A stretch of DNA of 64,000 nt, taken from NCBI GenBank assembly GCA_964519305.1, contig CAZFHY010000001.1:474132-538131 (forward strand). The letters run 5' to 3'. This DNA comes from Candidatus Undinarchaeota archaeon. GTDB lineage: Archaea > SpSt-1190 > JASMDC01. How positions within the stretch are numbered: the first letter of the stretch is position 1; each line of letters starts with the position of its first letter. The translations under genes and the position numbers were made by a program. Under the pieces are notes generated by a model. The model saw nothing but the letters and a program-made list of their open reading frames with translations, made no database searches and was not told where the DNA came from. Below are positions 1-64,000 of the stretch, in pieces.

Positions 1-865
1 TGGCTATGTTATGCCACTGGTCATCCCACATGAGGACATAGCTGCCAGCACCCGGGTCAGGGACGTCGATGAAGCGCTTGGTTGTGGGCACTACGTGCTC
101 GACGAACTCCATGAGGTGCGTATGGTTTAGGGCAAGGGTCACGTACCCTATTTTCTCATCGTTCTCGAACACCGGGGTCACCCACCGGATGATGCCGTCG
201 AACCGGTCCCCGTTCGGACGCTCGACCCCCCTGTACGCACGAGTCGAGTTAACATGTTTCCCTACAAGGTGAGACACATAGATCTCACCTTCATCAAGCT
301 CTTTTACATGCTCGAAGTAGTCCTCGACACCAAGATATGTGTTCAAGGGATTCATCACATCGCGCAGGGTCGACTGCTTACCGTCCTTATGCACATGTAT
401 CACTTCGCGGCCGGTGAGGTCCACGAAGGTCATCTCGGAGTATAGAGGCACATTCTGTCGCTGATGGCCTAGATGAACTAGATGTCGCTTCGATTGCAGG
501 AACGCATGATAGACCTCTGGTCTCCGATCCAGGAACCGGGCGACCAGGATGTCGCCATCCCGCTCGTATAGGAAGTTAGCGATGCTACGCGCGAGCTCTA
601 CAGCGCGCATCTCGAGGGCCTCGATGGCCTTCGCGTCAAGTGCCTCGACACTGTCGTTCACCGCCGCGCGACCCAGCTCCCTGGCAGCGGCCAGATCCCG
701 CTCTCCCATGTTGGTGGAGCCCTCCACCGCGTTCATAGCGATGCCCCGGGCGTTCCATACGGCAATGTAGCCGACCACGATCAGAGGGATCACTGAGAGC
801 ACTAGGAAGAGGAGGAATAGTTTGGAGGAGATAGGCAGGTCGTTCAGCCGATCGAATGCTCCCAC
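1..865 (-). CDS. Membrane sensor protein, N-terminal part (TM helix + extracytoplasmic Cache-like region); probable histidine kinase or other signalling protein, truncated by window edge
   Basis: Not in ORF track because it runs off the edge. Manual translation from GTG 865 (alternative ATG 889) is open to position 1: ..LPISSKLFLLFLVLSVIPLIVVGYIAV (TM)..ARSIANFLYERDGDI..PLYSEMTFVDLTGRE..GEIYVSHL..FDGIIRWVTPVFENDEKIGYVTLALNHTHLMEFVEH; pattern typical of Cache-domain sensors. Confidence 0.75.
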   Translation of the reverse strand, partial: MGAFDRLNDLPISSKLFLLFLVLSVIPLIVVGYIAVWNARGIAMNAVEGSTNMGERDLAAARELGRAAVNDSVEALDAKAIEALEMRAVELARSIANFLYERDGDILVARFLDRRPEVYHAFLQSKRHLVHLGHQRQNVPLYSEMTFVDLTGREVIHVHKDGKQSTLRDVMNPLNTYLGVEDYFEHVKELDEGEIYVSHLVGKHVNSTRAYRGVERPNGDRFDGIIRWVTPVFENDEKIGYVTLALNHTHLMEFVEHVVPTTKRFIDVPDPGAGSYVLMWDDQWHNIA

Positions 866-1094
866 GCACTTCGATATGAACACAAACATTTATCTGTCTG
901 TCCAAAGGACGGTCGCCCTTCACGAGCGTGTGAATGTTCCACGTCGTACCATGTTCTGTTCCATTTCTATTAATATCCGGAAGCACAGACTTCTCAATAA
1001 GCGAGACCACGGGCCACCACCCGTCCAACCGGCAAAAAGGAGCCAGGACGGGCGATAATCACAAGGGATGTACCGATCCAGTATCGACGACATT

Positions 1095-1207
1095 TGGCCA
1101 CGTGAGAGAAGAGGGTCACAAATTCGGCCCGGGGAGTTACCAACGCCACCTTGGACGCCCCGGGCCATCCCTTATCACCCCTCCTCTCAGGCCACCCCGT
1201 GGTAACT
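1095..1207 (-). other. Long imperfect hairpin / structured RNA element in intergenic region
   Basis: GGCCCGGGG (1126-1134) pairs perfectly with CCCCGGGCC (1158-1166); outer arms ~1103-1116/1177-1189 pair with G-U wobbles only on the minus strand; closing TGGCC/GGCCA. Confidence 0.45.
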
Positions 1208-1331
1208 GAAGGGAGTACTTACATTGCACCGGGAAAAGGAAAAACAACAAGTGGGGATGATACCTCCATGACGCCCCCCTCCATCTATCTGACGACCGCC
1301 CACTTCGCGGGACCATCCCATCGGTCGCGGC

Positions 1332-2522
1332 CTAGAGGACCGTCAGGCCCACCAGTGCCGCGGCCAGGAAGGCCAGCGTCACCGGACCTGCCACGGCTCT
1401 GGCGAATCCTCGCATATCCGTCCTGAAGTACTCAAGGGACACCACCAGGCACGGGTGGACGGGCGATACCATATAACCGAGGAAGACTGCCAGGTACATC
1501 ACGGCGAAGGGTATCGGCCGCATTGTCGTCGCGCCCACCATGGCCAGATGTATGGGGATTAGGATCGAGGCGGGGAGCTGGATGCGTCCTGTTGCCACAC
1601 CCAGTAAGAAACCCACTGGTACCAGGAGCGCCCATTGGGACGGTGCCACACCAGCTATGAACGACGGTGCCGGCGATGCAGTGAACATCTCCAGGAACAG
1701 GAACATCCCAAGGACTATGGCGCCGAAGCTCCAGGGACGCATCTTTCGGGCGACGTTCCTGAGGTCACGACCCTTGGGACCCGTGAGCGCATAGGCCAGG
1801 ACCAGGGCCACGATGACGCCCGCCAGCGCCCCGAGTGTCGGGAACGGGAGCAGCCCTGCCCTCTGCAAGAGCAGATCGACGGCCGGTGCCGAGAACAGGA
1901 CGACCATTGGCACGATACCTGTCCAGGGATCGCCCTCCCCCGGGCCATCGTTCGGCACCTGGCGAAGCAGGAGGACATAGCCGAGCAGGCCACAGAACAC
2001 GAACCCCGGCACTTGCCACGGGATGACCTCGTACACACCGAGACCGGCCATCTCGGCCGAAGCGATGAGCGACGGGCTAAGAGGATAGATCAGGAACATT
2101 AGGTGCCGATACCATACGTTGATGGCCACCTTCAGCTCACCGGGGACGTCCGCCCCGCGTCGTTCCACCAGCGGTGCCGAGAGCAATGCACCCCCGGGCA
2201 TGGGGAGCATCCCTACCATGGCCGGCGCGACCGCAAGGAATGGACGGCGGCCCATCCGAAGGCTCGCCACGAGCCGGTCCATGAGCCCGCCCTCCTCCAT
2301 CACACCACCGATGAGGGGGATGACCGCTACCGCAAGAGCGAGGGCTAGCACGGACGGATCTCCAAGGGTGGCCCCCGCGATCCATACGACCGTGGCGGCC
2401 GGAAGGGTCAGGAGCCCCAAGGTAAGCGCCCCTGCGGTGAGGGCTCCGGGGAGGCTCCACCGTGCCACGGCGAAGAGCACGCCGAATGACAGCGCCAAGC
2501 TCATGAGCACAGGGAGGGGCAT
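1332..2522 (-). CDS. DUF401-family integral membrane protein (putative transporter)
   Basis: 396 aa, ~11 hydrophobic segments, GMLPMPGGALLSAP and GYMVSPVHPCL motifs characteristic of DUF401. Confidence 0.8.
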   Translation of the reverse strand: MPLPVLMSLALSFGVLFAVARWSLPGALTAGALTLGLLTLPAATVVWIAGATLGDPSVLALALAVAVIPLIGGVMEEGGLMDRLVASLRMGRRPFLAVAPAMVGMLPMPGGALLSAPLVERRGADVPGELKVAINVWYRHLMFLIYPLSPSLIASAEMAGLGVYEVIPWQVPGFVFCGLLGYVLLLRQVPNDGPGEGDPWTGIVPMVVLFSAPAVDLLLQRAGLLPFPTLGALAGVIVALVLAYALTGPKGRDLRNVARKMRPWSFGAIVLGMFLFLEMFTASPAPSFIAGVAPSQWALLVPVGFLLGVATGRIQLPASILIPIHLAMVGATTMRPIPFAVMYLAVFLGYMVSPVHPCLVVSLEYFRTDMRGFARAVAGPVTLAFLAAALVGLTVL

Positions 2523-2579
2523 AGACGGCAGGAATGTGTGAGGGCGTTATAAGGATTGGGTTGGGGTGCGTGAACTACC

Positions 2580-3137
2580 TTACGCCACTGAGCGCATGGT
2601 GGCCACATGCGTCTGAGCACGGCCGCCCACCTCGTGGTACCAGTCGCTGTTCTCCATTTCGTTCGCCGCCTGCTCCCAGTTGCCTGTCGTGAGGGCTAGG
2701 TTGAGCTTCACGAACAAGGAGAACCGGTTGGGGCCGAGGTTGAACATCATGTCCACCACAACGTGCTTGACGTCGCGAGGCATGTTGTCCCAGGTCGCAG
2801 GGAAGGCCTGCTGACTTTGCGCAATAGCACGCTCAAGATCGCCCTCGAACAGCTTGTTGCACTTTTCCTTGGACACCGTCTGCCCCACCTTCAGGCCGTC
2901 GAGGGGGGTTACAAGATGGCCCCAGCACACGGTCGGGTTACCGTACTTGTCCGGGTACACGGTCTCTTCGTACCCCTCGTAGCCCTTGGTCATGGCGTCG
3001 AGCTGTTGCATATCGATCCCTTTTGTGTCCTTCGTTTCCTCAGTGTCATCCCGGGGGATCATGGCCTGCGAGTCACCGAAGCAGCCACTGACCATGACAA
3101 GGGCGAGAAGGAGTGCTAGATGAAGGACGCGTACCAT
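2580..3137 (-). CDS. T4-type lysozyme (GH24 muramidase) with lipoprotein signal peptide
   Basis: Start reassigned to ATG 3137 (MVRVLHLALLLALVMVSGC, lipobox VSGC), ~25 nt after BRE/TATA CGAAAGGTTTTTATCC. Catalytic E-x8-D-x5-T in YEGYEETVYPDKYGNPTVCWGHL; DMMFNLG and WEQAANEMENSDWYHEVGGRA match T4-lysozyme C-lobe. Confidence 0.88.
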   Translation of the reverse strand: MVRVLHLALLLALVMVSGCFGDSQAMIPRDDTEETKDTKGIDMQQLDAMTKGYEGYEETVYPDKYGNPTVCWGHLVTPLDGLKVGQTVSKEKCNKLFEGDLERAIAQSQQAFPATWDNMPRDVKHVVVDMMFNLGPNRFSLFVKLNLALTTGNWEQAANEMENSDWYHEVGGRAQTHVATMRSVA

Positions 3138-3160
3138 CGAATGCTCACTAAGTTTCAAGG

Positions 3161-3176
3161 GATAAAAACCTTTCGA
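3161..3176 (-). promoter_or_regulatory. BRE/TATA promoter of lysozyme gene
   Basis: Minus strand CGAAAGGTTTTTATCC, ~24 nt upstream of ATG 3137. Confidence 0.6.
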
Positions 3177-3183
3177 GCTCGTC

Positions 3184-5544
3184 CTACACCGCGTCAACTG
3201 ACACGACGTACGTGTCGTCATCGCGCGCAACTGCAGCACCCACACCGTTCACGGTCGCTCCCGTCACTTCGCTCTCTGAGTGGATGATGAACCTGTAGGT
3301 CTTCACCTCGGTGGCGTAGCCCTCTTGTATCCGGTCCACGGTTATCTCTGCAGTACCGGCGTCGTTGCGGTAGGCGAACTCGGTGAGGTTGTACTCGCCC
3401 TGCTTGAATCCGAAGGAGTGCCCGTCGTCCTCGTAGAACCGACCCTCGGCGCGGTCGTCAGCGTACACGTGGAGCTCCAGCTCCTCTGTAGGTTTCTCAT
3501 CAGTGTACTGCATGGCCGGCCCCATGGGCACGATCGAACCCTGCTTCACATACAGGGGCATGGTGTCCACGGGCGCGTCCTTGACAACGGTCTGGCGGCC
3601 ATCGTGGACCTCGTCGGTCCAGTAGTCGACCCATCTGCCCTCGGGGAGGTAGACATCGCGCTCCCGCGCCCCCTCCTTGGTCACCGGGGCCACCAGGAGG
3701 GCGTCCCCGTACATGAATTCGTTCGAGAGGTTGCGTACGTTCGGGTCGTTCTGGTGGTCGAGCACAAGCGGCCGCATCACGGGGATACCGGTCTCGGACG
3801 CCTGGCGGAAGGCGTCGTAGGTGTAGGGCATGAGCTGGTAGCGGAGGGTTAGATAGTCACGAGCTATGTCCTCGGTCTCCTGGCCGAAGGTCCATGGCTC
3901 CTGCTCACGGGTGTGACGGGAGGAGTGGGTACGGCAGAAGGGTGAGAAAGCACCGAACTGGACCCAGCGGGCATATAGCTCGGGAGTACAGTCAGCGCCG
4001 AACCCACCGATGTCGGTACCGGTGAACGCAATCCCGGACAGACCCATGTTCTCCATCATTGGCATGCCCATGTCCAGGTGCTCCCACTTGCTCCGGTTGT
4101 CGCCGGTCCACACGGCCGCGTATCGCTGGATACCGGAGAAGCCCGAGCGTGTGAGCACGAAAGGACGCTCGTCAGGATTGGCGCGCAGCAGGCCCTCGTA
4201 CGTGGCCATGTCCTCGTACATACCGTACACGTTATGTGCTTCGTTATGCTTGACGTCGCCCAGGTCGCCGTGATGCTCCATGTCGTCGGGCATGGTCTTG
4301 TAGGTGTCGATGATAGCGGGCTCGTTCATATCGTTCCAGATACCGGCGATACCGGCATCGGTGAGACGGCCGTACAGGTCTCCCCACCACTGTCTGACCT
4401 CCTCCCGGGTGAAGTCCGGGAAGGCGGCGGATTTGGGCCATACCGGAGCGTGGAACACGTCGCCGTTCTCGTCGGTGATAAAGTAGCCCTCCTTCATCCC
4501 TTCAGAGTACACGTCATAGTTATCCCCGTCGTCCACCCCAGGATCGATGATGGTGACTGTGCGAATCCCTTGGTCCTTCAGCTCCTTGATCATGGTCTCC
4601 GGATCAGGGAACCGCTGCGGGTCCCACGTGAACACGCGGTACTGGTCCATGTAGTCGATATCGAGCCAGATCGCGTCAAGTGGGATGTCCCGCTGACGGA
4701 ATCCGTCGGCGATCTCGCGAACCGTGGCCTCGGGGAAGTAGCTCCACTTGCACTGGTGGTTGCCCAATGACCATCTCGGAGGTAGCGGCATCCTGCCAGT
4801 GACCTCGGTGAAGCGCTCCACCACATGGCGCATTGCAGGTCCCTTGAGGAAATAGTAGTTGAGCTGGCCGCCGTCGGCCGTGACGCTCGCCTTATCAGCC
4901 CCGTTCTCTGCCATGGAGAACGTGGTGCGGAAGGTGTTGTCAAGGAACAGTCCGTAGGCAGTCTCGTCGTGCAGCCCTATGTAGAACGGGTGCGCCTGGT
5001 ACATCTCGTCGGTACCGCCAGCGTGGTCGCCATTAGCATCCCAGGTCCATTGCGTTAGGTGCTCGCCTCGCTTGTCCAGCGGCCCCGTCTTCTCGCCAAG
5101 CCCGTAGAACGACTCGTCCCCGGCGACCTCGCGCTCCATGCTTATCCGCCCCTCGTCATCCCAGGTCATCCCCTGACCGGCGTCGCGTGTGATGACGGTG
5201 TCGTCGGTATCGGCGAAGGTCACCCTGCCTGATGTCTTATCCACATAGACATGGAGCTCATCGGAGGTGAGGAGGTATGCATCAGACCGGTCCTCGACGG
5301 TCACGTCGGACCCCCCAAGGTCGCGTGTAAGGATAGCTGGGGAGTCTTTCCGTGCGGCGCCGTCCGTGTCCAGTCGGACGTTCACCACGTCATCGGCAAG
5401 GAACTCGATCCGGACATCGGCCTCCGATCCGTGGAACACGTAGGAGTCGCCGTCGATGTCGTATCCTCCGACGGTGCCCACTCCGTGGACGGTCGGACCG
5501 CTAGCATCCTCGCTCTGACTAGTCATCGTGGCATCCCCTGCCAT
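3184..5544 (-). CDS. GH31 alpha-glucosidase
   Basis: WLDIDYMD, nucleophile motif GIWNDMNEP, WTGDN, GTDIGGF, FCRTH; start moved to ATG 5544 (upstream ORF extension is junk-like and overlaps divergent gene). Confidence 0.93.
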   Translation of the reverse strand: MAGDATMTSQSEDASGPTVHGVGTVGGYDIDGDSYVFHGSEADVRIEFLADDVVNVRLDTDGAARKDSPAILTRDLGGSDVTVEDRSDAYLLTSDELHVYVDKTSGRVTFADTDDTVITRDAGQGMTWDDEGRISMEREVAGDESFYGLGEKTGPLDKRGEHLTQWTWDANGDHAGGTDEMYQAHPFYIGLHDETAYGLFLDNTFRTTFSMAENGADKASVTADGGQLNYYFLKGPAMRHVVERFTEVTGRMPLPPRWSLGNHQCKWSYFPEATVREIADGFRQRDIPLDAIWLDIDYMDQYRVFTWDPQRFPDPETMIKELKDQGIRTVTIIDPGVDDGDNYDVYSEGMKEGYFITDENGDVFHAPVWPKSAAFPDFTREEVRQWWGDLYGRLTDAGIAGIWNDMNEPAIIDTYKTMPDDMEHHGDLGDVKHNEAHNVYGMYEDMATYEGLLRANPDERPFVLTRSGFSGIQRYAAVWTGDNRSKWEHLDMGMPMMENMGLSGIAFTGTDIGGFGADCTPELYARWVQFGAFSPFCRTHSSRHTREQEPWTFGQETEDIARDYLTLRYQLMPYTYDAFRQASETGIPVMRPLVLDHQNDPNVRNLSNEFMYGDALLVAPVTKEGARERDVYLPEGRWVDYWTDEVHDGRQTVVKDAPVDTMPLYVKQGSIVPMGPAMQYTDEKPTEELELHVYADDRAEGRFYEDDGHSFGFKQGEYNLTEFAYRNDAGTAEITVDRIQEGYATEVKTYRFIIHSESEVTGATVNGVGAAVARDDDTYVVSVDAV

Positions 5545-5678
5545 TCGTGTCCCCTGATGACATACTACGCGCAAGAGGCTGCCTATAAAGGTTATGGTGA
5601 CGGTGAGCGGAGGACTGCCCAATGGATAGGTACTTATACCGGCCCGCAGGCCCCGCGGACACAGGTGTAGGTATCCCC

Positions 5679-6509
5679 ATGTACGACTCCATCGTGGACG
5701 GAGAAAGAGCGCGGGTAGACCTGGAGGAGCTGTGCTCCTACCGGACGAATCCTCAGCGCGCCGACCACGTCCGTGAGCGGTTCGGGGCACTGGGGCTTGA
5801 GACGGTCACCGAGGATCTTGAAGGTCACCGCGGGGTGTACGACCGCAACGTCATCGCTACCTACGAGGGTGATCCCGGCTCGGATCGGTACGTGATGGTT
5901 TGCGCTCACCACGATAAGGTGTACGGCTCTCCAGGGGCCAACGACAACGCATCGGGCACCGTGGCCCTCATGGAACTGGCCGACGCGTTCGTGCAGCACA
6001 ACGATAAGATCAATGTCGTATTCGCTTCCTTTGCTGCCGAGGAGTTCATGCTCGAAGGATCCTCACTGTACGTTGCAGGTCTGTCCGACGAGGAACGGGC
6101 ACGGTACGTGGGTGCCATCAACCTCGACTGCATCGGGGCTGGGGACGAACTTGTGGTCACAAGCAGGACCATGGGCCGACAACACGATGCTGAGCTCAAC
6201 ACCACTATCCTGGAGACCGCTGACGAGCTGGGTATCCCCTGCGTGGAGAAGGACTTCAAGAAAGGTCTCTCGGACCACCTCAGCCTGATGGACGGGGGTA
6301 TCCCGGCGACCTACATCGCGCGCATGGACCGGCCGGGATGGGGCAACCTCCTCCAGCGATGGCTCGACGGCCACACCCTTCCCAACGACATCCATACGAA
6401 GGGCGACCGGCCCGAAGGTATCAACGATGGTGAGATGTCCGAGGCCATCGACGTGACATACCATTCCCTGAAGGACATCTACAGCAAGGCCGTGGATCAG
6501 GTCACGTGA
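5679..6509 (+). CDS. M28-family zinc metallo-aminopeptidase
   Basis: CAHHD, GANDNASG, FAAEE, INLDC, SDH, IHTKGD zinc/catalytic motifs; no evident signal peptide. Confidence 0.88.
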   Translation: MYDSIVDGERARVDLEELCSYRTNPQRADHVRERFGALGLETVTEDLEGHRGVYDRNVIATYEGDPGSDRYVMVCAHHDKVYGSPGANDNASGTVALMELADAFVQHNDKINVVFASFAAEEFMLEGSSLYVAGLSDEERARYVGAINLDCIGAGDELVVTSRTMGRQHDAELNTTILETADELGIPCVEKDFKKGLSDHLSLMDGGIPATYIARMDRPGWGNLLQRWLDGHTLPNDIHTKGDRPEGINDGEMSEAIDVTYHSLKDIYSKAVDQVT

Positions 6510-6518
6510 TATGCCGCT

Positions 6519-8459
6519 TCAGGACTCGGCCTCGAATCCTTCTGGTGCGAGCCGCTGCAACCTTGCACGTGCCTCGATGACGAACCGCTCCACCTCGTCC
6601 TGTGCGAGATGGTCGTTGGCGAACTCGAAAGCGCCCGGGACCACCCACGGCAGGTGCCAGTAGAGCTCACGGAACAGCCCCCCGTTCCAGATGGAGAAGG
6701 CAGGATCCTTCACCGGGAGCAGCTTGTGGTCCCCCCGCTGTACCGCGTCCCAGAGTGGGCTTCCCGGGAAGGCGATGAGGGAGAACAGGTTGGGCTTCAC
6801 GTACGGAGCATGGGTGGTGACCATCTCTTCGAGGAACGACACCGTGGCCTGCATGTCAGCGCGGTCCTCGTGCGGTAAGGCCACGATGCCACCGATGCTC
6901 ATCCCGATACCCTTCGACGCAGCATGGGCGATGAGCCGACGGGCCCGCTCAACGTACTTGACAGGATCACCGGTCTTTCCCATGAACTTCAGACTGGCCG
7001 GGACCACGCTCTCCAGACCCAGATAGATGCTCTCAAGACCGACTTCGCTCATCCTGTCGATGAGATCGGTGGTCAGGGTGTCCACGCGGGACGAGCACGT
7101 CCACACCAGTTCCGGCCTTTTCTCGCCAAGGAGCTCGCAGAACCGTCCGACCCAGCGGGAATCTGCGGTGAAAAGATTATCAGAGAACTCTATCCGTGTC
7201 ACACCCCACCGTTCGTGTAGGTCAATAAGCTCCCGGACAACGTACTCAGGCGAGTTCTGTCGCATGGCCGGGTACATCTTCTCGTTGGAGCAGTAGGTAC
7301 ATGAGAACGGACAGCCACGGCTGGTGCTCACAGTCACAGCACGACCTGGCCGTGCTCCCACGAACCGCTCGTAGGAGGGGAACGGTAACGAGTCAAGGTC
7401 CTTGATGGGTGCTGCCGGTGGCGTGTGGATGACCTCGGACCCGCTGCGGTAGGACAACCCTTGCACGTCGTCGAAGGGCTGCCCCTTTACTAGTCGATCT
7501 ACGAGAGCAGGGAAGGTCGCCTCGCCCTCGCCACGCACGAGCACATCGGCCTCCGGTAGGATAGAGAGGAGCTCGGTGGGATTCTCAGTGGCAGGATAAC
7601 CGCCCATCACAACGGGAACGTCGGGATGGCGCGGTCTGAAGGCCCGGACCAGTTCAAGGGCGAACGGGAGATTGGAGGTCCAGGCACCAACACCGAGGAT
7701 GTCGGGCCGGGTCCGCTCGATCACCGAAAGGATGTGGGACAAGTGCCGCCGGGCTTCTGCGAGTGGTACGGTGATGACGTTGTCGAGGTCCAGCACGATG
7801 TTGGCATCAACGCAGGATACCTCTATGGACTGATCTGCACGCTCGAGCGCTGCGGCCAGGTAAGCGAGATTGAGCGAGGGTCGCGGCGGAGTGCCGTCCA
7901 CGGTGGGGGGCCATACGAGGGTGATCCGCTTGCCTGTGGCCTGTCGGACCGGCCCGATCGAGCGGGGGATTGAGCGGCAGCCCCAGTGACAGGTCCCACG
8001 CGCCCAATGACGACAGGCGCGACACTCGTCAGGCACAGGTGCAATATCGCGATAGAGACGGGCATAATCGGCCACCGCTGCTTCGCTCGGGAAAGAGGCG
8101 CGCGGAGGGCCACACCACCGATCGGTGACGCGGCACAGTACCACACACCCTTCATCCAACGTCCAGGCGTCCTCGCACTCATCACAGGACGTGGGCACGT
8201 CCATCCCCCACGCAGGATCCCCCGCGCCGAGAAGGCAAGGAGGTAAAGGGGTGCGCACCCTGACCGATATCCCTCCCTCGCGTAGCATCGTGAGAGCGTC
8301 CCGTAACCGCCGCCCCATGGATGGAGTGCGGTCCTCCGGAGGGAGCTCGAGGGAGAGTTGTACGGGGTCACTTGCACCCGTCAGGTCCGCTATAGCATCC
8401 ACTAGCTCAGCGATGGTTCCCCGGAACACACGACCGTTCTCAGATGGTGCGTCGCTCAT
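6519..8459 (-). CDS. B12-binding radical SAM protein with N-terminal Cys-rich (SPASM-like) extension
   Basis: B12 domain (PSLNLAYLAA, VVMGG, RGEGE), SRGCPFSCTYC, FSDNLF, GLES; N-terminal PLPPC..CDEC..C..C..ECRACRHWARGTCHWGC; GAGGGGG upstream of ATG 8459. Confidence 0.88.
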   Translation of the reverse strand: MSDAPSENGRVFRGTIAELVDAIADLTGASDPVQLSLELPPEDRTPSMGRRLRDALTMLREGGISVRVRTPLPPCLLGAGDPAWGMDVPTSCDECEDAWTLDEGCVVLCRVTDRWCGPPRASFPSEAAVADYARLYRDIAPVPDECRACRHWARGTCHWGCRSIPRSIGPVRQATGKRITLVWPPTVDGTPPRPSLNLAYLAAALERADQSIEVSCVDANIVLDLDNVITVPLAEARRHLSHILSVIERTRPDILGVGAWTSNLPFALELVRAFRPRHPDVPVVMGGYPATENPTELLSILPEADVLVRGEGEATFPALVDRLVKGQPFDDVQGLSYRSGSEVIHTPPAAPIKDLDSLPFPSYERFVGARPGRAVTVSTSRGCPFSCTYCSNEKMYPAMRQNSPEYVVRELIDLHERWGVTRIEFSDNLFTADSRWVGRFCELLGEKRPELVWTCSSRVDTLTTDLIDRMSEVGLESIYLGLESVVPASLKFMGKTGDPVKYVERARRLIAHAASKGIGMSIGGIVALPHEDRADMQATVSFLEEMVTTHAPYVKPNLFSLIAFPGSPLWDAVQRGDHKLLPVKDPAFSIWNGGLFRELYWHLPWVVPGAFEFANDHLAQDEVERFVIEARARLQRLAPEGFEAES

Positions 8460-8469
8460 CGGTCCCCCC

Positions 8470-10002
8470 TCATTCAAAGGTGACCAGCAGCGGCCGCCCA
8501 GCACCCGGTACGGTTATCCGTGTTATCTCCCGCTCACCTGCGCGGAGCACAACTGCATCATCGGTCCGCTCTACCGTATCGACCTTCGCAAGGTCCGGGT
8601 GGATGGCGTCACCGAAGGGTATAAGGTTCTCGACCTCCACGCGGCCACCCCGACGACGTCCCCATAGGGAAAGGCGACAGGCCGGTGATGCGTACACAAC
8701 ATGGCACCGCAGTGCGTGTTCCACAGCGGTCGCCAGAAGGGGCTCTCTCCGACGGAGGGCGGTCATCAGGTCCCGCGCCATACGGAGGCTCGGAGCACAC
8801 GTATACGTATGCGGCTGGTGGGACACAAGTCCCGTAATGTATGTGGATAGTGTATTGAGCTCAAAGGGATATGCGTCCGCGGGCTTCTCGTCGTAGGCGG
8901 CCATGGCAAGGTCCGGATGACGCCCTGCAGCGACGTGCCGGGCATAGAACCGGCGACAGCACTCCGGGTAGCCGAGCGCCTCGCCCAGGGCATTATCGTC
9001 ACCTACAGCATCTGCGTCCCGTACTGCCCGGGCTGCGGCCTTCTCCGGTGCCAGATAGTAGAAGACCAGTCCTGTCCGGGGATCGGACGAGCGTTCGCGT
9101 AGACCCGCCTCGTTGGGGCCGAACCTATGACGGAAGGTCGCCTGCTCCAAAGCCAATCCTCGGTGACGACAGAAGTCGGCCAATTCCTTGGAGCGGTCCA
9201 GGTCGAGGGATACACGGGCCGCAGGCTTGAGCCCTTCCTCCATTGCTATGACCTCCAGTGCGAGCCCGATAGGCCAGTCGTTTAGCCCACTGTCGGTCAG
9301 CGGGTAGGGTGCTTTTCCGCAGGTCACAGTGAAGGGGAAGCCCTCGAGCCGCACGGGGATATCGTGATGAGCGATTATATCGACGGCCATGTCCACGGGC
9401 GGGTATGACTTGTGCGGATGGACCTTATGGGACGTCCCGCGGACAAGTCCATTGTCACCCCACATTGGATTGCGGACGACGACCCGCGCCACACCACGCA
9501 GTGATTTGGCGATGAACCGAGCTGTCTCCGTAAGGTGTGAAAGTGCACGTCGTGTCGCCACGGCCTCGACCTCGATCCAGAGACCGAGGGCGACGAGCGT
9601 GCGTATCCCAGCAACACAGGCATCGAAGCTCCCGGGTATAGTGGTCTCGGCATCATGGACCATCGGCCGGGGACCGAATAGGCGCACGGTGAACCGGTCT
9701 ATCCCTGCTTCCGATAAGGAGGTCGCGTACGTACGGTCCGCGCATCGTGCCGCATCGGTCACTAGGTGGACGATCGCATCAGGGCGTTCCTTTCGGACGG
9801 CACGTACAAGGTCCGTGAGGTCATCCCTGTTCGTCGGTTCCTCGCCGACCAGCACCAGCTCCTCGTCCAAAGGAACGCCATCGATAGCGGCCAGTATATC
9901 ACTGATCGAAGGATCCTCCGGATAAGCAGGGAGTGCCGGGCGCAAGGCCCGGCACGCCGCGCACTCGCTGCTACCAGCCCCTCCTATCCAGAGGAACGCC
10001 AC
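8470..10002 (-). CDS. Degenerate radical-SAM (HxsC-like) domain fused to DUF483-like domain
   Basis: N-terminal GSSECAAC (only CxxC of CxxxCxxC), VGEEPT in place of GGEPT, HDAETTIPGSF; C-terminal GLKPAAR, GEALGYPECC, SHQPH. Confidence 0.7.
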   Translation of the reverse strand: MAFLWIGGAGSSECAACRALRPALPAYPEDPSISDILAAIDGVPLDEELVLVGEEPTNRDDLTDLVRAVRKERPDAIVHLVTDAARCADRTYATSLSEAGIDRFTVRLFGPRPMVHDAETTIPGSFDACVAGIRTLVALGLWIEVEAVATRRALSHLTETARFIAKSLRGVARVVVRNPMWGDNGLVRGTSHKVHPHKSYPPVDMAVDIIAHHDIPVRLEGFPFTVTCGKAPYPLTDSGLNDWPIGLALEVIAMEEGLKPAARVSLDLDRSKELADFCRHRGLALEQATFRHRFGPNEAGLRERSSDPRTGLVFYYLAPEKAAARAVRDADAVGDDNALGEALGYPECCRRFYARHVAAGRHPDLAMAAYDEKPADAYPFELNTLSTYITGLVSHQPHTYTCAPSLRMARDLMTALRRREPLLATAVEHALRCHVVYASPACRLSLWGRRRGGRVEVENLIPFGDAIHPDLAKVDTVERTDDAVVLRAGEREITRITVPGAGRPLLVTFE

Positions 10003-10017
10003 GTGGCCAGTTCCCGC

Positions 10018-11499
10018 CTACTTCTTCAGCCCGAGGGCGTAGAAGCCACCGACGACCACGAGGATGGCGATGACAGCGACGACTGCTGTGTTGGGGGCCG
10101 GCTGGGTCGTGGGTGCCGAGGACTCGGCGCACACATCGCCCGAACAGGTCCATCCAACGGGACAACCACAGTCCTTGCAGCAGTTCTCCTGGCTCTCGCC
10201 CTGCTGGCATACGTTGTCGCCGCAGGTGGCCGGGGGAGGCTGGACCGGTTTATCGGTCGTGATAGGCTCAGTACCGCCTGTTCCGGGACCGGGCGTCCCG
10301 GTGGGTATGGGGAGACCATCATCGGTTGTCGGTGTGGGAAGATCGGTGGTCCCTGTACCTTCAGCAGCACCGGTGCCCTCGTCGGCCCCAGTCCCCTCGG
10401 GAGGGACCTCAGAAGGTGTTTCGGGGGGCGGAGGGGGTGTGACCAGAGTTGTGGTCTCCACCTGGAAGCCCTGGACCCATTCTGGGCCAGCGTTCCCGGA
10501 TTGTCGACCTTCACCCTCGCCTGCGAAGTCCCAGGCCCAGCAGTGGATCTCGTAGCGTCCTTCGTTCCAGCCATTGAGGGCCATCGCCTTTCCGATGGTC
10601 ATTTTCACTTTCGCACCATCTGGAGGTGTGGCGGCCTGTCGCTCACAGATATTTGGCTCGAACACACCGGGGGCACACATTGAGTCGTTCTGAGCATTAG
10701 CAGAATCCATCCCGATGAACCTGCAGTTCATCTGCCAGGCCGAACCGGACTCGATCACGATGAGGTTCGCGGTCACGTCCTCGAGTTGGTTCATGTTCCA
10801 GCTAGGATTCGGAGTGAACACCCCGCCCTCGAGCGAGAGCATGGGTGCTTGGACGTCAAGATTCACCGTTTCGCCACCGGCACCAACGACGGCGGTACCG
10901 ACAGTGACCTGCTTGTGCTTGCATGCTGCGCACTCCGCGCTCCAGTCGGGGCAAGTCGTCTTGTTGACGCACACAGTGAGGTATGGTTGACCCTGAGGGA
11001 AGTAGTTGAGAGGTTGCTCGAACGTCGCAGAGTCGGTCCCAACAGGGATCGGAACCGTCTGGTGAGGATCACTTCGTAGGTTCACCTGGCCGAACCCGGA
11101 GATGAACAGGTGGGCCTGTGTATCAGCGTCCGCGGCGATACCGGTGACCATCACCTTGATCATGGGTGCATCGACCGTCCCGTGCTCGTCCACGAATCCG
11201 GCCTCACTGGACATGCAGATGGCCGGGTCCACGCTCCCTCCGGGTGTGGTCTCCGCGGGCCTCCACTTGCACGTGGCGTCCGCAGTGCACGCCCCTTCGC
11301 TCGTATGTTTGTCGCAGGGGTCCTCCACGAACGTCGTCTCCGATATCTTCATCGCCGGGATGGGGTCCGGATCGTTCGTAACGATTCCGCTAATTGCGAT
11401 CCCTTCGATGTTGCCATCGGCCGTAGGCGCCCGAGGGGCACCCATAGTCAATCCTGCAATCAGGAATAGTGTAATTACAGCTACCAGTCGTCTGTCCAT
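10018..11499 (-). CDS. Secreted, C-terminally anchored Cys/Pro/Thr-rich surface protein
   Basis: Signal peptide MDRRLVAVITLFLIAGLTMG, Pro/Thr/Gly linker, CGDNVC..E..ENCCKDCGC module, C-terminal TM + KK. Confidence 0.8.
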   Translation of the reverse strand: MDRRLVAVITLFLIAGLTMGAPRAPTADGNIEGIAISGIVTNDPDPIPAMKISETTFVEDPCDKHTSEGACTADATCKWRPAETTPGGSVDPAICMSSEAGFVDEHGTVDAPMIKVMVTGIAADADTQAHLFISGFGQVNLRSDPHQTVPIPVGTDSATFEQPLNYFPQGQPYLTVCVNKTTCPDWSAECAACKHKQVTVGTAVVGAGGETVNLDVQAPMLSLEGGVFTPNPSWNMNQLEDVTANLIVIESGSAWQMNCRFIGMDSANAQNDSMCAPGVFEPNICERQAATPPDGAKVKMTIGKAMALNGWNEGRYEIHCWAWDFAGEGEGRQSGNAGPEWVQGFQVETTTLVTPPPPPETPSEVPPEGTGADEGTGAAEGTGTTDLPTPTTDDGLPIPTGTPGPGTGGTEPITTDKPVQPPPATCGDNVCQQGESQENCCKDCGCPVGWTCSGDVCAESSAPTTQPAPNTAVVAVIAILVVVGGFYALGLKK

Positions 11500-11593
11500 G
11501 GCGCCTTTCGTTCAAGCGATATAATAAAAAGCTTACCCCGCGGCACCTGTCCGACCACCGGTTTTATAACCGTTGAGAGCCGTTCCCGTCCCT

Positions 11594-12406
11594 ATGGGAG
11601 ACGCCCTCTCCTCGGTAGTCCTTGGCGTGCTCCAGGGCGTGCTGGAGTGGCTGCCTGTGAGCAGCCAGGCATATCTCACCGTTCTCTCTTCGTTCATCAT
11701 GGGGCTTGCTCCCGGAGAGGCGGTCGACCTTGCCATCGCGCTCCATCTCGGCACGACTCTTGCCGCGATCGTCGCCTTCCGGGCACGGCTCATCACAATA
11801 GCCCACGGATTCAGCGTTTGGGTCCGACGTGTCCGTACAGAGCCGTTCGGTACCGAGGAGGATGCTGTCACGTCCACCCTTGTAGTGGCCACTCTGGTCA
11901 CTGGTATCGTGGGTTTCCCCGTGTACCTTGCGGTCAAGAGCACGGCGTCCGCATTGCCCGGTTCAGCGCTCCTCCTCCTCATGGGAGCGGCTCTCGTTGT
12001 CACTGGAATGCTCCACGAGGACAGTGGGGTGGATGGTGATCGCGAGCTCACGTCTCTCGGGTGGGGTGATGCGGTGCTCCTAGGTGCATGTCAGGGACTG
12101 GCGGCCGTCCCCGGTATCAGCAGGTCAGGGATAACTGTGGCGTTCCTCCTTCTGCGCGGGCTTCCCTCATCTAAGGCGCTGGAGCTCTCCTTCCTTGCAG
12201 GCATCCCTGCTGTACTGGGAGCTGAGGTGTTCCTCAGCGCCCAGGGAATGACCATCGATCCCGTGGCACTGATAACAGCTTTCGTCACCGGACTCGTGAG
12301 CCTCGGTCTGCTCATGCGAGTGGCCCGGAATATAGCGTTCGCCCGGTTCTGTGTGATAGTGGGCGCGCTCACCGTGCTCGGGGCGGCCGGTGCGCTCGTC
12401 CTGTAG
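11594..12406 (+). CDS. uppP: Undecaprenyl/polyprenyl-diphosphate phosphatase (BacA family)
   Basis: LGVLQGVLEWLPVSS, LHLGT, QGLAAVPGISRSG. Confidence 0.92.
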   Translation: MGDALSSVVLGVLQGVLEWLPVSSQAYLTVLSSFIMGLAPGEAVDLAIALHLGTTLAAIVAFRARLITIAHGFSVWVRRVRTEPFGTEEDAVTSTLVVATLVTGIVGFPVYLAVKSTASALPGSALLLLMGAALVVTGMLHEDSGVDGDRELTSLGWGDAVLLGACQGLAAVPGISRSGITVAFLLLRGLPSSKALELSFLAGIPAVLGAEVFLSAQGMTIDPVALITAFVTGLVSLGLLMRVARNIAFARFCVIVGALTVLGAAGALVL

Positions 12407-12411
12407 ACGGC

Positions 12412-12900
12412 TCAGGCCGGGAGGAAGCCCAGCTCCTTGACCAGTTCCCTACGCGCCTGCACTTCCTCATCGGTCTCCTTCTTCGTTGCGTGGAGCCCGT
12501 CCACGACACCCACTACAGCTCGGCCGAGGCCGGTCTTGGCCACGAGGAGCTCGAGCGGATTGGATGTAGCCACATAGATGTTGACCACACAAGGGATGGC
12601 CTTGATCGTGTTGAGGAGGTTGATGGGGTAGGCGCCGTCGAGATAGATGACGAACACATGGCCCGCAGCTATGTCGAGGGCGGTCTGGGATGCAAGGTCC
12701 TTGAGAACGTCATCGTTACCGTTCATTCGGGTGAGCTGTGGCTTGCTCTCGTTCATTGCTACGCCGAACTTCACGTTCGGCACGGTCGAGATGATGGCCG
12801 TGTAGATATCATCGATCGTCTTTACGGAGAAGTTCCCCTGACCGATGATCATTTCGTTCGTGTTCGGGTTCTTGATCTCTATGACGTCGATCTCCACCAT
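12412..12900 (-). CDS. Adenosine-specific kinase family protein (DUF355)
   Basis: IIGQGNF, FGVAMNE, AAGHVFVIYL, YPIN, ATSNP, GRAVVGVVDG. Confidence 0.8.
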   Translation of the reverse strand: MVEIDVIEIKNPNTNEMIIGQGNFSVKTIDDIYTAIISTVPNVKFGVAMNESKPQLTRMNGNDDVLKDLASQTALDIAAGHVFVIYLDGAYPINLLNTIKAIPCVVNIYVATSNPLELLVAKTGLGRAVVGVVDGLHATKKETDEEVQARRELVKELGFLPA

Positions 12901-14731
12901 GGCTTTCACCGAACCATAGCATGAACCCAAGTAATAAGAACGTGATGTTCACGGCCGCTATGAGCTTTAGCGATCGTGATGGGGTACCCTCGGGCTCTTG
13001 TACAGGAGCTTGTATGGATGGGGGGCCTTGTGCGATCTGCAGGGCTAACTCTTCGGACGCAACGGCCCGACGAGCAAAAAGTATAGCATCCAGGGCGTTA
13101 CCCGTTCCGTTCCCCACTTCCTCGAGAGAGAGAAGAGCGTATTCCTGGTTGATGAAACCCGAGAGATGTGTGGGCTTGAAGCTCGTGTTCACCTCTGTTC
13201 GCGCCCTCGCTTCGAGGTCGTTGAGATCGGTAGAAAGCGCCTCCGTCGTCGCATAAGATGAGGCGGCATCGAAGCAGGAAGCGACGGTCCACCCCTTCTG
13301 TTCCTCAAGCCGGGAGGCAAGATAGAAGCGGTCAGCTCCCACTAGGTCCGGGACGCCGAAATTCTGGGCGGTTATTATCCCGGTACGTGCGCTCTCCATG
13401 AGGTCCGCACAATGGGACTCCAGATCTCGGGGCTTGCCGACGGGTTCGATGGTCTTTGCATGCTCATGGAACACCGTTGCGCCGTGCACCCATTCCTCAG
13501 CGGCCATGACATAGAAAGCGAACAGTTCATCGGTCGGAACCTCGATGCTCTCCCCCATGCCCGTTACGATAAGGGAAAGGAAGTACTCGGCCCACATTAA
13601 CCGCTGTTGCGCGAATACGATGAGTTCCATACGCAGTGGAGGAAGGGGAGCGGCACCAACGTACTGTTCGAGCATCGCAGCATCGCGACGGATCGTTCTT
13701 ACGCGGTCCAGAACGATCTGCCGACGCTCGGTATCGGTCCTGTTGTCGAGCTCCTCCCGGAAGTGGAGGACCTTGATGTCGATGACCGCTCTGAAAGCTT
13801 CCGAGGCCGCAGGATATCGGTAGCCCCGGGCCAGTAGATCGTCCGCCCTGTCGATGCGTTCTTGAATAGGCTGTGTCCCATTGAGGTCACGCACCTCATA
13901 GAACGCCTCCTTGGCCCGCTTCAGTTCTGCCATGGCCACGGCCTCAAGCACGGTCGTGATATCGCCCTGACCGAAAGACCGCGGGGACACCTCGCCCTCC
14001 AGTGCTATGTCCACGGCCTCTCGCAGTGTACCGGCCTCTTTTAGCTCGACACCATAATGGTCACGGATGAACGGTGCCAGTGCCATGGACGAAAGACCCC
14101 GTGACAGGACCGTAGCGCGATGATCAACGAAGGTGGGCGCAGGTGCACTCCCCGTGGGCAAGGGAGCGCCATGCTCGATGAAACCGATCACGAGCGGGAG
14201 GGGAGCAATGAGCGTACCCTGACCCCGCGGGACCACCATGGTACGACTCGAGTGGGCCAGGGCCTGGGCCTTTCGTAGCAGCCCCCCCACAGGCTGTACG
14301 TCACCGTCCACTTCAATAGACCCTGTGAGCACGACATCGTCCCTTGGAGTGCGGCCCCGTATAATGGCCGCGAGCCCTACCGCGGCAGGCAGACCTGCAG
14401 ATGGGCCCGTTACTGAGCGGGCTGACGTATCGAAGGTGAATATGATATCACGGTCCGCAAAGGACACCCCTTCAAGCACTTCGGCAGCGGAGATGGCGGC
14501 CTCAAGGGAGCGCTGAGTGTTGAGCTCAAGCGGAGGGACTATCTCTGAGAGGGCACGACCCGAGCCGGGGCGCACCTCAATGATGAGGTCAGTGATGATG
14601 CCCTCGCCACCCTCTGTGACCGCCACCAGAGGGAGCATGACCGACGAAGGGATGACATGTGCAAGAAGGAAGAGGGATACTACAAAGATCGTTGTCCCTA
14701 CAATCCGCTGATGGACCCCGTCGCCGTCCAC
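12809..14731 (-). CDS. Archaeal membrane-anchored S16 (Lon-C-like) serine protease
   Basis: N-terminal TM, Ser-Lys dyad region TGPSAG..LTGSI..PVGGLLRKA, helical C-region, C-terminal TM; no AAA+ motif; 3' end overlaps next gene by ~90 bp. Confidence 0.82.
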   Translation of the reverse strand: MDGDGVHQRIVGTTIFVVSLFLLAHVIPSSVMLPLVAVTEGGEGIITDLIIEVRPGSGRALSEIVPPLELNTQRSLEAAISAAEVLEGVSFADRDIIFTFDTSARSVTGPSAGLPAAVGLAAIIRGRTPRDDVVLTGSIEVDGDVQPVGGLLRKAQALAHSSRTMVVPRGQGTLIAPLPLVIGFIEHGAPLPTGSAPAPTFVDHRATVLSRGLSSMALAPFIRDHYGVELKEAGTLREAVDIALEGEVSPRSFGQGDITTVLEAVAMAELKRAKEAFYEVRDLNGTQPIQERIDRADDLLARGYRYPAASEAFRAVIDIKVLHFREELDNRTDTERRQIVLDRVRTIRRDAAMLEQYVGAAPLPPLRMELIVFAQQRLMWAEYFLSLIVTGMGESIEVPTDELFAFYVMAAEEWVHGATVFHEHAKTIEPVGKPRDLESHCADLMESARTGIITAQNFGVPDLVGADRFYLASRLEEQKGWTVASCFDAASSYATTEALSTDLNDLEARARTEVNTSFKPTHLSGFINQEYALLSLEEVGNGTGNALDAILFARRAVASEELALQIAQGPPSIQAPVQEPEGTPSRSLKLIAAVNITFLLLGFMLWFGESHGGDRRHRDQEPEHERNDHRSGELLRKDDR

Positions 14732-14735
14732 GAGC

Positions 14736-15980
14736 TCACTCCTTGGCCACGTTACCGCGTCCCAGGCGTTCGTGTGCTGTTACTAGATGGCCGGCGGCCA
14801 GTGCGCCCAGAAGGGAGAGTTCCCCGGCAAGGGATGCTGCTGCGAATATCTCAGCTAGTTTCTTGGCGTTGGCACCCGGGTCATTCGTGTTCGGACCTGA
14901 GCAGCCAATGATGTTCATCGCTTCGAGCTGGGTGGGTAGTCCGGTCCCGCCACCGATGGTAGCGACCTCGAGCGATGGAAGGGTGATGCTGGCATAGAGG
15001 TCCCCGTCATCCGTAACCTCTGCCGTGACCATCGACATGGACGACTCCACTACCTGGGCAGGATCCTGTCCCGTTGCTATGAAGAGGGCCGCGATGATGT
15101 TCGCCACATGCGCATTGAAGCCGTAGGCAGCGGCTTGAGCGCCACCTATGTACAGCTTCCGGTAGGCAACATCCGATAGGGCCTCAGGTGTGCATTTGAA
15201 CACCTTCTGGACTATCTCCCTAGGAAAGATCACATCGGCCTGGACGGTCTTGCCCCTTCCCTCGATCCAGTTCATTGCCGAAGGCTTCTTATCGACGCAC
15301 AGGTTCCCCGAGGTCGCGACGAGCACGGCGAAAGGATTATGCTCGCTGATGAAGTCACAGGCAGCACGACTTCCTTTCGAGATCATGTTCATGCCCATGG
15401 CATCGGCAGGATCGGCAAGGAACCTGATGAAAACGTTCCGCCCTACGATCCAGATCCTGAGATCCCGCAGCCATACGAAGGGCTCGTCACCCTTGAAGGC
15501 CGCCGCCACCTCTTCGAAATGCTCCTCGACCCATAGTTTGAGTTTGACGGCATGGTGGGTGTCCGGTACCTGCATCACAGGGGCGCGCGTCATTAGGGAA
15601 CGGAGCACACGTACCGTAGCGCCACCGGACTTGGAGATGGCCGAGCAGCCACGCGCCACCGATGCTAGCAGCGCGCCCTCGGTCGTTGCCATGGGAAGGT
15701 AGAACTCACCGTTGGCGTATTCACCATTGACCTTGATCGGGCCAGCTATACCGGTGGGAATCTGTGTCCATCCGACAGGATTCTCAACGTTCCTTGCCCG
15801 TGTTATGCTCATCTCGATCGCGCTGGAACCCATGTTCTTGAGGGATACTCCCGTGGCCTGTTCGATGGCGATGCGGCGGATCTCGGTGGCACGGTCGATG
15901 TCGCCGTCCACAAGGCCTTCGACCTGGTGGAGTCTGACCTCGCCCGCTGCGACCTTCTTGATGAGCTCAGAATCGTCCAT
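14736..15980 (-). CDS. hmgA: HMG-CoA reductase, class I
   Basis: ENPVG, PMATTEGAL, DAMGMNM, SGNLCVDKK, ATGQDPA, GGGT, C-terminal catalytic His (AHERLGR). Confidence 0.96.
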   Translation of the reverse strand: MDDSELIKKVAAGEVRLHQVEGLVDGDIDRATEIRRIAIEQATGVSLKNMGSSAIEMSITRARNVENPVGWTQIPTGIAGPIKVNGEYANGEFYLPMATTEGALLASVARGCSAISKSGGATVRVLRSLMTRAPVMQVPDTHHAVKLKLWVEEHFEEVAAAFKGDEPFVWLRDLRIWIVGRNVFIRFLADPADAMGMNMISKGSRAACDFISEHNPFAVLVATSGNLCVDKKPSAMNWIEGRGKTVQADVIFPREIVQKVFKCTPEALSDVAYRKLYIGGAQAAAYGFNAHVANIIAALFIATGQDPAQVVESSMSMVTAEVTDDGDLYASITLPSLEVATIGGGTGLPTQLEAMNIIGCSGPNTNDPGANAKKLAEIFAAASLAGELSLLGALAAGHLVTAHERLGRGNVAKE

Positions 15981-16056
15981 GGCGGTTCGTGCAGAGCGGG
16001 TGTCGTGAGATATTTAAAGGTTCCCGGGGCGCCGCCTGCAGCGGTGGGGATCAGTT

Positions 16057-16671
16057 ATGGAAGGTGACGACACGGTCCGCATCCTTTGCTGTTCGGACCT
16101 TCATGGACGTGCAGACATCGCCCAAAAGGCCGCTGCCGATGAGCACGTCGATCTCGTCTTCGTGCTCGGTGACGCCGAGGGATACTGGGATTCCGATGTC
16201 CCTGTATACGCTGTCCTCGGGAATCATGAGGACTGGCAACAGGTCGACGAAATCCTTACCGGTCGACGGACGTTCCGTAATCTTACCCTCATCCCATCGG
16301 GAACGGTCACACGGATTCCCGAGCTCGATATCACGGCCGGTGCTCTAGGTGGGGTGTGGGCCGAGCGACCGCGCAAGCGTGGCCATTTCAGACAGGCCGA
16401 AGTAGAACGTCTGAAGGAGGCTGGTCACGTCGACGTGCTGCTCACCCACGAGTCGCCCCGCCCACTCTGGCATGGGTGTTCGACCATCACGCACCTGGTG
16501 GCCTCCCTCTCTCCCTCGCTCTCCCTTTCCGGCCACGTCCACAGCCCCCAGATAATGCGGTACGAGGCCACCGATACATGGTTGGTGAACACGCCGCCCA
16601 TCGCCGAGGGGCACGCCGTGGTGACATGGCTAGACGGTCAAGTGAGAAAGGTCGAACTGAAAGTCAGATAG
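16057..16671 (+). CDS. Calcineurin-like metallophosphoesterase
   Basis: SDLHG, LGD, GNHE, LTHE, SGHVH. Confidence 0.88.
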   Translation: MEGDDTVRILCCSDLHGRADIAQKAAADEHVDLVFVLGDAEGYWDSDVPVYAVLGNHEDWQQVDEILTGRRTFRNLTLIPSGTVTRIPELDITAGALGGVWAERPRKRGHFRQAEVERLKEAGHVDVLLTHESPRPLWHGCSTITHLVASLSPSLSLSGHVHSPQIMRYEATDTWLVNTPPIAEGHAVVTWLDGQVRKVELKVR

Positions 16672-16707
16672 AGTGCGCGTCAAAAGCTACCAACCGTTCG
16701 TCATACC

Positions 16708-16816
16708 CCGCACATCTCAGAGAGACAGTTTGCTGTCATCGCCCTTTCGGGCTAGGCTAGCGAAATACTCTTCATCGGGCAAGGTCTGTGGGTGTTACAC
16801 CTCATCATCCGCGCGG
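16708..16816 (-). ncRNA. Probable box C/D guide sRNA (~109 nt)
   Basis: Minus strand: CCGCGC-GG-AUGAUGA (box C, 16808-16802) ... CUGA (box D, 16720-16717)-GAU-GUGCGG; terminal stem CCGCGC/GUGCGG; own BRE/TATA AAAAGGTTTTTTAA ~22 nt upstream; internal C'/D'-like boxes. Confidence 0.7.
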
Positions 16817-16837
16817 AAAGGACGGTAGACCGGCCTG

Positions 16838-16851
16838 TTAAAAAACCTTTT
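16838..16851 (-). promoter_or_regulatory. BRE/TATA promoter of the C/D sRNA
   Basis: Minus strand AAAAGGTTTTTTAA with no protein gene downstream on that strand. Confidence 0.6.
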
Positions 16852-16911
16852 GGCGCGGGCGGGTGAACCTTTTTAAAGGAGAGCACCTACCCCGACCGCC
16901 GGTGCAATCCT

Positions 16912-18327
16912 ATGGGACTTGAGATGCTGATGTCAGGACCGCTCATGATCGCAGTTGCCGCTGTGCTCGCAATCGTGCTCGGTGTTGTGGTGGTTTCGCT
17001 CGTGCGTGGTATGCTGAACATGATGCTCGCATCGCTGCTGATTATCACAGTGTTACTTACTGCCGAGATGTTCTTCGCCTTCTACCTCTCTACAGAGGGG
17101 AGCATGAAGGATAGTCTTGATGTATTGATACAGGACGATGACCTCGCAAAGATCGTGGACATCATCGTCGTTGCCATCGACGAGGAACATGATGAGTTCA
17201 AGCTCGACGGTCCGACGAAAACGGCCCTAGTGGAGGGGATCACCGAGTCTGATAAAGATAAGGTGAACATTGCAGTGGGCGCCATCCTCTTCGACAAGAT
17301 GGAGAAGGAGCTCGCTGACAAGGATCTGCACAAGAAGCTGGGTGTCGACAAACTCGAGCTGTCGGGCGATCAGAAGCAGCTTCTGGCAAAGAAGATGATC
17401 GAGGAGAACGACACCGAAGAGATCAAGAAGGAGCTCGTTGCACAGATCCAGCTGGCCGCGATCCGTGAGGCCGCGCTCACAGAACCCGGTGCGAAGCAGG
17501 GCATGGACGAGAAGGTGGAGAACCTCTACGGTAATGCTCTGGGAGACGCACTCGTCGGCACCATCCAGACCGCGGGGAAGGCCCTTGGCGCGGATACGAT
17601 CCTGCCCATCACCGATCCCCAGGTCATCAAGTTCAAGGAGCTCCAGGCGAGCGTGAAGGGGAGCGCTGACTTCTCGAAGAAGTACAAGGAGATGAACATC
17701 GGCCTCTCTGGCTCGCTCTCCGAGCCCAAGGCGATGTTCCAGGAGCGGGGCCCTGAGGCCATCTTCGCTATCGCCCTCCCATTGATCTCAAGCCCTTTCG
17801 CCATGGTGTTCCCCCTGGTGAACGATGAGCTGAGCCCGGCCGAGCTCAACGGGAAGCTCAAGACGGGTTTGATCATCTTCGTGGTGCTCGACCTCATCCT
17901 CGGAGGAGGGCTGTTCCTCATCAACGGAGTGCTCAGTCTGAGCATCTCTACGGGATTCAAGGACGCCTTCAAGTACTTCGGTATCGCACTGATGATCGCA
18001 GGTGTGCTGCTATTCGGGTTAATGAAAATGGGTACGAAGGTCACCTCGATCCTCGACGATGACGGGCCCATCATGAGCCGGATGGAGGGCGAGACGCTCG
18101 AGAGCCGCATCGGCCTTGGAGTGTCCAGGATCTACATCAGCAACATCCGCGACCAGGTAAAGGTCAGTCTGGAGAAGCGCACAATGGGTGGTATCGGACT
18201 GGTGCTTATCGGCGCCTGTTCCTATGCTAACTCGATATTGGGCATCTTCCTAACTGGCAAGGGTAAGAAGAAGGAGACGAAGCCGGAACCACAACCGGAG
18301 CCCGAACCGGCCAAGGAAGAAGAATAG
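16912..18327 (+). CDS. Hypothetical polytopic membrane protein
   Basis: 471 aa; two N-terminal TMs, charged helical domain, ~4 further TMs, KPEPQPEPEP tail; TATA TTTTTAAA at ~16869. Confidence 0.8.
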   Translation: MGLEMLMSGPLMIAVAAVLAIVLGVVVVSLVRGMLNMMLASLLIITVLLTAEMFFAFYLSTEGSMKDSLDVLIQDDDLAKIVDIIVVAIDEEHDEFKLDGPTKTALVEGITESDKDKVNIAVGAILFDKMEKELADKDLHKKLGVDKLELSGDQKQLLAKKMIEENDTEEIKKELVAQIQLAAIREAALTEPGAKQGMDEKVENLYGNALGDALVGTIQTAGKALGADTILPITDPQVIKFKELQASVKGSADFSKKYKEMNIGLSGSLSEPKAMFQERGPEAIFAIALPLISSPFAMVFPLVNDELSPAELNGKLKTGLIIFVVLDLILGGGLFLINGVLSLSISTGFKDAFKYFGIALMIAGVLLFGLMKMGTKVTSILDDDGPIMSRMEGETLESRIGLGVSRIYISNIRDQVKVSLEKRTMGGIGLVLIGACSYANSILGIFLTGKGKKKETKPEPQPEPEPAKEEE

Positions 18328-18336
18328 GGGTAATCG

Positions 18337-18365
18337 TGACGGGCCGTTCCATGAGCGGCCCGTCA
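18337..18365. terminator. Stem-loop after 16912-18327 gene
   Basis: TGACGGGCCGTTC-CAT-GAGCGGCCCGTCA, 13-bp stem with one G-U, 10 nt after stop. Confidence 0.6.
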
Positions 18366-18655
18366 TACCCAGAATTATGAATGAACCCCGATTAGGCCCA
18401 AACATCATCGTTTAACACATTATTTCCCACAGGGAAAGGTAGGGAAGATATTCCGCTCGTATCGGTAAGAATGGAATGATTTACTAGGACCATGATAACC
18501 GCTCTCAAAACAATCTCCCCAATCCTAATATACCGGTAGAGATTGGATAATTATACGGAAAAACAAGCCACTCCCAGCCTCTGCAATAGTTTGCTCGATG
18601 AGCGTGTCGCACGAGCCCGGGAAAGGGCAGGGGTGAGGGCGGGCCTTTAGAACGA

Positions 18656-19168
18656 TCAGGTGGTGGTCTTGGTCTCCACGGTCAGATCCGTGAGGTTGAG
18701 GTTCACCAGATCAAGGACAAGGTCCTCCCTGTACTCGACCCCTTGGGCGGAGCTCACATGAATGACATGCTTGCCCGGCTCGAGCTCCAGACACCACCCC
18801 GTCTTGTCGCACAGCGGGATGGACTTTGTGACACCACGTTCCAGGACCTGCCCCGTATCGATACGTTTTACGCTCTCCAGGTCCCCCCCCACATCGATGG
18901 TGAGGTCGGTGAGATCGTTCTCGCTGAGGTTCTTGAGATAAATGGAGAGCTTGTTGTCGTGACCCGGGCCGATCCATACTATGTCCAAGTCCCGCTCCCG
19001 GACGATGTCCTCCTGCTTATTGCTCCACTCTCGCGCGATTAGCTGTCCCAGGTAATTATAGGCGTTGTACAGCACTCCGAACACCATGATGGAGATGAAC
19101 GTCATGAGGAGCGCCCCCATGACCGGCGCTTGAGCGCGTGTGCCGTATATCATCCGCCGCCGCATCAT
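18656..19168 (-). CDS. Archaeal type IV pilin-like protein (class III signal peptide)
   Basis: MMRRRMIYGTRA/QAPVMGALLMTFISIMVFG: basic N-terminus, RA/Q cleavage site, hydrophobic helix, small beta domain. Confidence 0.75.
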   Translation of the reverse strand: MMRRRMIYGTRAQAPVMGALLMTFISIMVFGVLYNAYNYLGQLIAREWSNKQEDIVRERDLDIVWIGPGHDNKLSIYLKNLSENDLTDLTIDVGGDLESVKRIDTGQVLERGVTKSIPLCDKTGWCLELEPGKHVIHVSSAQGVEYREDLVLDLVNLNLTDLTVETKTTT

Positions 19169-19226
19169 CCTTGTTAGTTCCTAGGCACTGTCGGATTATA
19201 AGCTTTCTGGGGACACAGAGATCGAA

Positions 19227-21125
19227 CTAGCCCTTCAGAGCTGTCTGGAGCCGTTGACGGATCGCTTGAGCGACTAGCTTGCCATCGACCTTCCCTCGGA
19301 CCTCCTTCATGGCAAGGCCCATGAGCGGGGCGAACGCGCGCTCCCCCTTGGCCTCAATAATACCTGCCTTCTCGCTGAAGATACGGTCGACGATCGTATC
19401 AAGCTCGCCTCCGGAGACGCTCTCCACTTCGATGGGCTCGCCCTTTGCCAAGCAGACAAGAGCCTGCGGTATCGCCTCCTTCGCGAGCTTCCCTTCGGCG
19501 AGCAAATTAAAGAGCTCCATGAAGCCCTCCTCATCGATCTCGTCCGTATCAATCCCCTCCTTACGCCGGACCTCGACCACGATGGTCGTGAGGATCGACG
19601 CGGCCACGGTGGGATTGATATCAAAACGCTCCACGGCCCTGTCGAAGAGGAACATGTGCCGCGAGCGGATGAGCTGCCCGGCGAGGTCGTCAGAAAGCCC
19701 CATCCCCAGATAGCGCTTCTTTCGCTGGATCGGAGTCTCAGGAAGGTCGTCCTCCGCTTCCTGTTGCATCCGTTCTGTAACCGAAATGGGTGGTAGATCC
19801 GTCTCAGGGTACATCCGCTTTGCCCCGGGTAGGGGACGAGCATAGGACGTAGTGGCATCATCGTGGTTGGGGGCCCGGGTCTCCTCGGGGATGCCCACCA
19901 GAAGGTAACGGGCACGCTCCACGACCGCGTCCACCGCCTTGCGGGCAATCCGATCGGGTCCTGCTGCAATGAGCACTAGGTCGCCATCGCTTGCAGATAG
20001 CGAGGTACGAAGTGCGGTGAACTCCTTGACGAGATCGTACTTCTTTAGATCCTCGTCGGAATGGATTATTCCGCCAACACCTGCTGCAACAGCGTAATCG
20101 GCCAGCTCCCGGCCGAGTGTGCGTCCTGTGCACACCTCCTTCTTCAACCTACCATCGAATCCGGGTAGTCGGGTCGCCACGACACGTCCACCGTCCTTGA
20201 TGAGCTTTGCCAGGAACTTGGTCTTCACGTTCGCGAACGTTTCGGTGACGTCCAGAACGTCGCCGGGTATCTTGTCTAGCCCGGCGGCCTTCAGTTCATC
20301 CTTGATCTTGAGCAGGGATTCCTGTCGCGTGGTCTCGTTCTCCACGAGCTTGGAGAGGGAACGCAGGTCCTGCCATCCTTTCACCTCGATACGCGCCCCT
20401 CCGAAGATGGATATGTTCACGTCCTGCCGGATGGTCCCGATGCCGCGTTTCATGGCACCGGTGGCCCGGAGCATGAGCCCTATCGTCTCTGCGACCTCCC
20501 GTGCGTGTTCGGGATCAACTATGTCAGGGCACGTACCCAGTTCCACGAGTGGGATGGAGAGACGCGATAGGCTGAAGTGCCTCGTTCGACCCTTGGACCG
20601 CTTGTTATCGATCTTGGCCGCCTCCTCCTCGATAAAGAGGGACTCGATACCGACGGGTGTCTTGGAGGTCTCGAGCACGGATCCCTCGGTCTGGACACCT
20701 ATCTGACATGTGCGCTGGAATCCCGATGTGTTGCTCCCATCGACGACGCTCTTTCGCATGACGAAAAGCTCGTCAGGGACCTTTAGACCGAACATGCGAG
20801 CTACGACCAGCCCGACATGGAGCGCACGTGGATTCATCTGATGCGGCGGTTCCTCGTCAAGCTCAACTAGACAGGCCTCCCCCTCGTAAAGATGGTAGTG
20901 GAACTCCCTGTCGCGGAACATCTCGTACTGTGCAGCGGGGTCCACCTCGCCGAGCTCACCGGCGACGGCGCGCAGCTTGCGTACCACTGCACGGGTCTCA
21001 GCTCCCTCTGTGAGAGCGCTCGAGCACGGGCAGAAGAGCTTGCCCGTCTCTAGTTCCTGGTGGAACTCCAGCCCGCACTTGAATCCGAGTTTCTTGTACC
21101 TGTCATGCGTTTTCTCGGCCATCAT
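19227..21125 (-). CDS. gatE: Glu-tRNA(Gln) amidotransferase subunit E
   Basis: KCGLEFHQ, GKLFC, DEEPPH, MRKSVVDGSNTSGFQRT, GIGTIRQDVNISI, RPLPGAKRMYPETD. Confidence 0.97.
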   Translation of the reverse strand: MMAEKTHDRYKKLGFKCGLEFHQELETGKLFCPCSSALTEGAETRAVVRKLRAVAGELGEVDPAAQYEMFRDREFHYHLYEGEACLVELDEEPPHQMNPRALHVGLVVARMFGLKVPDELFVMRKSVVDGSNTSGFQRTCQIGVQTEGSVLETSKTPVGIESLFIEEEAAKIDNKRSKGRTRHFSLSRLSIPLVELGTCPDIVDPEHAREVAETIGLMLRATGAMKRGIGTIRQDVNISIFGGARIEVKGWQDLRSLSKLVENETTRQESLLKIKDELKAAGLDKIPGDVLDVTETFANVKTKFLAKLIKDGGRVVATRLPGFDGRLKKEVCTGRTLGRELADYAVAAGVGGIIHSDEDLKKYDLVKEFTALRTSLSASDGDLVLIAAGPDRIARKAVDAVVERARYLLVGIPEETRAPNHDDATTSYARPLPGAKRMYPETDLPPISVTERMQQEAEDDLPETPIQRKKRYLGMGLSDDLAGQLIRSRHMFLFDRAVERFDINPTVAASILTTIVVEVRRKEGIDTDEIDEEGFMELFNLLAEGKLAKEAIPQALVCLAKGEPIEVESVSGGELDTIVDRIFSEKAGIIEAKGERAFAPLMGLAMKEVRGKVDGKLVAQAIRQRLQTALKG

Positions 21126-21134
21126 GTCCACCTC

Positions 21135-22484
21135 CTAATACCTGAACGACGCCGGGTCCGATCCCGGCGACACCTCCCCAGCGATGTTCTCGAGCATCAT
21201 CTTTTTCGCCTCAGCGACATCGGACGTGTGCCCGAGCACCCACGCCAGCTTGATGTAAGCGGTCTCAGGTAACATGTCCTCGAGGAATATCACTCCCCGC
21301 TCGAGCATAAGACGGCCGTTCTCGTATACATAGGGATCGAGGCGTCCGTACATGCATTGGGGAGCAAAGCATACGATCATGCCCTCATCGCGGGCACGCT
21401 CGAGGGCCGGGAGCCAGGACTTCTCCTTGTCCAGTGTCTGTGTGGGGACATGGCCCAGACCGGTCGCTTCCACGACAACTCCCCTGAAGCCCTTGTCGAT
21501 GTAATGGTGTAGGATCCCAGGATCCTGATTCGGACATACCTTGAGCAGGGCTACTTTTTCCTCCATGGCGGTGTCCGCCGTGACAGTCACAGCATCATCG
21601 CGCTTGACGTACGCCTTATCGAGCACCTCGATACGGCCGTCGGGCCAGGTCTTGGCGATCGGCGGGGCGTTGACCGGTCTGAAGGCATCCCGTCGGGATG
21701 TATGGAGCTTGCGCACCTTGGTCCCCCGTGTCACCAGGCAGTACGAGTCGTCGCTCTCGCCATGCATGACCAGGGTGACGCCCGCTATGTCCGACGTAGC
21801 AGCGATCCGTGATCCGCAGATGAGGTTGATTGGGCCATCGAAGGAGCCGCGGTCAGCTGAGCGCTGAGCGCCCACTAGGCAAACGGGTTTCCTAAGGTCC
21901 TTGAGCATGAAGGAGAGCGCTGCTGCGGTGTAGTGGAGGGTATCGGTACCATGCGTGAGCACGGCACCGAGTGCGCCATCGTTGAGTTCGCTCGCAACGG
22001 CCTCGGCCAGCTGCTGGTACTCGCCGAAGGTCATGTCCTCGCTGGCGATGGTGAAGGGTGAGAGCACGTTCCTGAACGTTACCACATCGGCGAGCTCGGG
22101 CACAGAATAGAACACCTCCTCCGGCTTCATGAGCATGTGCACAGCGCCTGTGCGATAGGAAACACGGGAGGCGATCGTACCTCCTGTAGCGATTAGAGAG
22201 ATGGCAGGGAGGTCGTCCCGGGTCGGGAAGTCGCGGGTCGGGAACTGCTCCAGTTCCTGTCGATGGTCCATACGCTCGATGGTCGTGTTTGTTTCGGGCT
22301 TCAGCCCGATATTGTAGCCGTTATCGAGCTTCAGGGTGAGAGTATTCGTGTCACCGAGCTCGATGCGTGGAAGAAGGAGGCCCTCCACCACGACCGGTCC
22401 ACTGGTGATCCGGACACGGTCCCCGGGACGGACGGAGGCCGCGTCGAGCAGCCCCTTGGTCGTCTTGGAATAGGACATGGTCAC
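21135..22484 (-). CDS. gatD: Glu-tRNA(Gln) amidotransferase subunit D
   Basis: KLDNGYNIG, TGGTIAS, HGTDT, GAQRSADR, KLHTSRRDAF, EDMLPETAYIKL; adjacent to gatE. Confidence 0.97.
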   Translation of the reverse strand: MTMSYSKTTKGLLDAASVRPGDRVRITSGPVVVEGLLLPRIELGDTNTLTLKLDNGYNIGLKPETNTTIERMDHRQELEQFPTRDFPTRDDLPAISLIATGGTIASRVSYRTGAVHMLMKPEEVFYSVPELADVVTFRNVLSPFTIASEDMTFGEYQQLAEAVASELNDGALGAVLTHGTDTLHYTAAALSFMLKDLRKPVCLVGAQRSADRGSFDGPINLICGSRIAATSDIAGVTLVMHGESDDSYCLVTRGTKVRKLHTSRRDAFRPVNAPPIAKTWPDGRIEVLDKAYVKRDDAVTVTADTAMEEKVALLKVCPNQDPGILHHYIDKGFRGVVVEATGLGHVPTQTLDKEKSWLPALERARDEGMIVCFAPQCMYGRLDPYVYENGRLMLERGVIFLEDMLPETAYIKLAWVLGHTSDVAEAKKMMLENIAGEVSPGSDPASFRY

Positions 22485-22638
22485 GAAGGGCGGGACCAGA
22501 AATATAAAACTAGTGGGGACGGGGACCGCGGGGCCCGATTGTTCGTATCCTATAACAATACCTTAATAAGGTATCCACGCCTTCGCCTGATAAAGAGCTA
22601 TAAATCGTACGCTCTCAACGGTTTTGGAGGCCATTTTC

Positions 22639-25600
22639 ATGAAGGCGAAGGCATATACGACCCTTTCAATCATTCTAGCGCTGTTCATCGCGCTCGGTAC
22701 AGCCGCGGGATGCGACTATTCGGCTGGTGAGAACTGCCAGACCAAACCAAACATCTGTCCCTGCGATCTTCCCGAGTTCCCAAACTGCGATCCTTCGCAC
22801 GCCGACGCCGATGAGCGTGGATGCTGGGGCGAAGGCGGTAGCGGTGGCGCTACCGACTGTGGCCAGCACGTCACACAGGCAGCCTGCGACGTCACAGGTA
22901 TGTGCAAGTGGTGCGAGGGCGACTCGGCACCGAACAGCTGTTTCCCCATGGAATACACTTGCCAAGGGAGCACCGGCGGTTACTGTGGCGACAGCAATTG
23001 TGCAGGCACCGAGGGCGAGGACTGCAACACCTGTTCACAGGACTGTGGCTGCCCTTCTGGTGACATCTGCAAGAGCGACGGGCACTGTTCGCCGGACACA
23101 GCTACCTCTGGCTACTGCGGCGACTACTCATGCAATCCTGGCGAGGATTACACTACCTGCTGCAAGGACTGCAAGTGCCCTGACGGCACGCTCTGCGATA
23201 CCAACTCGAACACATGCGTCACCGACACCAGCAGCAGTAGTAATGACGACAGTGGCTACGTCTGCTGCCAGCCCTCGGAAAGTGGGGCTGATGCATGCCG
23301 CGTGGATCTCGGGGGCGCCTGCCCGAACGGATTCTCGCACCTCGATAACGAATGGGTGGATCCGTACAACCCCGCCAACTGCATCTACCCGGGACCGGGC
23401 GCGACGAACCCGCCCTTCTGTCCGGCGGACGGCAGCGGGACGAGCTCTGGGGACTACATCCCCCCCCGGCCCCCGTCCTACGACACCTGCGGCAACTGCC
23501 ACTGGGAGTGCATGTTCGAGGACAATAAGCCCGATTACGAGTGCGACAACCAGTGCGGGTCCGTGTGCGACACGGGGACCACATACCAGCCCGACCCGTC
23601 CTCAGAGCCTTCCGACCAGTGTCAGAACTGCCTCGACAAGTGCATGTACGAGATGCACCGCTCGAGCACGGAGTGCAAGGGGTTCTGCGAGTACGACTGC
23701 GGTGGTGCTGACGAGCCCACACCCACACCTTATACTTCAACGACCGATACCGGAGACCAGTGCGACAACTGCATGGACAAGTGCCGGTACGAGATGGGCC
23801 GTTCGACCTCTGAGTGCGAGGGCTTCTGCGAGTACGACTGCGGCGGAGGGGACACGGGTACAGATGACTTCGACACGTCCACTCCTTGTGGACAGTGCGA
23901 GTACCAGTGCGAGGTAGTGGAAAGGAAACCGGTCTACGAGTGCGATAAGATATGTGCACCCAAGTGCTCGGATTCGCCTCTCTTTGATAACGAATGCGAC
24001 AAGTGCTTCTACCAGTGCGTAGAGGTAGAGGGGAACTCGGAGTACAGATGCAAGGACAGGTGTCGGCCGGCCTGTGAGGGCGGCACGGAGCAGCCATCGG
24101 GCAACGAGTGCGATAATTGCTTGTACAAGTGCGTAGAGGTGGAGGGGAACCTGGAGTACAGGTGCAAGGACAGGTGCCAGCCGGTCTGTGGGAGCATTCC
24201 GGAACAGCATGATGATTGCGGTATCTGCACCCACGAGTGCGAGGTCGTCGAACGTAGGCCCACCTACGAGTGCAAGTCGCTCTGTCGTGACGTCTGCGAT
24301 GTGCCATTGGACACGGGTGATGCCCCCGACGTTAGAATCATCCCGACGACGGTCCGCCTGTACGAGCCCATGAACATTTGCAGAGGGAAGCTGAGCCTCG
24401 ACGACGTCGACATGACCCGTTCCGAGGCTTTCTTCACAGCCGTGCGACCTGATGGTGCCAAGGAAGGATTCAACATCAAGTTCGACGAGTTGAGATACTA
24501 CCCGTTCTTCATTCACTTCGGTACATTTGCCGTCCATGCGGACGAGAGCTCGAGCCTTGAGCGCGATGCCGCCAACATCAACATCCACAAGACCCCCGAG
24601 TGCGGGCCTTTCCCACCGCCGGACGACATCGGGGGTTCTGATGACGGCGGATGGCAGCCTTCGGGGGACGATATCCCCCCCAAGCCCCCGATCTACGACC
24701 GCTGCGGGACGTGCAAATGGAAGTGTGAGTTCGAGCAGAACCGTCCCGAGTACGAGTGCCGGGACGAGTGCGGCATTGTGTGCGGGGAGACCGAGGATCC
24801 CTGGGGAACGGACGAGTCCGATGAGTTCGACCTGTCAGAACCACCGTCCTACGCCTTCCGGGACCGACCTATGGAAGGCGGCTTTGTCGGTCGCCCCCTC
24901 CTGCTCAAGCTCAACGAGCCCGTCGAGGTGTGCGGGATGCAGTTCGAGGCGCTCGCCATCAATCCGGAGGAGCGCGTTCTGATGATAAAGGCAGTGTGGC
25001 CCGATGGTAAGGCCGAGGAGGTCGGTGTCGATATAGACCAGGTGCTCGCGGGGACCATGCACGGCCTCGTCAAGCACTTCGACACGGTGTCGCTCCACGT
25101 CCCCGAGCCTGATAACGAGGAGGACAAACCGCCAATCGCCCGGAACTGGGCCGTGCTCGCCGCGATGATACGGACGGACTGTGCGCCGTTCTCCCTCTCG
25201 GACCTCATGCGAGGACCTGGCGAGGATCCGACCGAAGGGCCAGGTGACGGGGATGCCATCGTCGCTGACATCGAGATACTGGACGACGGTCGGTTCATCA
25301 CCAAGCTCGAGCGAGGTCAATGGACTCTCGTGTGCAGCCGAAGGGTGCGGTACCTGGACCTCAAGGACGGCGGCAAGGTGGCCGTCGTCGAGGCGGACAC
25401 AGGGATCCGGATGCGCGAGCTACTCTTCAGAGCGGACACGTTCCACGATGAGGACGGCCGCGAGGTCACGGATGAACAACGCGTTGGCCTCAACATGGTA
25501 AAAGCGCTCAAGGACGGATTCCATGACGGCAACGTCCTCGCCATCCTCGTGAAGCCAGATCTCAGGTGTTCGGAGGAGCTCAAACAGCAGACGGGCGAGC

Positions 25601-27777
25601 AGCCCGTTCCCGGTGAGGGTCTAGAGCTCCCCAGCAGAATGATCTGCTGCGAACCAGAGGATGGTGCCGGTTCGGCCTGCATGGTCCCGATGCAAGGCAA
25701 GTGCCCCCGGGGCTTCAAAGCACTGGAGAACGAATGGATCGATCCGGACAGTAAGAACAATTGCATTTCTGATAGAGGCGTACGGCGCCCATTCTGTCGT
25801 GTCGGCCCTACCGATGAAGAAGGTCCGCAATGCGGTGACGGTGAGTGTCAGGAGAACGAGTCACAGGAGACCTGCTGCAAGGACTGTGGGTGCCCAGAGA
25901 ACATGAGCTGCAGGGACGACAGGTGTGTCGCGAGGGCTCCGGACAACACCCGTCAGTGTGCCACGTTCTGCGGCCGGGTGACCGAACCCGAGGTCTGCTC
26001 ATTCGCCTGCATGTCATGCCCGGACTGCACGGACAAGGCCCCACCATGGCCCTGTCTTACTGACTGTGTCAAGGCCGAAACGGGCATCGGTATGTCCGAC
26101 CTGTGCGACAAGCGGTGCTCAAGGTCTAAGGACCCGGATACCTGCAACGCAGTGTGCGGTTCATGTCACAAGTGCTTGTTCATGAAGGACGCCAACAGGT
26201 GTCTTACAAACTGCGCTAAGGACAAGCTTAAAGTGTTCGCCAAGCGGTGTGACGGCATCTGCGATTCCTTCGGCGAGAAGGACGTCTGCAATCCCATCTG
26301 CCGCGATTGTCGCAAGTGCGTAGTCGATCCCGATGACACTTGTGCCGAGGAGTGTGTCAGCGAGCGCCGGGGAACTATGAAGGATGCCTGTGAAGAGGCC
26401 TGCGTCGACGAGGGTCCTGAGTGCGTGGATAAATGCCTCAAGTGCAGGAAGTGTGTCCCTCAGCTCGGTAAGGACGGCCTCCCGGACTGCCTGCGTTCTT
26501 GTCTGGACTCCCAGGGCATGAAAAGGAAGATGCTCGACATGCTCAAGAAGGTCCAGGCAGAGGACGATGACATGGCCCGGAAGCTCCTGGTCGCCAGTGC
26601 CCTGGACGACAAGAAGAAAGAGCGCTTCCACAAGGCCATCGCCGACTCGCGCCACTCCATCAACGACCAGCGAGTCGATGATGCGAAGAAAGCCCTCGAG
26701 GACTTGGAGAAACAGCTGGCCGAGCTCAAGGAGCTCGAGATGAAGGTCAGGGTCCTTGAGAAGAAGGTGACGACGGTCAGGAAGAAGGTCGAGCGCAAGG
26801 ACCTAGCAAAACACGTTTCCATGTTCGTCAAGAACAGGGCCGTCGATGAGGGTGATAACGTCACCGACGATACTGCCGATGACATAGCCAACGACACCGT
26901 TGAGGTAACCGAGGAAGAGATCAACATCACCCTAGAGGCTGAGGTGCTCGAGGTCGAAGAGGGCGAAACCAAGGAGAACGTCAGCGTGTTCACCATCTCG
27001 GTCAAGAACCTCAAGGACAAGAACCTCACTGACGTCACCATTATCCAGTCCATCCCCAAGGAGATCGCGGAGAGCGCATCCGAGCTCGTGTTCGCCGGTG
27101 CTGTGACCATCATCGAGGACGATCCAATCGTTGGATGGGACCTCTCAATGCTCGAAGAGGAGGAAGAACATAAGCTCAGCTTCTCCACGAAGAAGAAGGT
27201 GGACCTTGATGCTATTGCCGACACCGAGACCGCTGCCGTCAAGGTAGCTGTCGAAGAGGTCGAGGTCAACACAATCGAGCAGGAGATGGCATCCGAGGAA
27301 GGAGTGACCGATACTGAGGAGACCAAGCAGGCAATGGTGGAGCGCATCGAGGCCAGCTCCGACCAGCCTACTGGTGCGGTCGCACCTGTCGAGGGAGCGC
27401 CTGACGACAAGCCCGCTGATGAAGCGGCCACCAAGTCCGAGCTTCCCTTCGGGCTGTCGGGCAAGGACCTGCGCGGACTGCTCCTTGTCCTCATGGCGGT
27501 CGTCGTGCTCGTTGCCATGGTGAAGACCGGTATGACCACGGGCGGTACGTCCTCAGTTAGCACGGTCGAGCAGGATCGCCTTGAGGAGGCCTTCGGTCAT
27601 GGTGAGGTCATCTCTGTCGAGGAGGACGGTGACGAGGTCGTCACAAAAGTGGAATCCCCGGTGAAGGTCGAGAAGAAGAAGGGCAAGGAGAAAACCGACA
27701 CCGAGGAGACCGAGGGGGAAACGGAAGAAGACGAAGAAGAGAGTGATGAAGAAGAGGACAAGGGGAAGGCAGAATAA
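22639..27777 (+). CDS. Giant modular Cys-rich cell-surface protein (~1,712 aa)
   Basis: GGAGG RBS + ATG 22639; signal peptide; ~130 Cys in repeated modules; coiled coil; acidic domain (IIQSIPKEIA..IIEDDPIVGW); C-terminal TM; acidic tail. Confidence 0.88.
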   Translation: MKAKAYTTLSIILALFIALGTAAGCDYSAGENCQTKPNICPCDLPEFPNCDPSHADADERGCWGEGGSGGATDCGQHVTQAACDVTGMCKWCEGDSAPNSCFPMEYTCQGSTGGYCGDSNCAGTEGEDCNTCSQDCGCPSGDICKSDGHCSPDTATSGYCGDYSCNPGEDYTTCCKDCKCPDGTLCDTNSNTCVTDTSSSSNDDSGYVCCQPSESGADACRVDLGGACPNGFSHLDNEWVDPYNPANCIYPGPGATNPPFCPADGSGTSSGDYIPPRPPSYDTCGNCHWECMFEDNKPDYECDNQCGSVCDTGTTYQPDPSSEPSDQCQNCLDKCMYEMHRSSTECKGFCEYDCGGADEPTPTPYTSTTDTGDQCDNCMDKCRYEMGRSTSECEGFCEYDCGGGDTGTDDFDTSTPCGQCEYQCEVVERKPVYECDKICAPKCSDSPLFDNECDKCFYQCVEVEGNSEYRCKDRCRPACEGGTEQPSGNECDNCLYKCVEVEGNLEYRCKDRCQPVCGSIPEQHDDCGICTHECEVVERRPTYECKSLCRDVCDVPLDTGDAPDVRIIPTTVRLYEPMNICRGKLSLDDVDMTRSEAFFTAVRPDGAKEGFNIKFDELRYYPFFIHFGTFAVHADESSSLERDAANINIHKTPECGPFPPPDDIGGSDDGGWQPSGDDIPPKPPIYDRCGTCKWKCEFEQNRPEYECRDECGIVCGETEDPWGTDESDEFDLSEPPSYAFRDRPMEGGFVGRPLLLKLNEPVEVCGMQFEALAINPEERVLMIKAVWPDGKAEEVGVDIDQVLAGTMHGLVKHFDTVSLHVPEPDNEEDKPPIARNWAVLAAMIRTDCAPFSLSDLMRGPGEDPTEGPGDGDAIVADIEILDDGRFITKLERGQWTLVCSRRVRYLDLKDGGKVAVVEADTGIRMRELLFRADTFHDEDGREVTDEQRVGLNMVKALKDGFHDGNVLAILVKPDLRCSEELKQQTGEQPVPGEGLELPSRMICCEPEDGAGSACMVPMQGKCPRGFKALENEWIDPDSKNNCISDRGVRRPFCRVGPTDEEGPQCGDGECQENESQETCCKDCGCPENMSCRDDRCVARAPDNTRQCATFCGRVTEPEVCSFACMSCPDCTDKAPPWPCLTDCVKAETGIGMSDLCDKRCSRSKDPDTCNAVCGSCHKCLFMKDANRCLTNCAKDKLKVFAKRCDGICDSFGEKDVCNPICRDCRKCVVDPDDTCAEECVSERRGTMKDACEEACVDEGPECVDKCLKCRKCVPQLGKDGLPDCLRSCLDSQGMKRKMLDMLKKVQAEDDDMARKLLVASALDDKKKERFHKAIADSRHSINDQRVDDAKKALEDLEKQLAELKELEMKVRVLEKKVTTVRKKVERKDLAKHVSMFVKNRAVDEGDNVTDDTADDIANDTVEVTEEEINITLEAEVLEVEEGETKENVSVFTISVKNLKDKNLTDVTIIQSIPKEIAESASELVFAGAVTIIEDDPIVGWDLSMLEEEEEHKLSFSTKKKVDLDAIADTETAAVKVAVEEVEVNTIEQEMASEEGVTDTEETKQAMVERIEASSDQPTGAVAPVEGAPDDKPADEAATKSELPFGLSGKDLRGLLLVLMAVVVLVAMVKTGMTTGGTSSVSTVEQDRLEEAFGHGEVISVEEDGDEVVTKVESPVKVEKKKGKEKTDTEETEGETEEDEEESDEEEDKGKAE
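23488..24297 (+). repeat. Seven tandem C-x2-C-x3-C-x10-C-x3-C-x3-C protein repeats (eighth copy ~24703-24783)
   Basis: e.g. CQNCLDKCMYEMHRSSTECKGFCEYDC / CDNCMDKCRYEMGRSTSECEGFCEYDC / CDKCFYQCVEVEGNSEYRCKDRCRPAC. Confidence 0.9.
25957..26502 (+). repeat. Four tandem 8-Cys protein repeats (CxxxC..CxxxCxxCxxC..CxxxC)
   Basis: CATFC..CSFACMSCPDC..CLTDC; CDKRC..CNAVCGSCHKC..CLTNC; CDGIC..CNPICRDCRKC..CAEEC; CEEAC..CVDKCLKCRKC..CLRSC. Confidence 0.88.
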
Positions 27778-27911
27778 CCTCCCCTTGTGCCCTCTCCGAG
27801 GAACCCCCGCTGTTAAAGGATAGACTTATAAGCCGGATACCGCGACCAGCCCTGACATAATGTGTCACGGCGTCGCTTTCCGAAATGTATATAAGCGTCC
27901 AGAGACATATA

Positions 27912-27931
27912 TTACTACTCTACGGGGGTAA
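27912..27931. promoter_or_regulatory. Candidate TrmB-type operator upstream of GH15-like gene
   Basis: TTACTACTCTACGGGGGTAA, 15/20 identical to TTACTACTCAACAGTAGTTA at 38658; lies between TATA (TGTATATAAG ~27886) and ATG. Confidence 0.45.
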
Positions 27932-27939
27932 CAAAAGAA

Positions 27940-29934
27940 ATGGAAATGCAAGCGTCCGGTGATGTGGCCGGCGGTGGATTGACCGGCCAGGGTGTCGAGG
28001 GAGGTCCCCATTTCTTCTACACCGACGTCAACGGTACCCGCGTAGAGAACTATCAGACCGATTTGGACGCCATCGTAGGCAACCTGGGCGGCGATTTCAA
28101 GTATGGGGTGTCACCCCAGGGCTATGTCGCGACCTTGCTCGATGGAGATGCTTCCTGCCATTCGCTTGAGTACGGCGGCAGGCAGGTGCACAATACCGTA
28201 AACGGCATCCTGGAGCTACGTCCGGTCAAGGGCGGCGATGAGCTCTCGGCCACGGAGCTGGAGTACGCCCAAGAGGGTGATACATACCTCCCCATCGTGA
28301 AAGCGACCTACGGCGACGTCGCCACTGGTGAATTCTTCTCAACAACCGACGGTATAGGTGTAGCGCGCTACCATGGTAAGGACGTCGACACTGTCAAGGA
28401 TCCTCGTGTATTCATCCGCAACGAGTCCAGCCCCAACGTCTATCTGAAGCAGACCGACGCTCAGGCGCGAACGGGGACCGTCGACATCGACGGTGACTCC
28501 CAGTCGTACTTCGTCGAGATCAACCACATGAAGGGCGATACCTGGGGCGAGAACCGCGCGATCATCACGCTCACCTATGACAAGGACGGGGAGCACAACG
28601 TCCTCTTCGCCATGAGCCCGTACAAGGACGCGGACTCCATGGCCTCCCGCATGATCGAGAAGGTCGGTAAGATCGACCAAGAGATGGAGAAGGCCAAGGG
28701 TCAGTATTCCAAGATCATGAAGGAAAAGGGTATCGATGTGTTCGGTACGTTCATCGACCATCTGGAGAATGTCGTAGACACCTACGGGGGCATCCCCCAG
28801 CGTATCCGTATCGACGGCAAGCCCGCCTCCACATGGGGCGAGCAGGTCGACCAGTTCGCGATCCCGCTATCGACCATCCGCGAGGTCGGCGAGGGTATCG
28901 GCCGCGCCGCGCCCGCCCGCCGCACCGAGGAGCACGACCGCCTGTACAATGTGGGCGAGCTCCTGGAGGTCATGCACTTCTTCCCAAAGCACGCCACGTT
29001 CTCGGCGAGTCTGCCCTTCGACGCCACCGCGGTCCCCCTGCAGTCCACTGACGGGAAGATCCGCTACACCGCTTCCGGTGGCTACGGCGGCATGGAGTGG
29101 CCCGGCCGGGACGGCGCCCACATCGCAGGTGACCTGGCCCGGGACGGCTGGCACCGGTTCTCCTCAAAGCAGGACCTGTACAAGGAGTCCTGGCCGCTTG
29201 TCGAGAAGCTCGTCGGCAAGCTCGAGGAGAAGATGGGCCCCAATAACGAGGTCCCTTGGTCCTTCTGCCCCTGGGAACACTTCGCAGGTAAGCTCTCATA
29301 TGTAGGTATCGAGGTGAGCCAGGGACTGAGGAACGCTGCCCACATCGCCGAGGAGCTCGGGTACACCGACAAGGCCCGCGACTGGGAGAACAAGGCCGAC
29401 ATTCTCAAGCAGAAGACAATCGACCAGTTCTGGAACAACGACCAGGGCTACTTCATTCGCGAGGAGCACGACGGACACCTGGACGCATCGCCCAACATGT
29501 CCGCCATCCTCAACGGATTCCTGGACCTCTCTAAGGACAACGAGCGCAACATGGCCGAGCGCATCCTGGCGGCCGTGGACCCGCGCTCCGCGGAGTTCGG
29601 CGGCATCCTCCGCATGGAGGACGAGTACTACATCGGTCGCAACCCGTGGTTCGTGTGCACCGGTCAGTACGTCCAGGCGACCGAGAAGCTGGCCAAGGCC
29701 GAGGACGCAGCCGGTGACAGGGGCGCTGCCCAAGTCTACCGCGATGTTGCTGACGGATTCATCTCCTGGATGGAGGAGCACCAGAACGACTCGGGCACCT
29801 ACCCCGAGCAGAAGATGTTCCACCAGCCACCACGGACCGACGACGGCTCCAATATCCCACCCCTTGAAGGCTGGACACTGCTCCCCTGGTCCGAGGTAGA
29901 GGTCCGCAAGGCCCTTATCGCCCGGGACGAGTAA
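27940..29934 (+). CDS. Divergent GH15-like six-hairpin glycoside hydrolase
   Basis: SAS..GGYGGMEWPGRD, WGEQVDQ, PWEH (acid), FWN..GYFIR, LDAS, GGILRMEDEYY, NPWFVCT, GTYPEQ (base), LPWS; first two repeat units in swapped order. Confidence 0.8.
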   Translation: MEMQASGDVAGGGLTGQGVEGGPHFFYTDVNGTRVENYQTDLDAIVGNLGGDFKYGVSPQGYVATLLDGDASCHSLEYGGRQVHNTVNGILELRPVKGGDELSATELEYAQEGDTYLPIVKATYGDVATGEFFSTTDGIGVARYHGKDVDTVKDPRVFIRNESSPNVYLKQTDAQARTGTVDIDGDSQSYFVEINHMKGDTWGENRAIITLTYDKDGEHNVLFAMSPYKDADSMASRMIEKVGKIDQEMEKAKGQYSKIMKEKGIDVFGTFIDHLENVVDTYGGIPQRIRIDGKPASTWGEQVDQFAIPLSTIREVGEGIGRAAPARRTEEHDRLYNVGELLEVMHFFPKHATFSASLPFDATAVPLQSTDGKIRYTASGGYGGMEWPGRDGAHIAGDLARDGWHRFSSKQDLYKESWPLVEKLVGKLEEKMGPNNEVPWSFCPWEHFAGKLSYVGIEVSQGLRNAAHIAEELGYTDKARDWENKADILKQKTIDQFWNNDQGYFIREEHDGHLDASPNMSAILNGFLDLSKDNERNMAERILAAVDPRSAEFGGILRMEDEYYIGRNPWFVCTGQYVQATEKLAKAEDAAGDRGAAQVYRDVADGFISWMEEHQNDSGTYPEQKMFHQPPRTDDGSNIPPLEGWTLLPWSEVEVRKALIARDE

Positions 29935-30025
29935 CTCCACAGGCCTTCTGTGAACGACCGTCCAGTCCTTGGAGCGTTATTCTCTATATAGGGGCGCCTC
30001 TGAGTTGAAGTGGACCGATAGGCGT

Positions 30026-30637
30026 CTATCCGTGCCGCGGGTCCCTATGACGCCGATGGGACACGATGCGGGCCATCTTCTCGTTCTCGACCCTGAGCTG
30101 GTCCCGCTCTGCAGAGAGCTTGGCGACCTTGTCCACTGTCTGGGACATGGTGAGATCGGCCTCATGTACCTTCTTACAGGCCGAAGATAGTCCGCTGACC
30201 TCGCGCCGCATTGCGGCCATGTCCTTAGCGAGCCCCTCCATTTCCCCACCCAGGCGCTGTGTGCGTTCAACGCCCTGAGCAAGGCGACCGACCTGATCCT
30301 CGACTGACTGGACCACACGCTCTTCGATGGCCCCGGCGACGGCCTCGCAGAGACCTTCCCGCACCACGCCGAGTTCGGCCAGCTCTCGTCGCAATCGACG
30401 CATCCCATCCTCCACGTCCTTGGAGAGAGCTGCAGTGCGCTCAAGCTGAGCGGCCTCCTGCTCAAGGCCTTTGGAGAGCCTCGTGTCCAGTTCATCGACG
30501 CGTTGCTCCATGGCCTCAACGCGGTCGACCATACCACTAAGCTTCTGGTCGATGGATTGGACTGCCTTCAGCACCTTGGAAGCAGCCTCATCGCTATGAC
30601 GCATTGCTTCAAGCGAACCCTTGAGCGTACCGTACAT
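30026..30637 (-). CDS. Hypothetical coiled-coil protein
   Basis: 203 aa heptad-rich; GGGGGTGG RBS-like site; co-oriented 14 bp after 30652-31056. Confidence 0.75.
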   Translation of the reverse strand: MYGTLKGSLEAMRHSDEAASKVLKAVQSIDQKLSGMVDRVEAMEQRVDELDTRLSKGLEQEAAQLERTAALSKDVEDGMRRLRRELAELGVVREGLCEAVAGAIEERVVQSVEDQVGRLAQGVERTQRLGGEMEGLAKDMAAMRREVSGLSSACKKVHEADLTMSQTVDKVAKLSAERDQLRVENEKMARIVSHRRHRDPRHG

Positions 30638-30651
30638 GACAGGCCACCCCC

Positions 30652-31056
30652 CTATGAAGAGGTCTTCTCCCGGCGGAGCTTGGGTGTCGCCTTCTCACGC
30701 CTGGACTCCAGCGCGGCCTCGATGTTCACGATCTCCCCACGAACGGTCCCAACAAATTGGGCGAGGTTCTGGAGGAAAGAACGCTGACGCTCGGTCTTGA
30801 GCTCGTCCCATCGCGTATCCTTAAGGCGGTCGAGCACATTCAGGGCAGCATCGATCACTGGATCGAAAGCGACCGACCGGCCCAGCAGCTCAGATCCCAG
30901 GTTCTCGAGCGTTTGGCTTCCTTGACGGACGACCTCCAGGTTCCGTCGAAGCTCGTACTGGTCGGCATCATCGATGCCCGAAGGAATCCTCTTGGCGGTG
31001 GCGTCGAAAGCGGCGATGGCCTTGGAAAGGACATCCAGAGCGTCTTTCCGTCCCAT
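30652..31056 (-). CDS. Hypothetical helical protein
   Basis: 134 aa; promoter AAAACGTTTTTATC ~24 nt upstream. Confidence 0.7.
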   Translation of the reverse strand: MGRKDALDVLSKAIAAFDATAKRIPSGIDDADQYELRRNLEVVRQGSQTLENLGSELLGRSVAFDPVIDAALNVLDRLKDTRWDELKTERQRSFLQNLAQFVGTVRGEIVNIEAALESRREKATPKLRREKTSS

Positions 31057-31223
31057 GGTCAGTCATAAGCGACGAGGAGATAAAAACGTTTTGGCCGCGC
31101 GACGTGCGAAATAGTTATCATCATCGTGAACGGTGTACAGCACCCCAATGATGCCTGTTTCTTCCGCACCTCTTGGAAAGCCATAAAAAGCCTATGCATT
31201 TGACAGTCTACAGGTGTGAGACC

Positions 31224-31364
31224 GTGAAATTCTGCCTCTGCAAGGTCTGCTTCATGAGCCAGAGGTACTGTCTGTGCGATATCTGCCACAACTACCTCAC
31301 GAAGAAGTGCAACAACCGCATGCGCCGCATGAAATGCAAGGTCAAGCGGTTCTTGTTAAAGTGA
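31224..31364 (+). CDS. Small basic Cys-rich protein (46 aa), probable zinc-binding microprotein
   Basis: GTG 31224 after AGGTG RBS and ATAAAAA box; MKFCLCKVCFMSQRYCLCDICHNYLTKKCNNRMRRMKCKVKRFLLK; most codons end in C/G like neighbouring genes. Confidence 0.65.
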   Translation: MKFCLCKVCFMSQRYCLCDICHNYLTKKCNNRMRRMKCKVKRFLLK

Positions 31365-31502
31365 CACCAGGTCAAGGTACGTCACGGTATCCGACCCTGG
31401 CGGGAGGTCGCAGCCAAATATACACTTATCGCTGCGAGAACGTGCCTACAGGGCCCAAGCTCTCCGAAACTTTTAAAAATTGACATCTCGTCGAGGATAC
31501 TT

Positions 31503-31530
31503 ACCCGACGCACTGCTTCGGCAGGAGGGT
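31503..31530 (+). promoter_or_regulatory. uL1-binding autoregulatory RNA hairpin in rpl1 5' UTR
   Basis: ACCC-GACGCA-CUGC-UUCG-GCAG-GA-GGGU: 2x6 internal loop like the uL1 site, covers SD GGAGGG; promoter CGAAACTTTTAAAA at ~31464. Confidence 0.7.
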
Positions 31531-31534
31531 CCCT

Positions 31535-32185
31535 ATGGAAAAAACACATTACGTTGAGGCGATTAAAAAGGCCCGCGAGGGCAAGACGCGCCGTTTCCCA
31601 CAATCTTTCGACCTTGCTGTTTCTCTTCGGCATATTGACCTGAAGAAACCCCAGAACAAGATCGATACGGAGCTCACGCTCCCGCATGGTCGCGGCAAGG
31701 ACATCTCTGTCGCCATGATCGCTGATGGCGAACTGGCCAAGAAGGCCTCGAAGTTCGTCCAGCACATCATCTCTCCCGACGAACTTGGCAAACTCGGTAA
31801 GAACCGCAAGAACGCCAAGAAGATTGCCGGACAGTACGATTTCTTCGTGGTCCAGGTCAATCTTATGCAGAACTTCGCAAAGAGCCTTGGTCCCGTGCTA
31901 GGTCCCCGGGGAAAGATGCCCAAACCGAGCCAGATCATACCGCCACAGGGGGATCCCGAGGCGGTCGTCAAGGGTCTTAAGAACAAGATCAGGCTCTCCA
32001 TGAAGAGCCAACCGGTCCTTCACGCATTCGTAGGCCACGAGTCCCAGAAGGACGAGGACGTCGCTGAAAACGTCCTTGCAGTGGTCAACTTCCTAGAGCA
32101 CAAGCTGGAGAATCCTGTCCACCAGATCCACTCGATCTATATCAAGATGACCATGGGTCCGGCAATCCGGATAGGTGGTGAATGA
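31535..32185 (+). CDS. rpl1: 50S ribosomal protein uL1
   Basis: RRFPQSFDL, LPHGRG, LGPVLGPRGKMPKP, KMTMGP. Confidence 0.97.
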   Translation: MEKTHYVEAIKKAREGKTRRFPQSFDLAVSLRHIDLKKPQNKIDTELTLPHGRGKDISVAMIADGELAKKASKFVQHIISPDELGKLGKNRKNAKKIAGQYDFFVVQVNLMQNFAKSLGPVLGPRGKMPKPSQIIPPQGDPEAVVKGLKNKIRLSMKSQPVLHAFVGHESQKDEDVAENVLAVVNFLEHKLENPVHQIHSIYIKMTMGPAIRIGGE

Positions 32186-33203
32186 AGTGGTCAAGCAGTG
32201 GAAGGTAGAGAAGGTGGACGAACTCCAGAAGGCGTTCATCAGCAGCCCCACGACCGCGATCGTGAACGTTCATGGGATCCCTGCTCCCCAGATGCAGGGC
32301 ATCCGGGCCGGTCTCAAGGACAAGGTCACCATCACCATGACGCGCAAGCGCATCATTTCGCGCGCGCTCAAGAACGTACCGGGCAAGGAGAAGCTCGCGG
32401 AGCTCGTCGAACACATGAAGGGCGAGACCGCGATAGTGCTCACTGCTCTAAATCCATTCAAGCTATTCAAGGCGTTGGAGGCCAGCAAGGTCAAATCGCC
32501 GGCCAAGGCCGGACAGACGGCGCCGTGTGACATATACGTTCCCGAGGGTGACACAGGCTACCCTCCCGGCCCCATGATCGGAGAGCTGGGGAGGCATGGC
32601 ATCAAGTCTGCCGTGCAGAAAGGTACGATCCACGTCACTAAAGAGAAGCTCATGGTCAAGGAGGGTGAGGTCATCGTCGAGGACATGGCGGACATCCTCT
32701 CCAAGCTCCACGTAGAGCCTATGGAGCTCGGTCTTGATCTCAGGGCTGCGTTCGAGGACGGGATAATCTTCCCCCACGACGCCCTTATCATCGATGAGGC
32801 CGCATTCATCAGTGATATCATGATGGCCCAGACATGGGCCATGAACCTGGCCATAAACCAGGGTATCATGAACAGTGAGACGAGCGCCCCGCTGCTTTCC
32901 AAGGCATACCGGGACGCCATCGCTCTCGCATCCCACATCGCATTCCTTACGCCGGAAACGGCGGAGGCTATCCTCCAGAAGGCGAACGCACAGTGTCTCT
33001 CCCTTGCCAGCGAGATCGCTGGTAAGGACCCTGCGGCACTGAGCGATGAGGCAACGGCCGCACTGTCGGCCCAGCCCGCCGCTCCGGCGAGTGCCGGACC
33101 CTCCGCCGGGGAGGCCACGGAGAAGACCGAGGCCCCCTCGGAAGAGGAGGAGGAGAAAAAGGAAGAAGAGGCCGTTAGTGGCCTAGGAGCATTATTCGGG
33201 TGA
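32175..33203 (+). CDS. rplP0: 50S ribosomal protein uL10 (P0)
   Basis: [30 protein letters not shown], acidic tail GLGALFG. Confidence 0.97.
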
Positions 33204-33207
33204 TACT

Positions 33208-33519
33208 ATGGAATACGTCTACGCTGCCATGTTGCTGCACAAGGCGGGAAAAGAGATTAACGAGGCCAACCTGAAGAAGGTCGTCACCTCGACCGGCGCG
33301 AAGGCCGACGAGACGAGGATCAAGGCGCTTGTGTCCGCCCTCGAGGGCGTTGACATCGCTGAGGTCATCGACAAGGCTGTCCTTGTGCCTACGGCCGCTG
33401 CCGCGGCCCCCGCCGCCACCGACGCCGCTCCCGCTGCGGAGAAGGCTGAGGAAAAAGAAGAAGAGACTGAAGCAAAAGCTGAAGAGGCCGTCGCTGGCCT
33501 AGGCGCCCTGTTCGGGTAA
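33208..33519 (+). CDS. rpl12: 50S ribosomal stalk protein P1/L12
   Basis: [11 protein letters not shown], Ala-rich hinge, GLGALFG. Confidence 0.97.
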
Positions 33520-33543
33520 GCCCCTAGAACCAGGGATGCACTC

Positions 33544-34815
33544 TTGGATATCGGTAGTCTCAAAAACAGGATTGGTGAACTGGAGAAGCAGCGGAACGAC
33601 TGCTCGAAAGAGATTGACGAGTCGAAAGGTCGACGCGATCTCCTTAATCAGAAGATTCGTGAGTCTGCCGAGAGTATCAAAGAACTGCGCAAGTCTCGTG
33701 ATGAGGCCAACGCACAAGTGCGGGAACAGAAAGCGGAGCGCGCTCGCATCCAGAAGCTCGTGAACGATCAGCGGAGGGTAATGCGGGATAAGCGCGACCT
33801 GTTCCGCAAGATGATGAAGGACGCGCCCACGCGTATGAGCCCGCAGGAGATCAAGGAAACCATCGATAAGATGGAGTTCGAGTTCCAGACTAATGCCATG
33901 AGCATCGATCAGGAAAAGCGGTTCATGCAGAAGATCAAGACACTGGAGCGCACCTATCAGGTCAGGATGAAGGCGGAAGACGTCCATCAGGATATGATGA
34001 AGGCCGGTGATGAGCTGGACAAGCTCCGGGAGCAGGTGGAGACCGCTCACAAGAAAGTTGTCGAGTCCTCCGAGCTCTCGCAGCAGCACCATGAAGCTCT
34101 CATCGGCCTCTCCCGACAGATGGACCCCATGCGCCGGGACGCCGACGAATCACATCGTTCCATGGTCGCGTCATTGGAACGCAAGAAGGAGATCAATGGC
34201 AAGCTTGCCGAGGTCCGGAAACAACTGCTAGAGGTCAAGGCGGAACGTCAGGCCCATGACCTGGCCGAACGCGAGGCCGCCCTCAAACATAAGGCAGATG
34301 GTATCAAGGAGAAGTTGAAGGGAAAGAAGCGATTCGACCTTCGCCAACTCCAGATACTCGCCCAGACCGGTGAGGGCTTCTCCTTCGGAGGCGATGACGG
34401 CGAAGCTGTGAATATCGAAGGTAAGAGGGACTTCAAGAAGAGGAAGGCCGCGGAGAAGACTGAATCGAAGACGAAGGCTCCACCCAAGAAGGAGTCCAAG
34501 GTCGAAGAGGCCTCCGAGAAACCAGCGCCGAAAAAGAAGACACCGACAAAGAAGAAGGCCCCTCCCAAAAAGGAGTCCAAGGTCGAAGAAGCCTCCGAGA
34601 AACCGGCACCGAAAAAGAAGACGCCGGCAAAGAAAAAGGCCCCATCCAAAAAGGAGTCCAAGGTCAAAGAGGCCTCCGAGAAACCGGTGCCGAAAAAGAA
34701 GACACCGGCAAAGAAGAAGGAGGTGCCCCCTGTAGAGGACGCACAACCCACAACTCCGTTAGCGATCTCAAAGGACGCGCAGCTCGAGGAAGCCCTACAG
34801 GTCGAGGACATCTAG
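33544..34815 (+). CDS. Archaeal coiled-coil protein (COG1340-like) with Lys/Pro-rich repetitive tail
   Basis: Long heptads, MEFEFQT..SIDQEKRF motif, KLKGKKRFDL; TTG start uncertain. Confidence 0.8.
   Translation: MDIGSLKNRIGELEKQRNDCSKEIDESKGRRDLLNQKIRESAESIKELRKSRDEANAQVREQKAERARIQKLVNDQRRVMRDKRDLFRKMMKDAPTRMSPQEIKETIDKMEFEFQTNAMSIDQEKRFMQKIKTLERTYQVRMKAEDVHQDMMKAGDELDKLREQVETAHKKVVESSELSQQHHEALIGLSRQMDPMRRDADESHRSMVASLERKKEINGKLAEVRKQLLEVKAERQAHDLAEREAALKHKADGIKEKLKGKKRFDLRQLQILAQTGEGFSFGGDDGEAVNIEGKRDFKKRKAAEKTESKTKAPPKKESKVEEASEKPAPKKKTPTKKKAPPKKESKVEEASEKPAPKKKTPAKKKAPSKKESKVKEASEKPVPKKKTPAKKKEVPPVEDAQPTTPLAISKDAQLEEALQVEDI
34477..34719 (+). repeat. 3 x 81-bp tandem repeat (27-aa unit APPKKESKVEEASEKPAPKKKTPxKKK)
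   Basis: Units start at 34477, 34558 and 34639. Confidence 0.92.
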
Positions 34816-34879
34816 ATTCTTCGAAGTAGTCCTGTGACTATTCTTATGGTTCTTTCCGGAGAGTGGATGCGTTATTGGA

Positions 34880-35242
34880 CTATGCCTCGTCCGTATCCTC
34901 TTTCTCCGCCTGACGCCGTCGCTCCTCGATCATCTGCTCGATCTTTGAACCGCCGATCTTTCCAGATATGTATCCCACTCCGAGACCGGTAACTATACCA
35001 GCTGAGCCTCCGACGAACCTGTAGTTCTTGAGGACCTCTTCATCCTCGATCCCCTTGTACGCGGCGTACTGATCGGAGAGGAAGTTGCCCAGATGGTAGC
35101 CGCCATACACGAACAGGGTCGATGTACCCGCTATGGTGGCCATCTGAGTACCTGTAAGGTCTTCCGTGATGGCATACCCCTCCAAGGCATCGCAAGCCCC
35201 CTGGCCTGCGGTTTCAAGATCATCAAGGTCAATATCATACAT
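34880..35242 (-). CDS. Hypothetical small acidic protein with two Gly-rich hydrophobic segments
   Basis: 120 aa; AGGGG RBS-like site and promoter GAAAGGTATAAATA upstream. Confidence 0.7.
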   Translation of the reverse strand: MYDIDLDDLETAGQGACDALEGYAITEDLTGTQMATIAGTSTLFVYGGYHLGNFLSDQYAAYKGIEDEEVLKNYRFVGGSAGIVTGLGVGYISGKIGGSKIEQMIEERRRQAEKEDTDEA

Positions 35243-35425
35243 AGCGCTATCCCCTGTGATGGAAGGCGGCAGGAGAGGCCGTATTTATACCTTTCGACAA
35301 GCGGGCGCGATCACCATAAGAGGATACCGAACAAGTAGCCCGCTCAGCTTCGGACCGTTCAAGCCTGCTAGAGGCTCCTGAAGGCCCACGACACGCTTAA
35401 GAACCTAATCCCCGTACCGAGCGGT

Positions 35426-36640
35426 ATGACGGATATCAAGCGCATCGGCATCCTCACGAGCGGCGGTGACTGTGGCGGTCTCAACGCAGTCATCAAGGGC
35501 ACTGCCCGTATGGCCAATGCCCTCGGCATCGAGGCCTATGTCATCCCGAACGGCTACGCCGGCCTCTACAACCTCGTGGAGTTCGAGAGCCTGACGCTAC
35601 TCACGTCCGACCGTATCGACAACGTGAACGCCGCGCTCGCGGGTTCCGAGGCAGGCCACTCGCGCGTCAAGATCAGGAAGATCAAGGACGAGGGCAAGTA
35701 CGATCGAATAAAGAAAGGCTTGGCCAAGTTCAGCATCGACGCCCTGGTCATCTCCGGCGGGGACGACTCCGGGTCAGTGATGGTCGACCTGGACGCTCAA
35801 GGTATCCCCTGCATCCATGTCCCCAAGACAATGGACCTGGACCTCCAGACCTACAGCGTCGGGGCCGATTCCACCATCAACCGCATCGCAAACTTCACCG
35901 AGGACCTCAAGACCACCGGCCGTACCCACAATCGGGTCATCGTGCTCGAGGTGTTCGGCCGATATGCCGGACATACGGCATTTCGGGGAGGTATCGGTGC
36001 TGACGCGGACTGCATCCTCATCCCCGAGATCCCGGCCGACTTCGACGTCGTGTACGAGCACGTGAAGAAGGTTTACATGGACAGGATCCGCGCCAGCGAT
36101 GTCAATGCCGGTACTTACATACTCATCGTTGCCGAGGGCCTGCGGGACGCCAGCGGTAAGGAGCTGGTGGACGAGAGCGCAGGTGTTGACGCCTTCGGTC
36201 ACAAGAAGCTTGCGGGTGCGGGCAAATTCGTCCGACAGGAGCTGTCCCGACGCTTCGCGGCAGACCCCGAGGTCCCCGTCTTCATGAAAGAACAGGGGCT
36301 CTTCGTGGAAGGGCTCTACGTGGCACCCGAGGTGCGCGAGGTGCGTCCCGGTCACCTTGTGCGCTGCGGACGGTCCTCTGCTTTCGATGTGAACTTCGGT
36401 AAGGAGGGAGGGGCCGCGGCCATCCACCTCCTTCTCGAAGGCCTTTCGGGCGTCAGTGTGGTAGAGGTGGACGGCAGTAGCATCCTCTACAAACCTACTG
36501 CTGAGGTCATCGAACAGCGCCATGTGGACCTGGACCTCGTCTCGCTCTACGAGGCACAGGGAGTGTGCTTCGGCCGAGAGCCGAAACCCTTCCGCCCAGC
36601 TGTAACGAAGCAGGAAGGGAAGGTCTGGCGCCACCTCTGA
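35426..36640 (+). CDS. pfp: PfkA-family phosphofructokinase, probably PPi-dependent
   Basis: TSGGDCGGLN, GGDDS and PKTMDLD (Asp/Lys pair typical of PPi enzymes), EVFGRYAG, AEG, DAFGH. Confidence 0.85.
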   Translation: MTDIKRIGILTSGGDCGGLNAVIKGTARMANALGIEAYVIPNGYAGLYNLVEFESLTLLTSDRIDNVNAALAGSEAGHSRVKIRKIKDEGKYDRIKKGLAKFSIDALVISGGDDSGSVMVDLDAQGIPCIHVPKTMDLDLQTYSVGADSTINRIANFTEDLKTTGRTHNRVIVLEVFGRYAGHTAFRGGIGADADCILIPEIPADFDVVYEHVKKVYMDRIRASDVNAGTYILIVAEGLRDASGKELVDESAGVDAFGHKKLAGAGKFVRQELSRRFAADPEVPVFMKEQGLFVEGLYVAPEVREVRPGHLVRCGRSSAFDVNFGKEGGAAAIHLLLEGLSGVSVVEVDGSSILYKPTAEVIEQRHVDLDLVSLYEAQGVCFGREPKPFRPAVTKQEGKVWRHL

Positions 36641-36686
36641 GACTACAGGATCCGCGTCAATGAACGCGGGAATGATGCTCTCGAGC

Positions 36687-37835
36687 TCACTTGGCCAGTT
36701 CCCGGTAGACCGCCAGAGTCCCCTCACACATGGCCTTTCGGTCGAACCGTCCCGCTCGTTCACGAGCTGCCTTCCCGAACGAGACACCGCGGTCATTTTT
36801 CGCCAACAGCTCGACTAGTGCCTCGCCGAAGGCGTACCGGTCACGTGGATCGCGAACCAGTCCGCTAACCTCGTCCTCTACGAGCTCGGCACACCCTCCC
36901 TGGGACGAGACCAGCACCGGTCTACCCCTGGCCATAGCCTCTAGGCCGACCACACCGAATGGTTCGTAGAGAGATGGGAGGACCACGACGTCGGCGGCAT
37001 CAAGTAATCCCCACTTGTGGGCCGAATCGAGAGTCTGCGGTATGAAGTGGATGCGAGAGGCCAAACCCTTGGCCCGTGCGTTGGCCTTCAAGGTCTCGGT
37101 ATCCGGGCCGCTCCCCGCGTACACCAGCTGACAGTCGTCCAGCTTGCGCGCGGCGAACGAAAAGGCGGATAGGAGCTCCCGGCATCCTTTTGGCTTGGTA
37201 ATCCGCCCGATGAACACGGCAAGAGGCGCGTCCCCCAATCCCATCGAGTGTCGGACTTCCTTCGCTTCCATGGCAGGAGCGGCCGCGATGTCCTTGATGG
37301 GGAGCCCGTGTGCTACGTGCCTGAGCTTTTCCCCAGCACATCCAAGGTCCCGGGCTTCCTTAGCCATGAACTCCGATGCTACGACCACGAGGTCCGCGGC
37401 CTCCACGGCACGTCGCTCCAGCTTCGCGAGCTGGGGGCTCCCAGCTCCAAGGGACCGACCTTTTTCGGTCGAGTGGAGCGTGATTAAGAAAGGGACACTC
37501 TTGGCCGCAGCCAGTGCGGGGGCAGCGATGGCGCCGAGCCAGTCGTGGGCATGGACGAGGTCAGTGGGCTCCTCCAGTGCCGCGTGATAGGCTGCGAGGT
37601 TGTATGCTGCGATATTGGCCATGAACCGTGCTGTGCGATCCCCACCGAAAAGCTCGGCCAGATAGGGTCCGACCGGGGCGGGCACCACGGTATGGATTCG
37701 AGGATCATCCACCTTCGAGCGGGCATAGATAGTAACATCCGCATCTGCCATTCCCCTCATCAGGCCTTCCACATGGACCATGAGACCAGATGGTGCTCCG
37801 GGCACGTACTCGGGCACGAGCATCGATGCTTTCAT
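36687..37835 (-). CDS. GT4 glycosyltransferase (GT-B, possible alpha-glucan synthase)
   Basis: GLMVHV, HAHDW, TLHSTE, GRITKPKG, PSLYEPFGVVGLEAMA. Confidence 0.9.
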   Translation of the reverse strand: MKASMLVPEYVPGAPSGLMVHVEGLMRGMADADVTIYARSKVDDPRIHTVVPAPVGPYLAELFGGDRTARFMANIAAYNLAAYHAALEEPTDLVHAHDWLGAIAAPALAAAKSVPFLITLHSTEKGRSLGAGSPQLAKLERRAVEAADLVVVASEFMAKEARDLGCAGEKLRHVAHGLPIKDIAAAPAMEAKEVRHSMGLGDAPLAVFIGRITKPKGCRELLSAFSFAARKLDDCQLVYAGSGPDTETLKANARAKGLASRIHFIPQTLDSAHKWGLLDAADVVVLPSLYEPFGVVGLEAMARGRPVLVSSQGGCAELVEDEVSGLVRDPRDRYAFGEALVELLAKNDRGVSFGKAARERAGRFDRKAMCEGTLAVYRELAK

Positions 37836-38611
37836 TCACCCTCACCCCCCTCAAAGAGATACGGGTAGAATGACTCCTGGAACTTTTCCGTGTGCCTTCC
37901 AGACCACCAGTAGTCAACGTAGCCCCGACCGAAGGCCAGGAATCCGGCCAGACGCGTTCCCAGTGACATGGGAGGCTCGTCAACGCCCAAGAAAAGGAGC
38001 TTATCGTCCACAAGAAGAAGAGTGAGGGCAAGGCCCTCACCTCCGATGAATCTTATCATGGCCTCTGCATCAGGGAAACGACCCTGAGCCTCCTCGCATG
38101 CCAGAACCCGTACATCGATCCCCCGTGACCGGGCGTCCGATAGCGCGGGCCCGATCCCTGACATGAGCTCGAGTCGTGGGTCTATTGCATGCACCGTTGC
38201 CGATGCGGTCCCCACAGCGTCGCGTGTGGCCGTCACCAAGGCCTTTCTGTTCGGTAAGAACCAGAGCTCACCTACTTCCTGAGGACCCCCACGAGATGCG
38301 AACAACTGGCCAAGCTCGGCGATTCTCTTCTCGGCCTCCTCTAAATGCTCCCGCTGCTTCGTGACGCGTGGCCCGAGACGGTCAGGAGGGAGAGGTGCAT
38401 ACCGCTTTGGACGCTCGGGTATGACGCGGGCGAGCCCTGCATCGACGAGACGGTTGAGCACATCGTAGACCTTGGACTGAGGGATACCGCTCTCCCGTGT
38501 CACAGCGCTCGGTTTCGCCTCACCAAGTCGTACCAATGCCTCGTAGGCTTTGGCCTCGTACTCGCTGAGACCCAGAAGGGAGAGTGCGTCCATCACCGAT
38601 AGTCCGGCCAT
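37832..38611 (-). CDS. trmB: TrmB-family transcriptional regulator
   Basis: LGLSEYEAKAY..GIPQSKVYDVLNRL wHTH + PLD-like effector domain; 4-bp overlap with GT4. Confidence 0.9.
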   Translation of the reverse strand: MAGLSVMDALSLLGLSEYEAKAYEALVRLGEAKPSAVTRESGIPQSKVYDVLNRLVDAGLARVIPERPKRYAPLPPDRLGPRVTKQREHLEEAEKRIAELGQLFASRGGPQEVGELWFLPNRKALVTATRDAVGTASATVHAIDPRLELMSGIGPALSDARSRGIDVRVLACEEAQGRFPDAEAMIRFIGGEGLALTLLLVDDKLLFLGVDEPPMSLGTRLAGFLAFGRGYVDYWWSGRHTEKFQESFYPYLFEGGEGE

Positions 38612-38646
38612 GGTTTTCCATCGCCATGCACCTTTTTATGTGAGGA

Positions 38647-38677
38647 TTGAGTATTTGTTACTACTCAACAGTAGTTA
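38647..38677. promoter_or_regulatory. Nested palindromes, candidate TrmB operator between trmB and GH15
   Basis: TTGAGTA-N8-TACTCAA (38647-38668) overlapping ACTACT-CAAC-AGTAGT (38660-38675). Confidence 0.65.
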
Positions 38678-38746
38678 GAACCCTTGCGGTGGTTCCAATC
38701 CCATAAATAAACCGCCTGACTATAATATATCGTGGATGGGGCGCCG

Positions 38747-40603
38747 ATGTTCGCATATCGTGACATGGGTAGTGAACGCGTCACTCCGGCCACCGCAGGC
38801 ACTCTCGAGGATTACGGGATGGTCGGCAACGGCGAGACAGTCTCGCTCATCAGCCCGTACGCATCCGTGGAGTGGCTGTGCACGAACCGGTTCGACGAGG
38901 ACCCGGTTTTCGCCCGCCGTATCGGAGGAGGCTACCTGGACATGTCCGTGCAGTACGGCGGTCGGACCGTGGCCCTCAAGGACCTGGGCGATGCTCAGCA
39001 GGAGTACGTCAAGGATACCAACGTGCTCCACACCACCGTGGAGAACGACGATCTCAGGGTCGACGTGTTCGACGCCATGCCCTGGGGTCGGAAATACCTG
39101 GGCCGCCGCGTCGTCGTGACCTCCAAGGGCGAGGACCGTGACGTGGCGATCAAGCTCAATTCTGAACAGAGCCGCTACCCCGGTCTGGCCGAGAAGTCGG
39201 TGTACGACCGGGCTAACGATGTCACCCTCTACGAGAACAAGATCTCATCTGTGGCCATCGCCGCGGACCGCAAGGCCCATCGTGGTGCGTACGGCCTCGG
39301 GACGATCGAGCATGACAAGACCTCGACCTTCGATCTGGTCGTCGCCTACGGTAGGGACCGTGATACTGCTGTCCAAGAGGCCAAGCGCGGTCAGCGTCTT
39401 GACATGAAGGCCGTTATCGAGCAGGAGGCCACCTACTGGCACGACTGGCTCGGGGACGCCAAGTCCTACACACACGACGTCCGTCGTGGCCTGCTCGCCA
39501 TGAAGCTCCTCACATACGAGGCGACGGGCGCCATGGTGGCCGCTCCCACCGCGTCATTCCCGGCCGTGCCGGGGGGCGAGGACAACTGGGACTACCGGTT
39601 CTGCTGGCTCCGCGACGGGTTCCTTGGTGCCGAGGCATTCGACCGGGCCGGTAAGCATAAGGAGGCCGGGGCGTTCTACGACTGGGCCTTCAAGATCCAG
39701 GGGAAGGACGGCCACTGGGCCCACCCCCTCTACGGTATCGACGGCAAGTCCGCCAAGGAGGAGTTCTCCGTCCACGCGCTCCAGGGCCCCAAGGGGGAGA
39801 AGCCCATCCGGTTCGGTAATGCCGCCAAGGACCAGCTCCAGCTCGACAGCGAGGGTAGCATCCTGGACGGTGTGCTCACCCACTACAAGGCGAGCGGCGA
39901 CAAGGCGTTCCTCGAACAGCACTACACCGGTATCAAGAAGGCCGCGAACTGGATCGAGAAGAACTGGCATCGCAAGGAGAACGGCATCTGGGAGGTGCGC
40001 GACGACGACAACGAGGGCGGTGACGTCTGGTGGCGCACGGGTAAGTCCAACTGGGCGTACGGCAAGACCATGTGCTTCGCCGGGCTCAACGCAGCCGCCG
40101 AGATCGCCGACATACTGGGCAAGGACCAGAAGGACGCCGCTCGATGGCGCGGAACCGCTGACGTCGTGAAGGAGGATGTCGTCCAGAAGGTTTGGTCCGA
40201 TGACAAGGGCGCCTACACACAGGGCTACGAGCGGGACGTCATCGACATCTCGGTCCTCCCAATGGTGTTCTACGGAATGGTCGACGCCAACGATCCCAGG
40301 ATGGTCCAGACAGCAGAGGTCATGGAGAAGGCCCTGCTCAAGCGGGGTGGCATCGCCCGTCACGAGGACGCCGACCTCCCCTTCTACCTTCCTACTCTTT
40401 GGCTGGCCCGCTACCACATCCGGGCCGGTAACGAGGCGCGTGCAGAGGAGCTCATCGAGACCTGCCGCACCGCGTCAACCACCCTCGGCCTCATGGCCGA
40501 GCACTACGACGGCGTCACTGGCGGCCAGTGGGGCAATTTCCCCCAGCTATTCTCCCATGAGGAGATGGTCAAGGCGTCGATGGAGCTCCACGGTAAAGAG
40601 TAG
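38747..40603 (+). CDS. GH15 glycoside hydrolase (glucoamylase/trehalase type)
   Basis: LEDYGMVGN, GAMVAAPTAS, WDYRFCWLRD, IRFGNAA, QLQLD, GIWEVR, GLMAEH, GNFPQLFSH. Confidence 0.93.
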   Translation: MFAYRDMGSERVTPATAGTLEDYGMVGNGETVSLISPYASVEWLCTNRFDEDPVFARRIGGGYLDMSVQYGGRTVALKDLGDAQQEYVKDTNVLHTTVENDDLRVDVFDAMPWGRKYLGRRVVVTSKGEDRDVAIKLNSEQSRYPGLAEKSVYDRANDVTLYENKISSVAIAADRKAHRGAYGLGTIEHDKTSTFDLVVAYGRDRDTAVQEAKRGQRLDMKAVIEQEATYWHDWLGDAKSYTHDVRRGLLAMKLLTYEATGAMVAAPTASFPAVPGGEDNWDYRFCWLRDGFLGAEAFDRAGKHKEAGAFYDWAFKIQGKDGHWAHPLYGIDGKSAKEEFSVHALQGPKGEKPIRFGNAAKDQLQLDSEGSILDGVLTHYKASGDKAFLEQHYTGIKKAANWIEKNWHRKENGIWEVRDDDNEGGDVWWRTGKSNWAYGKTMCFAGLNAAAEIADILGKDQKDAARWRGTADVVKEDVVQKVWSDDKGAYTQGYERDVIDISVLPMVFYGMVDANDPRMVQTAEVMEKALLKRGGIARHEDADLPFYLPTLWLARYHIRAGNEARAEELIETCRTASTTLGLMAEHYDGVTGGQWGNFPQLFSHEEMVKASMELHGKE

Positions 40604-40620
40604 TGGAGCGGATCCCGGCC

Positions 40621-42858
40621 CTAGATCCCCGCCGGGTACCGTCGCCGGTCGGATAGCTCAGCGACCTTGCCCGCGTTCCAGCCTGACACTTTCTGGTAGT
40701 AGCCGGTGATACGGGAGTACCCGTCCACGTTCTTTGATGTGCACTTCACGCACGAGGTCACCAGTTCCGGGTGGACCGAGTCACAATCGCAACAGAGAGT
40801 AAAGTCCTTGGTGTAGGCGAAGTAGCCCGTTAGCGTGTTGCTAAGGATGCGCTCGGTGAGGCTGTTCAGTGCGTCAGGGGAGGGGTGGGCCTCACCTAGC
40901 CAGATGTGGGTCATAGCACCACCCGAGAGCAGCGGGTGGAATGCAGCCTCACGCTTGATGCGCTCGAAGAGCGGGATGTCAGCAGAGGGCCTGATATGGG
41001 TGGAATTGGTATAGTACGCACCACCGTTCACGGGATCACCCTGATAGAAGGCCTTTGCACCATGTCGCTTGATATCGAGATTTGCTAGTCGGTTCGCCGT
41101 GCTCTCCGCAGGCGTGCGGGAAACGCCGAACAGCAGCCCCGTCTCCTCGGAGAACTCGTTGCAGATGCCGGACATCTCTTTGATGGCGTTAAGGCCGAAG
41201 GCCCATGCCCCGGTCGACTCGTGAAGTTCATCACCAGTGTGGAGTTTGACCATCTCATTGAGACCGACCAGGCCGATCTCCAAGGCCTGCTTGTCCACCT
41301 CGAGGTACGGGGTTCCCTTATCGTCAATAGGTTGTGAGAGGAAGGGGAGCGAGCCCTGTTCAATGCGCTTGTTGACTATGTCGCGCTTCACCACGTGAAC
41401 GTCGCGTGCGATGTTCATTCGCTCGTGCAGTAGCTCCATAAGTACCTCGTCACTACCCTTGGCCTCTAGGGCCAGGTTAGGGAGGTTGAGCGTGACCACC
41501 TGGAGCGCGCCGCCACGGACAGTGCCACGTAAGAGGTCAGCATCATCGTTCTGCTCCGAGAGGGGCATCATGAACGAGCAGCACTGGTAGCAGGCGTACT
41601 CCGGCATGTAGTCCTGCTGTAGGAAGTAGTATGGAGTGCCGAACTTCGCCGCAAGAGCGTCCACGGCCCTGATGTCATCGGGACGTTCCTTGAGGTCCTC
41701 CTTGGTGACCTTCACCTCGCATTTCGGGAAGTTGAAGGGCTTTCCCTTGTAATCACCCTCGGAGAACACCTCGATAATGGCCTTGAAGAACTGATTGGTC
41801 TCCTTCTGGAAGTCACCATAAGTGATGTTCTTATCGACCTTCCCTCCAGGGAGCACTGCGGGGACATCGAGCAGTTGTTTAGGTACGGAGGGCTCTATAT
41901 CGATGGACGAGAACACGGTCTGGCCGCCTCGTGCGACATAGATCTGGCTCATCTCGTAGATGAACATCTGGGCCAGCTGCTTCATCTCCTTGTAGGACTT
42001 CCCCTTCATGTAGGGGGCAAGGAGGGTGTTGAACCAGTTGTATCCCTGGCCTCCGGCACAGTTAGTCTGGGCCGAGGCAAGCACCTTGGTCGCATGGAGG
42101 ATGGCCACAGCGGCGTGATTGGCGGGTCCGGCCGATGCGGAATGGATGCCGGAACCGTCGGCGTTGTAGCCGTTGCGCAGGAAGAAGCGCATATCATGTG
42201 AGAAGCAGAACGGTCTGAGCACGAAGTAGTCCAGATCGTGGATGTGGATCTTGCCTTGGAGGTGAGCGTCGGCCGCGTACTGGGGGAGGGCATTGAGCAG
42301 AGCGTACTCCTTGAACAGGTGGTCGCCGGCCAGCTTGTGGATGGTCTCCGAGTTGTACTGGAGGTTCGCGTTCTCCCGGGACCGGTTCTCCACGAGGCTC
42401 GTGAGGTCGAACACAGGCATTCCCACCCGCGTGTACACCGACCGCTCGGTCTCATGACCCCGCTTCAGAAGCTCGAAGTTGACGATCTCACGGATCATGG
42501 GCGCTGATACAAAGGCCAGCTTGTTCTTCTTCAGGAAGCGTTCCACTTCACAGCCGATATCGTGAGCGTCCGAGCGCTTGATCCCCGTCTCCTTCACGAG
42601 CGAATCCTCCACCCGATAGCGGGCGAACCGCTCGTAGGACTCGCGGGACGTTCGGACGTATATCGGTGACACCTTCATGAACTTGGAGGCGGCCTTCCGG
42701 TCCCGCTTACGCAGCGCCTCGAAGATGAGGGGCTTGATGTCGCTCATCTTCATGTGGGGCTTGATGATGAGCTCGACCTCGCGGGTGACCTCCTCGGCTA
42801 CCTCATAAGTGGCGCCCGCGGACATGCACAAGGTTGCGATCTTATCTGGCTCGACCAT
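40621..42858 (-). CDS. nrdD: Anaerobic (class III) ribonucleoside-triphosphate reductase with ATP-cone(s)
   Basis: IHIHDLD, ARGGQTVFSS, FNFPK, TPAES, YYTNS, CxxC..CxxC, glycyl-radical loop SRITGYY. Confidence 0.95.
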   Translation of the reverse strand: MVEPDKIATLCMSAGATYEVAEEVTREVELIIKPHMKMSDIKPLIFEALRKRDRKAASKFMKVSPIYVRTSRESYERFARYRVEDSLVKETGIKRSDAHDIGCEVERFLKKNKLAFVSAPMIREIVNFELLKRGHETERSVYTRVGMPVFDLTSLVENRSRENANLQYNSETIHKLAGDHLFKEYALLNALPQYAADAHLQGKIHIHDLDYFVLRPFCFSHDMRFFLRNGYNADGSGIHSASAGPANHAAVAILHATKVLASAQTNCAGGQGYNWFNTLLAPYMKGKSYKEMKQLAQMFIYEMSQIYVARGGQTVFSSIDIEPSVPKQLLDVPAVLPGGKVDKNITYGDFQKETNQFFKAIIEVFSEGDYKGKPFNFPKCEVKVTKEDLKERPDDIRAVDALAAKFGTPYYFLQQDYMPEYACYQCCSFMMPLSEQNDDADLLRGTVRGGALQVVTLNLPNLALEAKGSDEVLMELLHERMNIARDVHVVKRDIVNKRIEQGSLPFLSQPIDDKGTPYLEVDKQALEIGLVGLNEMVKLHTGDELHESTGAWAFGLNAIKEMSGICNEFSEETGLLFGVSRTPAESTANRLANLDIKRHGAKAFYQGDPVNGGAYYTNSTHIRPSADIPLFERIKREAAFHPLLSGGAMTHIWLGEAHPSPDALNSLTERILSNTLTGYFAYTKDFTLCCDCDSVHPELVTSCVKCTSKNVDGYSRITGYYQKVSGWNAGKVAELSDRRRYPAGI

Positions 42859-43239
42859 CTCGGCCTCGATGAACCAGTAGGTCAGTTTATTGGGGTTGTG
42901 CATGGATGGATCTGGCGGGACCATTATAATCTTCCTTCTGTCCCTAGGATTCTGGGATGAGTTCCGCCCGGGGGTGGGGGTGGGTGGACTTACCCTTCTT
43001 CGAAGGGGTTAAAGATAGAATAAATGATTCTTTATATTTACATACTTGGGGGGTAGTGGACCGGTATTCCAAACCCACGGATATCGTGCTGAATTGGGCT
43101 CGGGGACCTCGTTTTTCGAAGTCTTTATAAACGCGGAGGCCGCTTGTCAAGGTACCCTTCAAAATACTATTTAATTAAGACTGTTCAGAAGGGGTCGGCA
43201 GACCACACACTTTTAAGCCTCACGCACGAGCCTTCGATC

Positions 43240-43809
43240 GTGCTCGAGGACATCTCAGGGTGCACGAAATGTGCCCTGGCCGAGCGGCGCGCCCGCATCG
43301 TGGTCGGTGACGGGGACGCCAGCGCTCGCGTCATGCTCATCGGTGAAGCCCCTGGTGCTAAGGAGGACCGCACAGGCAAGCCCTTCGTGGGCGCTGCGGG
43401 ACGGTTCCTGAACGAGCTCCTGGACGTGGCCGGACTGCGGCGTGAGGAGGTCTACATCACGAACGTCGTCAAGTGCAGACCGCCGGGGAACCGTGATCCG
43501 AAGCCCGAGGAGATCAGCGCCTGTCGCCCCTTTCTGGAGCGCCAGCTATCCGATGTCCGCCCCGATATGGTGATCACCCTCGGAAGGGTGGCTGCCAAGG
43601 ACTTCCTGGGAAGGAAGGTCTCGATCTCTCATGAACATGGGACCGTGGTCGAGCACGGCCTCCTCAGAGTGTTCCTTTCGTTCCACCCCGCGGCCGCCCT
43701 CTACAATCCAAAGCTCCGTGATGTGCTGGTCGAGGACTTCGGCCTACTGCGAGAAGCGCTGGAGAACCGAGGCGGCACCCAGGCAACTACTCTGGACCAG
43801 TTCTTCTGA
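43240..43809 (+). CDS. udg: Uracil-DNA glycosylase family 4 with C-terminal PIP box
   Basis: CTKC, GEAPG, PFVG, TNVVKCRPP, FHPAA; QATTLDQFF PCNA-interaction motif; GTG start after TTTTAAG. Confidence 0.93.
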   Translation: MLEDISGCTKCALAERRARIVVGDGDASARVMLIGEAPGAKEDRTGKPFVGAAGRFLNELLDVAGLRREEVYITNVVKCRPPGNRDPKPEEISACRPFLERQLSDVRPDMVITLGRVAAKDFLGRKVSISHEHGTVVEHGLLRVFLSFHPAAALYNPKLRDVLVEDFGLLREALENRGGTQATTLDQFF

Positions 43810-43833
43810 TCTTGAGCCCGATAAGGCGTGTCC

Positions 43834-44598
43834 CTATCTGAACATCACATCGGACGGTGAGATCGAGGACGCTCCCGGTGTCAGTTCTTCTGCGCGTTCC
43901 TTAACCTGACGGACCTCGGCCTCGATGAGCTCTGCTTGTTGAAGTAGCGGTTCAGCATCGACGCGGAGCTCAGGTAGAAGGGTCGAAAGAGCCTGGATCA
44001 GGTTCGCTGCCGCCCGGGCATCCGGGTATTCCTGGTGCGCCTCCGATATCAAGCAGAACATGTCCTGAGAGCTGTACTCCGCGAGATATAGCAGCACGCC
44101 GGAGAGCCCGCCCACTACCCCGTTCTCCATAGTGGCGACCTCATAGTCCTTGAGCAGCTGCTTCATATTATCCGTGGAAGTGACGCCGATTGTGTTCAGC
44201 GGCTCCTCCTTGACAGGCATCGACTCCAGTGAAACGACGACAGGTGCGCCCTTCTCCTTGGCCCAGTCGAGGATCCTGGTAGCCAACGGCTTGACAAGCG
44301 GCGCAGGGGGTACGAACTCGGACATGACCACTATGAAGCTTGAGCAGATCCGCTCGCCCTTGCACACTCGCTTCCCCCCATAGATACGAACCGGAGGGAG
44401 GGGCACCCCGTCATGGACCACGGCCGCGGGCTGGAACACGGTAGCGTCCATACCCCCGATGCGCTTGAGCTTGAGGGTAGTCGTAATGAAGTTGGCCGCG
44501 ATGGAGCTCACAACACCCATCGTGGGAAAGCAAACGAGGACAAGAGGGTCCTTAAGCCCTTTCAGTCCCTTCTCATAGATAGTGATCTCGTCGGTCAT
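43834..44598 (-). CDS. PAC2-family proteasome assembly chaperone
   Basis: FPTMGVVSSIAA, PPVRIY, VGGLSGVLL, YPDARAAA. Confidence 0.88.
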   Translation of the reverse strand: MTDEITIYEKGLKGLKDPLVLVCFPTMGVVSSIAANFITTTLKLKRIGGMDATVFQPAAVVHDGVPLPPVRIYGGKRVCKGERICSSFIVVMSEFVPPAPLVKPLATRILDWAKEKGAPVVVSLESMPVKEEPLNTIGVTSTDNMKQLLKDYEVATMENGVVGGLSGVLLYLAEYSSQDMFCLISEAHQEYPDARAAANLIQALSTLLPELRVDAEPLLQQAELIEAEVRQVKERAEELTPGASSISPSDVMFR

Positions 44599-44663
44599 CC
44601 CGTTTCTCACCGCTGTAGTGGATGCAGCACAGCAATAAAAAGATTGTCGGCCGGGTACACGCC

Positions 44664-45182
44664 ATGTCCTTAAACGTCATGCTCCTTGCCCAAGAGCTCG
44701 GCCGCCTCAAACGTATCCCTCGCACGGGGTGGGCACTACGCGGCGTCCCTGGGCCCGAGTCGGTCGCGGACCATTCGTACCGCACGACCGTTCTTGCTAT
44801 GGTCCTCGGAGACCGCCTTGGGCTCGATACCGATCGCATGATGCGCATGGCGCTCCTTCACGAGCTATCCGAATGTCGGACAGGCGATATCCCGTCGGGG
44901 GCCATCCCGATCGAGCAGAAGACCGCGATCGAGCAGCGAGTGGCAAGGGATTTGCTCGCCGCTGCTGGCGACGATGGCGTCTATCAGGAGCTCATCGAGG
45001 ACTTTCTTGAAGGGCGGAGTCGGGAGGCTCGGCTCGTCCGTGACCTGGACAGGTTGGAGATGCTCCTTCAGGCATTGGAGTACCAGGACGCAGGATTCCC
45101 GGTGTTCGAGGAGTTCTATACCAACACTATAGAGTCCATCCGTGAGCCTGAGGTACGAGCGCTTGCGGAGGCGCTGCGGTGA
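44664..45182 (+). CDS. HD-domain 5'-deoxynucleotidase-like hydrolase (YfbR/HDDC2 family)
   Basis: LKRIPRTGW, ESVADHS, ALLHE..E..TGDI, DLDRLEMLLQA. Confidence 0.9.
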   Translation: MSLNVMLLAQELGRLKRIPRTGWALRGVPGPESVADHSYRTTVLAMVLGDRLGLDTDRMMRMALLHELSECRTGDIPSGAIPIEQKTAIEQRVARDLLAAAGDDGVYQELIEDFLEGRSREARLVRDLDRLEMLLQALEYQDAGFPVFEEFYTNTIESIREPEVRALAEALR

Positions 45183-45601
45183 GGTCCTACGAGTTCCTTC
45201 CGCACACGGCGGACATCAAGGTCCTGGCTCGGGGGGATACTCTGGACGAGGCCGTAATGGCAGCAGCGGACGCCCTACTGGCATCCATCACCGATATCGC
45301 CAAGGTCCAGGATGATGAAGTGATCGATATCACGGTACGCCAGCCCGACCTCGAAACGCTGTTGGTGTCCGCACTGGAGGAACTGTTGTTCTATCACGAG
45401 ACCGAGGGAATGGTGTTCAAACGGCTCGAGGTGGGGCGTGTGGAGGAAGGTCCCGAGGGCTGGTTACTCCATGGCACTGCCCACGGCCAGTTCATCTCCG
45501 GGCATCTTATCGAGACCGAGATCAAGGCCATAACGTACAACGATATCCGTGTAGAGCAGGGAAGAAGCGGCTGGATAGTCCAGATAGTGTTCGATATTTG
45601 A
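45179..45601 (+). CDS. Archease
   Basis: YEFLPHTADI, EIKAITY, IVFDI C-terminus. Confidence 0.93.
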   Translation: MRSYEFLPHTADIKVLARGDTLDEAVMAAADALLASITDIAKVQDDEVIDITVRQPDLETLLVSALEELLFYHETEGMVFKRLEVGRVEEGPEGWLLHGTAHGQFISGHLIETEIKAITYNDIRVEQGRSGWIVQIVFDI

Positions 45602-45750
45602 AAAGGGCGCAGCCCCGTTGAGTATTTACACAAGGTATATAGTGCTCGGGCACCTTGTTGTATATAGGAGAGAAGGGTAAGACTCGTTGAGATTAGTACC
45701 GAAGCCGTTCCCCCGCAAACGACGACAAGAACTACCACACAAGGACTACT

Positions 45751-46983
45751 ATGGGAACTTCACGACCCGAGACCACACAGACGGTACTTTGGGAAGGCGT
45801 CGGTAGTCCCACGAACGTGGTCCCTTCACGAGGACATCCTCCTCGGGTCATTCTCTACCTGACTACCCTCCTTCTTCTCGTTATGATGGTCGACGTGGTT
45901 GCCGCCCCTGAAGAGGCGGACGCCAATACCCTTTGTGCGTGCCCGGGAACGGTGAACGTCTCCACGCTCACATGTTCGTACCACGAGGACGCTGTGATGG
46001 AAGGGTCTGATTTGCCGTACGGACGGACTACCTGCGGGCCGGACACCTGCCCCGTTTACACCGCACCCCTCGGGTACGAGAGGGAGGTATGCCATCCGCG
46101 CAACGGCCCCATACCCGCCATCGGGATAACGGACATACGGATACGTTCTCATCGGACACTCGAGGGAGGGATGGTCGGGCGGGTCACGTTCAAGGTGGTC
46201 CATACAGAATTCCTACAATCGGCCGAGAATGCGGACAAGGGGTGCGAACACTGTCAGGCCACCGTCTCCTACAGGAACATCGTAAAGATCTGCACGCACC
46301 TTGTCGATGGCCTGTTCAGCTGTGACGTCCCCGGTCCCGTGACGAACATACAACGCCCGGTGGTCACGATCATCGCTACGGATCCCATGTGCCATCATTG
46401 TACGAAGGCCGATGCACCGCATCTGTGCGATTTCGATGGCAGCCCGGCTCCTGAGACGGGCACGTGCATGCTCCACATCGATGCCCACGTCCAGACCGCG
46501 TTCTCACTTGAACGCTTTATCGAGCTCAAAGTGCGAAAAATGACTGGGACGGCGGACATCGTAGGCGATTCTATGAAAGCGTATGTCGGTGAACGGTTCG
46601 TGCTAGGTGCTCGTATCACCAACTACTGGACCCTTCCCGTGAACGTCGTGGTCATACTGGATAAGAAGGGGATATGGTCGACCTTCCAGGAACAGTCGTT
46701 CCCTCTCCTTCCCGGTGAGACAAGGACCGTGCCCATCGAACTGTTCCCCTACACGCGTGTCCACGACGCCCGCATCTCTCTCTCCGTTGAGGAGGCAGGA
46801 ATCCGCAATCAGCTGGACGAGAGCTCGTTCCACGTCCAGGTGATACATCCGGGAGGTAGCTCGTTCATGACCAATGCTCCGGGTGTGGGCGCTGTGGACA
46901 CCGCACTCCTCCTAGTGTTCTCGTCCTTCTTCCTTGCTAATCGGTGTGCGGGGCCGTACACCCGAAAGGGAACGTATAAATAG
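45751..46983 (+). CDS. Hypothetical Cys-rich membrane-anchored exported protein
   Basis: Hydrophobic segment VILYLTTLLLLVMMVDVVA, ~14 Cys in N-half, beta-rich C-half, C-terminal APG..TM; start uncertain. Confidence 0.7.
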   Translation: MGTSRPETTQTVLWEGVGSPTNVVPSRGHPPRVILYLTTLLLLVMMVDVVAAPEEADANTLCACPGTVNVSTLTCSYHEDAVMEGSDLPYGRTTCGPDTCPVYTAPLGYEREVCHPRNGPIPAIGITDIRIRSHRTLEGGMVGRVTFKVVHTEFLQSAENADKGCEHCQATVSYRNIVKICTHLVDGLFSCDVPGPVTNIQRPVVTIIATDPMCHHCTKADAPHLCDFDGSPAPETGTCMLHIDAHVQTAFSLERFIELKVRKMTGTADIVGDSMKAYVGERFVLGARITNYWTLPVNVVVILDKKGIWSTFQEQSFPLLPGETRTVPIELFPYTRVHDARISLSVEEAGIRNQLDESSFHVQVIHPGGSSFMTNAPGVGAVDTALLLVFSSFFLANRCAGPYTRKGTYK

Positions 46984-47020
46984 GGTTCTCGGACCGGTCT
47001 TCATTTAGCAGTGGTTACTC

Positions 47021-47803
47021 ATGTACATCCTTGACGCTCTCCTGCATCGGGACCGCGACGAAGAACCGCTCCGTGTCGCGACGCTCATGCACCATGCCAA
47101 GGGCTTCAATGCAACGCTGGCCGTCTCTTACTTGGAGAAGGCGGGTGTGGAGGTGCATCAGTACAGGGCGTACATGGGCGAGTTCCCGGACCCGGAGGCG
47201 TATGACGGTTTCATCGGTGTGGGATCATCCTTCAATGTGCGTGATAAGCGTGGACAGCGGTGGCTCGAGCTCGAAAAGGAGTTCTACCGCGATGTCGAAC
47301 GGCCGACATTGGGCATTTGCTTCTCACATCAGGTCATGGCCGAGGCGTATGGTGGCCTTAGCGAAAAAGCTGCTGGCTACGAACTGTGCAGAGGTGCAGT
47401 CAAGGTCCATGTCGACACATCCTGCCCCCTCTACGAGGGACTCGACGATGAGGTCTTCGTATCGGCAGTGCACGGTGATGAGGTCGTCGAGGTGCCCGGG
47501 GAGTTCGAGGTCGATGCCTACTCGGACATATGTGCTGTGGAAGGAATGCACCACCGTGAGAAACCCCTCTACGCGGTCCAGTTCCACCCCGAACGTGCCA
47601 GTCTCGTAGAACAAGCGGGCCACTCCAACGACGATGGCTACCGTATGTTGGAGAACTTCCTTGGGATCGTGCGTGAGAATAAAATGGAGAGGGAAGGGAC
47701 CGATCCCCCCGAGGAAGAGATGCCAGACCAAGGACCCAAGGGAATTTCGCGGATCGGCCATGCTATCGGTAGCTATCTAAAGGACATCTTCGGTAGTGGA
47801 TGA
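47021..47803 (+). CDS. Type 1 glutamine amidotransferase (GMP-synthase-like, stand-alone)
   Basis: LGICFSHQ, HGDEV, VQFHPE catalytic triad. Confidence 0.9.
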   Translation: MYILDALLHRDRDEEPLRVATLMHHAKGFNATLAVSYLEKAGVEVHQYRAYMGEFPDPEAYDGFIGVGSSFNVRDKRGQRWLELEKEFYRDVERPTLGICFSHQVMAEAYGGLSEKAAGYELCRGAVKVHVDTSCPLYEGLDDEVFVSAVHGDEVVEVPGEFEVDAYSDICAVEGMHHREKPLYAVQFHPERASLVEQAGHSNDDGYRMLENFLGIVRENKMEREGTDPPEEEMPDQGPKGISRIGHAIGSYLKDIFGSG

Positions 47804-47820
47804 TCACATGCTGATCAGCA

Positions 47821-48411
47821 TCAGGTCTTAGTATCTTCAAATGGACTGATACCTACTTTCCCCAGCATCTCCAACACGAGAGCTATAGGAAGTCCGACGA
47901 TATTGGAATAACACCCCTCGATCCGTTCGACCAGTGCCGCACCTCGCCCTTGGATGGCGTACGCCCCGGCCTTCCCCATTCCATCTCCCGAGCCAACATA
48001 GGACTGGAACGTCTCTTTGGGAAGGTCCCTGAACCGGACGACGGTACGTTCATGACCGACCTGCAGCACACCTGTGTCACAGTCCATTACCGCTATACCG
48101 GTGAGTACCTCATGCTGTCTGCCGTTCAGGGACAGAAGGGTCGCCAACGCGTCCTGGGCATGCGCGGGCTTGCCCAACACGCTATCATCCAGGAGTATCA
48201 TAGTATCGGCACCGAGCACCACCGCGTCCTGAAGTTCGAATGCCACGAAGCCAGCTTTCCGTCGGGCGAGCGTCTCCACGTACTCTACAGCATCGGTGAC
48301 ACCGGGAAGTGACTCGTCAACTTGTGGCGGGATGACCTCGGGATTGAGCCCTATCTGCTTCAGCAGCGCGAGGCGCTGTTGTGAACCGGATGCGAGCACT
48401 AGACGTCGCAT
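47821..48411 (-). CDS. maf: Maf-family nucleoside triphosphate pyrophosphatase
   Basis: LVLASGS..R, GADT, H..LTG, KAGAYAIQG, IEGCYSNIVGLP. Confidence 0.94.
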   Translation of the reverse strand: MRRLVLASGSQQRLALLKQIGLNPEVIPPQVDESLPGVTDAVEYVETLARRKAGFVAFELQDAVVLGADTMILLDDSVLGKPAHAQDALATLLSLNGRQHEVLTGIAVMDCDTGVLQVGHERTVVRFRDLPKETFQSYVGSGDGMGKAGAYAIQGRGAALVERIEGCYSNIVGLPIALVLEMLGKVGISPFEDTKT

Positions 48412-48415
48412 ATGC

Positions 48416-49783
48416 CTATGAGGAGCCGTCCGGTTCCTCACGGAGGCTCTCGGCCACGTGCTCAGCTATCTCACGGCCCTTTGCCTTTACAGCGTCCTCG
48501 TTCATGGTGAGGAGCTCGCGGTCGCGCATGACCATCTGGCCGTTGATGATGCTGGTCTCGACATCGTTGTGATCGGCAGCGTAAACGATGGACGAGTACA
48601 CGTTGTAGCTCGGTGTCATATTCGGACTGTCGGTCCCGATCACTATAAGGTCGGCCTTCTTACCGGCCTCAAGGGATCCGATCTTGTCCTCCATGTGCAG
48701 GGCCCGTGCCCCACCGATGGTTGCCATCTCGACCACTCGCTGAGCGGGCATAGCTGTGCAGTCCATGGAGTGGATCTTGTGGAGCTTTGCGGTCGTGTCC
48801 ATCTCACCGAACATGTCAAGGTCGTTGTTTGATGCGGCACCATCGGTACCAAGACCAACGTACCCACCCTTGTCAATAAGGTCAGGGATCGGCGCAACGC
48901 CCGATGCGAGCTTCATGTTGCTCTCGGGATTGTGGGCGATACCAGTTCCGGTCTTGACCAGCAGGTCCTTTTCGTTCTCCGTGAGCCAGACACAATGGGC
49001 AGCGACCACGTTGTCGCCCAGGACTCCGATCGAGTTCAGGTACTCAGTAGGCGTCTTGCCGTGCTTCTCCTTGATCTGCTCGACCTCGCTCTGGGTCTCT
49101 GAAAGATGGATGATATAGGGAACGCCCTCCTTATCGGCGAGATCTTTTGCCGCTTTCAGGCTCTTGGGCCCTACTGTGTAGGGTGCGTGAGGAGCAACGG
49201 CAGGTGTGATTAGGTCATCGCCCTTCCAGTCCTTTATGAAAGTCTCAGCGTAATTGATCCCCCCGGCCGGGTCCGCCGAATCCGGTGATGGGAAGTCCAG
49301 GACGGTCTCCCCCAGAACAGCGCGCATGCCAGCTTCCTTAGTGGCCTTAGCGGCCCTATCCTCGAAGTAGTACATGTCGCAGAACGTGGTAGTTCCGCCC
49401 TTGATCATCTCTGCGCACGCCAGCTTGGTCCCGTGGTAGACCATATCGGCGTTCGTGTTCTTCGCCTCGGCAGGGAATATGTAGTCCTGAAGCCATTCCA
49501 TTAGAGGCAGGTCGTCAGCCATCCCGCGATAGACGCTCATTGCTGCATGAGTATGAGCGTTCACCAATCCGGGCATCACGATCTTGCCCGAGGCATCGAC
49601 ATCCTCCTTGGCGTCATAGAGGGTACGGGCCTCCGCGGCCGTCCCCACATATACGATCTCGTCACCCCTCATGGCTACCGCTCCGTCCTGGTAGACGTTC
49701 CGGTCTCCGTCCATGGTGACAACGGTCCCGCCAGTAACCAGGACATCCACGGTCTCCCGGTCTGTGGCTTCATATTCGAACAT
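48416..49783 (-). CDS. mtaD: Amidohydrolase, MTA/SAH deaminase family
   Basis: PGLVNAHTH, GTTTFCDMY, APHAPY, IHLSET, AAHCV, HNPESNMKLASG, GTDGAASNN. Confidence 0.85.
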   Translation of the reverse strand: MFEYEATDRETVDVLVTGGTVVTMDGDRNVYQDGAVAMRGDEIVYVGTAAEARTLYDAKEDVDASGKIVMPGLVNAHTHAAMSVYRGMADDLPLMEWLQDYIFPAEAKNTNADMVYHGTKLACAEMIKGGTTTFCDMYYFEDRAAKATKEAGMRAVLGETVLDFPSPDSADPAGGINYAETFIKDWKGDDLITPAVAPHAPYTVGPKSLKAAKDLADKEGVPYIIHLSETQSEVEQIKEKHGKTPTEYLNSIGVLGDNVVAAHCVWLTENEKDLLVKTGTGIAHNPESNMKLASGVAPIPDLIDKGGYVGLGTDGAASNNDLDMFGEMDTTAKLHKIHSMDCTAMPAQRVVEMATIGGARALHMEDKIGSLEAGKKADLIVIGTDSPNMTPSYNVYSSIVYAADHNDVETSIINGQMVMRDRELLTMNEDAVKAKGREIAEHVAESLREEPDGSS

Positions 49784-49803
49784 AATGACTCACCTTTATG
49801 TTG

Positions 49804-49817
49804 CTACTGTATAGTAG
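49804..49817. promoter_or_regulatory. CTACT-N4-AGTAG palindrome upstream of mtaD-like gene
   Basis: CTACT-GTAT-AGTAG between TATA (49830-49838) and start codon; same core as the site at 38661-38674. Confidence 0.55.
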
Positions 49818-49859
49818 TGTCATTTCTCCTATATATATGTTTCGTCTCCGTGTCCCGTT

Positions 49860-50003
49860 ATGGAGGCTGAGGAGCGAGTGGTCCAGTATATGAAGCTTGC
49901 GTTTGGTGTCTACTTCGCAGCAGGCATCTACCTTATGCTCAACGAGCTGTGTACCATCTCGCGCAGGTTGGAAGAACTCGATCGGCGCCTTGCGGACCAG
50001 TAG
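49860..50003 (+). CDS. 47-aa single-TM microprotein (below ORF-track cutoff)
   Basis: MEAEERVVQYMKLAFGVYFAAGIYLMLNELCTISRRLEELDRRLADQ; ATG ~22 nt after TATATATAT. Confidence 0.55.
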   Translation: MEAEERVVQYMKLAFGVYFAAGIYLMLNELCTISRRLEELDRRLADQ

Positions 50004-50884
50004 GCAGTCACGGGGCGATGGACCGGATAGGGCCCTTTATCCAGGTCCACCTTATCAAGTCCTTTCTTTGAGATGCGAACCGCAACATCCCGTAGCCCAA
50101 GAAAAAGAGATTTTCCGTCATAAGGATCCGGAGCAGCATGAAGTACAGGTCCCTCGAGCGTCCCATGTACCTCGAACTCCCCGGTCTCAAGGTCCACTGT
50201 GAACACATCCCCCCCTTCAGTCCCAATAATCGCTTCCATTCCTGAAGGCCATACCGTTGTGATGCGCCCATCGAGTCGGCCCAGCGTACGGGGCCCATCT
50301 CCGTCGATCGCAACGAGGGCGCTCGTCCCACGCATCGTCTCATGGACCGTAACAAGAGCTTTTTCACCCCAATCAGTCACCAAGTCAGCAACGCCATGGT
50401 TCAGGGGATGGGTGATTGCGGGTTCATCGGGATCGGGATCAAGAATATGGAGCGCTCTACCACACACAGAAAGGATATATCCCTCCAGGGGCATTACGGC
50501 CCGTACATCCTCTGTGAAACGATACCCGTGGGGCTCTAGCCCTTCCCCTTTACGCCACCAGACTAGGCTGTCGTCAACGGGCACGATGATTGCATCACCA
50601 TCCTTGGCGGGGATCCCTACGTGTCTAGCAGATAATATTGTTCGCCAACGGGCGTCCGGATCGGGTCGCTCCAGGTCCAGAAGCATGCTCTTAGGCCCTC
50701 TGAGAACGAGTACCAGCGGCCCTTCCGGTTCAATAGGTAGCATGAAGATAACTGCATGGTCATGGTCGGTGAACGAGAACACTGTGGAAGAGACAAGCCC
50801 CCCATCATCCATCGGCATCAGGGCCCCCATTGTCCCAGTGGCAGTCCCAAAGAACGCCAAAGGACATGCTCCCCGCATCCCCAT
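49928..50884 (-). CDS. Hypothetical beta-rich (propeller-like) protein
   Basis: 318 aa, repeated strand patterns (IIGTEGGDVFTVDLETG); TTTAAAT box upstream. Confidence 0.65.
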   Translation of the reverse strand: MGMRGACPLAFFGTATGTMGALMPMDDGGLVSSTVFSFTDHDHAVIFMLPIEPEGPLVLVLRGPKSMLLDLERPDPDARWRTILSARHVGIPAKDGDAIIVPVDDSLVWWRKGEGLEPHGYRFTEDVRAVMPLEGYILSVCGRALHILDPDPDEPAITHPLNHGVADLVTDWGEKALVTVHETMRGTSALVAIDGDGPRTLGRLDGRITTVWPSGMEAIIGTEGGDVFTVDLETGEFEVHGTLEGPVLHAAPDPYDGKSLFLGLRDVAVRISKKGLDKVDLDKGPYPVHRPVTAYWSARRRSSSSNLREMVHSSLSIR

Positions 50885-50996
50885 GTTCAGTCATGCGGGC
50901 GCACATTAATTTAAAATGGACCATGTGAGTGCATCATTCCAACCGTCAACCTAAGCCGGAAAAACATGCGGGAAATATCGGGTTTGAGAGCCTTCG

Positions 50997-51118
50997 AACG
51001 TTGCGTGACCGTCCCGACGTTGACATATCCGCGTTTCCCTCGCATTATTGAAAGTGAAAACACCTGAAATATCCCCCTTGATTGTTTACTTTTCGTTTAG
51101 CGACCGTTGCGCAACCGT
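50997..51118. promoter_or_regulatory. Paired 16-bp pseudo-palindromic sites upstream of pilin
   Basis: AACGTTGCGTGACCGT (50997) and ACCGTTGCGCAACCGT (51103), 13/16 identical, 106 bp apart, just upstream of TATA TTTTATA (~51131). Confidence 0.5.
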
Positions 51119-51175
51119 TTCAGGAAATCATTTTATACCGGGATGAACTAAGCCACTTCCGTTTAGGTGAACACC

Positions 51176-51760
51176 ATGCCGTCCAACAAGAAATCTGCAA
51201 GGGGCCAAGCCGCGCTTGAGTTCCTCATGACGTACGGGTGGGTTCTAGTGATTATCGTTATCGCTGGCGCCGCCCTGTATTCGATGGGTATCTTGAACCC
51301 ATCCACATATATGAAGAAGGGCTGCGTCGGCTTCGAGAAGATCCACTATAAGGACCATCTCTTCAAGACGAGCCCTGACGACACAGGACTCTGGACCGTC
51401 TGGTCCTCTGAGACCGAGCGCGAGAGCATCTTCCAGCTCCGTATCCAGAACGGCGCTGGCGAGACACTTCGCATCCGAGGTCTCGATGTGGAGTACCCCG
51501 ATGGTATCCACGTGACCTGGTCCGAGCGCGGGTACGACTGCGACTACTACAACACCGCAGACTCCACCGACTCGGGCTGCCAGGAGCAGAACGTGTCAGA
51601 GGCCGAGGTCACCACCCTCAAGATGGAGGATGTAGGCCGCGGAACTCTGGACCTCCGCTTCGGTACAGTGTACAGGTCCAAGGTGAAGGTCACCTTCGAT
51701 GTGTTCAACGCACTGGCTGACCACACTGAGACCGCCATCTGCTCGGGTAAGCTCGAGTAG
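51176..51760 (+). CDS. Archaeal type IV pilin-like protein (class III signal peptide)
   Basis: AGGTGA RBS; MPSNKKSARG/QAALEFLMTYGWVLVIIVIAGAALYSMG. Confidence 0.9.
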   Translation: MPSNKKSARGQAALEFLMTYGWVLVIIVIAGAALYSMGILNPSTYMKKGCVGFEKIHYKDHLFKTSPDDTGLWTVWSSETERESIFQLRIQNGAGETLRIRGLDVEYPDGIHVTWSERGYDCDYYNTADSTDSGCQEQNVSEAEVTTLKMEDVGRGTLDLRFGTVYRSKVKVTFDVFNALADHTETAICSGKLE

Positions 51761-51772
51761 ACCTGACGGAAA

Positions 51773-51820
51773 GAAGGGGTCCTCCGGGACCCCTTCATTT
51801 TTCTCTTTTTCTGTTTTTCT
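51773..51820 (+). terminator. Hairpin + U-tract terminator after pilin
   Basis: GAAGGGGTCC-TCCG-GGACCCCTTC perfect 10-bp stem followed by ATTTTTCTCTTTTTCTGTTTTT. Confidence 0.8.
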
Positions 51821-51827
51821 CTCCGCT

Positions 51828-52244
51828 ATGAAGAAGACCGAACGGAAATCTCGCATCTCCGTGCGGCCCCAGACACTCATCCTCCTGCTCATTCTTTCCC
51901 AAGCATTTGATGTAATTACGACCTACGTGGGCATCCAGCTCGGATTGACTGAACGGAACACTCTGATCGTACCAATCGCCAACGACCTACTCAGCCTCAT
52001 TGAGTTCAAACTTGTTTTCTTCTTCCCAATAGTACTCCTTCCTGTTGCCCTCCTGTACATCGCTTACATTGCATCTGTGACCACTAAACGGCACACGGAC
52101 AAGAAATTACATACCGCCCCCCGAAAAGAGAGCCATTTATTCAGCAATCTGCTTCAGGGCCTACTTTTCTTCCTACTTGTCTGGAGTTGGGCTGTTATTG
52201 TCAACAACATAATCGGCATCGCTCACATAACGATAAGCCATTGA
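51828..52244 (+). CDS. Small membrane protein (DUF5658-like)
   Basis: FDVITTYVGIQLGLTERN motif, 3 TMs, VIVNN C-terminal motif; visibly lower GC. Confidence 0.65.
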   Translation: MKKTERKSRISVRPQTLILLLILSQAFDVITTYVGIQLGLTERNTLIVPIANDLLSLIEFKLVFFFPIVLLPVALLYIAYIASVTTKRHTDKKLHTAPRKESHLFSNLLQGLLFFLLVWSWAVIVNNIIGIAHITISH

Positions 52245-52308
52245 GCCGTATAACCTAGGTCAGAGAGTTCCTTGAACTGTATAGCATTCCCCTTGTAGGG
52301 CATGAAAG

Positions 52309-53748
52309 TTATCCGGAGGACGCCTGAGCCCGGTTCAGTTCCTCGGCAGAGATCATGTCCCGGTTCTCGAAGAGCGTCACTGCATCGTACTTTCCGTAGT
52401 GGAGGACAGGTGCCCGTAACACGTATCCATCCATCACGTACTTCCGGAAAGCAGGATCGTTCCCAATACCGGAAAAATGGAGTTCGTTTTCCCCGTCAGG
52501 TTGCGGTGTGCGTTTGGCCACGAGCACGATGTAACGTGTACGATGCACTGAGACCGCCTCGATAAGGCGCTCGGGAGCCAGTACACCACTAGTGACACGG
52601 ACGTAGTTGGAATCGAGTTCATTACCACTTATCTCAAGACCTGACAAGAACGCGAGCGTTGGAGCAGCAATAGCATGCCCGAACACACGTTCGTCTGGAT
52701 TCGAATGCGTGCTGACGTATTGCGAGTACTTCAAGAGGGCAAGTCCAAAGGGGTGACCGGTGCGTGCCGCCGAATAATGGGGCGCGTTCCAGAAAAAGGC
52801 CGCGACGAGCACGGCCACGATTATGACCCCAGCACTCTTTCCCCAGGAGCTCCACCGATCCAGTGTCCCCCCTGCGAACACGGAAAGAGGGACGAGCGGG
52901 AATATCAAGTACTGGAGGAATATACGCTTCTGGATGAGGATTAGAAAGGTGACGAGGGTAAAGAAGGCAGGGAAGGCCAGTGGTCGGTCCCGCCCACGCT
53001 CGATAAGAGAAGGAATGGCCGCTATGACGATCAGTGCTTCTGTAATAAGGAAGTTCTTGAGCACGCGAGCGCGGACTTCAAGATGGAAGGGCTCCTTCTG
53101 CATGTGGAAGAGCACAATCTGCTCAACCATCTGGTGAGGGCCGGCGATATACGCGAGCGCGCACCCGACAGGGACCGTAACTACCAGGAAAGCAAGAAGG
53201 AACTTTTTAACAGCTCCCCTCCGCCCCCACAGGTCGAAGAGGATGACAGGAAGGGTCACAACTGTGAAGAGCTTGGTGAGCACAGCGATCCCGCAAAGGA
53301 CCCCAGCAGGAATCGGTCGCCGGGCATAATGTCGTTCTAGGGCCGCCATCGCGAACAACAGAGCAAGGACGTTCCCATCGGTCTGTCCAGACATCAAGAA
53401 GCCTTGTGAACTGAGGAGCAGGACGCAGGAGATCAGCGCAGCACGGTCATTATAGTATCGGCGAGCTAGACGAAAGCAGACAGCTAGGAGCGACACGTTC
53501 ACGACCATAGCGATTGCTGTCCCGGCCATATACGTCGTCCCCAGGAACATGAAGACGGACGTGATGATGACGAGCATGACGGGCGGGTGTGCGAAGAAGA
53601 AATCCCTGTACGGTACACTTCCCCGGAGAGTGTCCCGGGCCATGAGGAAGTAGATGTTCTCATCGCTCGGCCGGGGGATGGTCGTAGGAGCATTGATCCA
53701 AGCACAGATGAGGAGCAGGATGATGAGGACCTTGGTAATGTTGTTCAT
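52309..53748 (-). CDS. GT-C (ArnT/PMT-like) glycosyltransferase, paralog 1
   Basis: DENIYFLM, VPYRDFFFAHPP, QTDGN, LTKLF, ~10 TMs, C-terminal soluble domain; start moved to MNNITK by alignment with paralogs. Confidence 0.85.
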   Translation of the reverse strand: MNNITKVLIILLLICAWINAPTTIPRPSDENIYFLMARDTLRGSVPYRDFFFAHPPVMLVIITSVFMFLGTTYMAGTAIAMVVNVSLLAVCFRLARRYYNDRAALISCVLLLSSQGFLMSGQTDGNVLALLFAMAALERHYARRPIPAGVLCGIAVLTKLFTVVTLPVILFDLWGRRGAVKKFLLAFLVVTVPVGCALAYIAGPHQMVEQIVLFHMQKEPFHLEVRARVLKNFLITEALIVIAAIPSLIERGRDRPLAFPAFFTLVTFLILIQKRIFLQYLIFPLVPLSVFAGGTLDRWSSWGKSAGVIIVAVLVAAFFWNAPHYSAARTGHPFGLALLKYSQYVSTHSNPDERVFGHAIAAPTLAFLSGLEISGNELDSNYVRVTSGVLAPERLIEAVSVHRTRYIVLVAKRTPQPDGENELHFSGIGNDPAFRKYVMDGYVLRAPVLHYGKYDAVTLFENRDMISAEELNRAQASSG

Positions 53749-55088
53749 GTCCGCGACAAGGGATGCGGGGGTCATTAAATCTTTATGGGGCAGAAGCCGC
53801 GACTCACCTTGTACCCATGTTGTCAAAGAGGACGATGGACTGCTCTCCGGTCCACCGTATGACCGGCGTCCGCAGCGTCCATCCATCATATACTGGCGGA
53901 AAATCGTATCGTTGGCCAATCCCGAGAACGTAAAATCCGTTCATTTCCCGGATTCAGCTCGAATCCCTTTAAGATGAACATCGAGTAAAGGTATCGGATT
54001 GACTCTTATTCTGAAGAGGCCTCGGCCCGGCTCAGTTCCTCCGGGGAGATCATATCACGGTTCTCGAAGAGCGCCACTACGTCATACTTACCATAGTGAA
54101 GAACAGGCGCCCGTAGAATGTATCTCCCGAGCACATGATCCCGAAATGTGGGATCATTACCTATACCGGGAAAGCGTAACTCATGATTCCCGTCAGCTTT
54201 TGGGATGCGCTTGGCCACGAGCACGATATAACGCGTTCGATGGATTGAGACTGCTTCGATGAGACGCTCAGGTGTCATAACTCCGCTCTTAATACGTAGA
54301 TAGTTGGAATCCAGTTCATTGCCACTTATCTCAAGATCTGACAGGAACGCTAGCGTTGGAGCGGCAATCGCATGCCCGAATACGCGTTCGTCAGGATTCG
54401 AATGTGACCTGACATATCGTGAGTATTCAAGAAGGACGTGTCCGAAAGGATGATTGGTACGGGCAGCCAAGTGATATGGAGCAGTCCAGATGAACGACGC
54501 GACGAGTAAGACTATGATAAGGGCCTCGGTTCTCTTTCCCCGGTAACTCCACCTATTGAAAGTACCACCTGCTAACAAGGCAAGCGGAACGAGCGGGTAA
54601 ATTAGGTACTGGGGTAAAATACGCTTCTGGACGAGGATGAGCAGTGAGACCAGTGTGAGGAAGGCAGGAATCGCCATGGGGCGCCCCTTCTTCCTTTCGA
54701 TTAGCGACGGGATTGCTGCCAGTACGATCAGGGCGTTGTAACTAAGGAATTCCCTGAGCACGCGAGCGCGGACTTCAAGAGGGAAGGGCTCCTTCTGCAT
54801 GTGGAAGAGCACCATCTGCTCAACCACCTGGTGAGGGCCGGCGATATACGCGAGCGCGCACCCGACAGGGACCGTAACTACCAGGAAAGCAAGAAGGAAC
54901 TTTTTAACAGCTCCCCTCCGCCCCCACAGGTCGAAGAGGATGACAGGAAGGGTCACAACTGTGAAGAGCTTGGTGAGCACAGCGATCCCGCAAAGGACCC
55001 CAGCAGGAATCGGTCGCCGGGCATAATGTCGTTCTAGGGCCGCCATCGCGAACAACAGAGCAAGGACGTTCCCATCGGTCTGTCCAGA
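53131..55088. repeat. 261-bp perfect direct repeat (53131-53391 = 54828-55088) inside paralogs 1 and 2
   Basis: Base-by-base comparison; offset 1697; extends to 53058/54755 with 3 mismatches. Confidence 0.92.
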
Positions 55089-55445
55089 AATCAGGAAGCC
55101 ATGTGATCCGAGGAGCAGGGCACAAGACATCAGCGCGGCACGTTCGTTGTAGTATCGACGGGCAAGGCGGAAGAAGACGGCTAGGAACGACACGTTCACG
55201 ATCATGGCCACGGCGGTCCCAGTTAACCACGTAGTCCCCAGGAACATGAAGAAGGTGGTGATTATAATGAGCATCACGGGCGGATGGGCGAAGAAGAAGT
55301 CCTGGTAGGGTACGCTCCCCCGGAGCGTGTCCCGGGACATGAGAAAGTAGATGTTCTCGTCACTCGGGCGGGGGATTGAGGTGGGAGCATTGATCCAGGC
55401 ACAGATGACGAGGAGAAGGATGAGGAGCTTGGATGTGTTGTTCAT
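54006..55445 (-). CDS. GT-C glycosyltransferase, paralog 2
   Basis: Same motifs (DENIYFLM, VPYQDFFFAHPP, QTDGN). Confidence 0.85.
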   Translation of the reverse strand: MNNTSKLLILLLVICAWINAPTSIPRPSDENIYFLMSRDTLRGSVPYQDFFFAHPPVMLIIITTFFMFLGTTWLTGTAVAMIVNVSFLAVFFRLARRYYNERAALMSCALLLGSHGFLISGQTDGNVLALLFAMAALERHYARRPIPAGVLCGIAVLTKLFTVVTLPVILFDLWGRRGAVKKFLLAFLVVTVPVGCALAYIAGPHQVVEQMVLFHMQKEPFPLEVRARVLREFLSYNALIVLAAIPSLIERKKGRPMAIPAFLTLVSLLILVQKRILPQYLIYPLVPLALLAGGTFNRWSYRGKRTEALIIVLLVASFIWTAPYHLAARTNHPFGHVLLEYSRYVRSHSNPDERVFGHAIAAPTLAFLSDLEISGNELDSNYLRIKSGVMTPERLIEAVSIHRTRYIVLVAKRIPKADGNHELRFPGIGNDPTFRDHVLGRYILRAPVLHYGKYDVVALFENRDMISPEELSRAEASSE

Positions 55446-55504
55446 CTCCGTATCAAGGGATGTGGAGGGGAGTTAAATCTTTTTGGGGGTCGGGTAGGTC
55501 CGGT

Positions 55505-56911
55505 CTATCCGGCACCCACGTTCTCAAAGAGAACAATGGATCGCCCTTCCGTCCATCGAAGAACTGGTGCTCGTAGGGTCCATCCGTTCATCATGTACCG
55601 GGTGAACACCGGGTTGTTCCCCAGACCTGAGAACGTGTAATCCATCCCGTCCGCATTACCCTGACGTTCCCCAACAAATACGATGAATCGGGGACGGTCT
55701 GTCTTTATCCGTTCAACGAACTCCGCTACGTCCAGTTGCCCGCTCGTGATACGAGCGTAGTTCAGGTCGAGCACATCGGCGCTCATCCGTCGGTCGGCGA
55801 GGAACGCCAGGGTAGGGGCCGCTACCGCGTGACCGAGCACCGTGTCCTCAGGTGATGAGGTCGTGGCCACCGTCCATGCCATGAAGAGTAGAGCCCGACC
55901 AAAGGGTGTATCCGTCCTTGAAGAGAGGTTGTCTGCGACGGACCAGATCAGGTTCCCTGCAAGGACAAGGACTATGAGGACAGCGAAAGTACGGTCACGT
56001 GAGAACGCTCTATCGAGCGTCCCTCCTGCGAACACGGTCAGGAAGAAGAGGGGATATATCATGTATTGGATGTAGATGCGCTTCTGGGCGATTATCAATA
56101 TGGTTGCGAGAACGAGCAGGCTGAAAATCGTACGGTTGCATGACCTGGAGGTTTTGCAGATAGCTGGGATAGCCGCGATTACAGCAAGTGCGTTCAGGGA
56201 TAGGAACCGTACGATCACAGAGGTCCTTGCTTGTATCGAGTGTGGGTCCTTGGCGAGATGATAGAGCACAACGGGATTGACCACCCTTTCAACTCCCGAG
56301 ATTGCACAGAACGTGCCCATGACGACAGTCAGCACTGCCGTCAGTGTGATAAGGAAGCGCCGGGTGTCGCCATTTCCCCCGGACTCGCGGAGCAGGTCGA
56401 ACAGGATTACTGGGAGGACCACGACAGCAAAGAACTTGGTGACAACCGCGAACCCGCAGAGAATACCAGCCGTTGCGGGCCAACGCCTATAATAGGCAAT
56501 CAACGCCGAAACGACGAACAGGAGCGAGAGGGCGTTCCCGTCCGTCTGTGCGGACATCAGGAAGCCCTGAGAACCAAGGAGGAGCACACAGGACAACAAT
56601 GCTGGACGTTCACCGATGAGACGACGCGTGAGGGCGAAACAGCCTATCAAGAGACCAAGTGATACCATTGTAGCCACAAATGTACCCACCTGCCACGTAG
56701 TACCTGCTGCAGCGAAGGTCGCTGTGAGAAGGATGAGCATCACGGGCGGATGGGCGAAGAAGAAATCCCGATAGGGTACGAGCCCACGCCCCACATCCCT
56801 TGCCATGAGGAAATAGATATTCTCGTCATGGGGTCGTGGGACGGATGTGGGTGCGTTCACTAAGGCACAGACGATAAGAAGCGCGATCAGGAGCCTCGTT
56901 GGAGTTCCCAT
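55505..56911 (-). CDS. GT-C glycosyltransferase, paralog 3
   Basis: DENIYFLM, VPYRDFFFAHPP, QTDGN. Confidence 0.85.
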   Translation of the reverse strand: MGTPTRLLIALLIVCALVNAPTSVPRPHDENIYFLMARDVGRGLVPYRDFFFAHPPVMLILLTATFAAAGTTWQVGTFVATMVSLGLLIGCFALTRRLIGERPALLSCVLLLGSQGFLMSAQTDGNALSLLFVVSALIAYYRRWPATAGILCGFAVVTKFFAVVVLPVILFDLLRESGGNGDTRRFLITLTAVLTVVMGTFCAISGVERVVNPVVLYHLAKDPHSIQARTSVIVRFLSLNALAVIAAIPAICKTSRSCNRTIFSLLVLATILIIAQKRIYIQYMIYPLFFLTVFAGGTLDRAFSRDRTFAVLIVLVLAGNLIWSVADNLSSRTDTPFGRALLFMAWTVATTSSPEDTVLGHAVAAPTLAFLADRRMSADVLDLNYARITSGQLDVAEFVERIKTDRPRFIVFVGERQGNADGMDYTFSGLGNNPVFTRYMMNGWTLRAPVLRWTEGRSIVLFENVGAG

Positions 56912-56962
56912 GTCCGTGGTGAAGGGTGGCGCTGGTGAGTTAAATCTTTATTGCGCCCCGGC

Positions 56963-58378
56963 TCAGGCCGGACCCGAACCGGCCCTCCGCTCAAGGAGAA
57001 GAAGGACGTCGTATTGACCAAGCGGGCGTTCTAACACTCCCACGTAGTGCTCGAGGGCGAACTGTCGGAAGTCCTCGTCCAACGCAATCCCAGCAAAGGA
57101 GTAGCGAGGACGGCCTTCCATCGGTATCCGGCTGGCCTTTAGCACGAGGTAGCTCGCTCGGTCGGCCTCGATGGCCTGTATAAGCTCGTCACCACTGAGG
57201 ATACCGCTAGCTATCCGTTCATAGTTCGTGTCAATCACGTCACCGCTCATCCGACGGTCGGCGAGGAAAGCAATTGCAGTGGTCGCCGTACTATGCCCTG
57301 ATATGCTCTCGTCCGGGCCTGTGGACTCGCGCACCTCTCGGGCTATATCGAGTATGGCACGCGAATACACCGGCTGGCCCTGTCTGGCCAGATGGTAACC
57401 GAGCGACGACCATCCAATGCTCGCGATAAGGACCACGATGACGATCGTCCGGAGCGCTCCTCCCCGTTCCACGACCGATCCAAGAAGCCCGCCCCCCAGT
57501 GCGGTGCAAGCGAGGAGCGGGTAGATAAGATAGGGGTAAACAAGACGCTGCTGAACTAGCACCAGCACAGTGGCCAGGATGAGAAAGGCAACCAAGGTGC
57601 GCGGCCGGTCAGGAAGTCTCCAGAGGGCGACAGCTCCCGCGACCACCGCGAGGGTGTTCGTACCGAGGAACGTCGCCAGGACCGCTGCGCGGGCATCGAA
57701 CGTGAAGGGCTCTTTATGGAGGTGATAGAAAACAACGGAATCGAGCACGGGACCGTACCCGGCAATGGTCGCGAACGCCAGTGACACGGGGATCACCACT
57801 GCAGCGATACCAAGGACGAACATCTGAGCGTCACGTCGCCTTCCAGGTGAGAGATACAGATCTATCAGTATCGCTGGCAAGGCGACCACCGCGAAGAGCT
57901 TGGTCAGCACTGCAGTACCACACAGAGCACCGGCCGTGAACGGCCGTTTCGCCATGTGCCGCTCTAGAGCGAGCACACAGAATAGCAGGGAAAGGGCGTT
58001 CCCATCGGTCTGCCCAACCTCCAGAAGTGCCCTGGAGCCGAGGAGGAGGGCTGTCGCAAGGAGTGCACCATTCTCCCCGAAGCTCCGGCGGGTCAAATGG
58101 AAACAGCCGAGAAGGAGGCCGACGTTCACCGCGGTAGCGACAAGGGTCCCTGCCCACCACGTGGTGCCCAGTATCATGAACGTGCCTGCGAGCACGTAGA
58201 GCATTACTGGCGGATGGGCGAAGAAGAAGTCCCGGTATGGTACGGAGCCACGGAGCACCTCCCGCCCCATGAAGAAGTAGATGTTCTCGTCACGGGGAAG
58301 AGGGACCGATGAGGGTGCGGCCGCTACTGCACACAGGACGAGCATCGCGAGGAGGAGGAGCTTGGAGATAGTATCCAT
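56963..58378 (-). CDS. GT-C glycosyltransferase, paralog 4
   Basis: DENIYFFM, VPYRDFFFAHPP, QTDGN. Confidence 0.85.
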   Translation of the reverse strand: MDTISKLLLLAMLVLCAVAAAPSSVPLPRDENIYFFMGREVLRGSVPYRDFFFAHPPVMLYVLAGTFMILGTTWWAGTLVATAVNVGLLLGCFHLTRRSFGENGALLATALLLGSRALLEVGQTDGNALSLLFCVLALERHMAKRPFTAGALCGTAVLTKLFAVVALPAILIDLYLSPGRRRDAQMFVLGIAAVVIPVSLAFATIAGYGPVLDSVVFYHLHKEPFTFDARAAVLATFLGTNTLAVVAGAVALWRLPDRPRTLVAFLILATVLVLVQQRLVYPYLIYPLLACTALGGGLLGSVVERGGALRTIVIVVLIASIGWSSLGYHLARQGQPVYSRAILDIAREVRESTGPDESISGHSTATTAIAFLADRRMSGDVIDTNYERIASGILSGDELIQAIEADRASYLVLKASRIPMEGRPRYSFAGIALDEDFRQFALEHYVGVLERPLGQYDVLLLLERRAGSGPA

Positions 58379-58440
58379 GTCCGTTGGTAGTGTTGTTGGG
58401 CTGATTCAATAAATGTTTGCCGGAGTGTACCTAATGCCCC

Positions 58441-59868
58441 CTACGATGCGGTCAGCGGGGGAACACCACGACTACCGCGGTCACGAGGCTCGAGGAGGAC
58501 GAGGATGCCCTCCGCGTCCGTGGGACGGACATCGATCGTACGCCATCGTTCCTGCACGGATGCAGCGAAGTCGGGATCGCCCCCAATTCCTGGGATGAAG
58601 AAGTCGTCGCCCTGAGCGGAACGTCGTCCCTTGAGCACAAGGTAGCGTGTCCGATCATCTTCGATGGCACCCACCAGGTCAGAACCGCCCATCATACCGC
58701 TCGTGATACGGGCATAGAATACGTCCATTACGTTCGAGCTCATGCTCCGGTCTGCGAGGAAGGCGACGGTGGCGGCAGCTACGCTATGTCCGAACACTGT
58801 ATCCTTGGGCGTCGTCGTTTCCCGGACACGATTCGCAAAGACGGTAACTGCATCACCGAACTGGCTGGACGCGAAACGGGCCCATTGCCACTGGACCGTC
58901 CAGACGAGATTGAGGCAGAGGACGAGCACTAACACTACCGCAGCAAGGTCCCCACGTTCTGTCACCTCATCCAGGGCGCGGCCTGCAAGTACAGTAAGTA
59001 GGGCGAGCGGGTACACAAGGTACTGGATGAGGATGTTCTTCTGGACGAGGATGAAGAGGGAAAGGAGCAGGAACAGTAGCATGACCGGCCCCGGACGGGT
59101 GCGACCGTGGAGCCGGATGGCCGCTAATCCCGCCACGATCGCTAGCGGGTGGGCTGAAAGGAAGCCGACGATCACACCGATACGCTCGTTCAACGGGATC
59201 GGTTCCTTTTGTAGATGGTAGATGACCACCGGCCCGGTCACAGCGTCCATCCCCGATAGGTGGACGAAGAGCAGTGTCACCGGCAGGGTTACGGCCACGA
59301 ACGTCGCGATAAAACGAGCGACAGGACGTCTGCCGCGACCGGTCGCGAGCAGGTCGAACAGGATGACCGGGACGGCCATTACAGCGAAGAGCTTGGTAAG
59401 CACAGCCACCCCGCAGAGCAGCCCCGCAGAGAGGTGTTTTCGGCCCAAATGGCGTTCAAGGGCAAGGACCATGAACAGCAGCGAAAGCGCGTTCCCATCG
59501 GTCTGAGCGGCGAACATGAAGCTCCGTGAGCCGAGCAGGAGTGCGCTCGCGAGCACCGCTGCACGCGGCCTGTGGAGACGGGCACACAACCGATAGCATC
59601 CTATCAGGAGCCCGAGGTTCACCAGTGCGGCCACCAGTGTCCCCGCCCGCCACGTCGTGCCAAGGAGCATGAAGGAGCTGGCGAGCACATAGAGCATGGC
59701 CGGCGGATGGGCGAAGAAGAAGTCCCGGTACGGCACTGATCCACGGAGGACCTCCCGGGCCATGAGGAAGTACACGTTCTCGTCCCCAGCGAGCCGGACG
59801 TCCATAGGGGGATTCACTACTAAGTAAATGACGAGGATGACGATGAGGAGGGTCTGGGCCCGGTCCAT
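58441..59868 (-). CDS. GT-C glycosyltransferase, paralog 5
   Basis: DENVYFLM, VPYRDFFFAHPP, QTDGN; start moved to MDRAQ (ATG 59868). Confidence 0.85.
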   Translation of the reverse strand: MDRAQTLLIVILVIYLVVNPPMDVRLAGDENVYFLMAREVLRGSVPYRDFFFAHPPAMLYVLASSFMLLGTTWRAGTLVAALVNLGLLIGCYRLCARLHRPRAAVLASALLLGSRSFMFAAQTDGNALSLLFMVLALERHLGRKHLSAGLLCGVAVLTKLFAVMAVPVILFDLLATGRGRRPVARFIATFVAVTLPVTLLFVHLSGMDAVTGPVVIYHLQKEPIPLNERIGVIVGFLSAHPLAIVAGLAAIRLHGRTRPGPVMLLFLLLSLFILVQKNILIQYLVYPLALLTVLAGRALDEVTERGDLAAVVLVLVLCLNLVWTVQWQWARFASSQFGDAVTVFANRVRETTTPKDTVFGHSVAAATVAFLADRSMSSNVMDVFYARITSGMMGGSDLVGAIEDDRTRYLVLKGRRSAQGDDFFIPGIGGDPDFAASVQERWRTIDVRPTDAEGILVLLEPRDRGSRGVPPLTAS

Positions 59869-59928
59869 GTCCGCTCCTTCCCTCCACGGACCAGAGTAAT
59901 ATATAATTACCCGCATTGGCCCTTCTCG

Positions 59929-61326
59929 ATGACGGGTGTAGACGAGCGTGCTTTCGTTGTTGGCATTCTTGTCGCACTCGGCCTTCTGACGACCAGCTTC
60001 CTGTTCACGAACGAGGCGCCACGGTTCAGCCTTGCCCTTGCCCTCGGGATCAGGGGTGAGGTCACTATCGACAGGTACCTTTCGCAGGTCATCCACCCCA
60101 CCTTCCAGCCCATCGATTTCGCGGTCAAGGACGGACGGTACGTCAGCGATAAGGGACCACTCCAGTCCGTTCTCGCCGCTCCGCTGATGTGGCTCCTCTG
60201 GTGGGCGGACGTCCCCCTGATGACGGGTGTGTACCTCGCGACGCTCCTGCTCGCAGTGCTCCCCACTGCGCTCACGGCCCTGCTAATCTTCTGGTTCGGT
60301 CAACACGTTCACCGCACGGGGACTGTCTCGCCCGCGCTCCCGGCGCTCGTGTACGCCCTCGCGACCCATGCGTTCTTCTATGGGACCATGTTCTTTGCGT
60401 ACGCCCTTACAACGTTCCTCGCTTTCGCGAGCTTCTATCTGTTGTTCACCGCTGATCCTAAACAGGACCGGGTGAGAGCGATCGCTGCGGGCGTGCTGGG
60501 TGGGCTTGCTGCTACCAACGACTATCCGACCATACTCCTCATACCAGGCCTTCTCCTCTACTGTCGTATGAAAGCCCCCCGGCTCGTGCCCGTATTCCTC
60601 GTGGGTGCGTTGGCGGCCCTATCCCTTCTTCCCATCTACCATTACACGCTCTTCAGTGAGTTCTCCCCCCCACATAAGTACCATAACATGAGAGATACCC
60701 ACCAACAGGGATTGTTCTTGGGCGTGGGCACCTTCACTCCCGAGGCGTTCCCCGGGACCACTGTTGGTCCCTCACGAGGTCTTTTCGTCATCTCCCCTGT
60801 GCTCGTAGTCGCTGTCGTGCTCCTCAGACGGCTCCACAGACAACATCCTGCTGAGGCCGTCCTTGTCGTTGCAGTCGTACTGGTCCTCTTCCTGTTCCAG
60901 ACCTCCTTCATCGACTGGAAGGGCGGTAACTCCTTCGGCCCTCGCTACCTCGTACCCGCCATTCCTTTCCTCGTACTCCCGCTCCTCACACTTCACCGTA
61001 ATGGCCCCCTCTGGCCGGTGTTCCTTTCCCTCCTGATCGTCTCGTTCCTGATCAACCTGGTGTGCGCAGCGTCCTACCTACCAAAGACCAAGGACAGGTA
61101 TCCTGTAGAGGGCGCGTTCCTCCGCTGGACCACTGGGACACAGGTATTCAAGCTGATCATTGAGACAGGTGAGCCCTATGAGGACGTTACCCTACGACCC
61201 AAGGTACATCCGTTCCTCTACTGGGCGGATCTCGACGATAACGAAGCGCTCGTGCGGCTCCCTACCCTTCTATCTGGTCTTATCGGGATCGTGCTGTTCC
61301 GCCGCGCCATGAACTGTAAAGACTAG
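59929..61326 (+). CDS. Polytopic membrane protein, probable second GT-C family
   Basis: NEAPRF, D..KDGRYVSDKGP, FFYGTMFF, GLFVISP, WKGGNSFGPRYLVP; ~11 TMs; divergent from paralog 5 across GTAATATATAATTAC. Confidence 0.7.
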   Translation: MTGVDERAFVVGILVALGLLTTSFLFTNEAPRFSLALALGIRGEVTIDRYLSQVIHPTFQPIDFAVKDGRYVSDKGPLQSVLAAPLMWLLWWADVPLMTGVYLATLLLAVLPTALTALLIFWFGQHVHRTGTVSPALPALVYALATHAFFYGTMFFAYALTTFLAFASFYLLFTADPKQDRVRAIAAGVLGGLAATNDYPTILLIPGLLLYCRMKAPRLVPVFLVGALAALSLLPIYHYTLFSEFSPPHKYHNMRDTHQQGLFLGVGTFTPEAFPGTTVGPSRGLFVISPVLVVAVVLLRRLHRQHPAEAVLVVAVVLVLFLFQTSFIDWKGGNSFGPRYLVPAIPFLVLPLLTLHRNGPLWPVFLSLLIVSFLINLVCAASYLPKTKDRYPVEGAFLRWTTGTQVFKLIIETGEPYEDVTLRPKVHPFLYWADLDDNEALVRLPTLLSGLIGIVLFRRAMNCKD

Positions 61327-61371
61327 CTCGCGGCCATCCTTTTAAAGGATGATATGCATTTGAGTGCCACC

Positions 61372-62121
61372 ATGAAAGCGGTCGGTGAGAAGGTGGTGAT
61401 GGTCGTCCCCGTGTACAACGAGAAGGAGAACATCGCTCCTTTCCTCCTCGACATGGAGAAGGTCGCATCATCATTCCCAGCTGCCTTTACCATCCTCTTC
61501 GTCGAGGGCGGTTCTTCCGACGGTACAGGGGATGCCGTGGACGAGGCGGCCGCTCGTCTCCCCGCCCTGGTCAGCGTGCTCCACGAGGAGAAGAAGGAGG
61601 GTCTCGGCGCGGCCTACCTCAAGGGATTCGCCCGGGCCCTGAAGGACCCTGACGCCGTCTATATAGGTGAGATGGACGTGGATGGCTCTCATGACCCCGA
61701 TGTGCTCCCAAAGCTCCTGAAAGCCGTTCAAGAGGGGTATGGGATGGCCTTGGGCTCACGGAGTGTAGATGGCGGAGGAACACCCGACTGGCCACTCCGA
61801 AGACGCATTATCAGCGGAGGAGCGAACCTTCTCGGACGGGCGGGCACGGCGTTCTCCATCGGTGACGTCACGACCGGTTATAGGCTCTACCGCCGGGAGG
61901 TGCTGGACGATATCGACCTCGGTGCCATCAGGACCCGTGGGTACGCGTTCCAGCTCGAGATGGTATCAGCCGTGCTCAATGCCGATTTCACCGTGGCCGA
62001 GGTGCCTCTGGTGTTCCACGACCGCGAACGAGGGGCCTCCAAGCTCCGCTCCGACGACATAATCGAGTACTTCCTCCTATCCATCCGACTCATGTTCCAA
62101 CGGATACTGGGCAGGAAGTGA
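61372..62121 (+). CDS. Polyprenol-phosphate mannose synthase-like GT2
   Basis: VPVYNEKENI, GLGAAYLKGF, MDVDGSHDP, GSR, DVTTGYRLYRR, GYAFQLE, RERGASK. Confidence 0.9.
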   Translation: MKAVGEKVVMVVPVYNEKENIAPFLLDMEKVASSFPAAFTILFVEGGSSDGTGDAVDEAAARLPALVSVLHEEKKEGLGAAYLKGFARALKDPDAVYIGEMDVDGSHDPDVLPKLLKAVQEGYGMALGSRSVDGGGTPDWPLRRRIISGGANLLGRAGTAFSIGDVTTGYRLYRREVLDDIDLGAIRTRGYAFQLEMVSAVLNADFTVAEVPLVFHDRERGASKLRSDDIIEYFLLSIRLMFQRILGRK

Positions 62122-62142
62122 AGAGCACGAACTTGTCGAGGC

Positions 62143-62811
62143 TCACCGCCGCCGCTGGAAACGTGGGCGCACTTCCCGTGCTACCTCTTCGATGTTCTCG
62201 TCGGGTGCCAGTTCCCGTCGAAGGAACACGCCTGTGCGACCGATGACGTCCCGCCGGACGAGCACTGACACACGTTCCTCGACGACCGCCAGGGGGATGT
62301 CGAGGGCACGGGCCACTTGGGACGGCCCGACCTCCTGTGCAGCCTCCTCCGTATGACCCTTGGACGTGGGCGTCACCAGAACGAGCCGCTTGTCCACGCC
62401 GGTAACACGTTTATCAGCGCGTAGCTCGGGGTGGTCAACTGCGCCGCCGAACCGGTGGAATCCCTCCTCCGCAGGTGTGGGATGCCACAGGGGGTGAGTG
62501 ACGGTGACCTCCGGGCCCAAGTGGTAGTGGGCCTTGGGAGTGAGCCAGGGCGTCGCGGCCACTACCTCACGCCCGATGACCTCTAGCCGCGATTCCACTT
62601 CGAGCGAAGGTATGGGGCGGGGGATGATTATGTCAATATCACTGCCCCGATGGACGTCGCCCCGGGCCACCGAGCCGTACACCTGCGGGGCCAGGTCCCC
62701 AAGCCGTTCCATGACGGCCAGTGCAACGCTCCGTTTCGACGCCAAGAGCTCCCAGTGCTCGGTATCGTAAACGACATCGGCGCGATGATGCTGGAGGACC
62801 TTCTCACGCAC
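62143..62811 (-). CDS. Predicted archaeal nucleotidyltransferase (COG2413-like)
   Basis: YGSVARGDV..SDID, ATP..TPKA, FGG, RVTGVDKRL, RRDVIGRTGVF. Confidence 0.85.
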   Translation of the reverse strand: MREKVLQHHRADVVYDTEHWELLASKRSVALAVMERLGDLAPQVYGSVARGDVHRGSDIDIIIPRPIPSLEVESRLEVIGREVVAATPWLTPKAHYHLGPEVTVTHPLWHPTPAEEGFHRFGGAVDHPELRADKRVTGVDKRLVLVTPTSKGHTEEAAQEVGPSQVARALDIPLAVVEERVSVLVRRDVIGRTGVFLRRELAPDENIEEVAREVRPRFQRRR

Positions 62812-62818
62812 CGGACCC

Positions 62819-64000
62819 TCACCGGTGGTGGAGGTATGCATCCATCCACTGGGACCAGTACTGCACCGGGTTCTTCACAGGCACAGGATCTTCATTGTTC
62901 CCGTTTGGCGAGGGATTGCGGCCTTCAGGCAGGGAGAAGAGCTCGTTGTTGTAGAACACCGCCTGCTCCTCCACCATATGAGCCAGATTGCTATCAAGGA
63001 CATCACGGATGACGTCCTCTTCCCCAACGGACTCTAAAAGGCCGATGAGGTACGGAGTGTCCCGGGGCCACACCACGGCCTCGTGGTACTGCTCGTCGCC
63101 GTAGTAGATACGCTCGTCGGAGTCCTTGACCAGGATACCGAAGGCCTTGCCCCCCCGCTCGATTAGCAGGTTGTCACGGGTGGTGTCCCATACCCTGCGC
63201 AGTTCGTCTTTCGAGAAGACATCCGTACCTAGCATGGAAGCAGCGACTACCGCAGGTGAGCCTCGGGTGTCGTCCTTCCGGCCGTTAGCGTCCACCAGGT
63301 TGTAGAGGAACCCTTCCTGGTCGTTCCAGAACACGTCCTTGTAGCTGGCGGTCCCCATAGCGTGAAGGCTCTCGCACCGTTCGGCGAGCTTATCGTCACC
63401 GGCATTGCGCGCCACCTCGGCACCATGGGAGAGCATGGTCAGCCACTGTGCGTTGACCTCTGGAAGGAAATATGAGGGCAGGTAGAACTCGTGCCGCGCC
63501 TGGTCACCGCCAACCTCGCGCACGCGTTCCTCCTCCCATCCGCGCGGGATCCGCTCGGGGAGCATGTGGCCACCCACCCAGCGCTTGGAGTCGGTCCAGG
63601 TGTGCCAGGCAACTGAACGGATGAGACCGTTGTCCGTCACAACGGGTGCCCCGTCCTCGATCCCGGGATCGGCGGCGGAGAACCCGTCAAGAGTTCGTCG
63701 GAGGCTTCCAAGGACCTCCTGTGAGAATGATCGGTCACCGCTGTCCGCAGCGATGCGCAGCCCTGTGTCGATGCACAGGAGCGTGGCGTCCACGGCGTTA
63801 TAGCTCACAGGCTCGCCAGCACGCTCGGGAAGCTTGTTGGGGATGCGACCCGTGTCGTCCTGGAGCTTGAGTCCGGCGCGGACAAGGTCCTTGACGAAGT
63901 CATCGCCCTTGATCGTCCGGTATGTCTCATAGCTCGAGCGGACGCCTTCGTAAGCGTCGCGGAACCAGGCGTTCCTGAACCACCAGCCACCGGCCTCGGG
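62819..64000 (-). CDS. Amylo-alpha-1,6-glucosidase / glycogen-debranching-type six-hairpin glycosidase, 5'-truncated by window edge
   Basis: Frame stays open from 63808 to 64000 (PEAGGWWFRNAWFRD..GRIPNKLP..YNAVDATL); TWTDS, PEVNAQW, YHEAVVWP, ELF, QYWS. Confidence 0.85.
   Translation of the reverse strand, partial: PEAGGWWFRNAWFRDAYEGVRSSYETYRTIKGDDFVKDLVRAGLKLQDDTGRIPNKLPERAGEPVSYNAVDATLLCIDTGLRIAADSGDRSFSQEVLGSLRRTLDGFSAADPGIEDGAPVVTDNGLIRSVAWHTWTDSKRWVGGHMLPERIPRGWEEERVREVGGDQARHEFYLPSYFLPEVNAQWLTMLSHGAEVARNAGDDKLAERCESLHAMGTASYKDVFWNDQEGFLYNLVDANGRKDDTRGSPAVVAASMLGTDVFSKDELRRVWDTTRDNLLIERGGKAFGILVKDSDERIYYGDEQYHEAVVWPRDTPYLIGLLESVGEEDVIRDVLDSNLAHMVEEQAVFYNNELFSLPEGRNPSPNGNNEDPVPVKNPVQYWSQWMDAYLHHR

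What the first reader, a model, noticed from the sequence alone, without database searches (positions are those of the whole stretch)
2580..3176. Domesticated T4-type lysozyme with a lipoprotein anchor in an archaeon
Seen: intact E-x8-D-x5-T catalytic spacing, a lipobox (LVMVSGC), a canonical archaeal promoter, and no holin, capsid or integrase nearby. Knowledge: GH24 muramidases cut MurNAc-GlcNAc of bacterial peptidoglycan, which archaea lack (pseudomurein is lysozyme-resistant). Inference: a surface-tethered enzyme aimed at bacteria, for contact-dependent antagonism, predation/epibiosis, or scavenging of bacterial necromass. A tethered rather than released muramidase favours a contact role.
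Basis: partly seen in the sequence, partly recalled or inferred. Interest (0 to 1): 0.78.

Follow-up and report, generated by a model that had tools for sequence, protein, structure and literature searches.

The report
Membrane-anchored phage-type lysozyme in a marine archaeon
A marine archaeon that makes no bacterial-type cell wall carries a long-resident, apparently working copy of a phage-type lysozyme with an export-and-lipid-anchor signal, one of several wall-cutting enzymes in its genome that can only be aimed at bacteria.

Summary
Window 2580-3137 (minus strand) encodes a 185-aa protein: a signal peptide ending in a lipobox (VSGC, Cys19), a 21-residue acidic linker, and a GH24/T4-type lysozyme domain. 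E54/D63/T69 align to T4 lysozyme E11/D20/T26. A BRE/TATA element sits 28 nt upstream, at this genome's preferred distance.

The gene lies in a 364-kb gap-free stretch of an archaeal contig that also carries GatD/GatE. Logan contigs from runs of two studies reproduce it exactly. Its codon usage matches the host.

A same-genus genome has lost it but keeps an in-frame remnant of the last 10 codons, so the gene predates that split. The closest homologue outside its own cluster is about 40% identical, so no donor can be named.

The Pfam family is rare in archaea: 1 of 597 other genomes scanned.

The genome has no Mur ligases. It does carry four giant secreted proteins with M23, NlpC/P60 and SLT wall-hydrolase domains, which its relatives share.

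My reading: an accessory, probably surface-anchored muramidase within an anti-bacterial-wall arsenal. Whether it kills, feeds or both is open, and the "contact weapon" idea is not shown.

Archaeal peptidoglycan hydrolases are already described, so this is a new member of a known kind.

The parts
2580..3137 (-). Coding sequence of the 185-aa lysozyme precursor (stop codon TAA at 2580-2582).
   Evidence: Translation. PF00959 at E 2.5e-15. phrog_7 endolysin at 1.6e-20.
3081..3137 (-). Signal peptide with lipobox, codons 1-19: MVRVLHLALLLALVMVSGC. Cys19 is the predicted lipidation and cleavage site.
   Evidence: Sequence. Residues 1-27 are identical in the 91%-identical orthologue P0002. Under a strict signal-end filter, Cys is the commonest residue at +1 genome-wide: 18 of 87 sites, against a 2.1% Cys background and 1 of 14 in an internal control. 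Of 10 such lipobox proteins scanned, 2 are ABC-type solute-binding proteins, 1 is an FKBP foldase and 1 is a Rieske protein.
3018..3080 (-). Acidic, low-confidence linker, residues 20-40 (FGDSQAMIPRDDTEETKDTKG), between the anchor Cys and the fold.
   Evidence: AlphaFold2 block pLDDT is 55-74 for residues 1-40 and at least 95 from residue 41.
2583..3017 (-). GH24 / T4-lysozyme-fold catalytic domain, residues 41-185. Catalytic codons: E54 at 2976-2978, D63 at 2949-2951, T69 at 2931-2933.
   Evidence: HMMER alignment to T4 lysozyme chains, best E 6e-10. Model mean pLDDT 90.0. Foldseek top hits are T4 lysozyme, TM 0.72-0.77 normalised to target, rmsd 2.6-3.2 A.
3162..3175 (-). Promoter: TATA-like TTTTTAT (3162-3168, -31..-25 from the ATG) and BRE-like CGAAAGG (3169-3175). 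This implies a leaderless or near-leaderless mRNA starting at the ATG at 3137.
   Evidence: The genome-wide AT-rich peak lies at -31..-28 in 279 ORFs. The GH31 stop codon is at 3184-3186, so the whole intergenic space is 46 nt.
2580..2613 (-). The 3' end of the gene that survives as a remnant in the same-genus genome G001. Everything from about 2614 to 3188 is missing there.
   Evidence: The G001 remnant reads AHVPTMRSMT-stop against THVATMRSVA-stop, in frame, and abuts the GH31 stop codon.

Best explanation
The gene encodes a working GH24 (T4-type) muramidase. An ancestor of this archaeal genus took it up long ago from a phage or bacterium, and it is now an ordinary chromosomal gene.

Proposed mechanism:
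1. It is transcribed from its own TATA/BRE promoter as a leaderless mRNA. The promoter position is shown; transcription is inferred.
2. It is exported by the Sec route through an N-terminal signal peptide (inferred from sequence).
3. It is cut and lipid-modified at Cys19 of the lipobox by the archaeal AliA/AliB-type pathway (inferred; not tested here).
4. It is held on the outer face of the membrane by a 21-residue acidic linker.
5. There it hydrolyses the MurNAc-GlcNAc bonds of bacterial peptidoglycan. The fold and catalytic residues are shown; activity is inferred.

The cell has no murein of its own. It also encodes four giant secreted proteins carrying M23, NlpC/P60 and SLT wall-hydrolase domains. 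The lysozyme is therefore best read as an accessory, membrane-proximal glycan-cutting member of an arsenal aimed at bacterial cell walls. That arsenal serves to open or digest bacteria, or their wall debris, at the archaeal surface.

The evidence does not say whether the pay-off is killing competitors, feeding, or both.
For: Enzyme identity:
- PF00959 at 57.3 bits against a 22.3-bit cut-off.
- E54/D63/T69 align with T4L E11/D20/T26.
- The model has pLDDT 90, and its top fold hits are T4 lysozyme at TM 0.72-0.77.

Resident, not artefact:
- The gene sits at C1:476711-477268. The only N runs in the 605-kb contig are at 186032 and 550218.
- Logan contigs of 27.6 kb (run X1) and 53.4 kb (run X5), from two studies, cover window 1-8000 with 0 differences. 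Either run may be the source sample.
- A 679-bp contig from a third study covers 2449-3131 at about 87% identity and keeps the DUF401-lysozyme adjacency.
- GC is 0.59, equal to the genome median. The codon score is at the 85th percentile of 949 ORFs of similar size.

Old and kept:
- Same-genus G001 is syntenic at 82-88% nucleotide identity on both sides and retains an in-frame remnant of the last 10 codons plus the stop.
- Orthologue P0002 is 168/184 identical, with the signal peptide, the triad and both Cys residues kept. That is within the range of the neighbouring proteins between G000 and G001, 85-93%.

Export and anchor:
- The lipobox is enriched genome-wide and sits on classic lipoprotein classes.
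- The TATA element lies at the genome's preferred distance from the upstream ATG, not from Met15.

Target:
- Mur_ligase_M has 0 matches.
- M23 has 5 matches and SLT has 1.
- The giant proteins carry M23+NlpC/P60 (two proteins), M23+SLT (one) and M23 alone (one), all with N-terminal signal sequences.
- M23 is found in 6 of 17 genomes of the phylum. That includes G001, which has four matching giant frames.
Against: - No activity, export, lipidation or expression was measured. No listed run holding the stretch is on record as RNA.
- Same-genus G001 has lost the gene, so it is dispensable.
- Cys71 replaces a Gly that is at least 90% conserved among 50 aligned homologues (T4L Gly28). The effect is unknown.
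- The protein has no wall-binding domain. The mature form is acidic, pI 4.85, unlike the basic T4 enzyme (that comparison is from recall).
- No AliA homologue was sought, because no profile or sequence was available to me. SignalP was not available.
- A membrane-held muramidase cannot reach the wall of an intact Gram-negative cell without help.
- Canonical muropeptide catabolism genes were not found: MurQ, GH3, Amidase_2 and Amidase_3. A feeding role therefore lacks its expected downstream steps.
Confidence: 0.58

Rival explanations
1. Contact weapon. The tether exists so that the enzyme lyses living bacteria only on cell-to-cell contact, in predation or epibiosis.
For: Lipobox rather than a plain secretory signal. 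A companion arsenal of secreted wall hydrolases is conserved in the lineage, including small-genome relatives that may be symbionts. Predatory readings have been proposed for DPANN archaea with large lytic transglycosylases (PMC9723730, passages read).
Against: The linker is only 21 residues, so the reach is short. Nothing shows physical association with bacteria. Most marine bacteria have an outer membrane that shields the wall (general knowledge). The sister species lost the gene but kept the giant hydrolases.
Confidence: 0.15
2. Pure nutrient scavenger. The enzyme trims dissolved peptidoglycan fragments or dead-cell sacculi near the membrane so that the products can be taken up, with no role in killing.
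For: The location is membrane-proximal. The neighbourhood and window are rich in glycoside hydrolases, GH31 and two GH15-like proteins. Solute-binding lipoproteins are present. The setting is marine, where wall debris is abundant (run labels; the abundance of debris is general knowledge).
Against: MurQ has only sub-threshold SIS hits, best 29 bits against a 302-bit cut-off. GH3/NagZ, Amidase_2 and Amidase_3 have 0 matches in a 99.8%-complete genome.
Confidence: 0.12
3. Soluble released lysozyme. The signal peptide is cleaved and the protein is shed into the medium like other archaeal secreted wall hydrolases, so the lipobox does not give a lasting anchor.
For: Published archaeal peptidoglycan hydrolases act from supernatant (PMC12352652, passages read). 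The sister branch of the protein tree holds about 12 small lysozymes with plain signal peptides.
Against: The lipobox and the first 27 residues are identical in the orthologue. The lipobox is used on solute-binding proteins in this genome. None of the 152 other sequences outside the query's own cluster has a lipobox, so it looks like a lineage-specific adaptation.
Confidence: 0.07
4. Functionless passenger. An old transferred gene is drifting toward loss and is no longer useful.
For: It has been lost in G001. A near-invariant Gly is replaced by Cys71. The family is absent from the other 16 genomes of the phylum.
Against: The frame, the triad, the promoter at the right distance and the host-like codon usage are all intact. 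A 91%-identical full-length orthologue exists whose substitutions spare the signal peptide and the catalytic residues.
Confidence: 0.05
5. Other substrate, or cytoplasmic form. Either the enzyme cuts a non-peptidoglycan glycan (chitin-like material or the cell's own envelope sugars), or translation starts at Met15 as in the public 171-aa annotation, giving a cytoplasmic protein.
For: Public gene calls P0152 and P0153 start at Met15. There is no wall-binding domain to fix specificity.
Against: The TATA element would sit about 70 nt from Met15, off the genome's -28 peak. Residues 1-14 are fully conserved in P0002 and form a canonical signal. GH24 enzymes are known only as lysozymes (recalled). 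The genome's other hydrolase domains are peptidoglycan-specific families.
Confidence: 0.03

Closest known systems
Phage T4 lysozyme (gene e product), glycoside hydrolase family 24
   Same: Same Pfam family, same predicted two-lobe fold, and the catalytic Glu/Asp/Thr at matching positions.
   Different: About 22-25% identity. It carries a signal peptide, lipobox and linker instead of being a cytoplasmic enzyme released by a holin. It is acidic. Cys replaces the Gly equivalent to T4L Gly28. It is encoded in an archaeal chromosome with no lysis cassette.
GH25 muramidase of Aciduliprofundum boonei (Metcalf et al. 2014, PMC4241558; seen in a search listing and as cited in PMC12352652)
   Same: A bacterial- or phage-derived lysozyme fixed in an archaeon that has no murein, read as antibacterial.
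   Different: A different glycoside hydrolase family (GH25 against GH24). The published case has demonstrated killing activity; this one has none measured. A lipobox anchor is predicted here.
Woldo and Danwoldo of Halogranum salarium, and the 'modular' archaeal peptidoglycan hydrolases of Strock et al. 2025 (PMC12352652; abstract and passages read)
   Same: Archaeal, exported, horizontally acquired wall hydrolases aimed at bacteria.
   Different: That survey required a catalytic domain plus a wall-binding domain. This protein has a single domain, so it falls outside their definition. Their proteins are M23 or glucosaminidase enzymes with Tat signals that act from supernatant. This one is a GH24 with a Sec-type lipobox signal. 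Their domain list (S10 Table) could not be seen.
Large lytic murein transglycosylases of Woesearchaeota (PMC9723730, passages read), and the membrane-anchored GH24 genes I found in two Woesearchaeota MAGs (L018, L023)
   Same: Archaeal chromosomal genes for glycan-cutting wall enzymes with membrane or export signals. The two Woesearchaeota GH24 genes lie next to tRNA-synthetase genes, in L023 including the archaea-specific threonyl-tRNA synthetase editing domain.
   Different: Those GH24 proteins have an N-terminal transmembrane-type anchor rather than a lipobox, and an insertion before the catalytic Thr. They are 34-40% identical over residues 86-184 only. In the tree they do not group with the window protein.
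Bacterial membrane-bound lytic transglycosylases, the Mlt lipoproteins (recalled, not tested)
   Same: Lipobox-anchored enzymes that cut peptidoglycan glycan strands next to a membrane.
   Different: Those remodel the producer's own wall and belong to other families. This cell has no wall of that kind.

Membership tests
GH24 / Pfam PF00959 T4-type lysozyme | Profile match above the curated cut-off | tested here: met
   57.3 bits against 22.3, E 2.5e-15, residues 51-173. The genome-wide six-frame search gives the same single hit.
GH24 / Pfam PF00959 T4-type lysozyme | Catalytic Glu-x8-Asp/Cys-x5-Thr aligned with T4L E11/D20/T26 | tested here: met
   E54, D63 and T69 in HMMER alignments to T4L chains. 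E54 and T69 are invariant in the 8-sequence alignment. The D63 column is Asp or Cys.
GH24 / Pfam PF00959 T4-type lysozyme | Two-lobe T4 lysozyme fold | tested here: met
   This is a predicted model only. Mean pLDDT is 90.0. Foldseek top 50 hits are T4L entries or T4L fusions; the free-standing T4L entries score TM 0.72-0.77 normalised to target, with rmsd 2.6-3.2 A.
GH24 / Pfam PF00959 T4-type lysozyme | Hydrolysis of MurNAc-beta-1,4-GlcNAc in peptidoglycan | not testable with these tools
   Needs an enzyme assay.
Archaeal lipobox lipoproteins (AliA/AliB-dependent; PMC12462473) | N-terminal n-h-c signal ending in [LVI][ASTVI][GAS]C | tested here: met
   MVR, then VLHLALLLALVM, then VSGC with Cys19. 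There is no twin-arginine, so the signal is Sec-type. SignalP was not available.
Archaeal lipobox lipoproteins (AliA/AliB-dependent; PMC12462473) | The organism uses the motif on typical lipoprotein classes | tested here: met
   91 of 2876 ORFs match a PROSITE-like filter, against 31 of 1747 in an internal control. Cys fills 18 of 87 strict +1 sites against a 2.1% background. Of 10 scanned, 2 are solute-binding proteins, 1 is an FKBP, 1 is a Rieske protein and 6 have no family.
Archaeal lipobox lipoproteins (AliA/AliB-dependent; PMC12462473) | AliA (arCOG02177) homologue in the genome, and lipid attached to the Cys | not tested
   No profile or sequence of AliA was available to me. Bacterial Lgt (PF01790) has 0 matches, as expected for archaea. 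Lipidation needs biochemistry.
Modular archaeal peptidoglycan hydrolases sensu Strock et al. 2025 | At least one catalytic domain plus at least one cell-wall-binding domain | tested here: not met
   PF00959 is the only Pfam family at E up to 0.01. The protein works like these enzymes but is not a member by their definition (definition read).
Phage or prophage lysis cassette endolysin | Adjacent holin or spanin, phage structural or integrase genes, or an attachment site | tested here: not met
   The neighbours are DUF401, GH31, an M28 peptidase, radical-SAM proteins, phosphate transport genes and sensor kinases. There are no tRNAs. The same flanks are syntenic in G001.

The most novel reading that the evidence does not exclude
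This 3.6-Mb marine archaeon, and the related lineage sharing its giant multi-hydrolase proteins, lives partly by attacking bacteria. The giant secreted M23/NlpC-P60/SLT proteins would breach the prey envelope. The lipid-anchored GH24 would finish the glycan strands at the contact zone. That would be an archaeal bacterivore with a dedicated wall-dismantling surface.
Probability: 0.2. Interest if true: 0.85.

Novelty: new member of a known kind. Interest (0 to 1): 0.55.

Why it matters
Archaea were long thought to ignore bacteria. Recent work shows that some make enzymes that cut the bacterial wall. This gene adds a different enzyme family (GH24) and a different deployment: a predicted lipid anchor and no wall-binding module. 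The published survey's definition would miss such a protein, so the archaeal anti-bacterial repertoire is probably undercounted.

In this genome it sits beside a much larger set of giant wall-hydrolase proteins that relatives share. That points to a lineage whose way of life involves bacterial cell walls.

It also shows that a public start-codon call at Met15 hides the export signal, and with it the biology.

Tried and rejected

Expression:
- No RNA holder was listed for the stretch. Nothing can be said on expression.

Donor search:
- The word-based protein search found only the 91% orthologue.
- The full HMMER scan found 5088 relatives. Only 1 was at E up to 1e-30 (P0002). The next best was 1.1e-25, and identities among the 150 listed were 27-48%.
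- Phage records: 1217 hits, all under 60% identity, best 36.5-39.6%.
- Species genomes: best 38-40%.
- IMG/VR viral contigs: 32-42%.
- JGI metagenome contigs: one locus at 32%.
- A FastTree of 235 rows puts P0001 and P0002 on a long branch, inside a 95%-supported group of 27 unnamed metagenome proteins. That group holds long proteins of 592-1155 aa; the nearest named phage matches to the query are virion or tail lysozymes. It also holds small signal-peptide lysozymes. The nearer forks have only 38-46% support. No donor can be named.

Selection:
- dN/dS could not be computed, because no orthologue DNA could be fetched.

Other tests that came back negative:
- Own-wall autolysin idea: rejected, 0 Mur ligase matches.
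- Recent phage contamination: rejected on codon usage, synteny and independent contigs.

Other archaeal-labelled hits:
- The Nitrosopumilus MAG contig L016 carries phage primase/helicase, methyltransferase and endolysin genes. It is probably a mis-binned phage.
- The single hit in another archaeal phylum lies on a 2.9-kb contig of an 85%-complete MAG.

Not possible or failed:
- The alignment of 50 homologues was too diverse for the locus scan, so I used an 8-sequence alignment instead.
- A possible C71-C93 disulfide could not be checked, because model coordinates are not exposed.
- Supplementary tables of PMC12352652 (domain list, protein list) were not seen. They might list this or similar GH24 proteins.

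Full report
WHAT IS THERE

On the minus strand, an ORF with ATG at 3137 and stop at 2580-2582 encodes 185 residues. It has four parts:
- a signal peptide, MVRVLHLALLLALVMVSGC, whose last four residues fit the lipobox [LVI][ASTVI][GAS]C;
- a 21-residue acidic linker;
- a domain matching Pfam PF00959 (Phage_lysozyme, GH24) at E 2.5e-15, 57.3 bits against a 22.3-bit cut-off;
- the same domain matches PHROG phrog_7 'endolysin' at 1.6e-20.

HMMER against PDB sequences gives T4 lysozyme chains as best hits (E 6e-10). It aligns E54, D63 and T69 with T4L E11, D20 and T26. An AlphaFold2 model built on 50 homologues has mean pLDDT 90.0, at least 95 from residue 41. Its best PDB fold matches are T4 lysozyme entries at TM 0.72-0.77 and rmsd about 2.7 A.

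One oddity: Cys71 occupies a column that is Gly in at least 90% of the 50 aligned homologues. The orthologue shares it.

START CODON AND PROMOTER

Public gene calls for this protein (P0152, P0153; 171 aa) start at Met15 and so lose the signal peptide. Three things favour the upstream ATG.
- TTTTTAT sits at -31..-25 and CGAAAGG at -38..-32 from it. In 279 ORFs of this genome with unambiguous ATG starts, AT-rich octamers peak sharply at -31..-28 (about 17% against about 3%), the signature of leaderless transcripts.
- Residues 1-27 are identical in the 91%-identical orthologue P0002, while 16 of the next 157 aligned residues differ.
- The stretch is a textbook n-h-c signal.

IS IT REALLY IN AN ARCHAEON?

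- The window is C1:474132-538131 of a 3.63-Mb, 42-contig genome rated 99.83% complete and 4.29% contaminated.
- The only N runs in the 605-kb contig are at 186 kb and 550 kb.
- The same window carries GatD/GatE and HMG-CoA reductase. The genome's 16S rRNA is archaeal.
- Logan contigs of 27.6 kb and 53.4 kb, from runs of two studies, cover window 1-8000 with no difference. These runs may be the source sample. A 679-bp contig from a third study covers 2449-3131 at about 87% identity with the same DUF401-lysozyme adjacency.
- GC (0.59) equals the genome median. The codon score is at the 85th percentile of 949 similar-sized ORFs.
- The 35 neighbouring proteins scanned include DUF401, GH31, an M28 peptidase, radical-SAM enzymes, phosphate transport genes and sensor kinases. 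None matched a phage family, and there is no tRNA.

HISTORY

The same-genus genome G001 aligns on both sides at 82-88% nucleotide identity but lacks window positions about 2614-3188. It retains the last ten codons and the stop in frame (AHVPTMRSMT-stop against THVATMRSVA-stop), directly abutting the GH31 stop codon. The simplest reading is that the common ancestor had the gene and G001 deleted it.

The neighbouring M28 peptidase gene shows the same pattern: window 5651-6407 is missing in G001, with a 3' remnant left.

Outside its own 90% cluster the protein has no close relative.
- Of 5088 HMMER hits, only P0002 is at E up to 1e-30.
- The best phage, genome and viral-contig matches are 32-42% identical.
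- A 235-row tree leaves the pair on a long branch. It sits inside a 95%-supported group that mixes long proteins of 592-1155 aa with small lysozymes carrying plain signal peptides. The query's nearest named phage matches are virion or tail lysozymes.
- None of the 152 other sequences outside the query's own cluster has a lipobox.

The anchor therefore looks like an innovation of this lineage, and no donor can be named.

RARITY

PF00959 was found in 1 of 17 genomes of the phylum, G000 itself. In five other archaeal phyla it was found in 1 of 133, 0 of 2, 0 of 5, 0 of 401 and 0 of 40 genomes. That is 1 of 597 genomes other than G000, and that one hit is on a 2.9-kb contig.

Among archaeal-labelled hits in species genomes, one (L016) is a phage contig. 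Two Woesearchaeota MAGs, however, carry GH24-like genes with N-terminal membrane anchors next to tRNA-synthetase genes. In L023 these include the archaea-specific threonyl-tRNA synthetase editing domain. The window gene is rare but not unique among archaea.

WHAT IT ACTS ON

The genome has no Mur ligase domain, so the cell makes neither murein nor a pseudomurein-type polymer by that route.

It does carry five M23 domains and one SLT domain. Four of the M23 domains lie in giant (1883-2353 aa), Cys-rich proteins with signal sequences. Their domain sets are M23+NlpC/P60 (with a weak glucosaminidase match in one), M23+NlpC/P60, M23+SLT, and M23 alone. G001 has four matching giant frames. All four genomes of a small-genome sister family also have M23, some in giant frames. 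Overall 6 of 17 genomes in the phylum have M23.

The lysozyme is thus one accessory piece of a conserved set of peptidoglycan-directed enzymes, which strongly supports bacteria as the target.

HOW IT IS DEPLOYED

The lipobox is in real use here.
- A strict filter for signal-peptide ends finds Cys as the commonest +1 residue: 18 of 87, against a 2.1% background and 1 of 14 in an internal control.
- Of ten such proteins scanned, two are ABC solute-binding proteins, one is an FKBP foldase and one is a Rieske protein.
- Bacterial Lgt is absent. The archaeal AliA/AliB route (PMC12462473, passages read) is the likely pathway, but I could not test for it.

The short linker argues for action close to the membrane.

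Whether the benefit is killing or feeding is open. MurQ, GH3, Amidase_2 and Amidase_3 were not found, which weakens a classic muropeptide-catabolism role. Nothing shows contact with bacteria either.

WHAT IS KNOWN

Archaeal wall hydrolases that kill bacteria are in print.
- A GH25 muramidase of Aciduliprofundum is cited in PMC12352652 (also PMC4241558, seen in a search listing only).
- Strock et al. 2025 report 210 modular hydrolases in 175 archaeal genomes. Their definition requires a wall-binding domain, which this protein lacks.
- A survey reports 256 archaeal endolysin homologues in 2327 genomes, with muramidase domains sparse (PMC12596118, section 23 read).
- Large lytic transglycosylases of Woesearchaeota have been read as predatory tools (PMC9723730, passages).

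My searches for an archaeal GH24 listed no paper on one. Supplements were closed.

VERDICT

This is a new member of a known kind, made more interesting by the lineage-wide hydrolase arsenal around it.

Noticed in passing
G000 C10:38217-44264 (L102), C10:99461-105112 (L103), C12:99634-106695 (in L104), C19:1070-7414 (in L105); outside the window: Four giant (1883-2353 aa), Cys-rich (92-140 Cys) proteins with N-terminal signal sequences carry peptidoglycan-hydrolase domains: M23+NlpC/P60 (twice, one with a weak glucosaminidase match), M23+SLT, and M23 alone. Same-genus G001 has four matching giant frames. All four genomes of a 0.9-1.2-Mb sister family also have M23, some in giant frames.
   Followed up: partly
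window 5622-6509 (+): The M28 peptidase gene is, like the lysozyme, missing from the syntenic site in G001 (window 5651-6407 absent), with a 3' remnant left. A 66%-identical DNA match lies elsewhere in G001. That makes two single-gene deletions within 3.5 kb.
   Followed up: partly
window 3095-3137 (-): Public gene calls of this protein (171 aa; P0152, P0153) start at Met15 and drop the signal peptide. Promoter spacing and conservation favour the 185-aa form.
   Followed up: yes
L023:5599-6309 and L018:694-1476: Two Woesearchaeota MAGs carry GH24-like genes (236 and 260 aa) with N-terminal membrane anchors. In both, the gene lies next to a class I tRNA synthetase. In L023 the archaea-specific threonyl-tRNA synthetase is also adjacent. 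This looks like a second, apparently independent archaeal GH24 lineage.
   Followed up: partly
whole genome G000 against its phylum: The phylum has only 17 species genomes in the collection. The window's genus has genomes of 3.6-3.8 Mb, while the other three families have 0.6-1.2 Mb. This is a striking size contrast within one class.
   Followed up: no
window 22624-27777 (+): A 1717-aa ORF with a lipobox-type signal (…ALGTAAGC) has no Pfam match at E up to 1e-4.
   Followed up: no
window 52309-60096 (-): Five consecutive same-strand ORFs of 468-551 aa have no NCBIfam match. They may be a paralogous array.
   Followed up: no
window 2925-2927 and 2859-2861 (codons for Cys71 and Cys93): Cys71 replaces a Gly conserved in at least 90% of 50 homologues. 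Cys93 lies on the following helix and is shared with several homologues. Both are kept in the orthologue. A disulfide is possible but could not be checked.
   Followed up: no
L016 (contig labelled as a Nitrosopumilus MAG): The GH24 hit lies among phage primase/helicase, DNA methyltransferase and a second endolysin gene. It is probably a phage contig binned with an archaeon.
   Followed up: yes

Follow-up and report, generated by a model that had tools for sequence, protein, structure and literature searches.

An archaeal GH15-like glycosidase with its first two barrel hairpins encoded in reversed order

A gene in the window (the whole stretch of 64,000 nucleotides that was analysed, from a Candidatus Undinarchaeota archaeon) encodes a GH15-like protein, P0001, in which the first two hairpins of the barrel stand in the order 2-1 along the chain with their motifs retained. 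Neither an artefact nor gene decay accounts for this order, which is natural, selected and conserved. P0001 is probably a functional, cytoplasmic, divergent GH15-like glycosidase, in which hairpins 1 and 2, although encoded as 2-1, would form a canonical three-dimensional barrel by means of rewired loops.

Gene and domain organization

The gene and its parts, in window positions, are as follows.

27940..29934, plus strand: whole gene (from the ORF list), permuted GH15-like glycosidase P0001, 664 amino acids and a stop codon
27940..28614, plus strand: N-terminal beta-sandwich domain, residues 1-225 (mainly strands in AF2, with low to medium pLDDT)
28615..28746, plus strand: long linker helix, residues 226-269, which runs into H3 and not into H1
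28747..28899, plus strand: unit 2, residues 270-320, made up of hairpin H3-H4 and its loop on the catalytic face, moved to first place
28900..28944, plus strand: H4-H1 connector, residues 321-335, a junction absent from canonical GH15
28945..29163, plus strand: unit 1, residues 336-408, made up of hairpin H1-H2 and its loop, moved to second place
29164..29931, plus strand: residues 409-664, with hairpins 3-6 in their canonical order (canonical and TIGR01577 profiles)
29275-29277, plus strand: codon of the putative general acid Glu446 (PWEH), within hairpins 3-6
29806-29808, plus strand: codon of the putative general base Glu623 (PEQ), within hairpins 3-6

Unit 2 bears G283, Q287, R288, G293, W299, G300, Q302 and D304, and unit 1 bears Y382, W387, R390 and D391. 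The linker helix spans 228-263 in AF2 model 1 and 4-37 in model 2, and hairpins 3-6 have a pLDDT of 85-98 in model 1. The N-terminal domain (residues 1-225) had no match by sequence profile (Pfam and the canonical GH15 profile).

The source of the window is a metagenome-type assembly, and the organism is a marine archaeon. Public records label the P0001 protein 'hypothetical'. A scan for sigma-70 promoters and terminators found none exceeding shuffles, and no tRNAs were found within the window.

A preliminary description of positions 28735-29285 (residues 266-449 of P0001) had claimed that the first two units are swapped relative to the canonical GH15 at 38747. All the motifs that it quoted were found, in the sequence that it gave: the unit 2 motifs FIDHL..GGIPQRIRIDG..WGEQVDQFAIPL at 271-310, the connector GEGIGRAAPARRTEEH at 318-333, the unit 1 motifs LYNVGELLEVMH..ATFSAS..GGYGGMEWPGRDGAHIA at 336-396, and the unit 3 motifs LYKESWPLVEK..PWEH at 413-447, with PEQ at 622-624. 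The frame is intact over the 664-residue ORF as described, and both catalytic Glu motifs (W445-E446 and E623-Q624) are present in all four permuted proteins. The protein at 38747 does have the canonical order (unit 1 at 251-310, unit 2 at 314-385, unit 3 at 388-621). Since 2-1-3-4-5-6 is no cyclic shift of 1-2-3-4-5-6, 'non-circular permutation' is also the right term.

Order of the hairpins along the chain

A canonical profile made from 41 canonical relatives was searched against the 4 permuted proteins, and it matched every one of them in three pieces that are gapless along the profile and crossed along the sequence. Profile positions 331-378 fell on residues 270-316 (unit 2; 23.7 bits, iE 3.3e-9 in this four-sequence search), positions 295-329 on residues 372-408 (unit 1; 9.4 bits, iE 7.4e-5) and positions 381-587 on residues 407-624 (hairpins 3-6; 130 bits, iE 1.7e-41). 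When residues 226-406 were shuffled 300 times, no domain scored above 0.1 bits, against the 23.7 and 9.4 bits observed, a crossing well in excess of chance. Genome-derived canonical GH15 proteins served as controls, and all 80 gave one collinear match, whereas the match was crossed in 4/4 permuted proteins. To our knowledge, the six hairpins are collinear in all described GH15 members.

The same order was obtained with sub-profiles built solely from 80 unrelated genome loci (the search for related genome loci was run with an 8-row alignment). In P0001 these sub-profiles matched unit 2 (280-306, iE 1e-6), unit 1 (375-407, iE 4.5e-4) and unit 3, in that order, and the unit 1 sub-profile had an iE of 1.4e-4 to 8.5e-4 across all four permuted proteins. 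TIGR01535 positions 324-362 matched residues 272-310 (unit 2) and TIGR01577 positions 363-585 matched residues 402-624 (hairpins 3-6). Among 54 proteins, 39 had unit 1 before unit 2, only P0003 and P0004 had unit 2 before unit 1, and 13 were without one or both matches. A single collinear alignment to GH15 over this region had been named beforehand as the result that would speak against the permutation; each of the profiles used gave a crossed alignment.

Pfam, BLASTP and PDB sequence searches by themselves reach only residues ~414-445 to 625, a span from which the order is undecidable. In local MAFFT trials the unit 1 and unit 2 pieces were never alignable together in one run. An alignment from three sub-ranges per canonical locus, in which MAFFT put unit 1 pieces on 409-560, was dropped.

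Family membership and closest relatives

P0001 matches PF00723 (GH15, six-hairpin glycosidase clan) with 24.6 bits, above the cutoff of 22 (E 1.4e-5), and the match is limited to residues 445-624 (profile positions 171-401 of 427). P0004 falls slightly under the same cutoff, with 21.5 bits. Of the barrel, Pfam recognizes no more than the distal 60%; collinear profile methods will therefore under-annotate permuted enzymes. ESM Atlas returned generic six-hairpin glycosidase clusters only.

The canonical-order sister proteins are P0009 (585 amino acids) and P0055 (599 amino acids), uncharacterised metagenomic proteins with 63% mutual identity and an overall identity to P0001 of ~23-28%. At E 0.01 they are missed by Pfam as well. 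They carry the variants of the permuted family (GYGGMEW-RD and PQR(V/L)RIDG.P.SEWGEQLDQ), but in the order 1-2. P0009 is collinear both with the canonical profile (positions 300-606 on residues 250-571) and with TIGR01577 (residues 252-571 on positions 289-604). In a tree of the unswapped part only, P0009 and P0055 form the sister group of the 4 permuted proteins (SH-like support 0.93), and the permuted family is found on a long branch.

Active site and probable function

The substrate-binding motifs Y....WxRD (hairpin 1) and QR...W..QxD (hairpin 2) are both present and invariant, and are reversed along the chain. The eight unit 2 residues listed above are invariant in 44/44 canonical and 4/4 permuted rows. 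In unit 1, Y382 and R390 occur in 41/41 canonical rows and W387 and D391 in 40/41. In the remaining hairpins W445, R558 and E623 occur in 40/41 canonical rows each and E446 in 38/41. All of these unit 1 residues, together with W445, R558 and both catalytic Glu, are kept in 4/4 permuted proteins. E446 and E623 are presumably the general acid and the general base, as in GH15 enzymes, and we take Y382, W387, R390, D391, W445 and R558 to be residues of the -1 subsite.

Between P0001 and P0004, conservation is highest in the swapped hairpins: unit 2 is 69% identical and unit 1 73-85%, compared with 53% for the rest and 36% for the linker helix. The H4-H1 connector has 0 of its 15 residues identical, against 52% overall.

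GH15 enzymes remove terminal alpha-glucosyl residues with inversion. By analogy with them, the activity of P0001 is most likely the inverting release of a non-reducing-end alpha-glucosyl residue. It is unlikely that the protein is permuted and folded yet no inverting alpha-glucosidase, being instead a transglycosylase, an enzyme for a different sugar or a binding protein. Such a function would fit the solved structure that P0001 matches best in sequence, dextran dextrinase 9ju0 (E 6.3e-5, also Foldseek rank 1), which is described as a retaining transglucosylase and GH15 homolog (PMC12446779). It would also fit the scores of P0001 against the NCBIfam equivalog models, whose cutoffs are all missed widely: 87.2 vs 820.7 bits for TIGR01577 (oligosaccharide amylase), 19.4 vs 741.9 for TIGR01535 (glucan 1,4-alpha-glucosidase) and 15.9 vs 1000 bits for NF041085 (TreH2). 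The neighbouring genes of P0001 suggest no pathway, and position 447, directly after the general acid, is His in 4/4 permuted proteins and Glu in 31/41 canonical ones. Against these points stands the conservation described above, with the catalytic Glu and sugar-binding residues found in 4/4 permuted and 38-41/41 canonical rows.

Predicted structure and the places of the hairpins

The GH15 entries occupy the top ranks in the VIA structure comparison. The whole model (31..664) was superposed on the bacterial glucoamylase 1lf6_A (25..668) with Z 23.7 and an rmsd of 3.9 over 380 aligned residues. Twelve helices of an (alpha/alpha)6 barrel are assignable when the two predicted models are combined, neither of which is confident on all twelve. 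In AF2 model 1, made from a global MAFFT alignment, residues 241-320 have a pLDDT below 50 and unit 2 is unplaced. In model 2 unit 2 is placed at moderate confidence, and unit 1 has a pLDDT below 50.

Residues 326..664 of model 1 superpose on 12..377 of isomaltose glucohydrolase 5z3a (VIA: Z 25.9, rmsd 2.8, 283 aligned), which therefore puts unit 1 at the H1-H2 site. Structural alignments of model 2 begin in the linker helix (e.g. model residues 3..439 on 5z3c 9..377), and the linker helix may therefore hold the H1 position there.

The region was also folded as two chains, residues 265-331 against 332-664. The ipSAE was 0.86, compared to 0.00 for the best of 3 controls; among solved complexes 58 of 80 attain this mark, among mismatched pairs 2 of 110. 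Contact agreement between runs was at least 90% and partner pLDDT at least 75. The confident contacts of unit 2 are with H2 (384-401), the H2-H5 loop (404-410), H5 (412-431), the acid loop (439-446), H6 (454-469) and residues 344 and 525, and none are on H7 or H9-H12. Judging by the geometry of the fold, hairpin 2 of an alpha/alpha toroid would be expected to have these neighbours. The two-chain fold severs the chain connectivity, which is the very matter in question, and was made with alignments from this analysis; the predictor may reproduce solved GH15 structures that it has learned, and the result so shows likeness and not closure of the linked chain.

An arrangement in which the hairpins sit in space in their new sequence order was also considered. 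Unit 2 would then lie beside the last hairpin and unit 1 beside hairpin 3, with loops exchanged, a new pocket geometry and a specificity new to GH15. Such an exchange is improbable. The sequence order alone would permit short loops, neither single-chain model places both hairpins confidently, and the His in place of Glu after the general acid in 4/4 permuted proteins, on a long branch, would also fit it. However, every residue of the canonical pocket that comes from either hairpin is retained, which is hard to explain if the hairpins meet other partners. The H4-H1 junction consists of 15 unconserved residues, whereas neighbouring helices would be joined by a turn of 3-6 residues. The superposition of model 1 and the contacts of unit 2, which involve H2, H5 and H6 but not H9-H12, likewise speak for retained places, the latter with the caveat that the predictor may have learned GH15 structures.

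Collinear reading of the gene

If there were no permutation, P0001 would be a collinear GH15 protein whose true unit 1 had decayed before residue 270 and whose residues 321-408 were an insertion with a chance likeness to unit 1. Some results would allow this. When P0009 is left out of the canonical profile, the unit 2 match persists (iE 1.3e-7), but the unit 1 match drops to 0.1 bits (iE 0.05), the level of the top shuffle. Residues 367-410 can also be aligned locally, in a collinear way, to the last part of unit 2 in P0008, P0020 and P0024.

Most of the evidence points to the permuted order. Residues 226-269 form one long helix without the unit 1 motif, and their best local matches in 120 canonical proteins are scattered (83 in the rest region, 36 in the N-domain or linker and 1 in unit 1). 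The permuted-family profile matched unit 1, H1 included, in both canonical-order relatives (positions 319-406 on P0055 208-290, iE 5.8e-8; positions 336-424 on P0009 211-294, iE 2.6e-7), and residues 336-408 matched the loci-only unit 1 sub-profiles in 4/4 permuted proteins. The best Smith-Waterman match of residues 336-408 was canonical unit 1 in 76/120 canonical proteins (12/120 when shuffled), and that of residues 270-320 was canonical unit 2 in 109/120 (13/120 when shuffled); these trials are non-independent because the target proteins are interrelated. The pocket residues Y382, W387, R390 and D391 fall on invariant canonical columns, and unit 1 is the most conserved segment. The collinear reading is very unlikely.

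Distribution, selection and genuineness

The preliminary description called for homologs sharing the swapped order and for support of the junctions, and both were found. Orthologs with the same order and frame are P0003 (97% identity), G001 (94%, same genus) and P0004 (52%, from another source), and the 90% cluster of P0001 has 12 members on many contigs. An exhaustive representative search gave only P0003 and P0004 as further permuted relatives among 51 matches. Word searches with the whole protein and with residues 266-412 alone (406 candidates) yielded no additional ones, and among the genomes of 41 relatives and 17 phylum genomes full-length matches were found in G000 and G001 only.

Against the same-genus ortholog, dN/dS is 0.079 for the whole gene and 0.077 for residues 270-408. 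In per-run contigs of X1, X5 and X7 the swapped region (28747-29163) and its junctions are covered with zero differences. The whole gene is spanned by the X5 contig only; in X1 and X7 there is a break (29731/29752) that does not touch the swapped region. X9, from the third study, has variant contigs that bridge 28637-28821, 28800-28980 and 29097-29604. All three junctions are thus bridged by contigs from 3 studies, with no joints or indels reported.

That the gene is an assembly chimera or a decaying pseudogene is scarcely credible: the assembly is of a metagenome type and a loose end of one X9 contig falls precisely on 28900 (its 30 loose letters are unlike the window), but the order and frame are identical in G000, G001, P0003, P0004 and the 12-member cluster, the junctions are bridged in 3 studies, dN/dS is 0.08, and loose ends in X9 (9 in all at a likeness threshold of 85) are expected from other organisms in the sample.

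Proposed wiring and origin

In the preferred reading, that of a canonical barrel with rewired loops, units 1 and 2 are predicted to keep their ancestral places in the barrel. Unit 1 would supply Y382, W387, R390 and D391 to the active site, unit 2 would supply Q287, R288, W299, Q302 and D304, and E446 and E623, as general acid and base, would be unaltered. The change in wiring would be confined to the barrel face opposite the active site. There the linker would lead into H3, H4 would be joined to H1 via the free 15-residue connector, and H2 would be joined to H5 via a loop of ~8-9 residues obliged to pass hairpin 2.

The preliminary description had left a choice between a rewired topology and a reshaped active site with a new specificity. 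The former is favoured: the active-site residues of both hairpins are kept, and the two-chain fold would place unit 2 between H2 and H5/H6. For the latter nothing was found beyond the change of E447 to His beside the general acid.

The permuted family probably arose once, from a canonical-order ancestor common with P0009 and P0055. A likely route would be the rearrangement of a two-hairpin block, e.g. by a tandem duplication of 1-2 after which the outer copies were lost. None of the proteins examined has the duplicated intermediate (1-2-1-2), and the DNA direct repeats at the junctions belong only to families of 12-17 nt, at chance level.

Comparison with known systems

The canonical relative in the same genome, P0002 (38732..40603, plus strand), is TreH1-like, of the same superfamily as P0001 and, like it, with an N-terminal domain. 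It is a distant paralog: BLASTP aligns just residues 445-561 of P0001 to 434-546 of P0002, with 28% identity. P0002 sits in a sugar-related cluster (TrmB, a GT4 glycosyltransferase and PFK).

Prokaryotic GH15 (1lf6, 5z3a, the TIGR01577 model and archaeal TreH1/TreH2) have in common with P0001 the N-terminal domain and the (alpha/alpha)6 barrel, as well as the W-E acid, the P-E-Q base and the Y..WxRD and QR..W..QxD motifs. The unit 2 loop GGIPQRIRIDGKPASTWGEQVDQ of P0001 is similar to GMIPQNTWISGKPYWTGIQLDEQ of 1lf6. P0001 differs from them in the reversal of hairpins 1 and 2 and in the second Glu of WEE, which is replaced by His.

A full-text literature search found no paper on such an exchange in GH15, six-hairpin glycosidases or alpha/alpha barrels. 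If true, this would be the first natural swap of adjacent hairpins to be documented for an alpha/alpha toroid, and the barrel would be foldable with crossed connections. The canonical-order sisters P0009 and P0055 allow a direct comparison. Whether hairpins of a toroid need to be in sequence order for folding, how long a crossing loop must be and how rewiring affects catalysis become testable questions.

Non-circular permutations within a domain are rare in proteins; the HK97-like fold of phage BPP-1 is reportedly one such case. As a general rule, stated in PMC10085705, permutations of proteins change the order of the elements while their three-dimensional places stay. In glycosidases, GH70 (mentioned in PMC12446779) has a (beta/alpha)8 barrel whose order is circularly permuted relative to GH13. 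P0001 differs from both GH70 and BPP-1 in its fold and in the nature of the change, which is an exchange of two adjacent alpha-hairpins in an alpha/alpha toroid.

Hairpin order in P0001

The GH15-like protein P0001 (664 aa) is encoded by a single intact open reading frame at 27940..29934 on the plus strand. Its helix limits were taken from two AF2 models and the profile boundaries.

Anatomy of P0001 (residues)
1-225: N-domain
228-263: linker helix
267-282 (H3), loop, 310-323 (H4): unit 2
321-335: connector
330-345 (H1), long loop, 390-401 (H2): unit 1
402-409: loop H2-H5
410-432: H5, then H6 to H12 in normal order (unit 3, from H5 on)

Judged by sequence comparison, the hairpin order in P0001 really is swapped, with hairpin 2 before hairpin 1. 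When P0001 was searched exhaustively against 1.84 billion cluster representatives, 51 proteins came back at E <= 0.001, and crossed local matches were seen when these were re-scored with all filters off. The clearest crossed case is P0009, an uncharacterised metagenomic relative with canonical order (query 341-425 to 217-296, 275-326 to 292-346, 438-624 to 375-552). A canonical profile built from 41 canonical-order relatives gave three matches on each of the four permuted proteins (P0001, P0003, P0004 and the ortholog in the same-genus genome G001), which adjoin in the profile and cross in the sequence.

Matches of the canonical profile
Unit 2: profile 331-378, residues 270-316, 23.7 bits
Unit 1: profile 295-329, residues 372-408, 9.4 bits
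Unit 3: profile 381-587, residues 407-624, 130 bits

The top score in 300 shuffles of residues 226-406 was 0.1 bits. P0009 and P0002, the canonical GH15 of the window, are collinear with this profile, and all 80 GH15 proteins taken from genome records gave one collinear match (profile 2-620). Against these controls, the swapped unit order claimed in the preliminary description is borne out in all four permuted proteins, and the crossed local matches it expected from a GH15 HMM alignment are those of units 2 and 1. In a profile without P0009 the unit 1 match falls to 0.1 bits. Sub-profiles made from the 80 loci only, and so independent of P0009, placed unit 2 at 280-306 (iE 1e-6), unit 1 at 375-407 (iE 1.4e-4 to 8.5e-4) and unit 3 from 411 in all four permuted proteins. 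Among 54 other stored proteins the order was u1-u2-u3 in 39 and u2-u1-u3 in two (P0003, P0004); the remaining 13, which are fragments or too diverged, miss one unit or both.

Smith-Waterman comparisons with 120 canonical proteins, which are related targets and hence not independent trials, matched residues 270-320 best to canonical unit 2 in 109 (shuffled: 13) and residues 336-408 best to unit 1 in 76 (shuffled: 12) and to unit 2 in one. Three canonical proteins can alternatively be aligned locally in collinear fashion across residues 367-410.

Standard searches detect only the distal part of P0001. The Pfam GH15 match is confined to residues 445-624 (profile 171-401 of 427; 24.6 bits, cutoff 22), BLASTP against P0002 aligned only 445-561 with 434-546, and the closest solved structure by sequence, dextran dextrinase 9ju0, matches across 427-625. 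P0001 lies far under every NCBIfam equivalog threshold. As a control of the unit placement independent of the profiles above, NCBIfam matches TIGR01535 324-362 to its residues 272-310 and TIGR01577 363-585 to its residues 402-624.

Conservation and reality of the arrangement

P0001 and P0004 are 69% identical in unit 2, 73-85% in unit 1, 45% in the N-domain and 53% in the rest, and share 0 of 15 residues in the connector. The displaced hairpins are therefore the most constrained parts, with a free linker between them. All hairpin-borne residues of the conserved GH15 motifs are kept in the four permuted proteins. In unit 1, Y382 and R390 occupy columns invariant in 41 of 41 canonical rows (W387 and D391: 40 of 41), and the unit 2 columns G283, Q287, R288, G293, W299, G300, Q302 and D304 are invariant in 44 of 44. 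Elsewhere the counts out of 41 are W445 40, E446 38, R558 40, Y564 38 and E623 40. E446 and E623 are kept in all four, so both catalytic Glu motifs are retained, as first described; the catalytic roles are those we presume from the GH15 literature. Only residue 447 departs notably: it is His, against Glu in 31 of 41 canonical rows.

The arrangement is neither an artefact nor a pseudogene. Order and frame are unchanged in G001 (94% identity) and also kept in P0003 (97%) and P0004 (52%, from another source), and dN/dS against G001 is 0.079 for the whole gene and 0.077 for residues 270-408. The intact frame noted originally is thus shared by homologs of the same order, and the main inference, a natural non-circular permutation, is upheld. 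The complete stretch is present in eight sequencing runs from two studies. Contigs of runs X1, X5 and X7 show zero differences over the swapped region and across its junctions, and variant contigs of X9, from a third study, span all three junctions (28637-28821, 28800-28980, 29097-29604). The junctions, for which read coverage had been proposed as a check, are supported at the level of contigs. No joints or indels were reported in run contigs over the P0001 region.

One further X9 contig matches from 28900 on, the exact boundary of unit 2 and connector. Its preceding 255 letters are unrelated, and the 30 loose letters shown of it are unlike the window. It probably comes from another organism that matches the GC-rich connector; less probably, it could represent a differently arranged relative.

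In a set of 5.8 billion protein clusters, only P0001's own cluster and P0004 were found to have the permuted form. The 90% cluster of P0001 has 12 members on many contigs; those named are 'hypothetical protein' of Candidatus Undinarchaeales MAGs, and a single partial carries the label Methanopyri. No full-length match was found in the 39 other relatives' genomes searched or in 15 other genomes of the phylum.

Canonical-order sisters and origin

P0009 (585 aa) and a second uncharacterised metagenomic relative, P0055 (599 aa), are 63% identical and share the motif variants GYGGMEW.RD and PQR.RIDG.P.SEWGEQLDQ with the permuted proteins, in canonical order.

Matches of the permuted-family profile on P0055
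319-406 to 208-290: iE 5.8e-8, H1 included
270-315 to 295-344: iE 8.5e-11
426-625 to 374-565: iE 4.8e-15

In a FastTree tree made from the unswapped part only (profile 381-615; 56 sequences), P0009 and P0055 group with the four permuted proteins (SH-like support 0.93), both groups being on long branches. The simplest reading of these sequences would be one single rearrangement in an ancestor of canonical order.

Predicted three-dimensional arrangement

Canonical units 1 and 2 cannot both align to the permuted query in one MAFFT alignment, and two complementary AF2 models were therefore made. Model 1 (alignment A1, deep for unit 1 and the rest) has a mean pLDDT of 65.5, high from residue 330 and below 50 at 241-320. 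Its residues 326..664 superpose on nearly the whole chain of isomaltose glucohydrolase 5z3a (12..377; Z 25.9, rmsd 2.8, 283 aligned), and the whole model on bacterial glucoamylase 1lf6_A (25..668, Z 23.7). These superpositions put unit 1 in the predicted H1-H2 place and leave a hairpin-sized part of the target unmatched. Model 2 (A6, deep for unit 2 and the rest) has a mean pLDDT of 71.7, with unit 2 at 57-79 and unit 1 below 50. Its structural alignments start in the linker helix, so the occupant of the H1 place is ambiguous there.

Residues 265-331 and 332-664 were also folded as two chains, each with correctly aligned relatives (A2, A7). The ipSAE was 0.86 (best of three controls 0.00); among solved complexes 58 of 80 attain this mark, among mismatched pairs 2 of 110. 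Contact agreement between runs was at least 90% and partner pLDDT at least 75. Confident unit 2 contacts fall on H2 (384-401), the H2-H5 loop (404-410), H5 (412-431), the acid loop (439-446), H6 (454-469) and residues 344 and 525; H7 and H9-H12 receive none. H4 (306-314) forms the tightest pairs, with H5 and H6. By fold geometry, this set would be the neighbourhood of hairpin 2 in an alpha/alpha toroid. The two-chain fold drops chain connectivity, and its success may reflect memory of solved GH15 barrels; it shows that the pieces resemble a canonical barrel and does not imply closure of the linked chain. Estimated roughly from geometry (inner ring ~8 Å, outer ring ~17 Å, 60 degrees per hairpin), each new connection would cover ~19 Å. 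The two new loops have at least 6-15 and about 8-9 residues (canonical turns about 3-6), which on this estimate can be long enough for the crossing.

Genomic surroundings

22624-27777 (+): 1717-aa ORF, directly upstream of P0001
30026-31056 (-): coiled-coil
33544-34815 (+): coiled-coil
35426-36640 (+): PFK
36687-37835 (-): GT4 glycosyltransferase
37832-38611 (-): TrmB-type regulator
38732-40603 (+): canonical GH15, P0002

The last four form a sugar-related cluster (35426-40603). GatD/GatE, L10P and L1 in the vicinity of P0001 mark the organism as an archaeon, and the gene neighbours gave no pathway clue. Pfam gives no match for the 1717-aa ORF at E <= 0.001. Its sequence is extremely rich in Cys and repeats a short multi-Cys module many times. 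Close to the C-terminus a single hydrophobic stretch precedes an acidic tail, and judged by its sequence the ORF resembles a giant surface protein. The 162-nt gap upstream of ATG 27940 holds two TATA-like boxes, CTTATAAG at 27826 and TATATAAG at 27888, which are compatible with an archaeal promoter of the gene's own. Two coiled-coil ORFs lie downstream on the opposite strand. The matches of a 203-aa coiled-coil ORF in Pfam are weak and coiled-coil-type, a 134-aa one has no Pfam match, and a DUF7121 protein is close to the coiled-coil ORFs at 30026-31056 and 33544-34815. P0002 is nearest to archaeal trehalase TreH1 (E 1.3e-99), yet its 334 bits fall short of the cutoff, 820.

The source genome G000 (42 contigs, 3.63 Mb) is 99.8% complete with 4.3% contamination, and its congener G001 has 3.8 Mb. 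Both are three to six times bigger than the 15 other compared genomes of the phylum (0.6-1.2 Mb). If the binning is right, G000 is unusually large for a Candidatus Undinarchaeales-type group.

Relation to known systems

P0001 is most likely, as predicted from sequence, a cytoplasmic inverting exo-alpha-glucosidase-type enzyme, and its sequence shows no hydrophobic segment at the N-terminus. The full-text literature searched, whose coverage leaves out most subscription journals, yielded no account of a GH15 or six-hairpin barrel in permuted order. Non-circular permutations of proteins are known and rare (PMC10085705), and the permutation of the GH70 barrel is a circular one (PMC12446779). P0001 clearly belongs to the GH15 superfamily but departs from an implicit feature of that family, the collinear order of its hairpins. 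It represents a new topological variant, with a predicted 3D wiring, within an established enzyme family.
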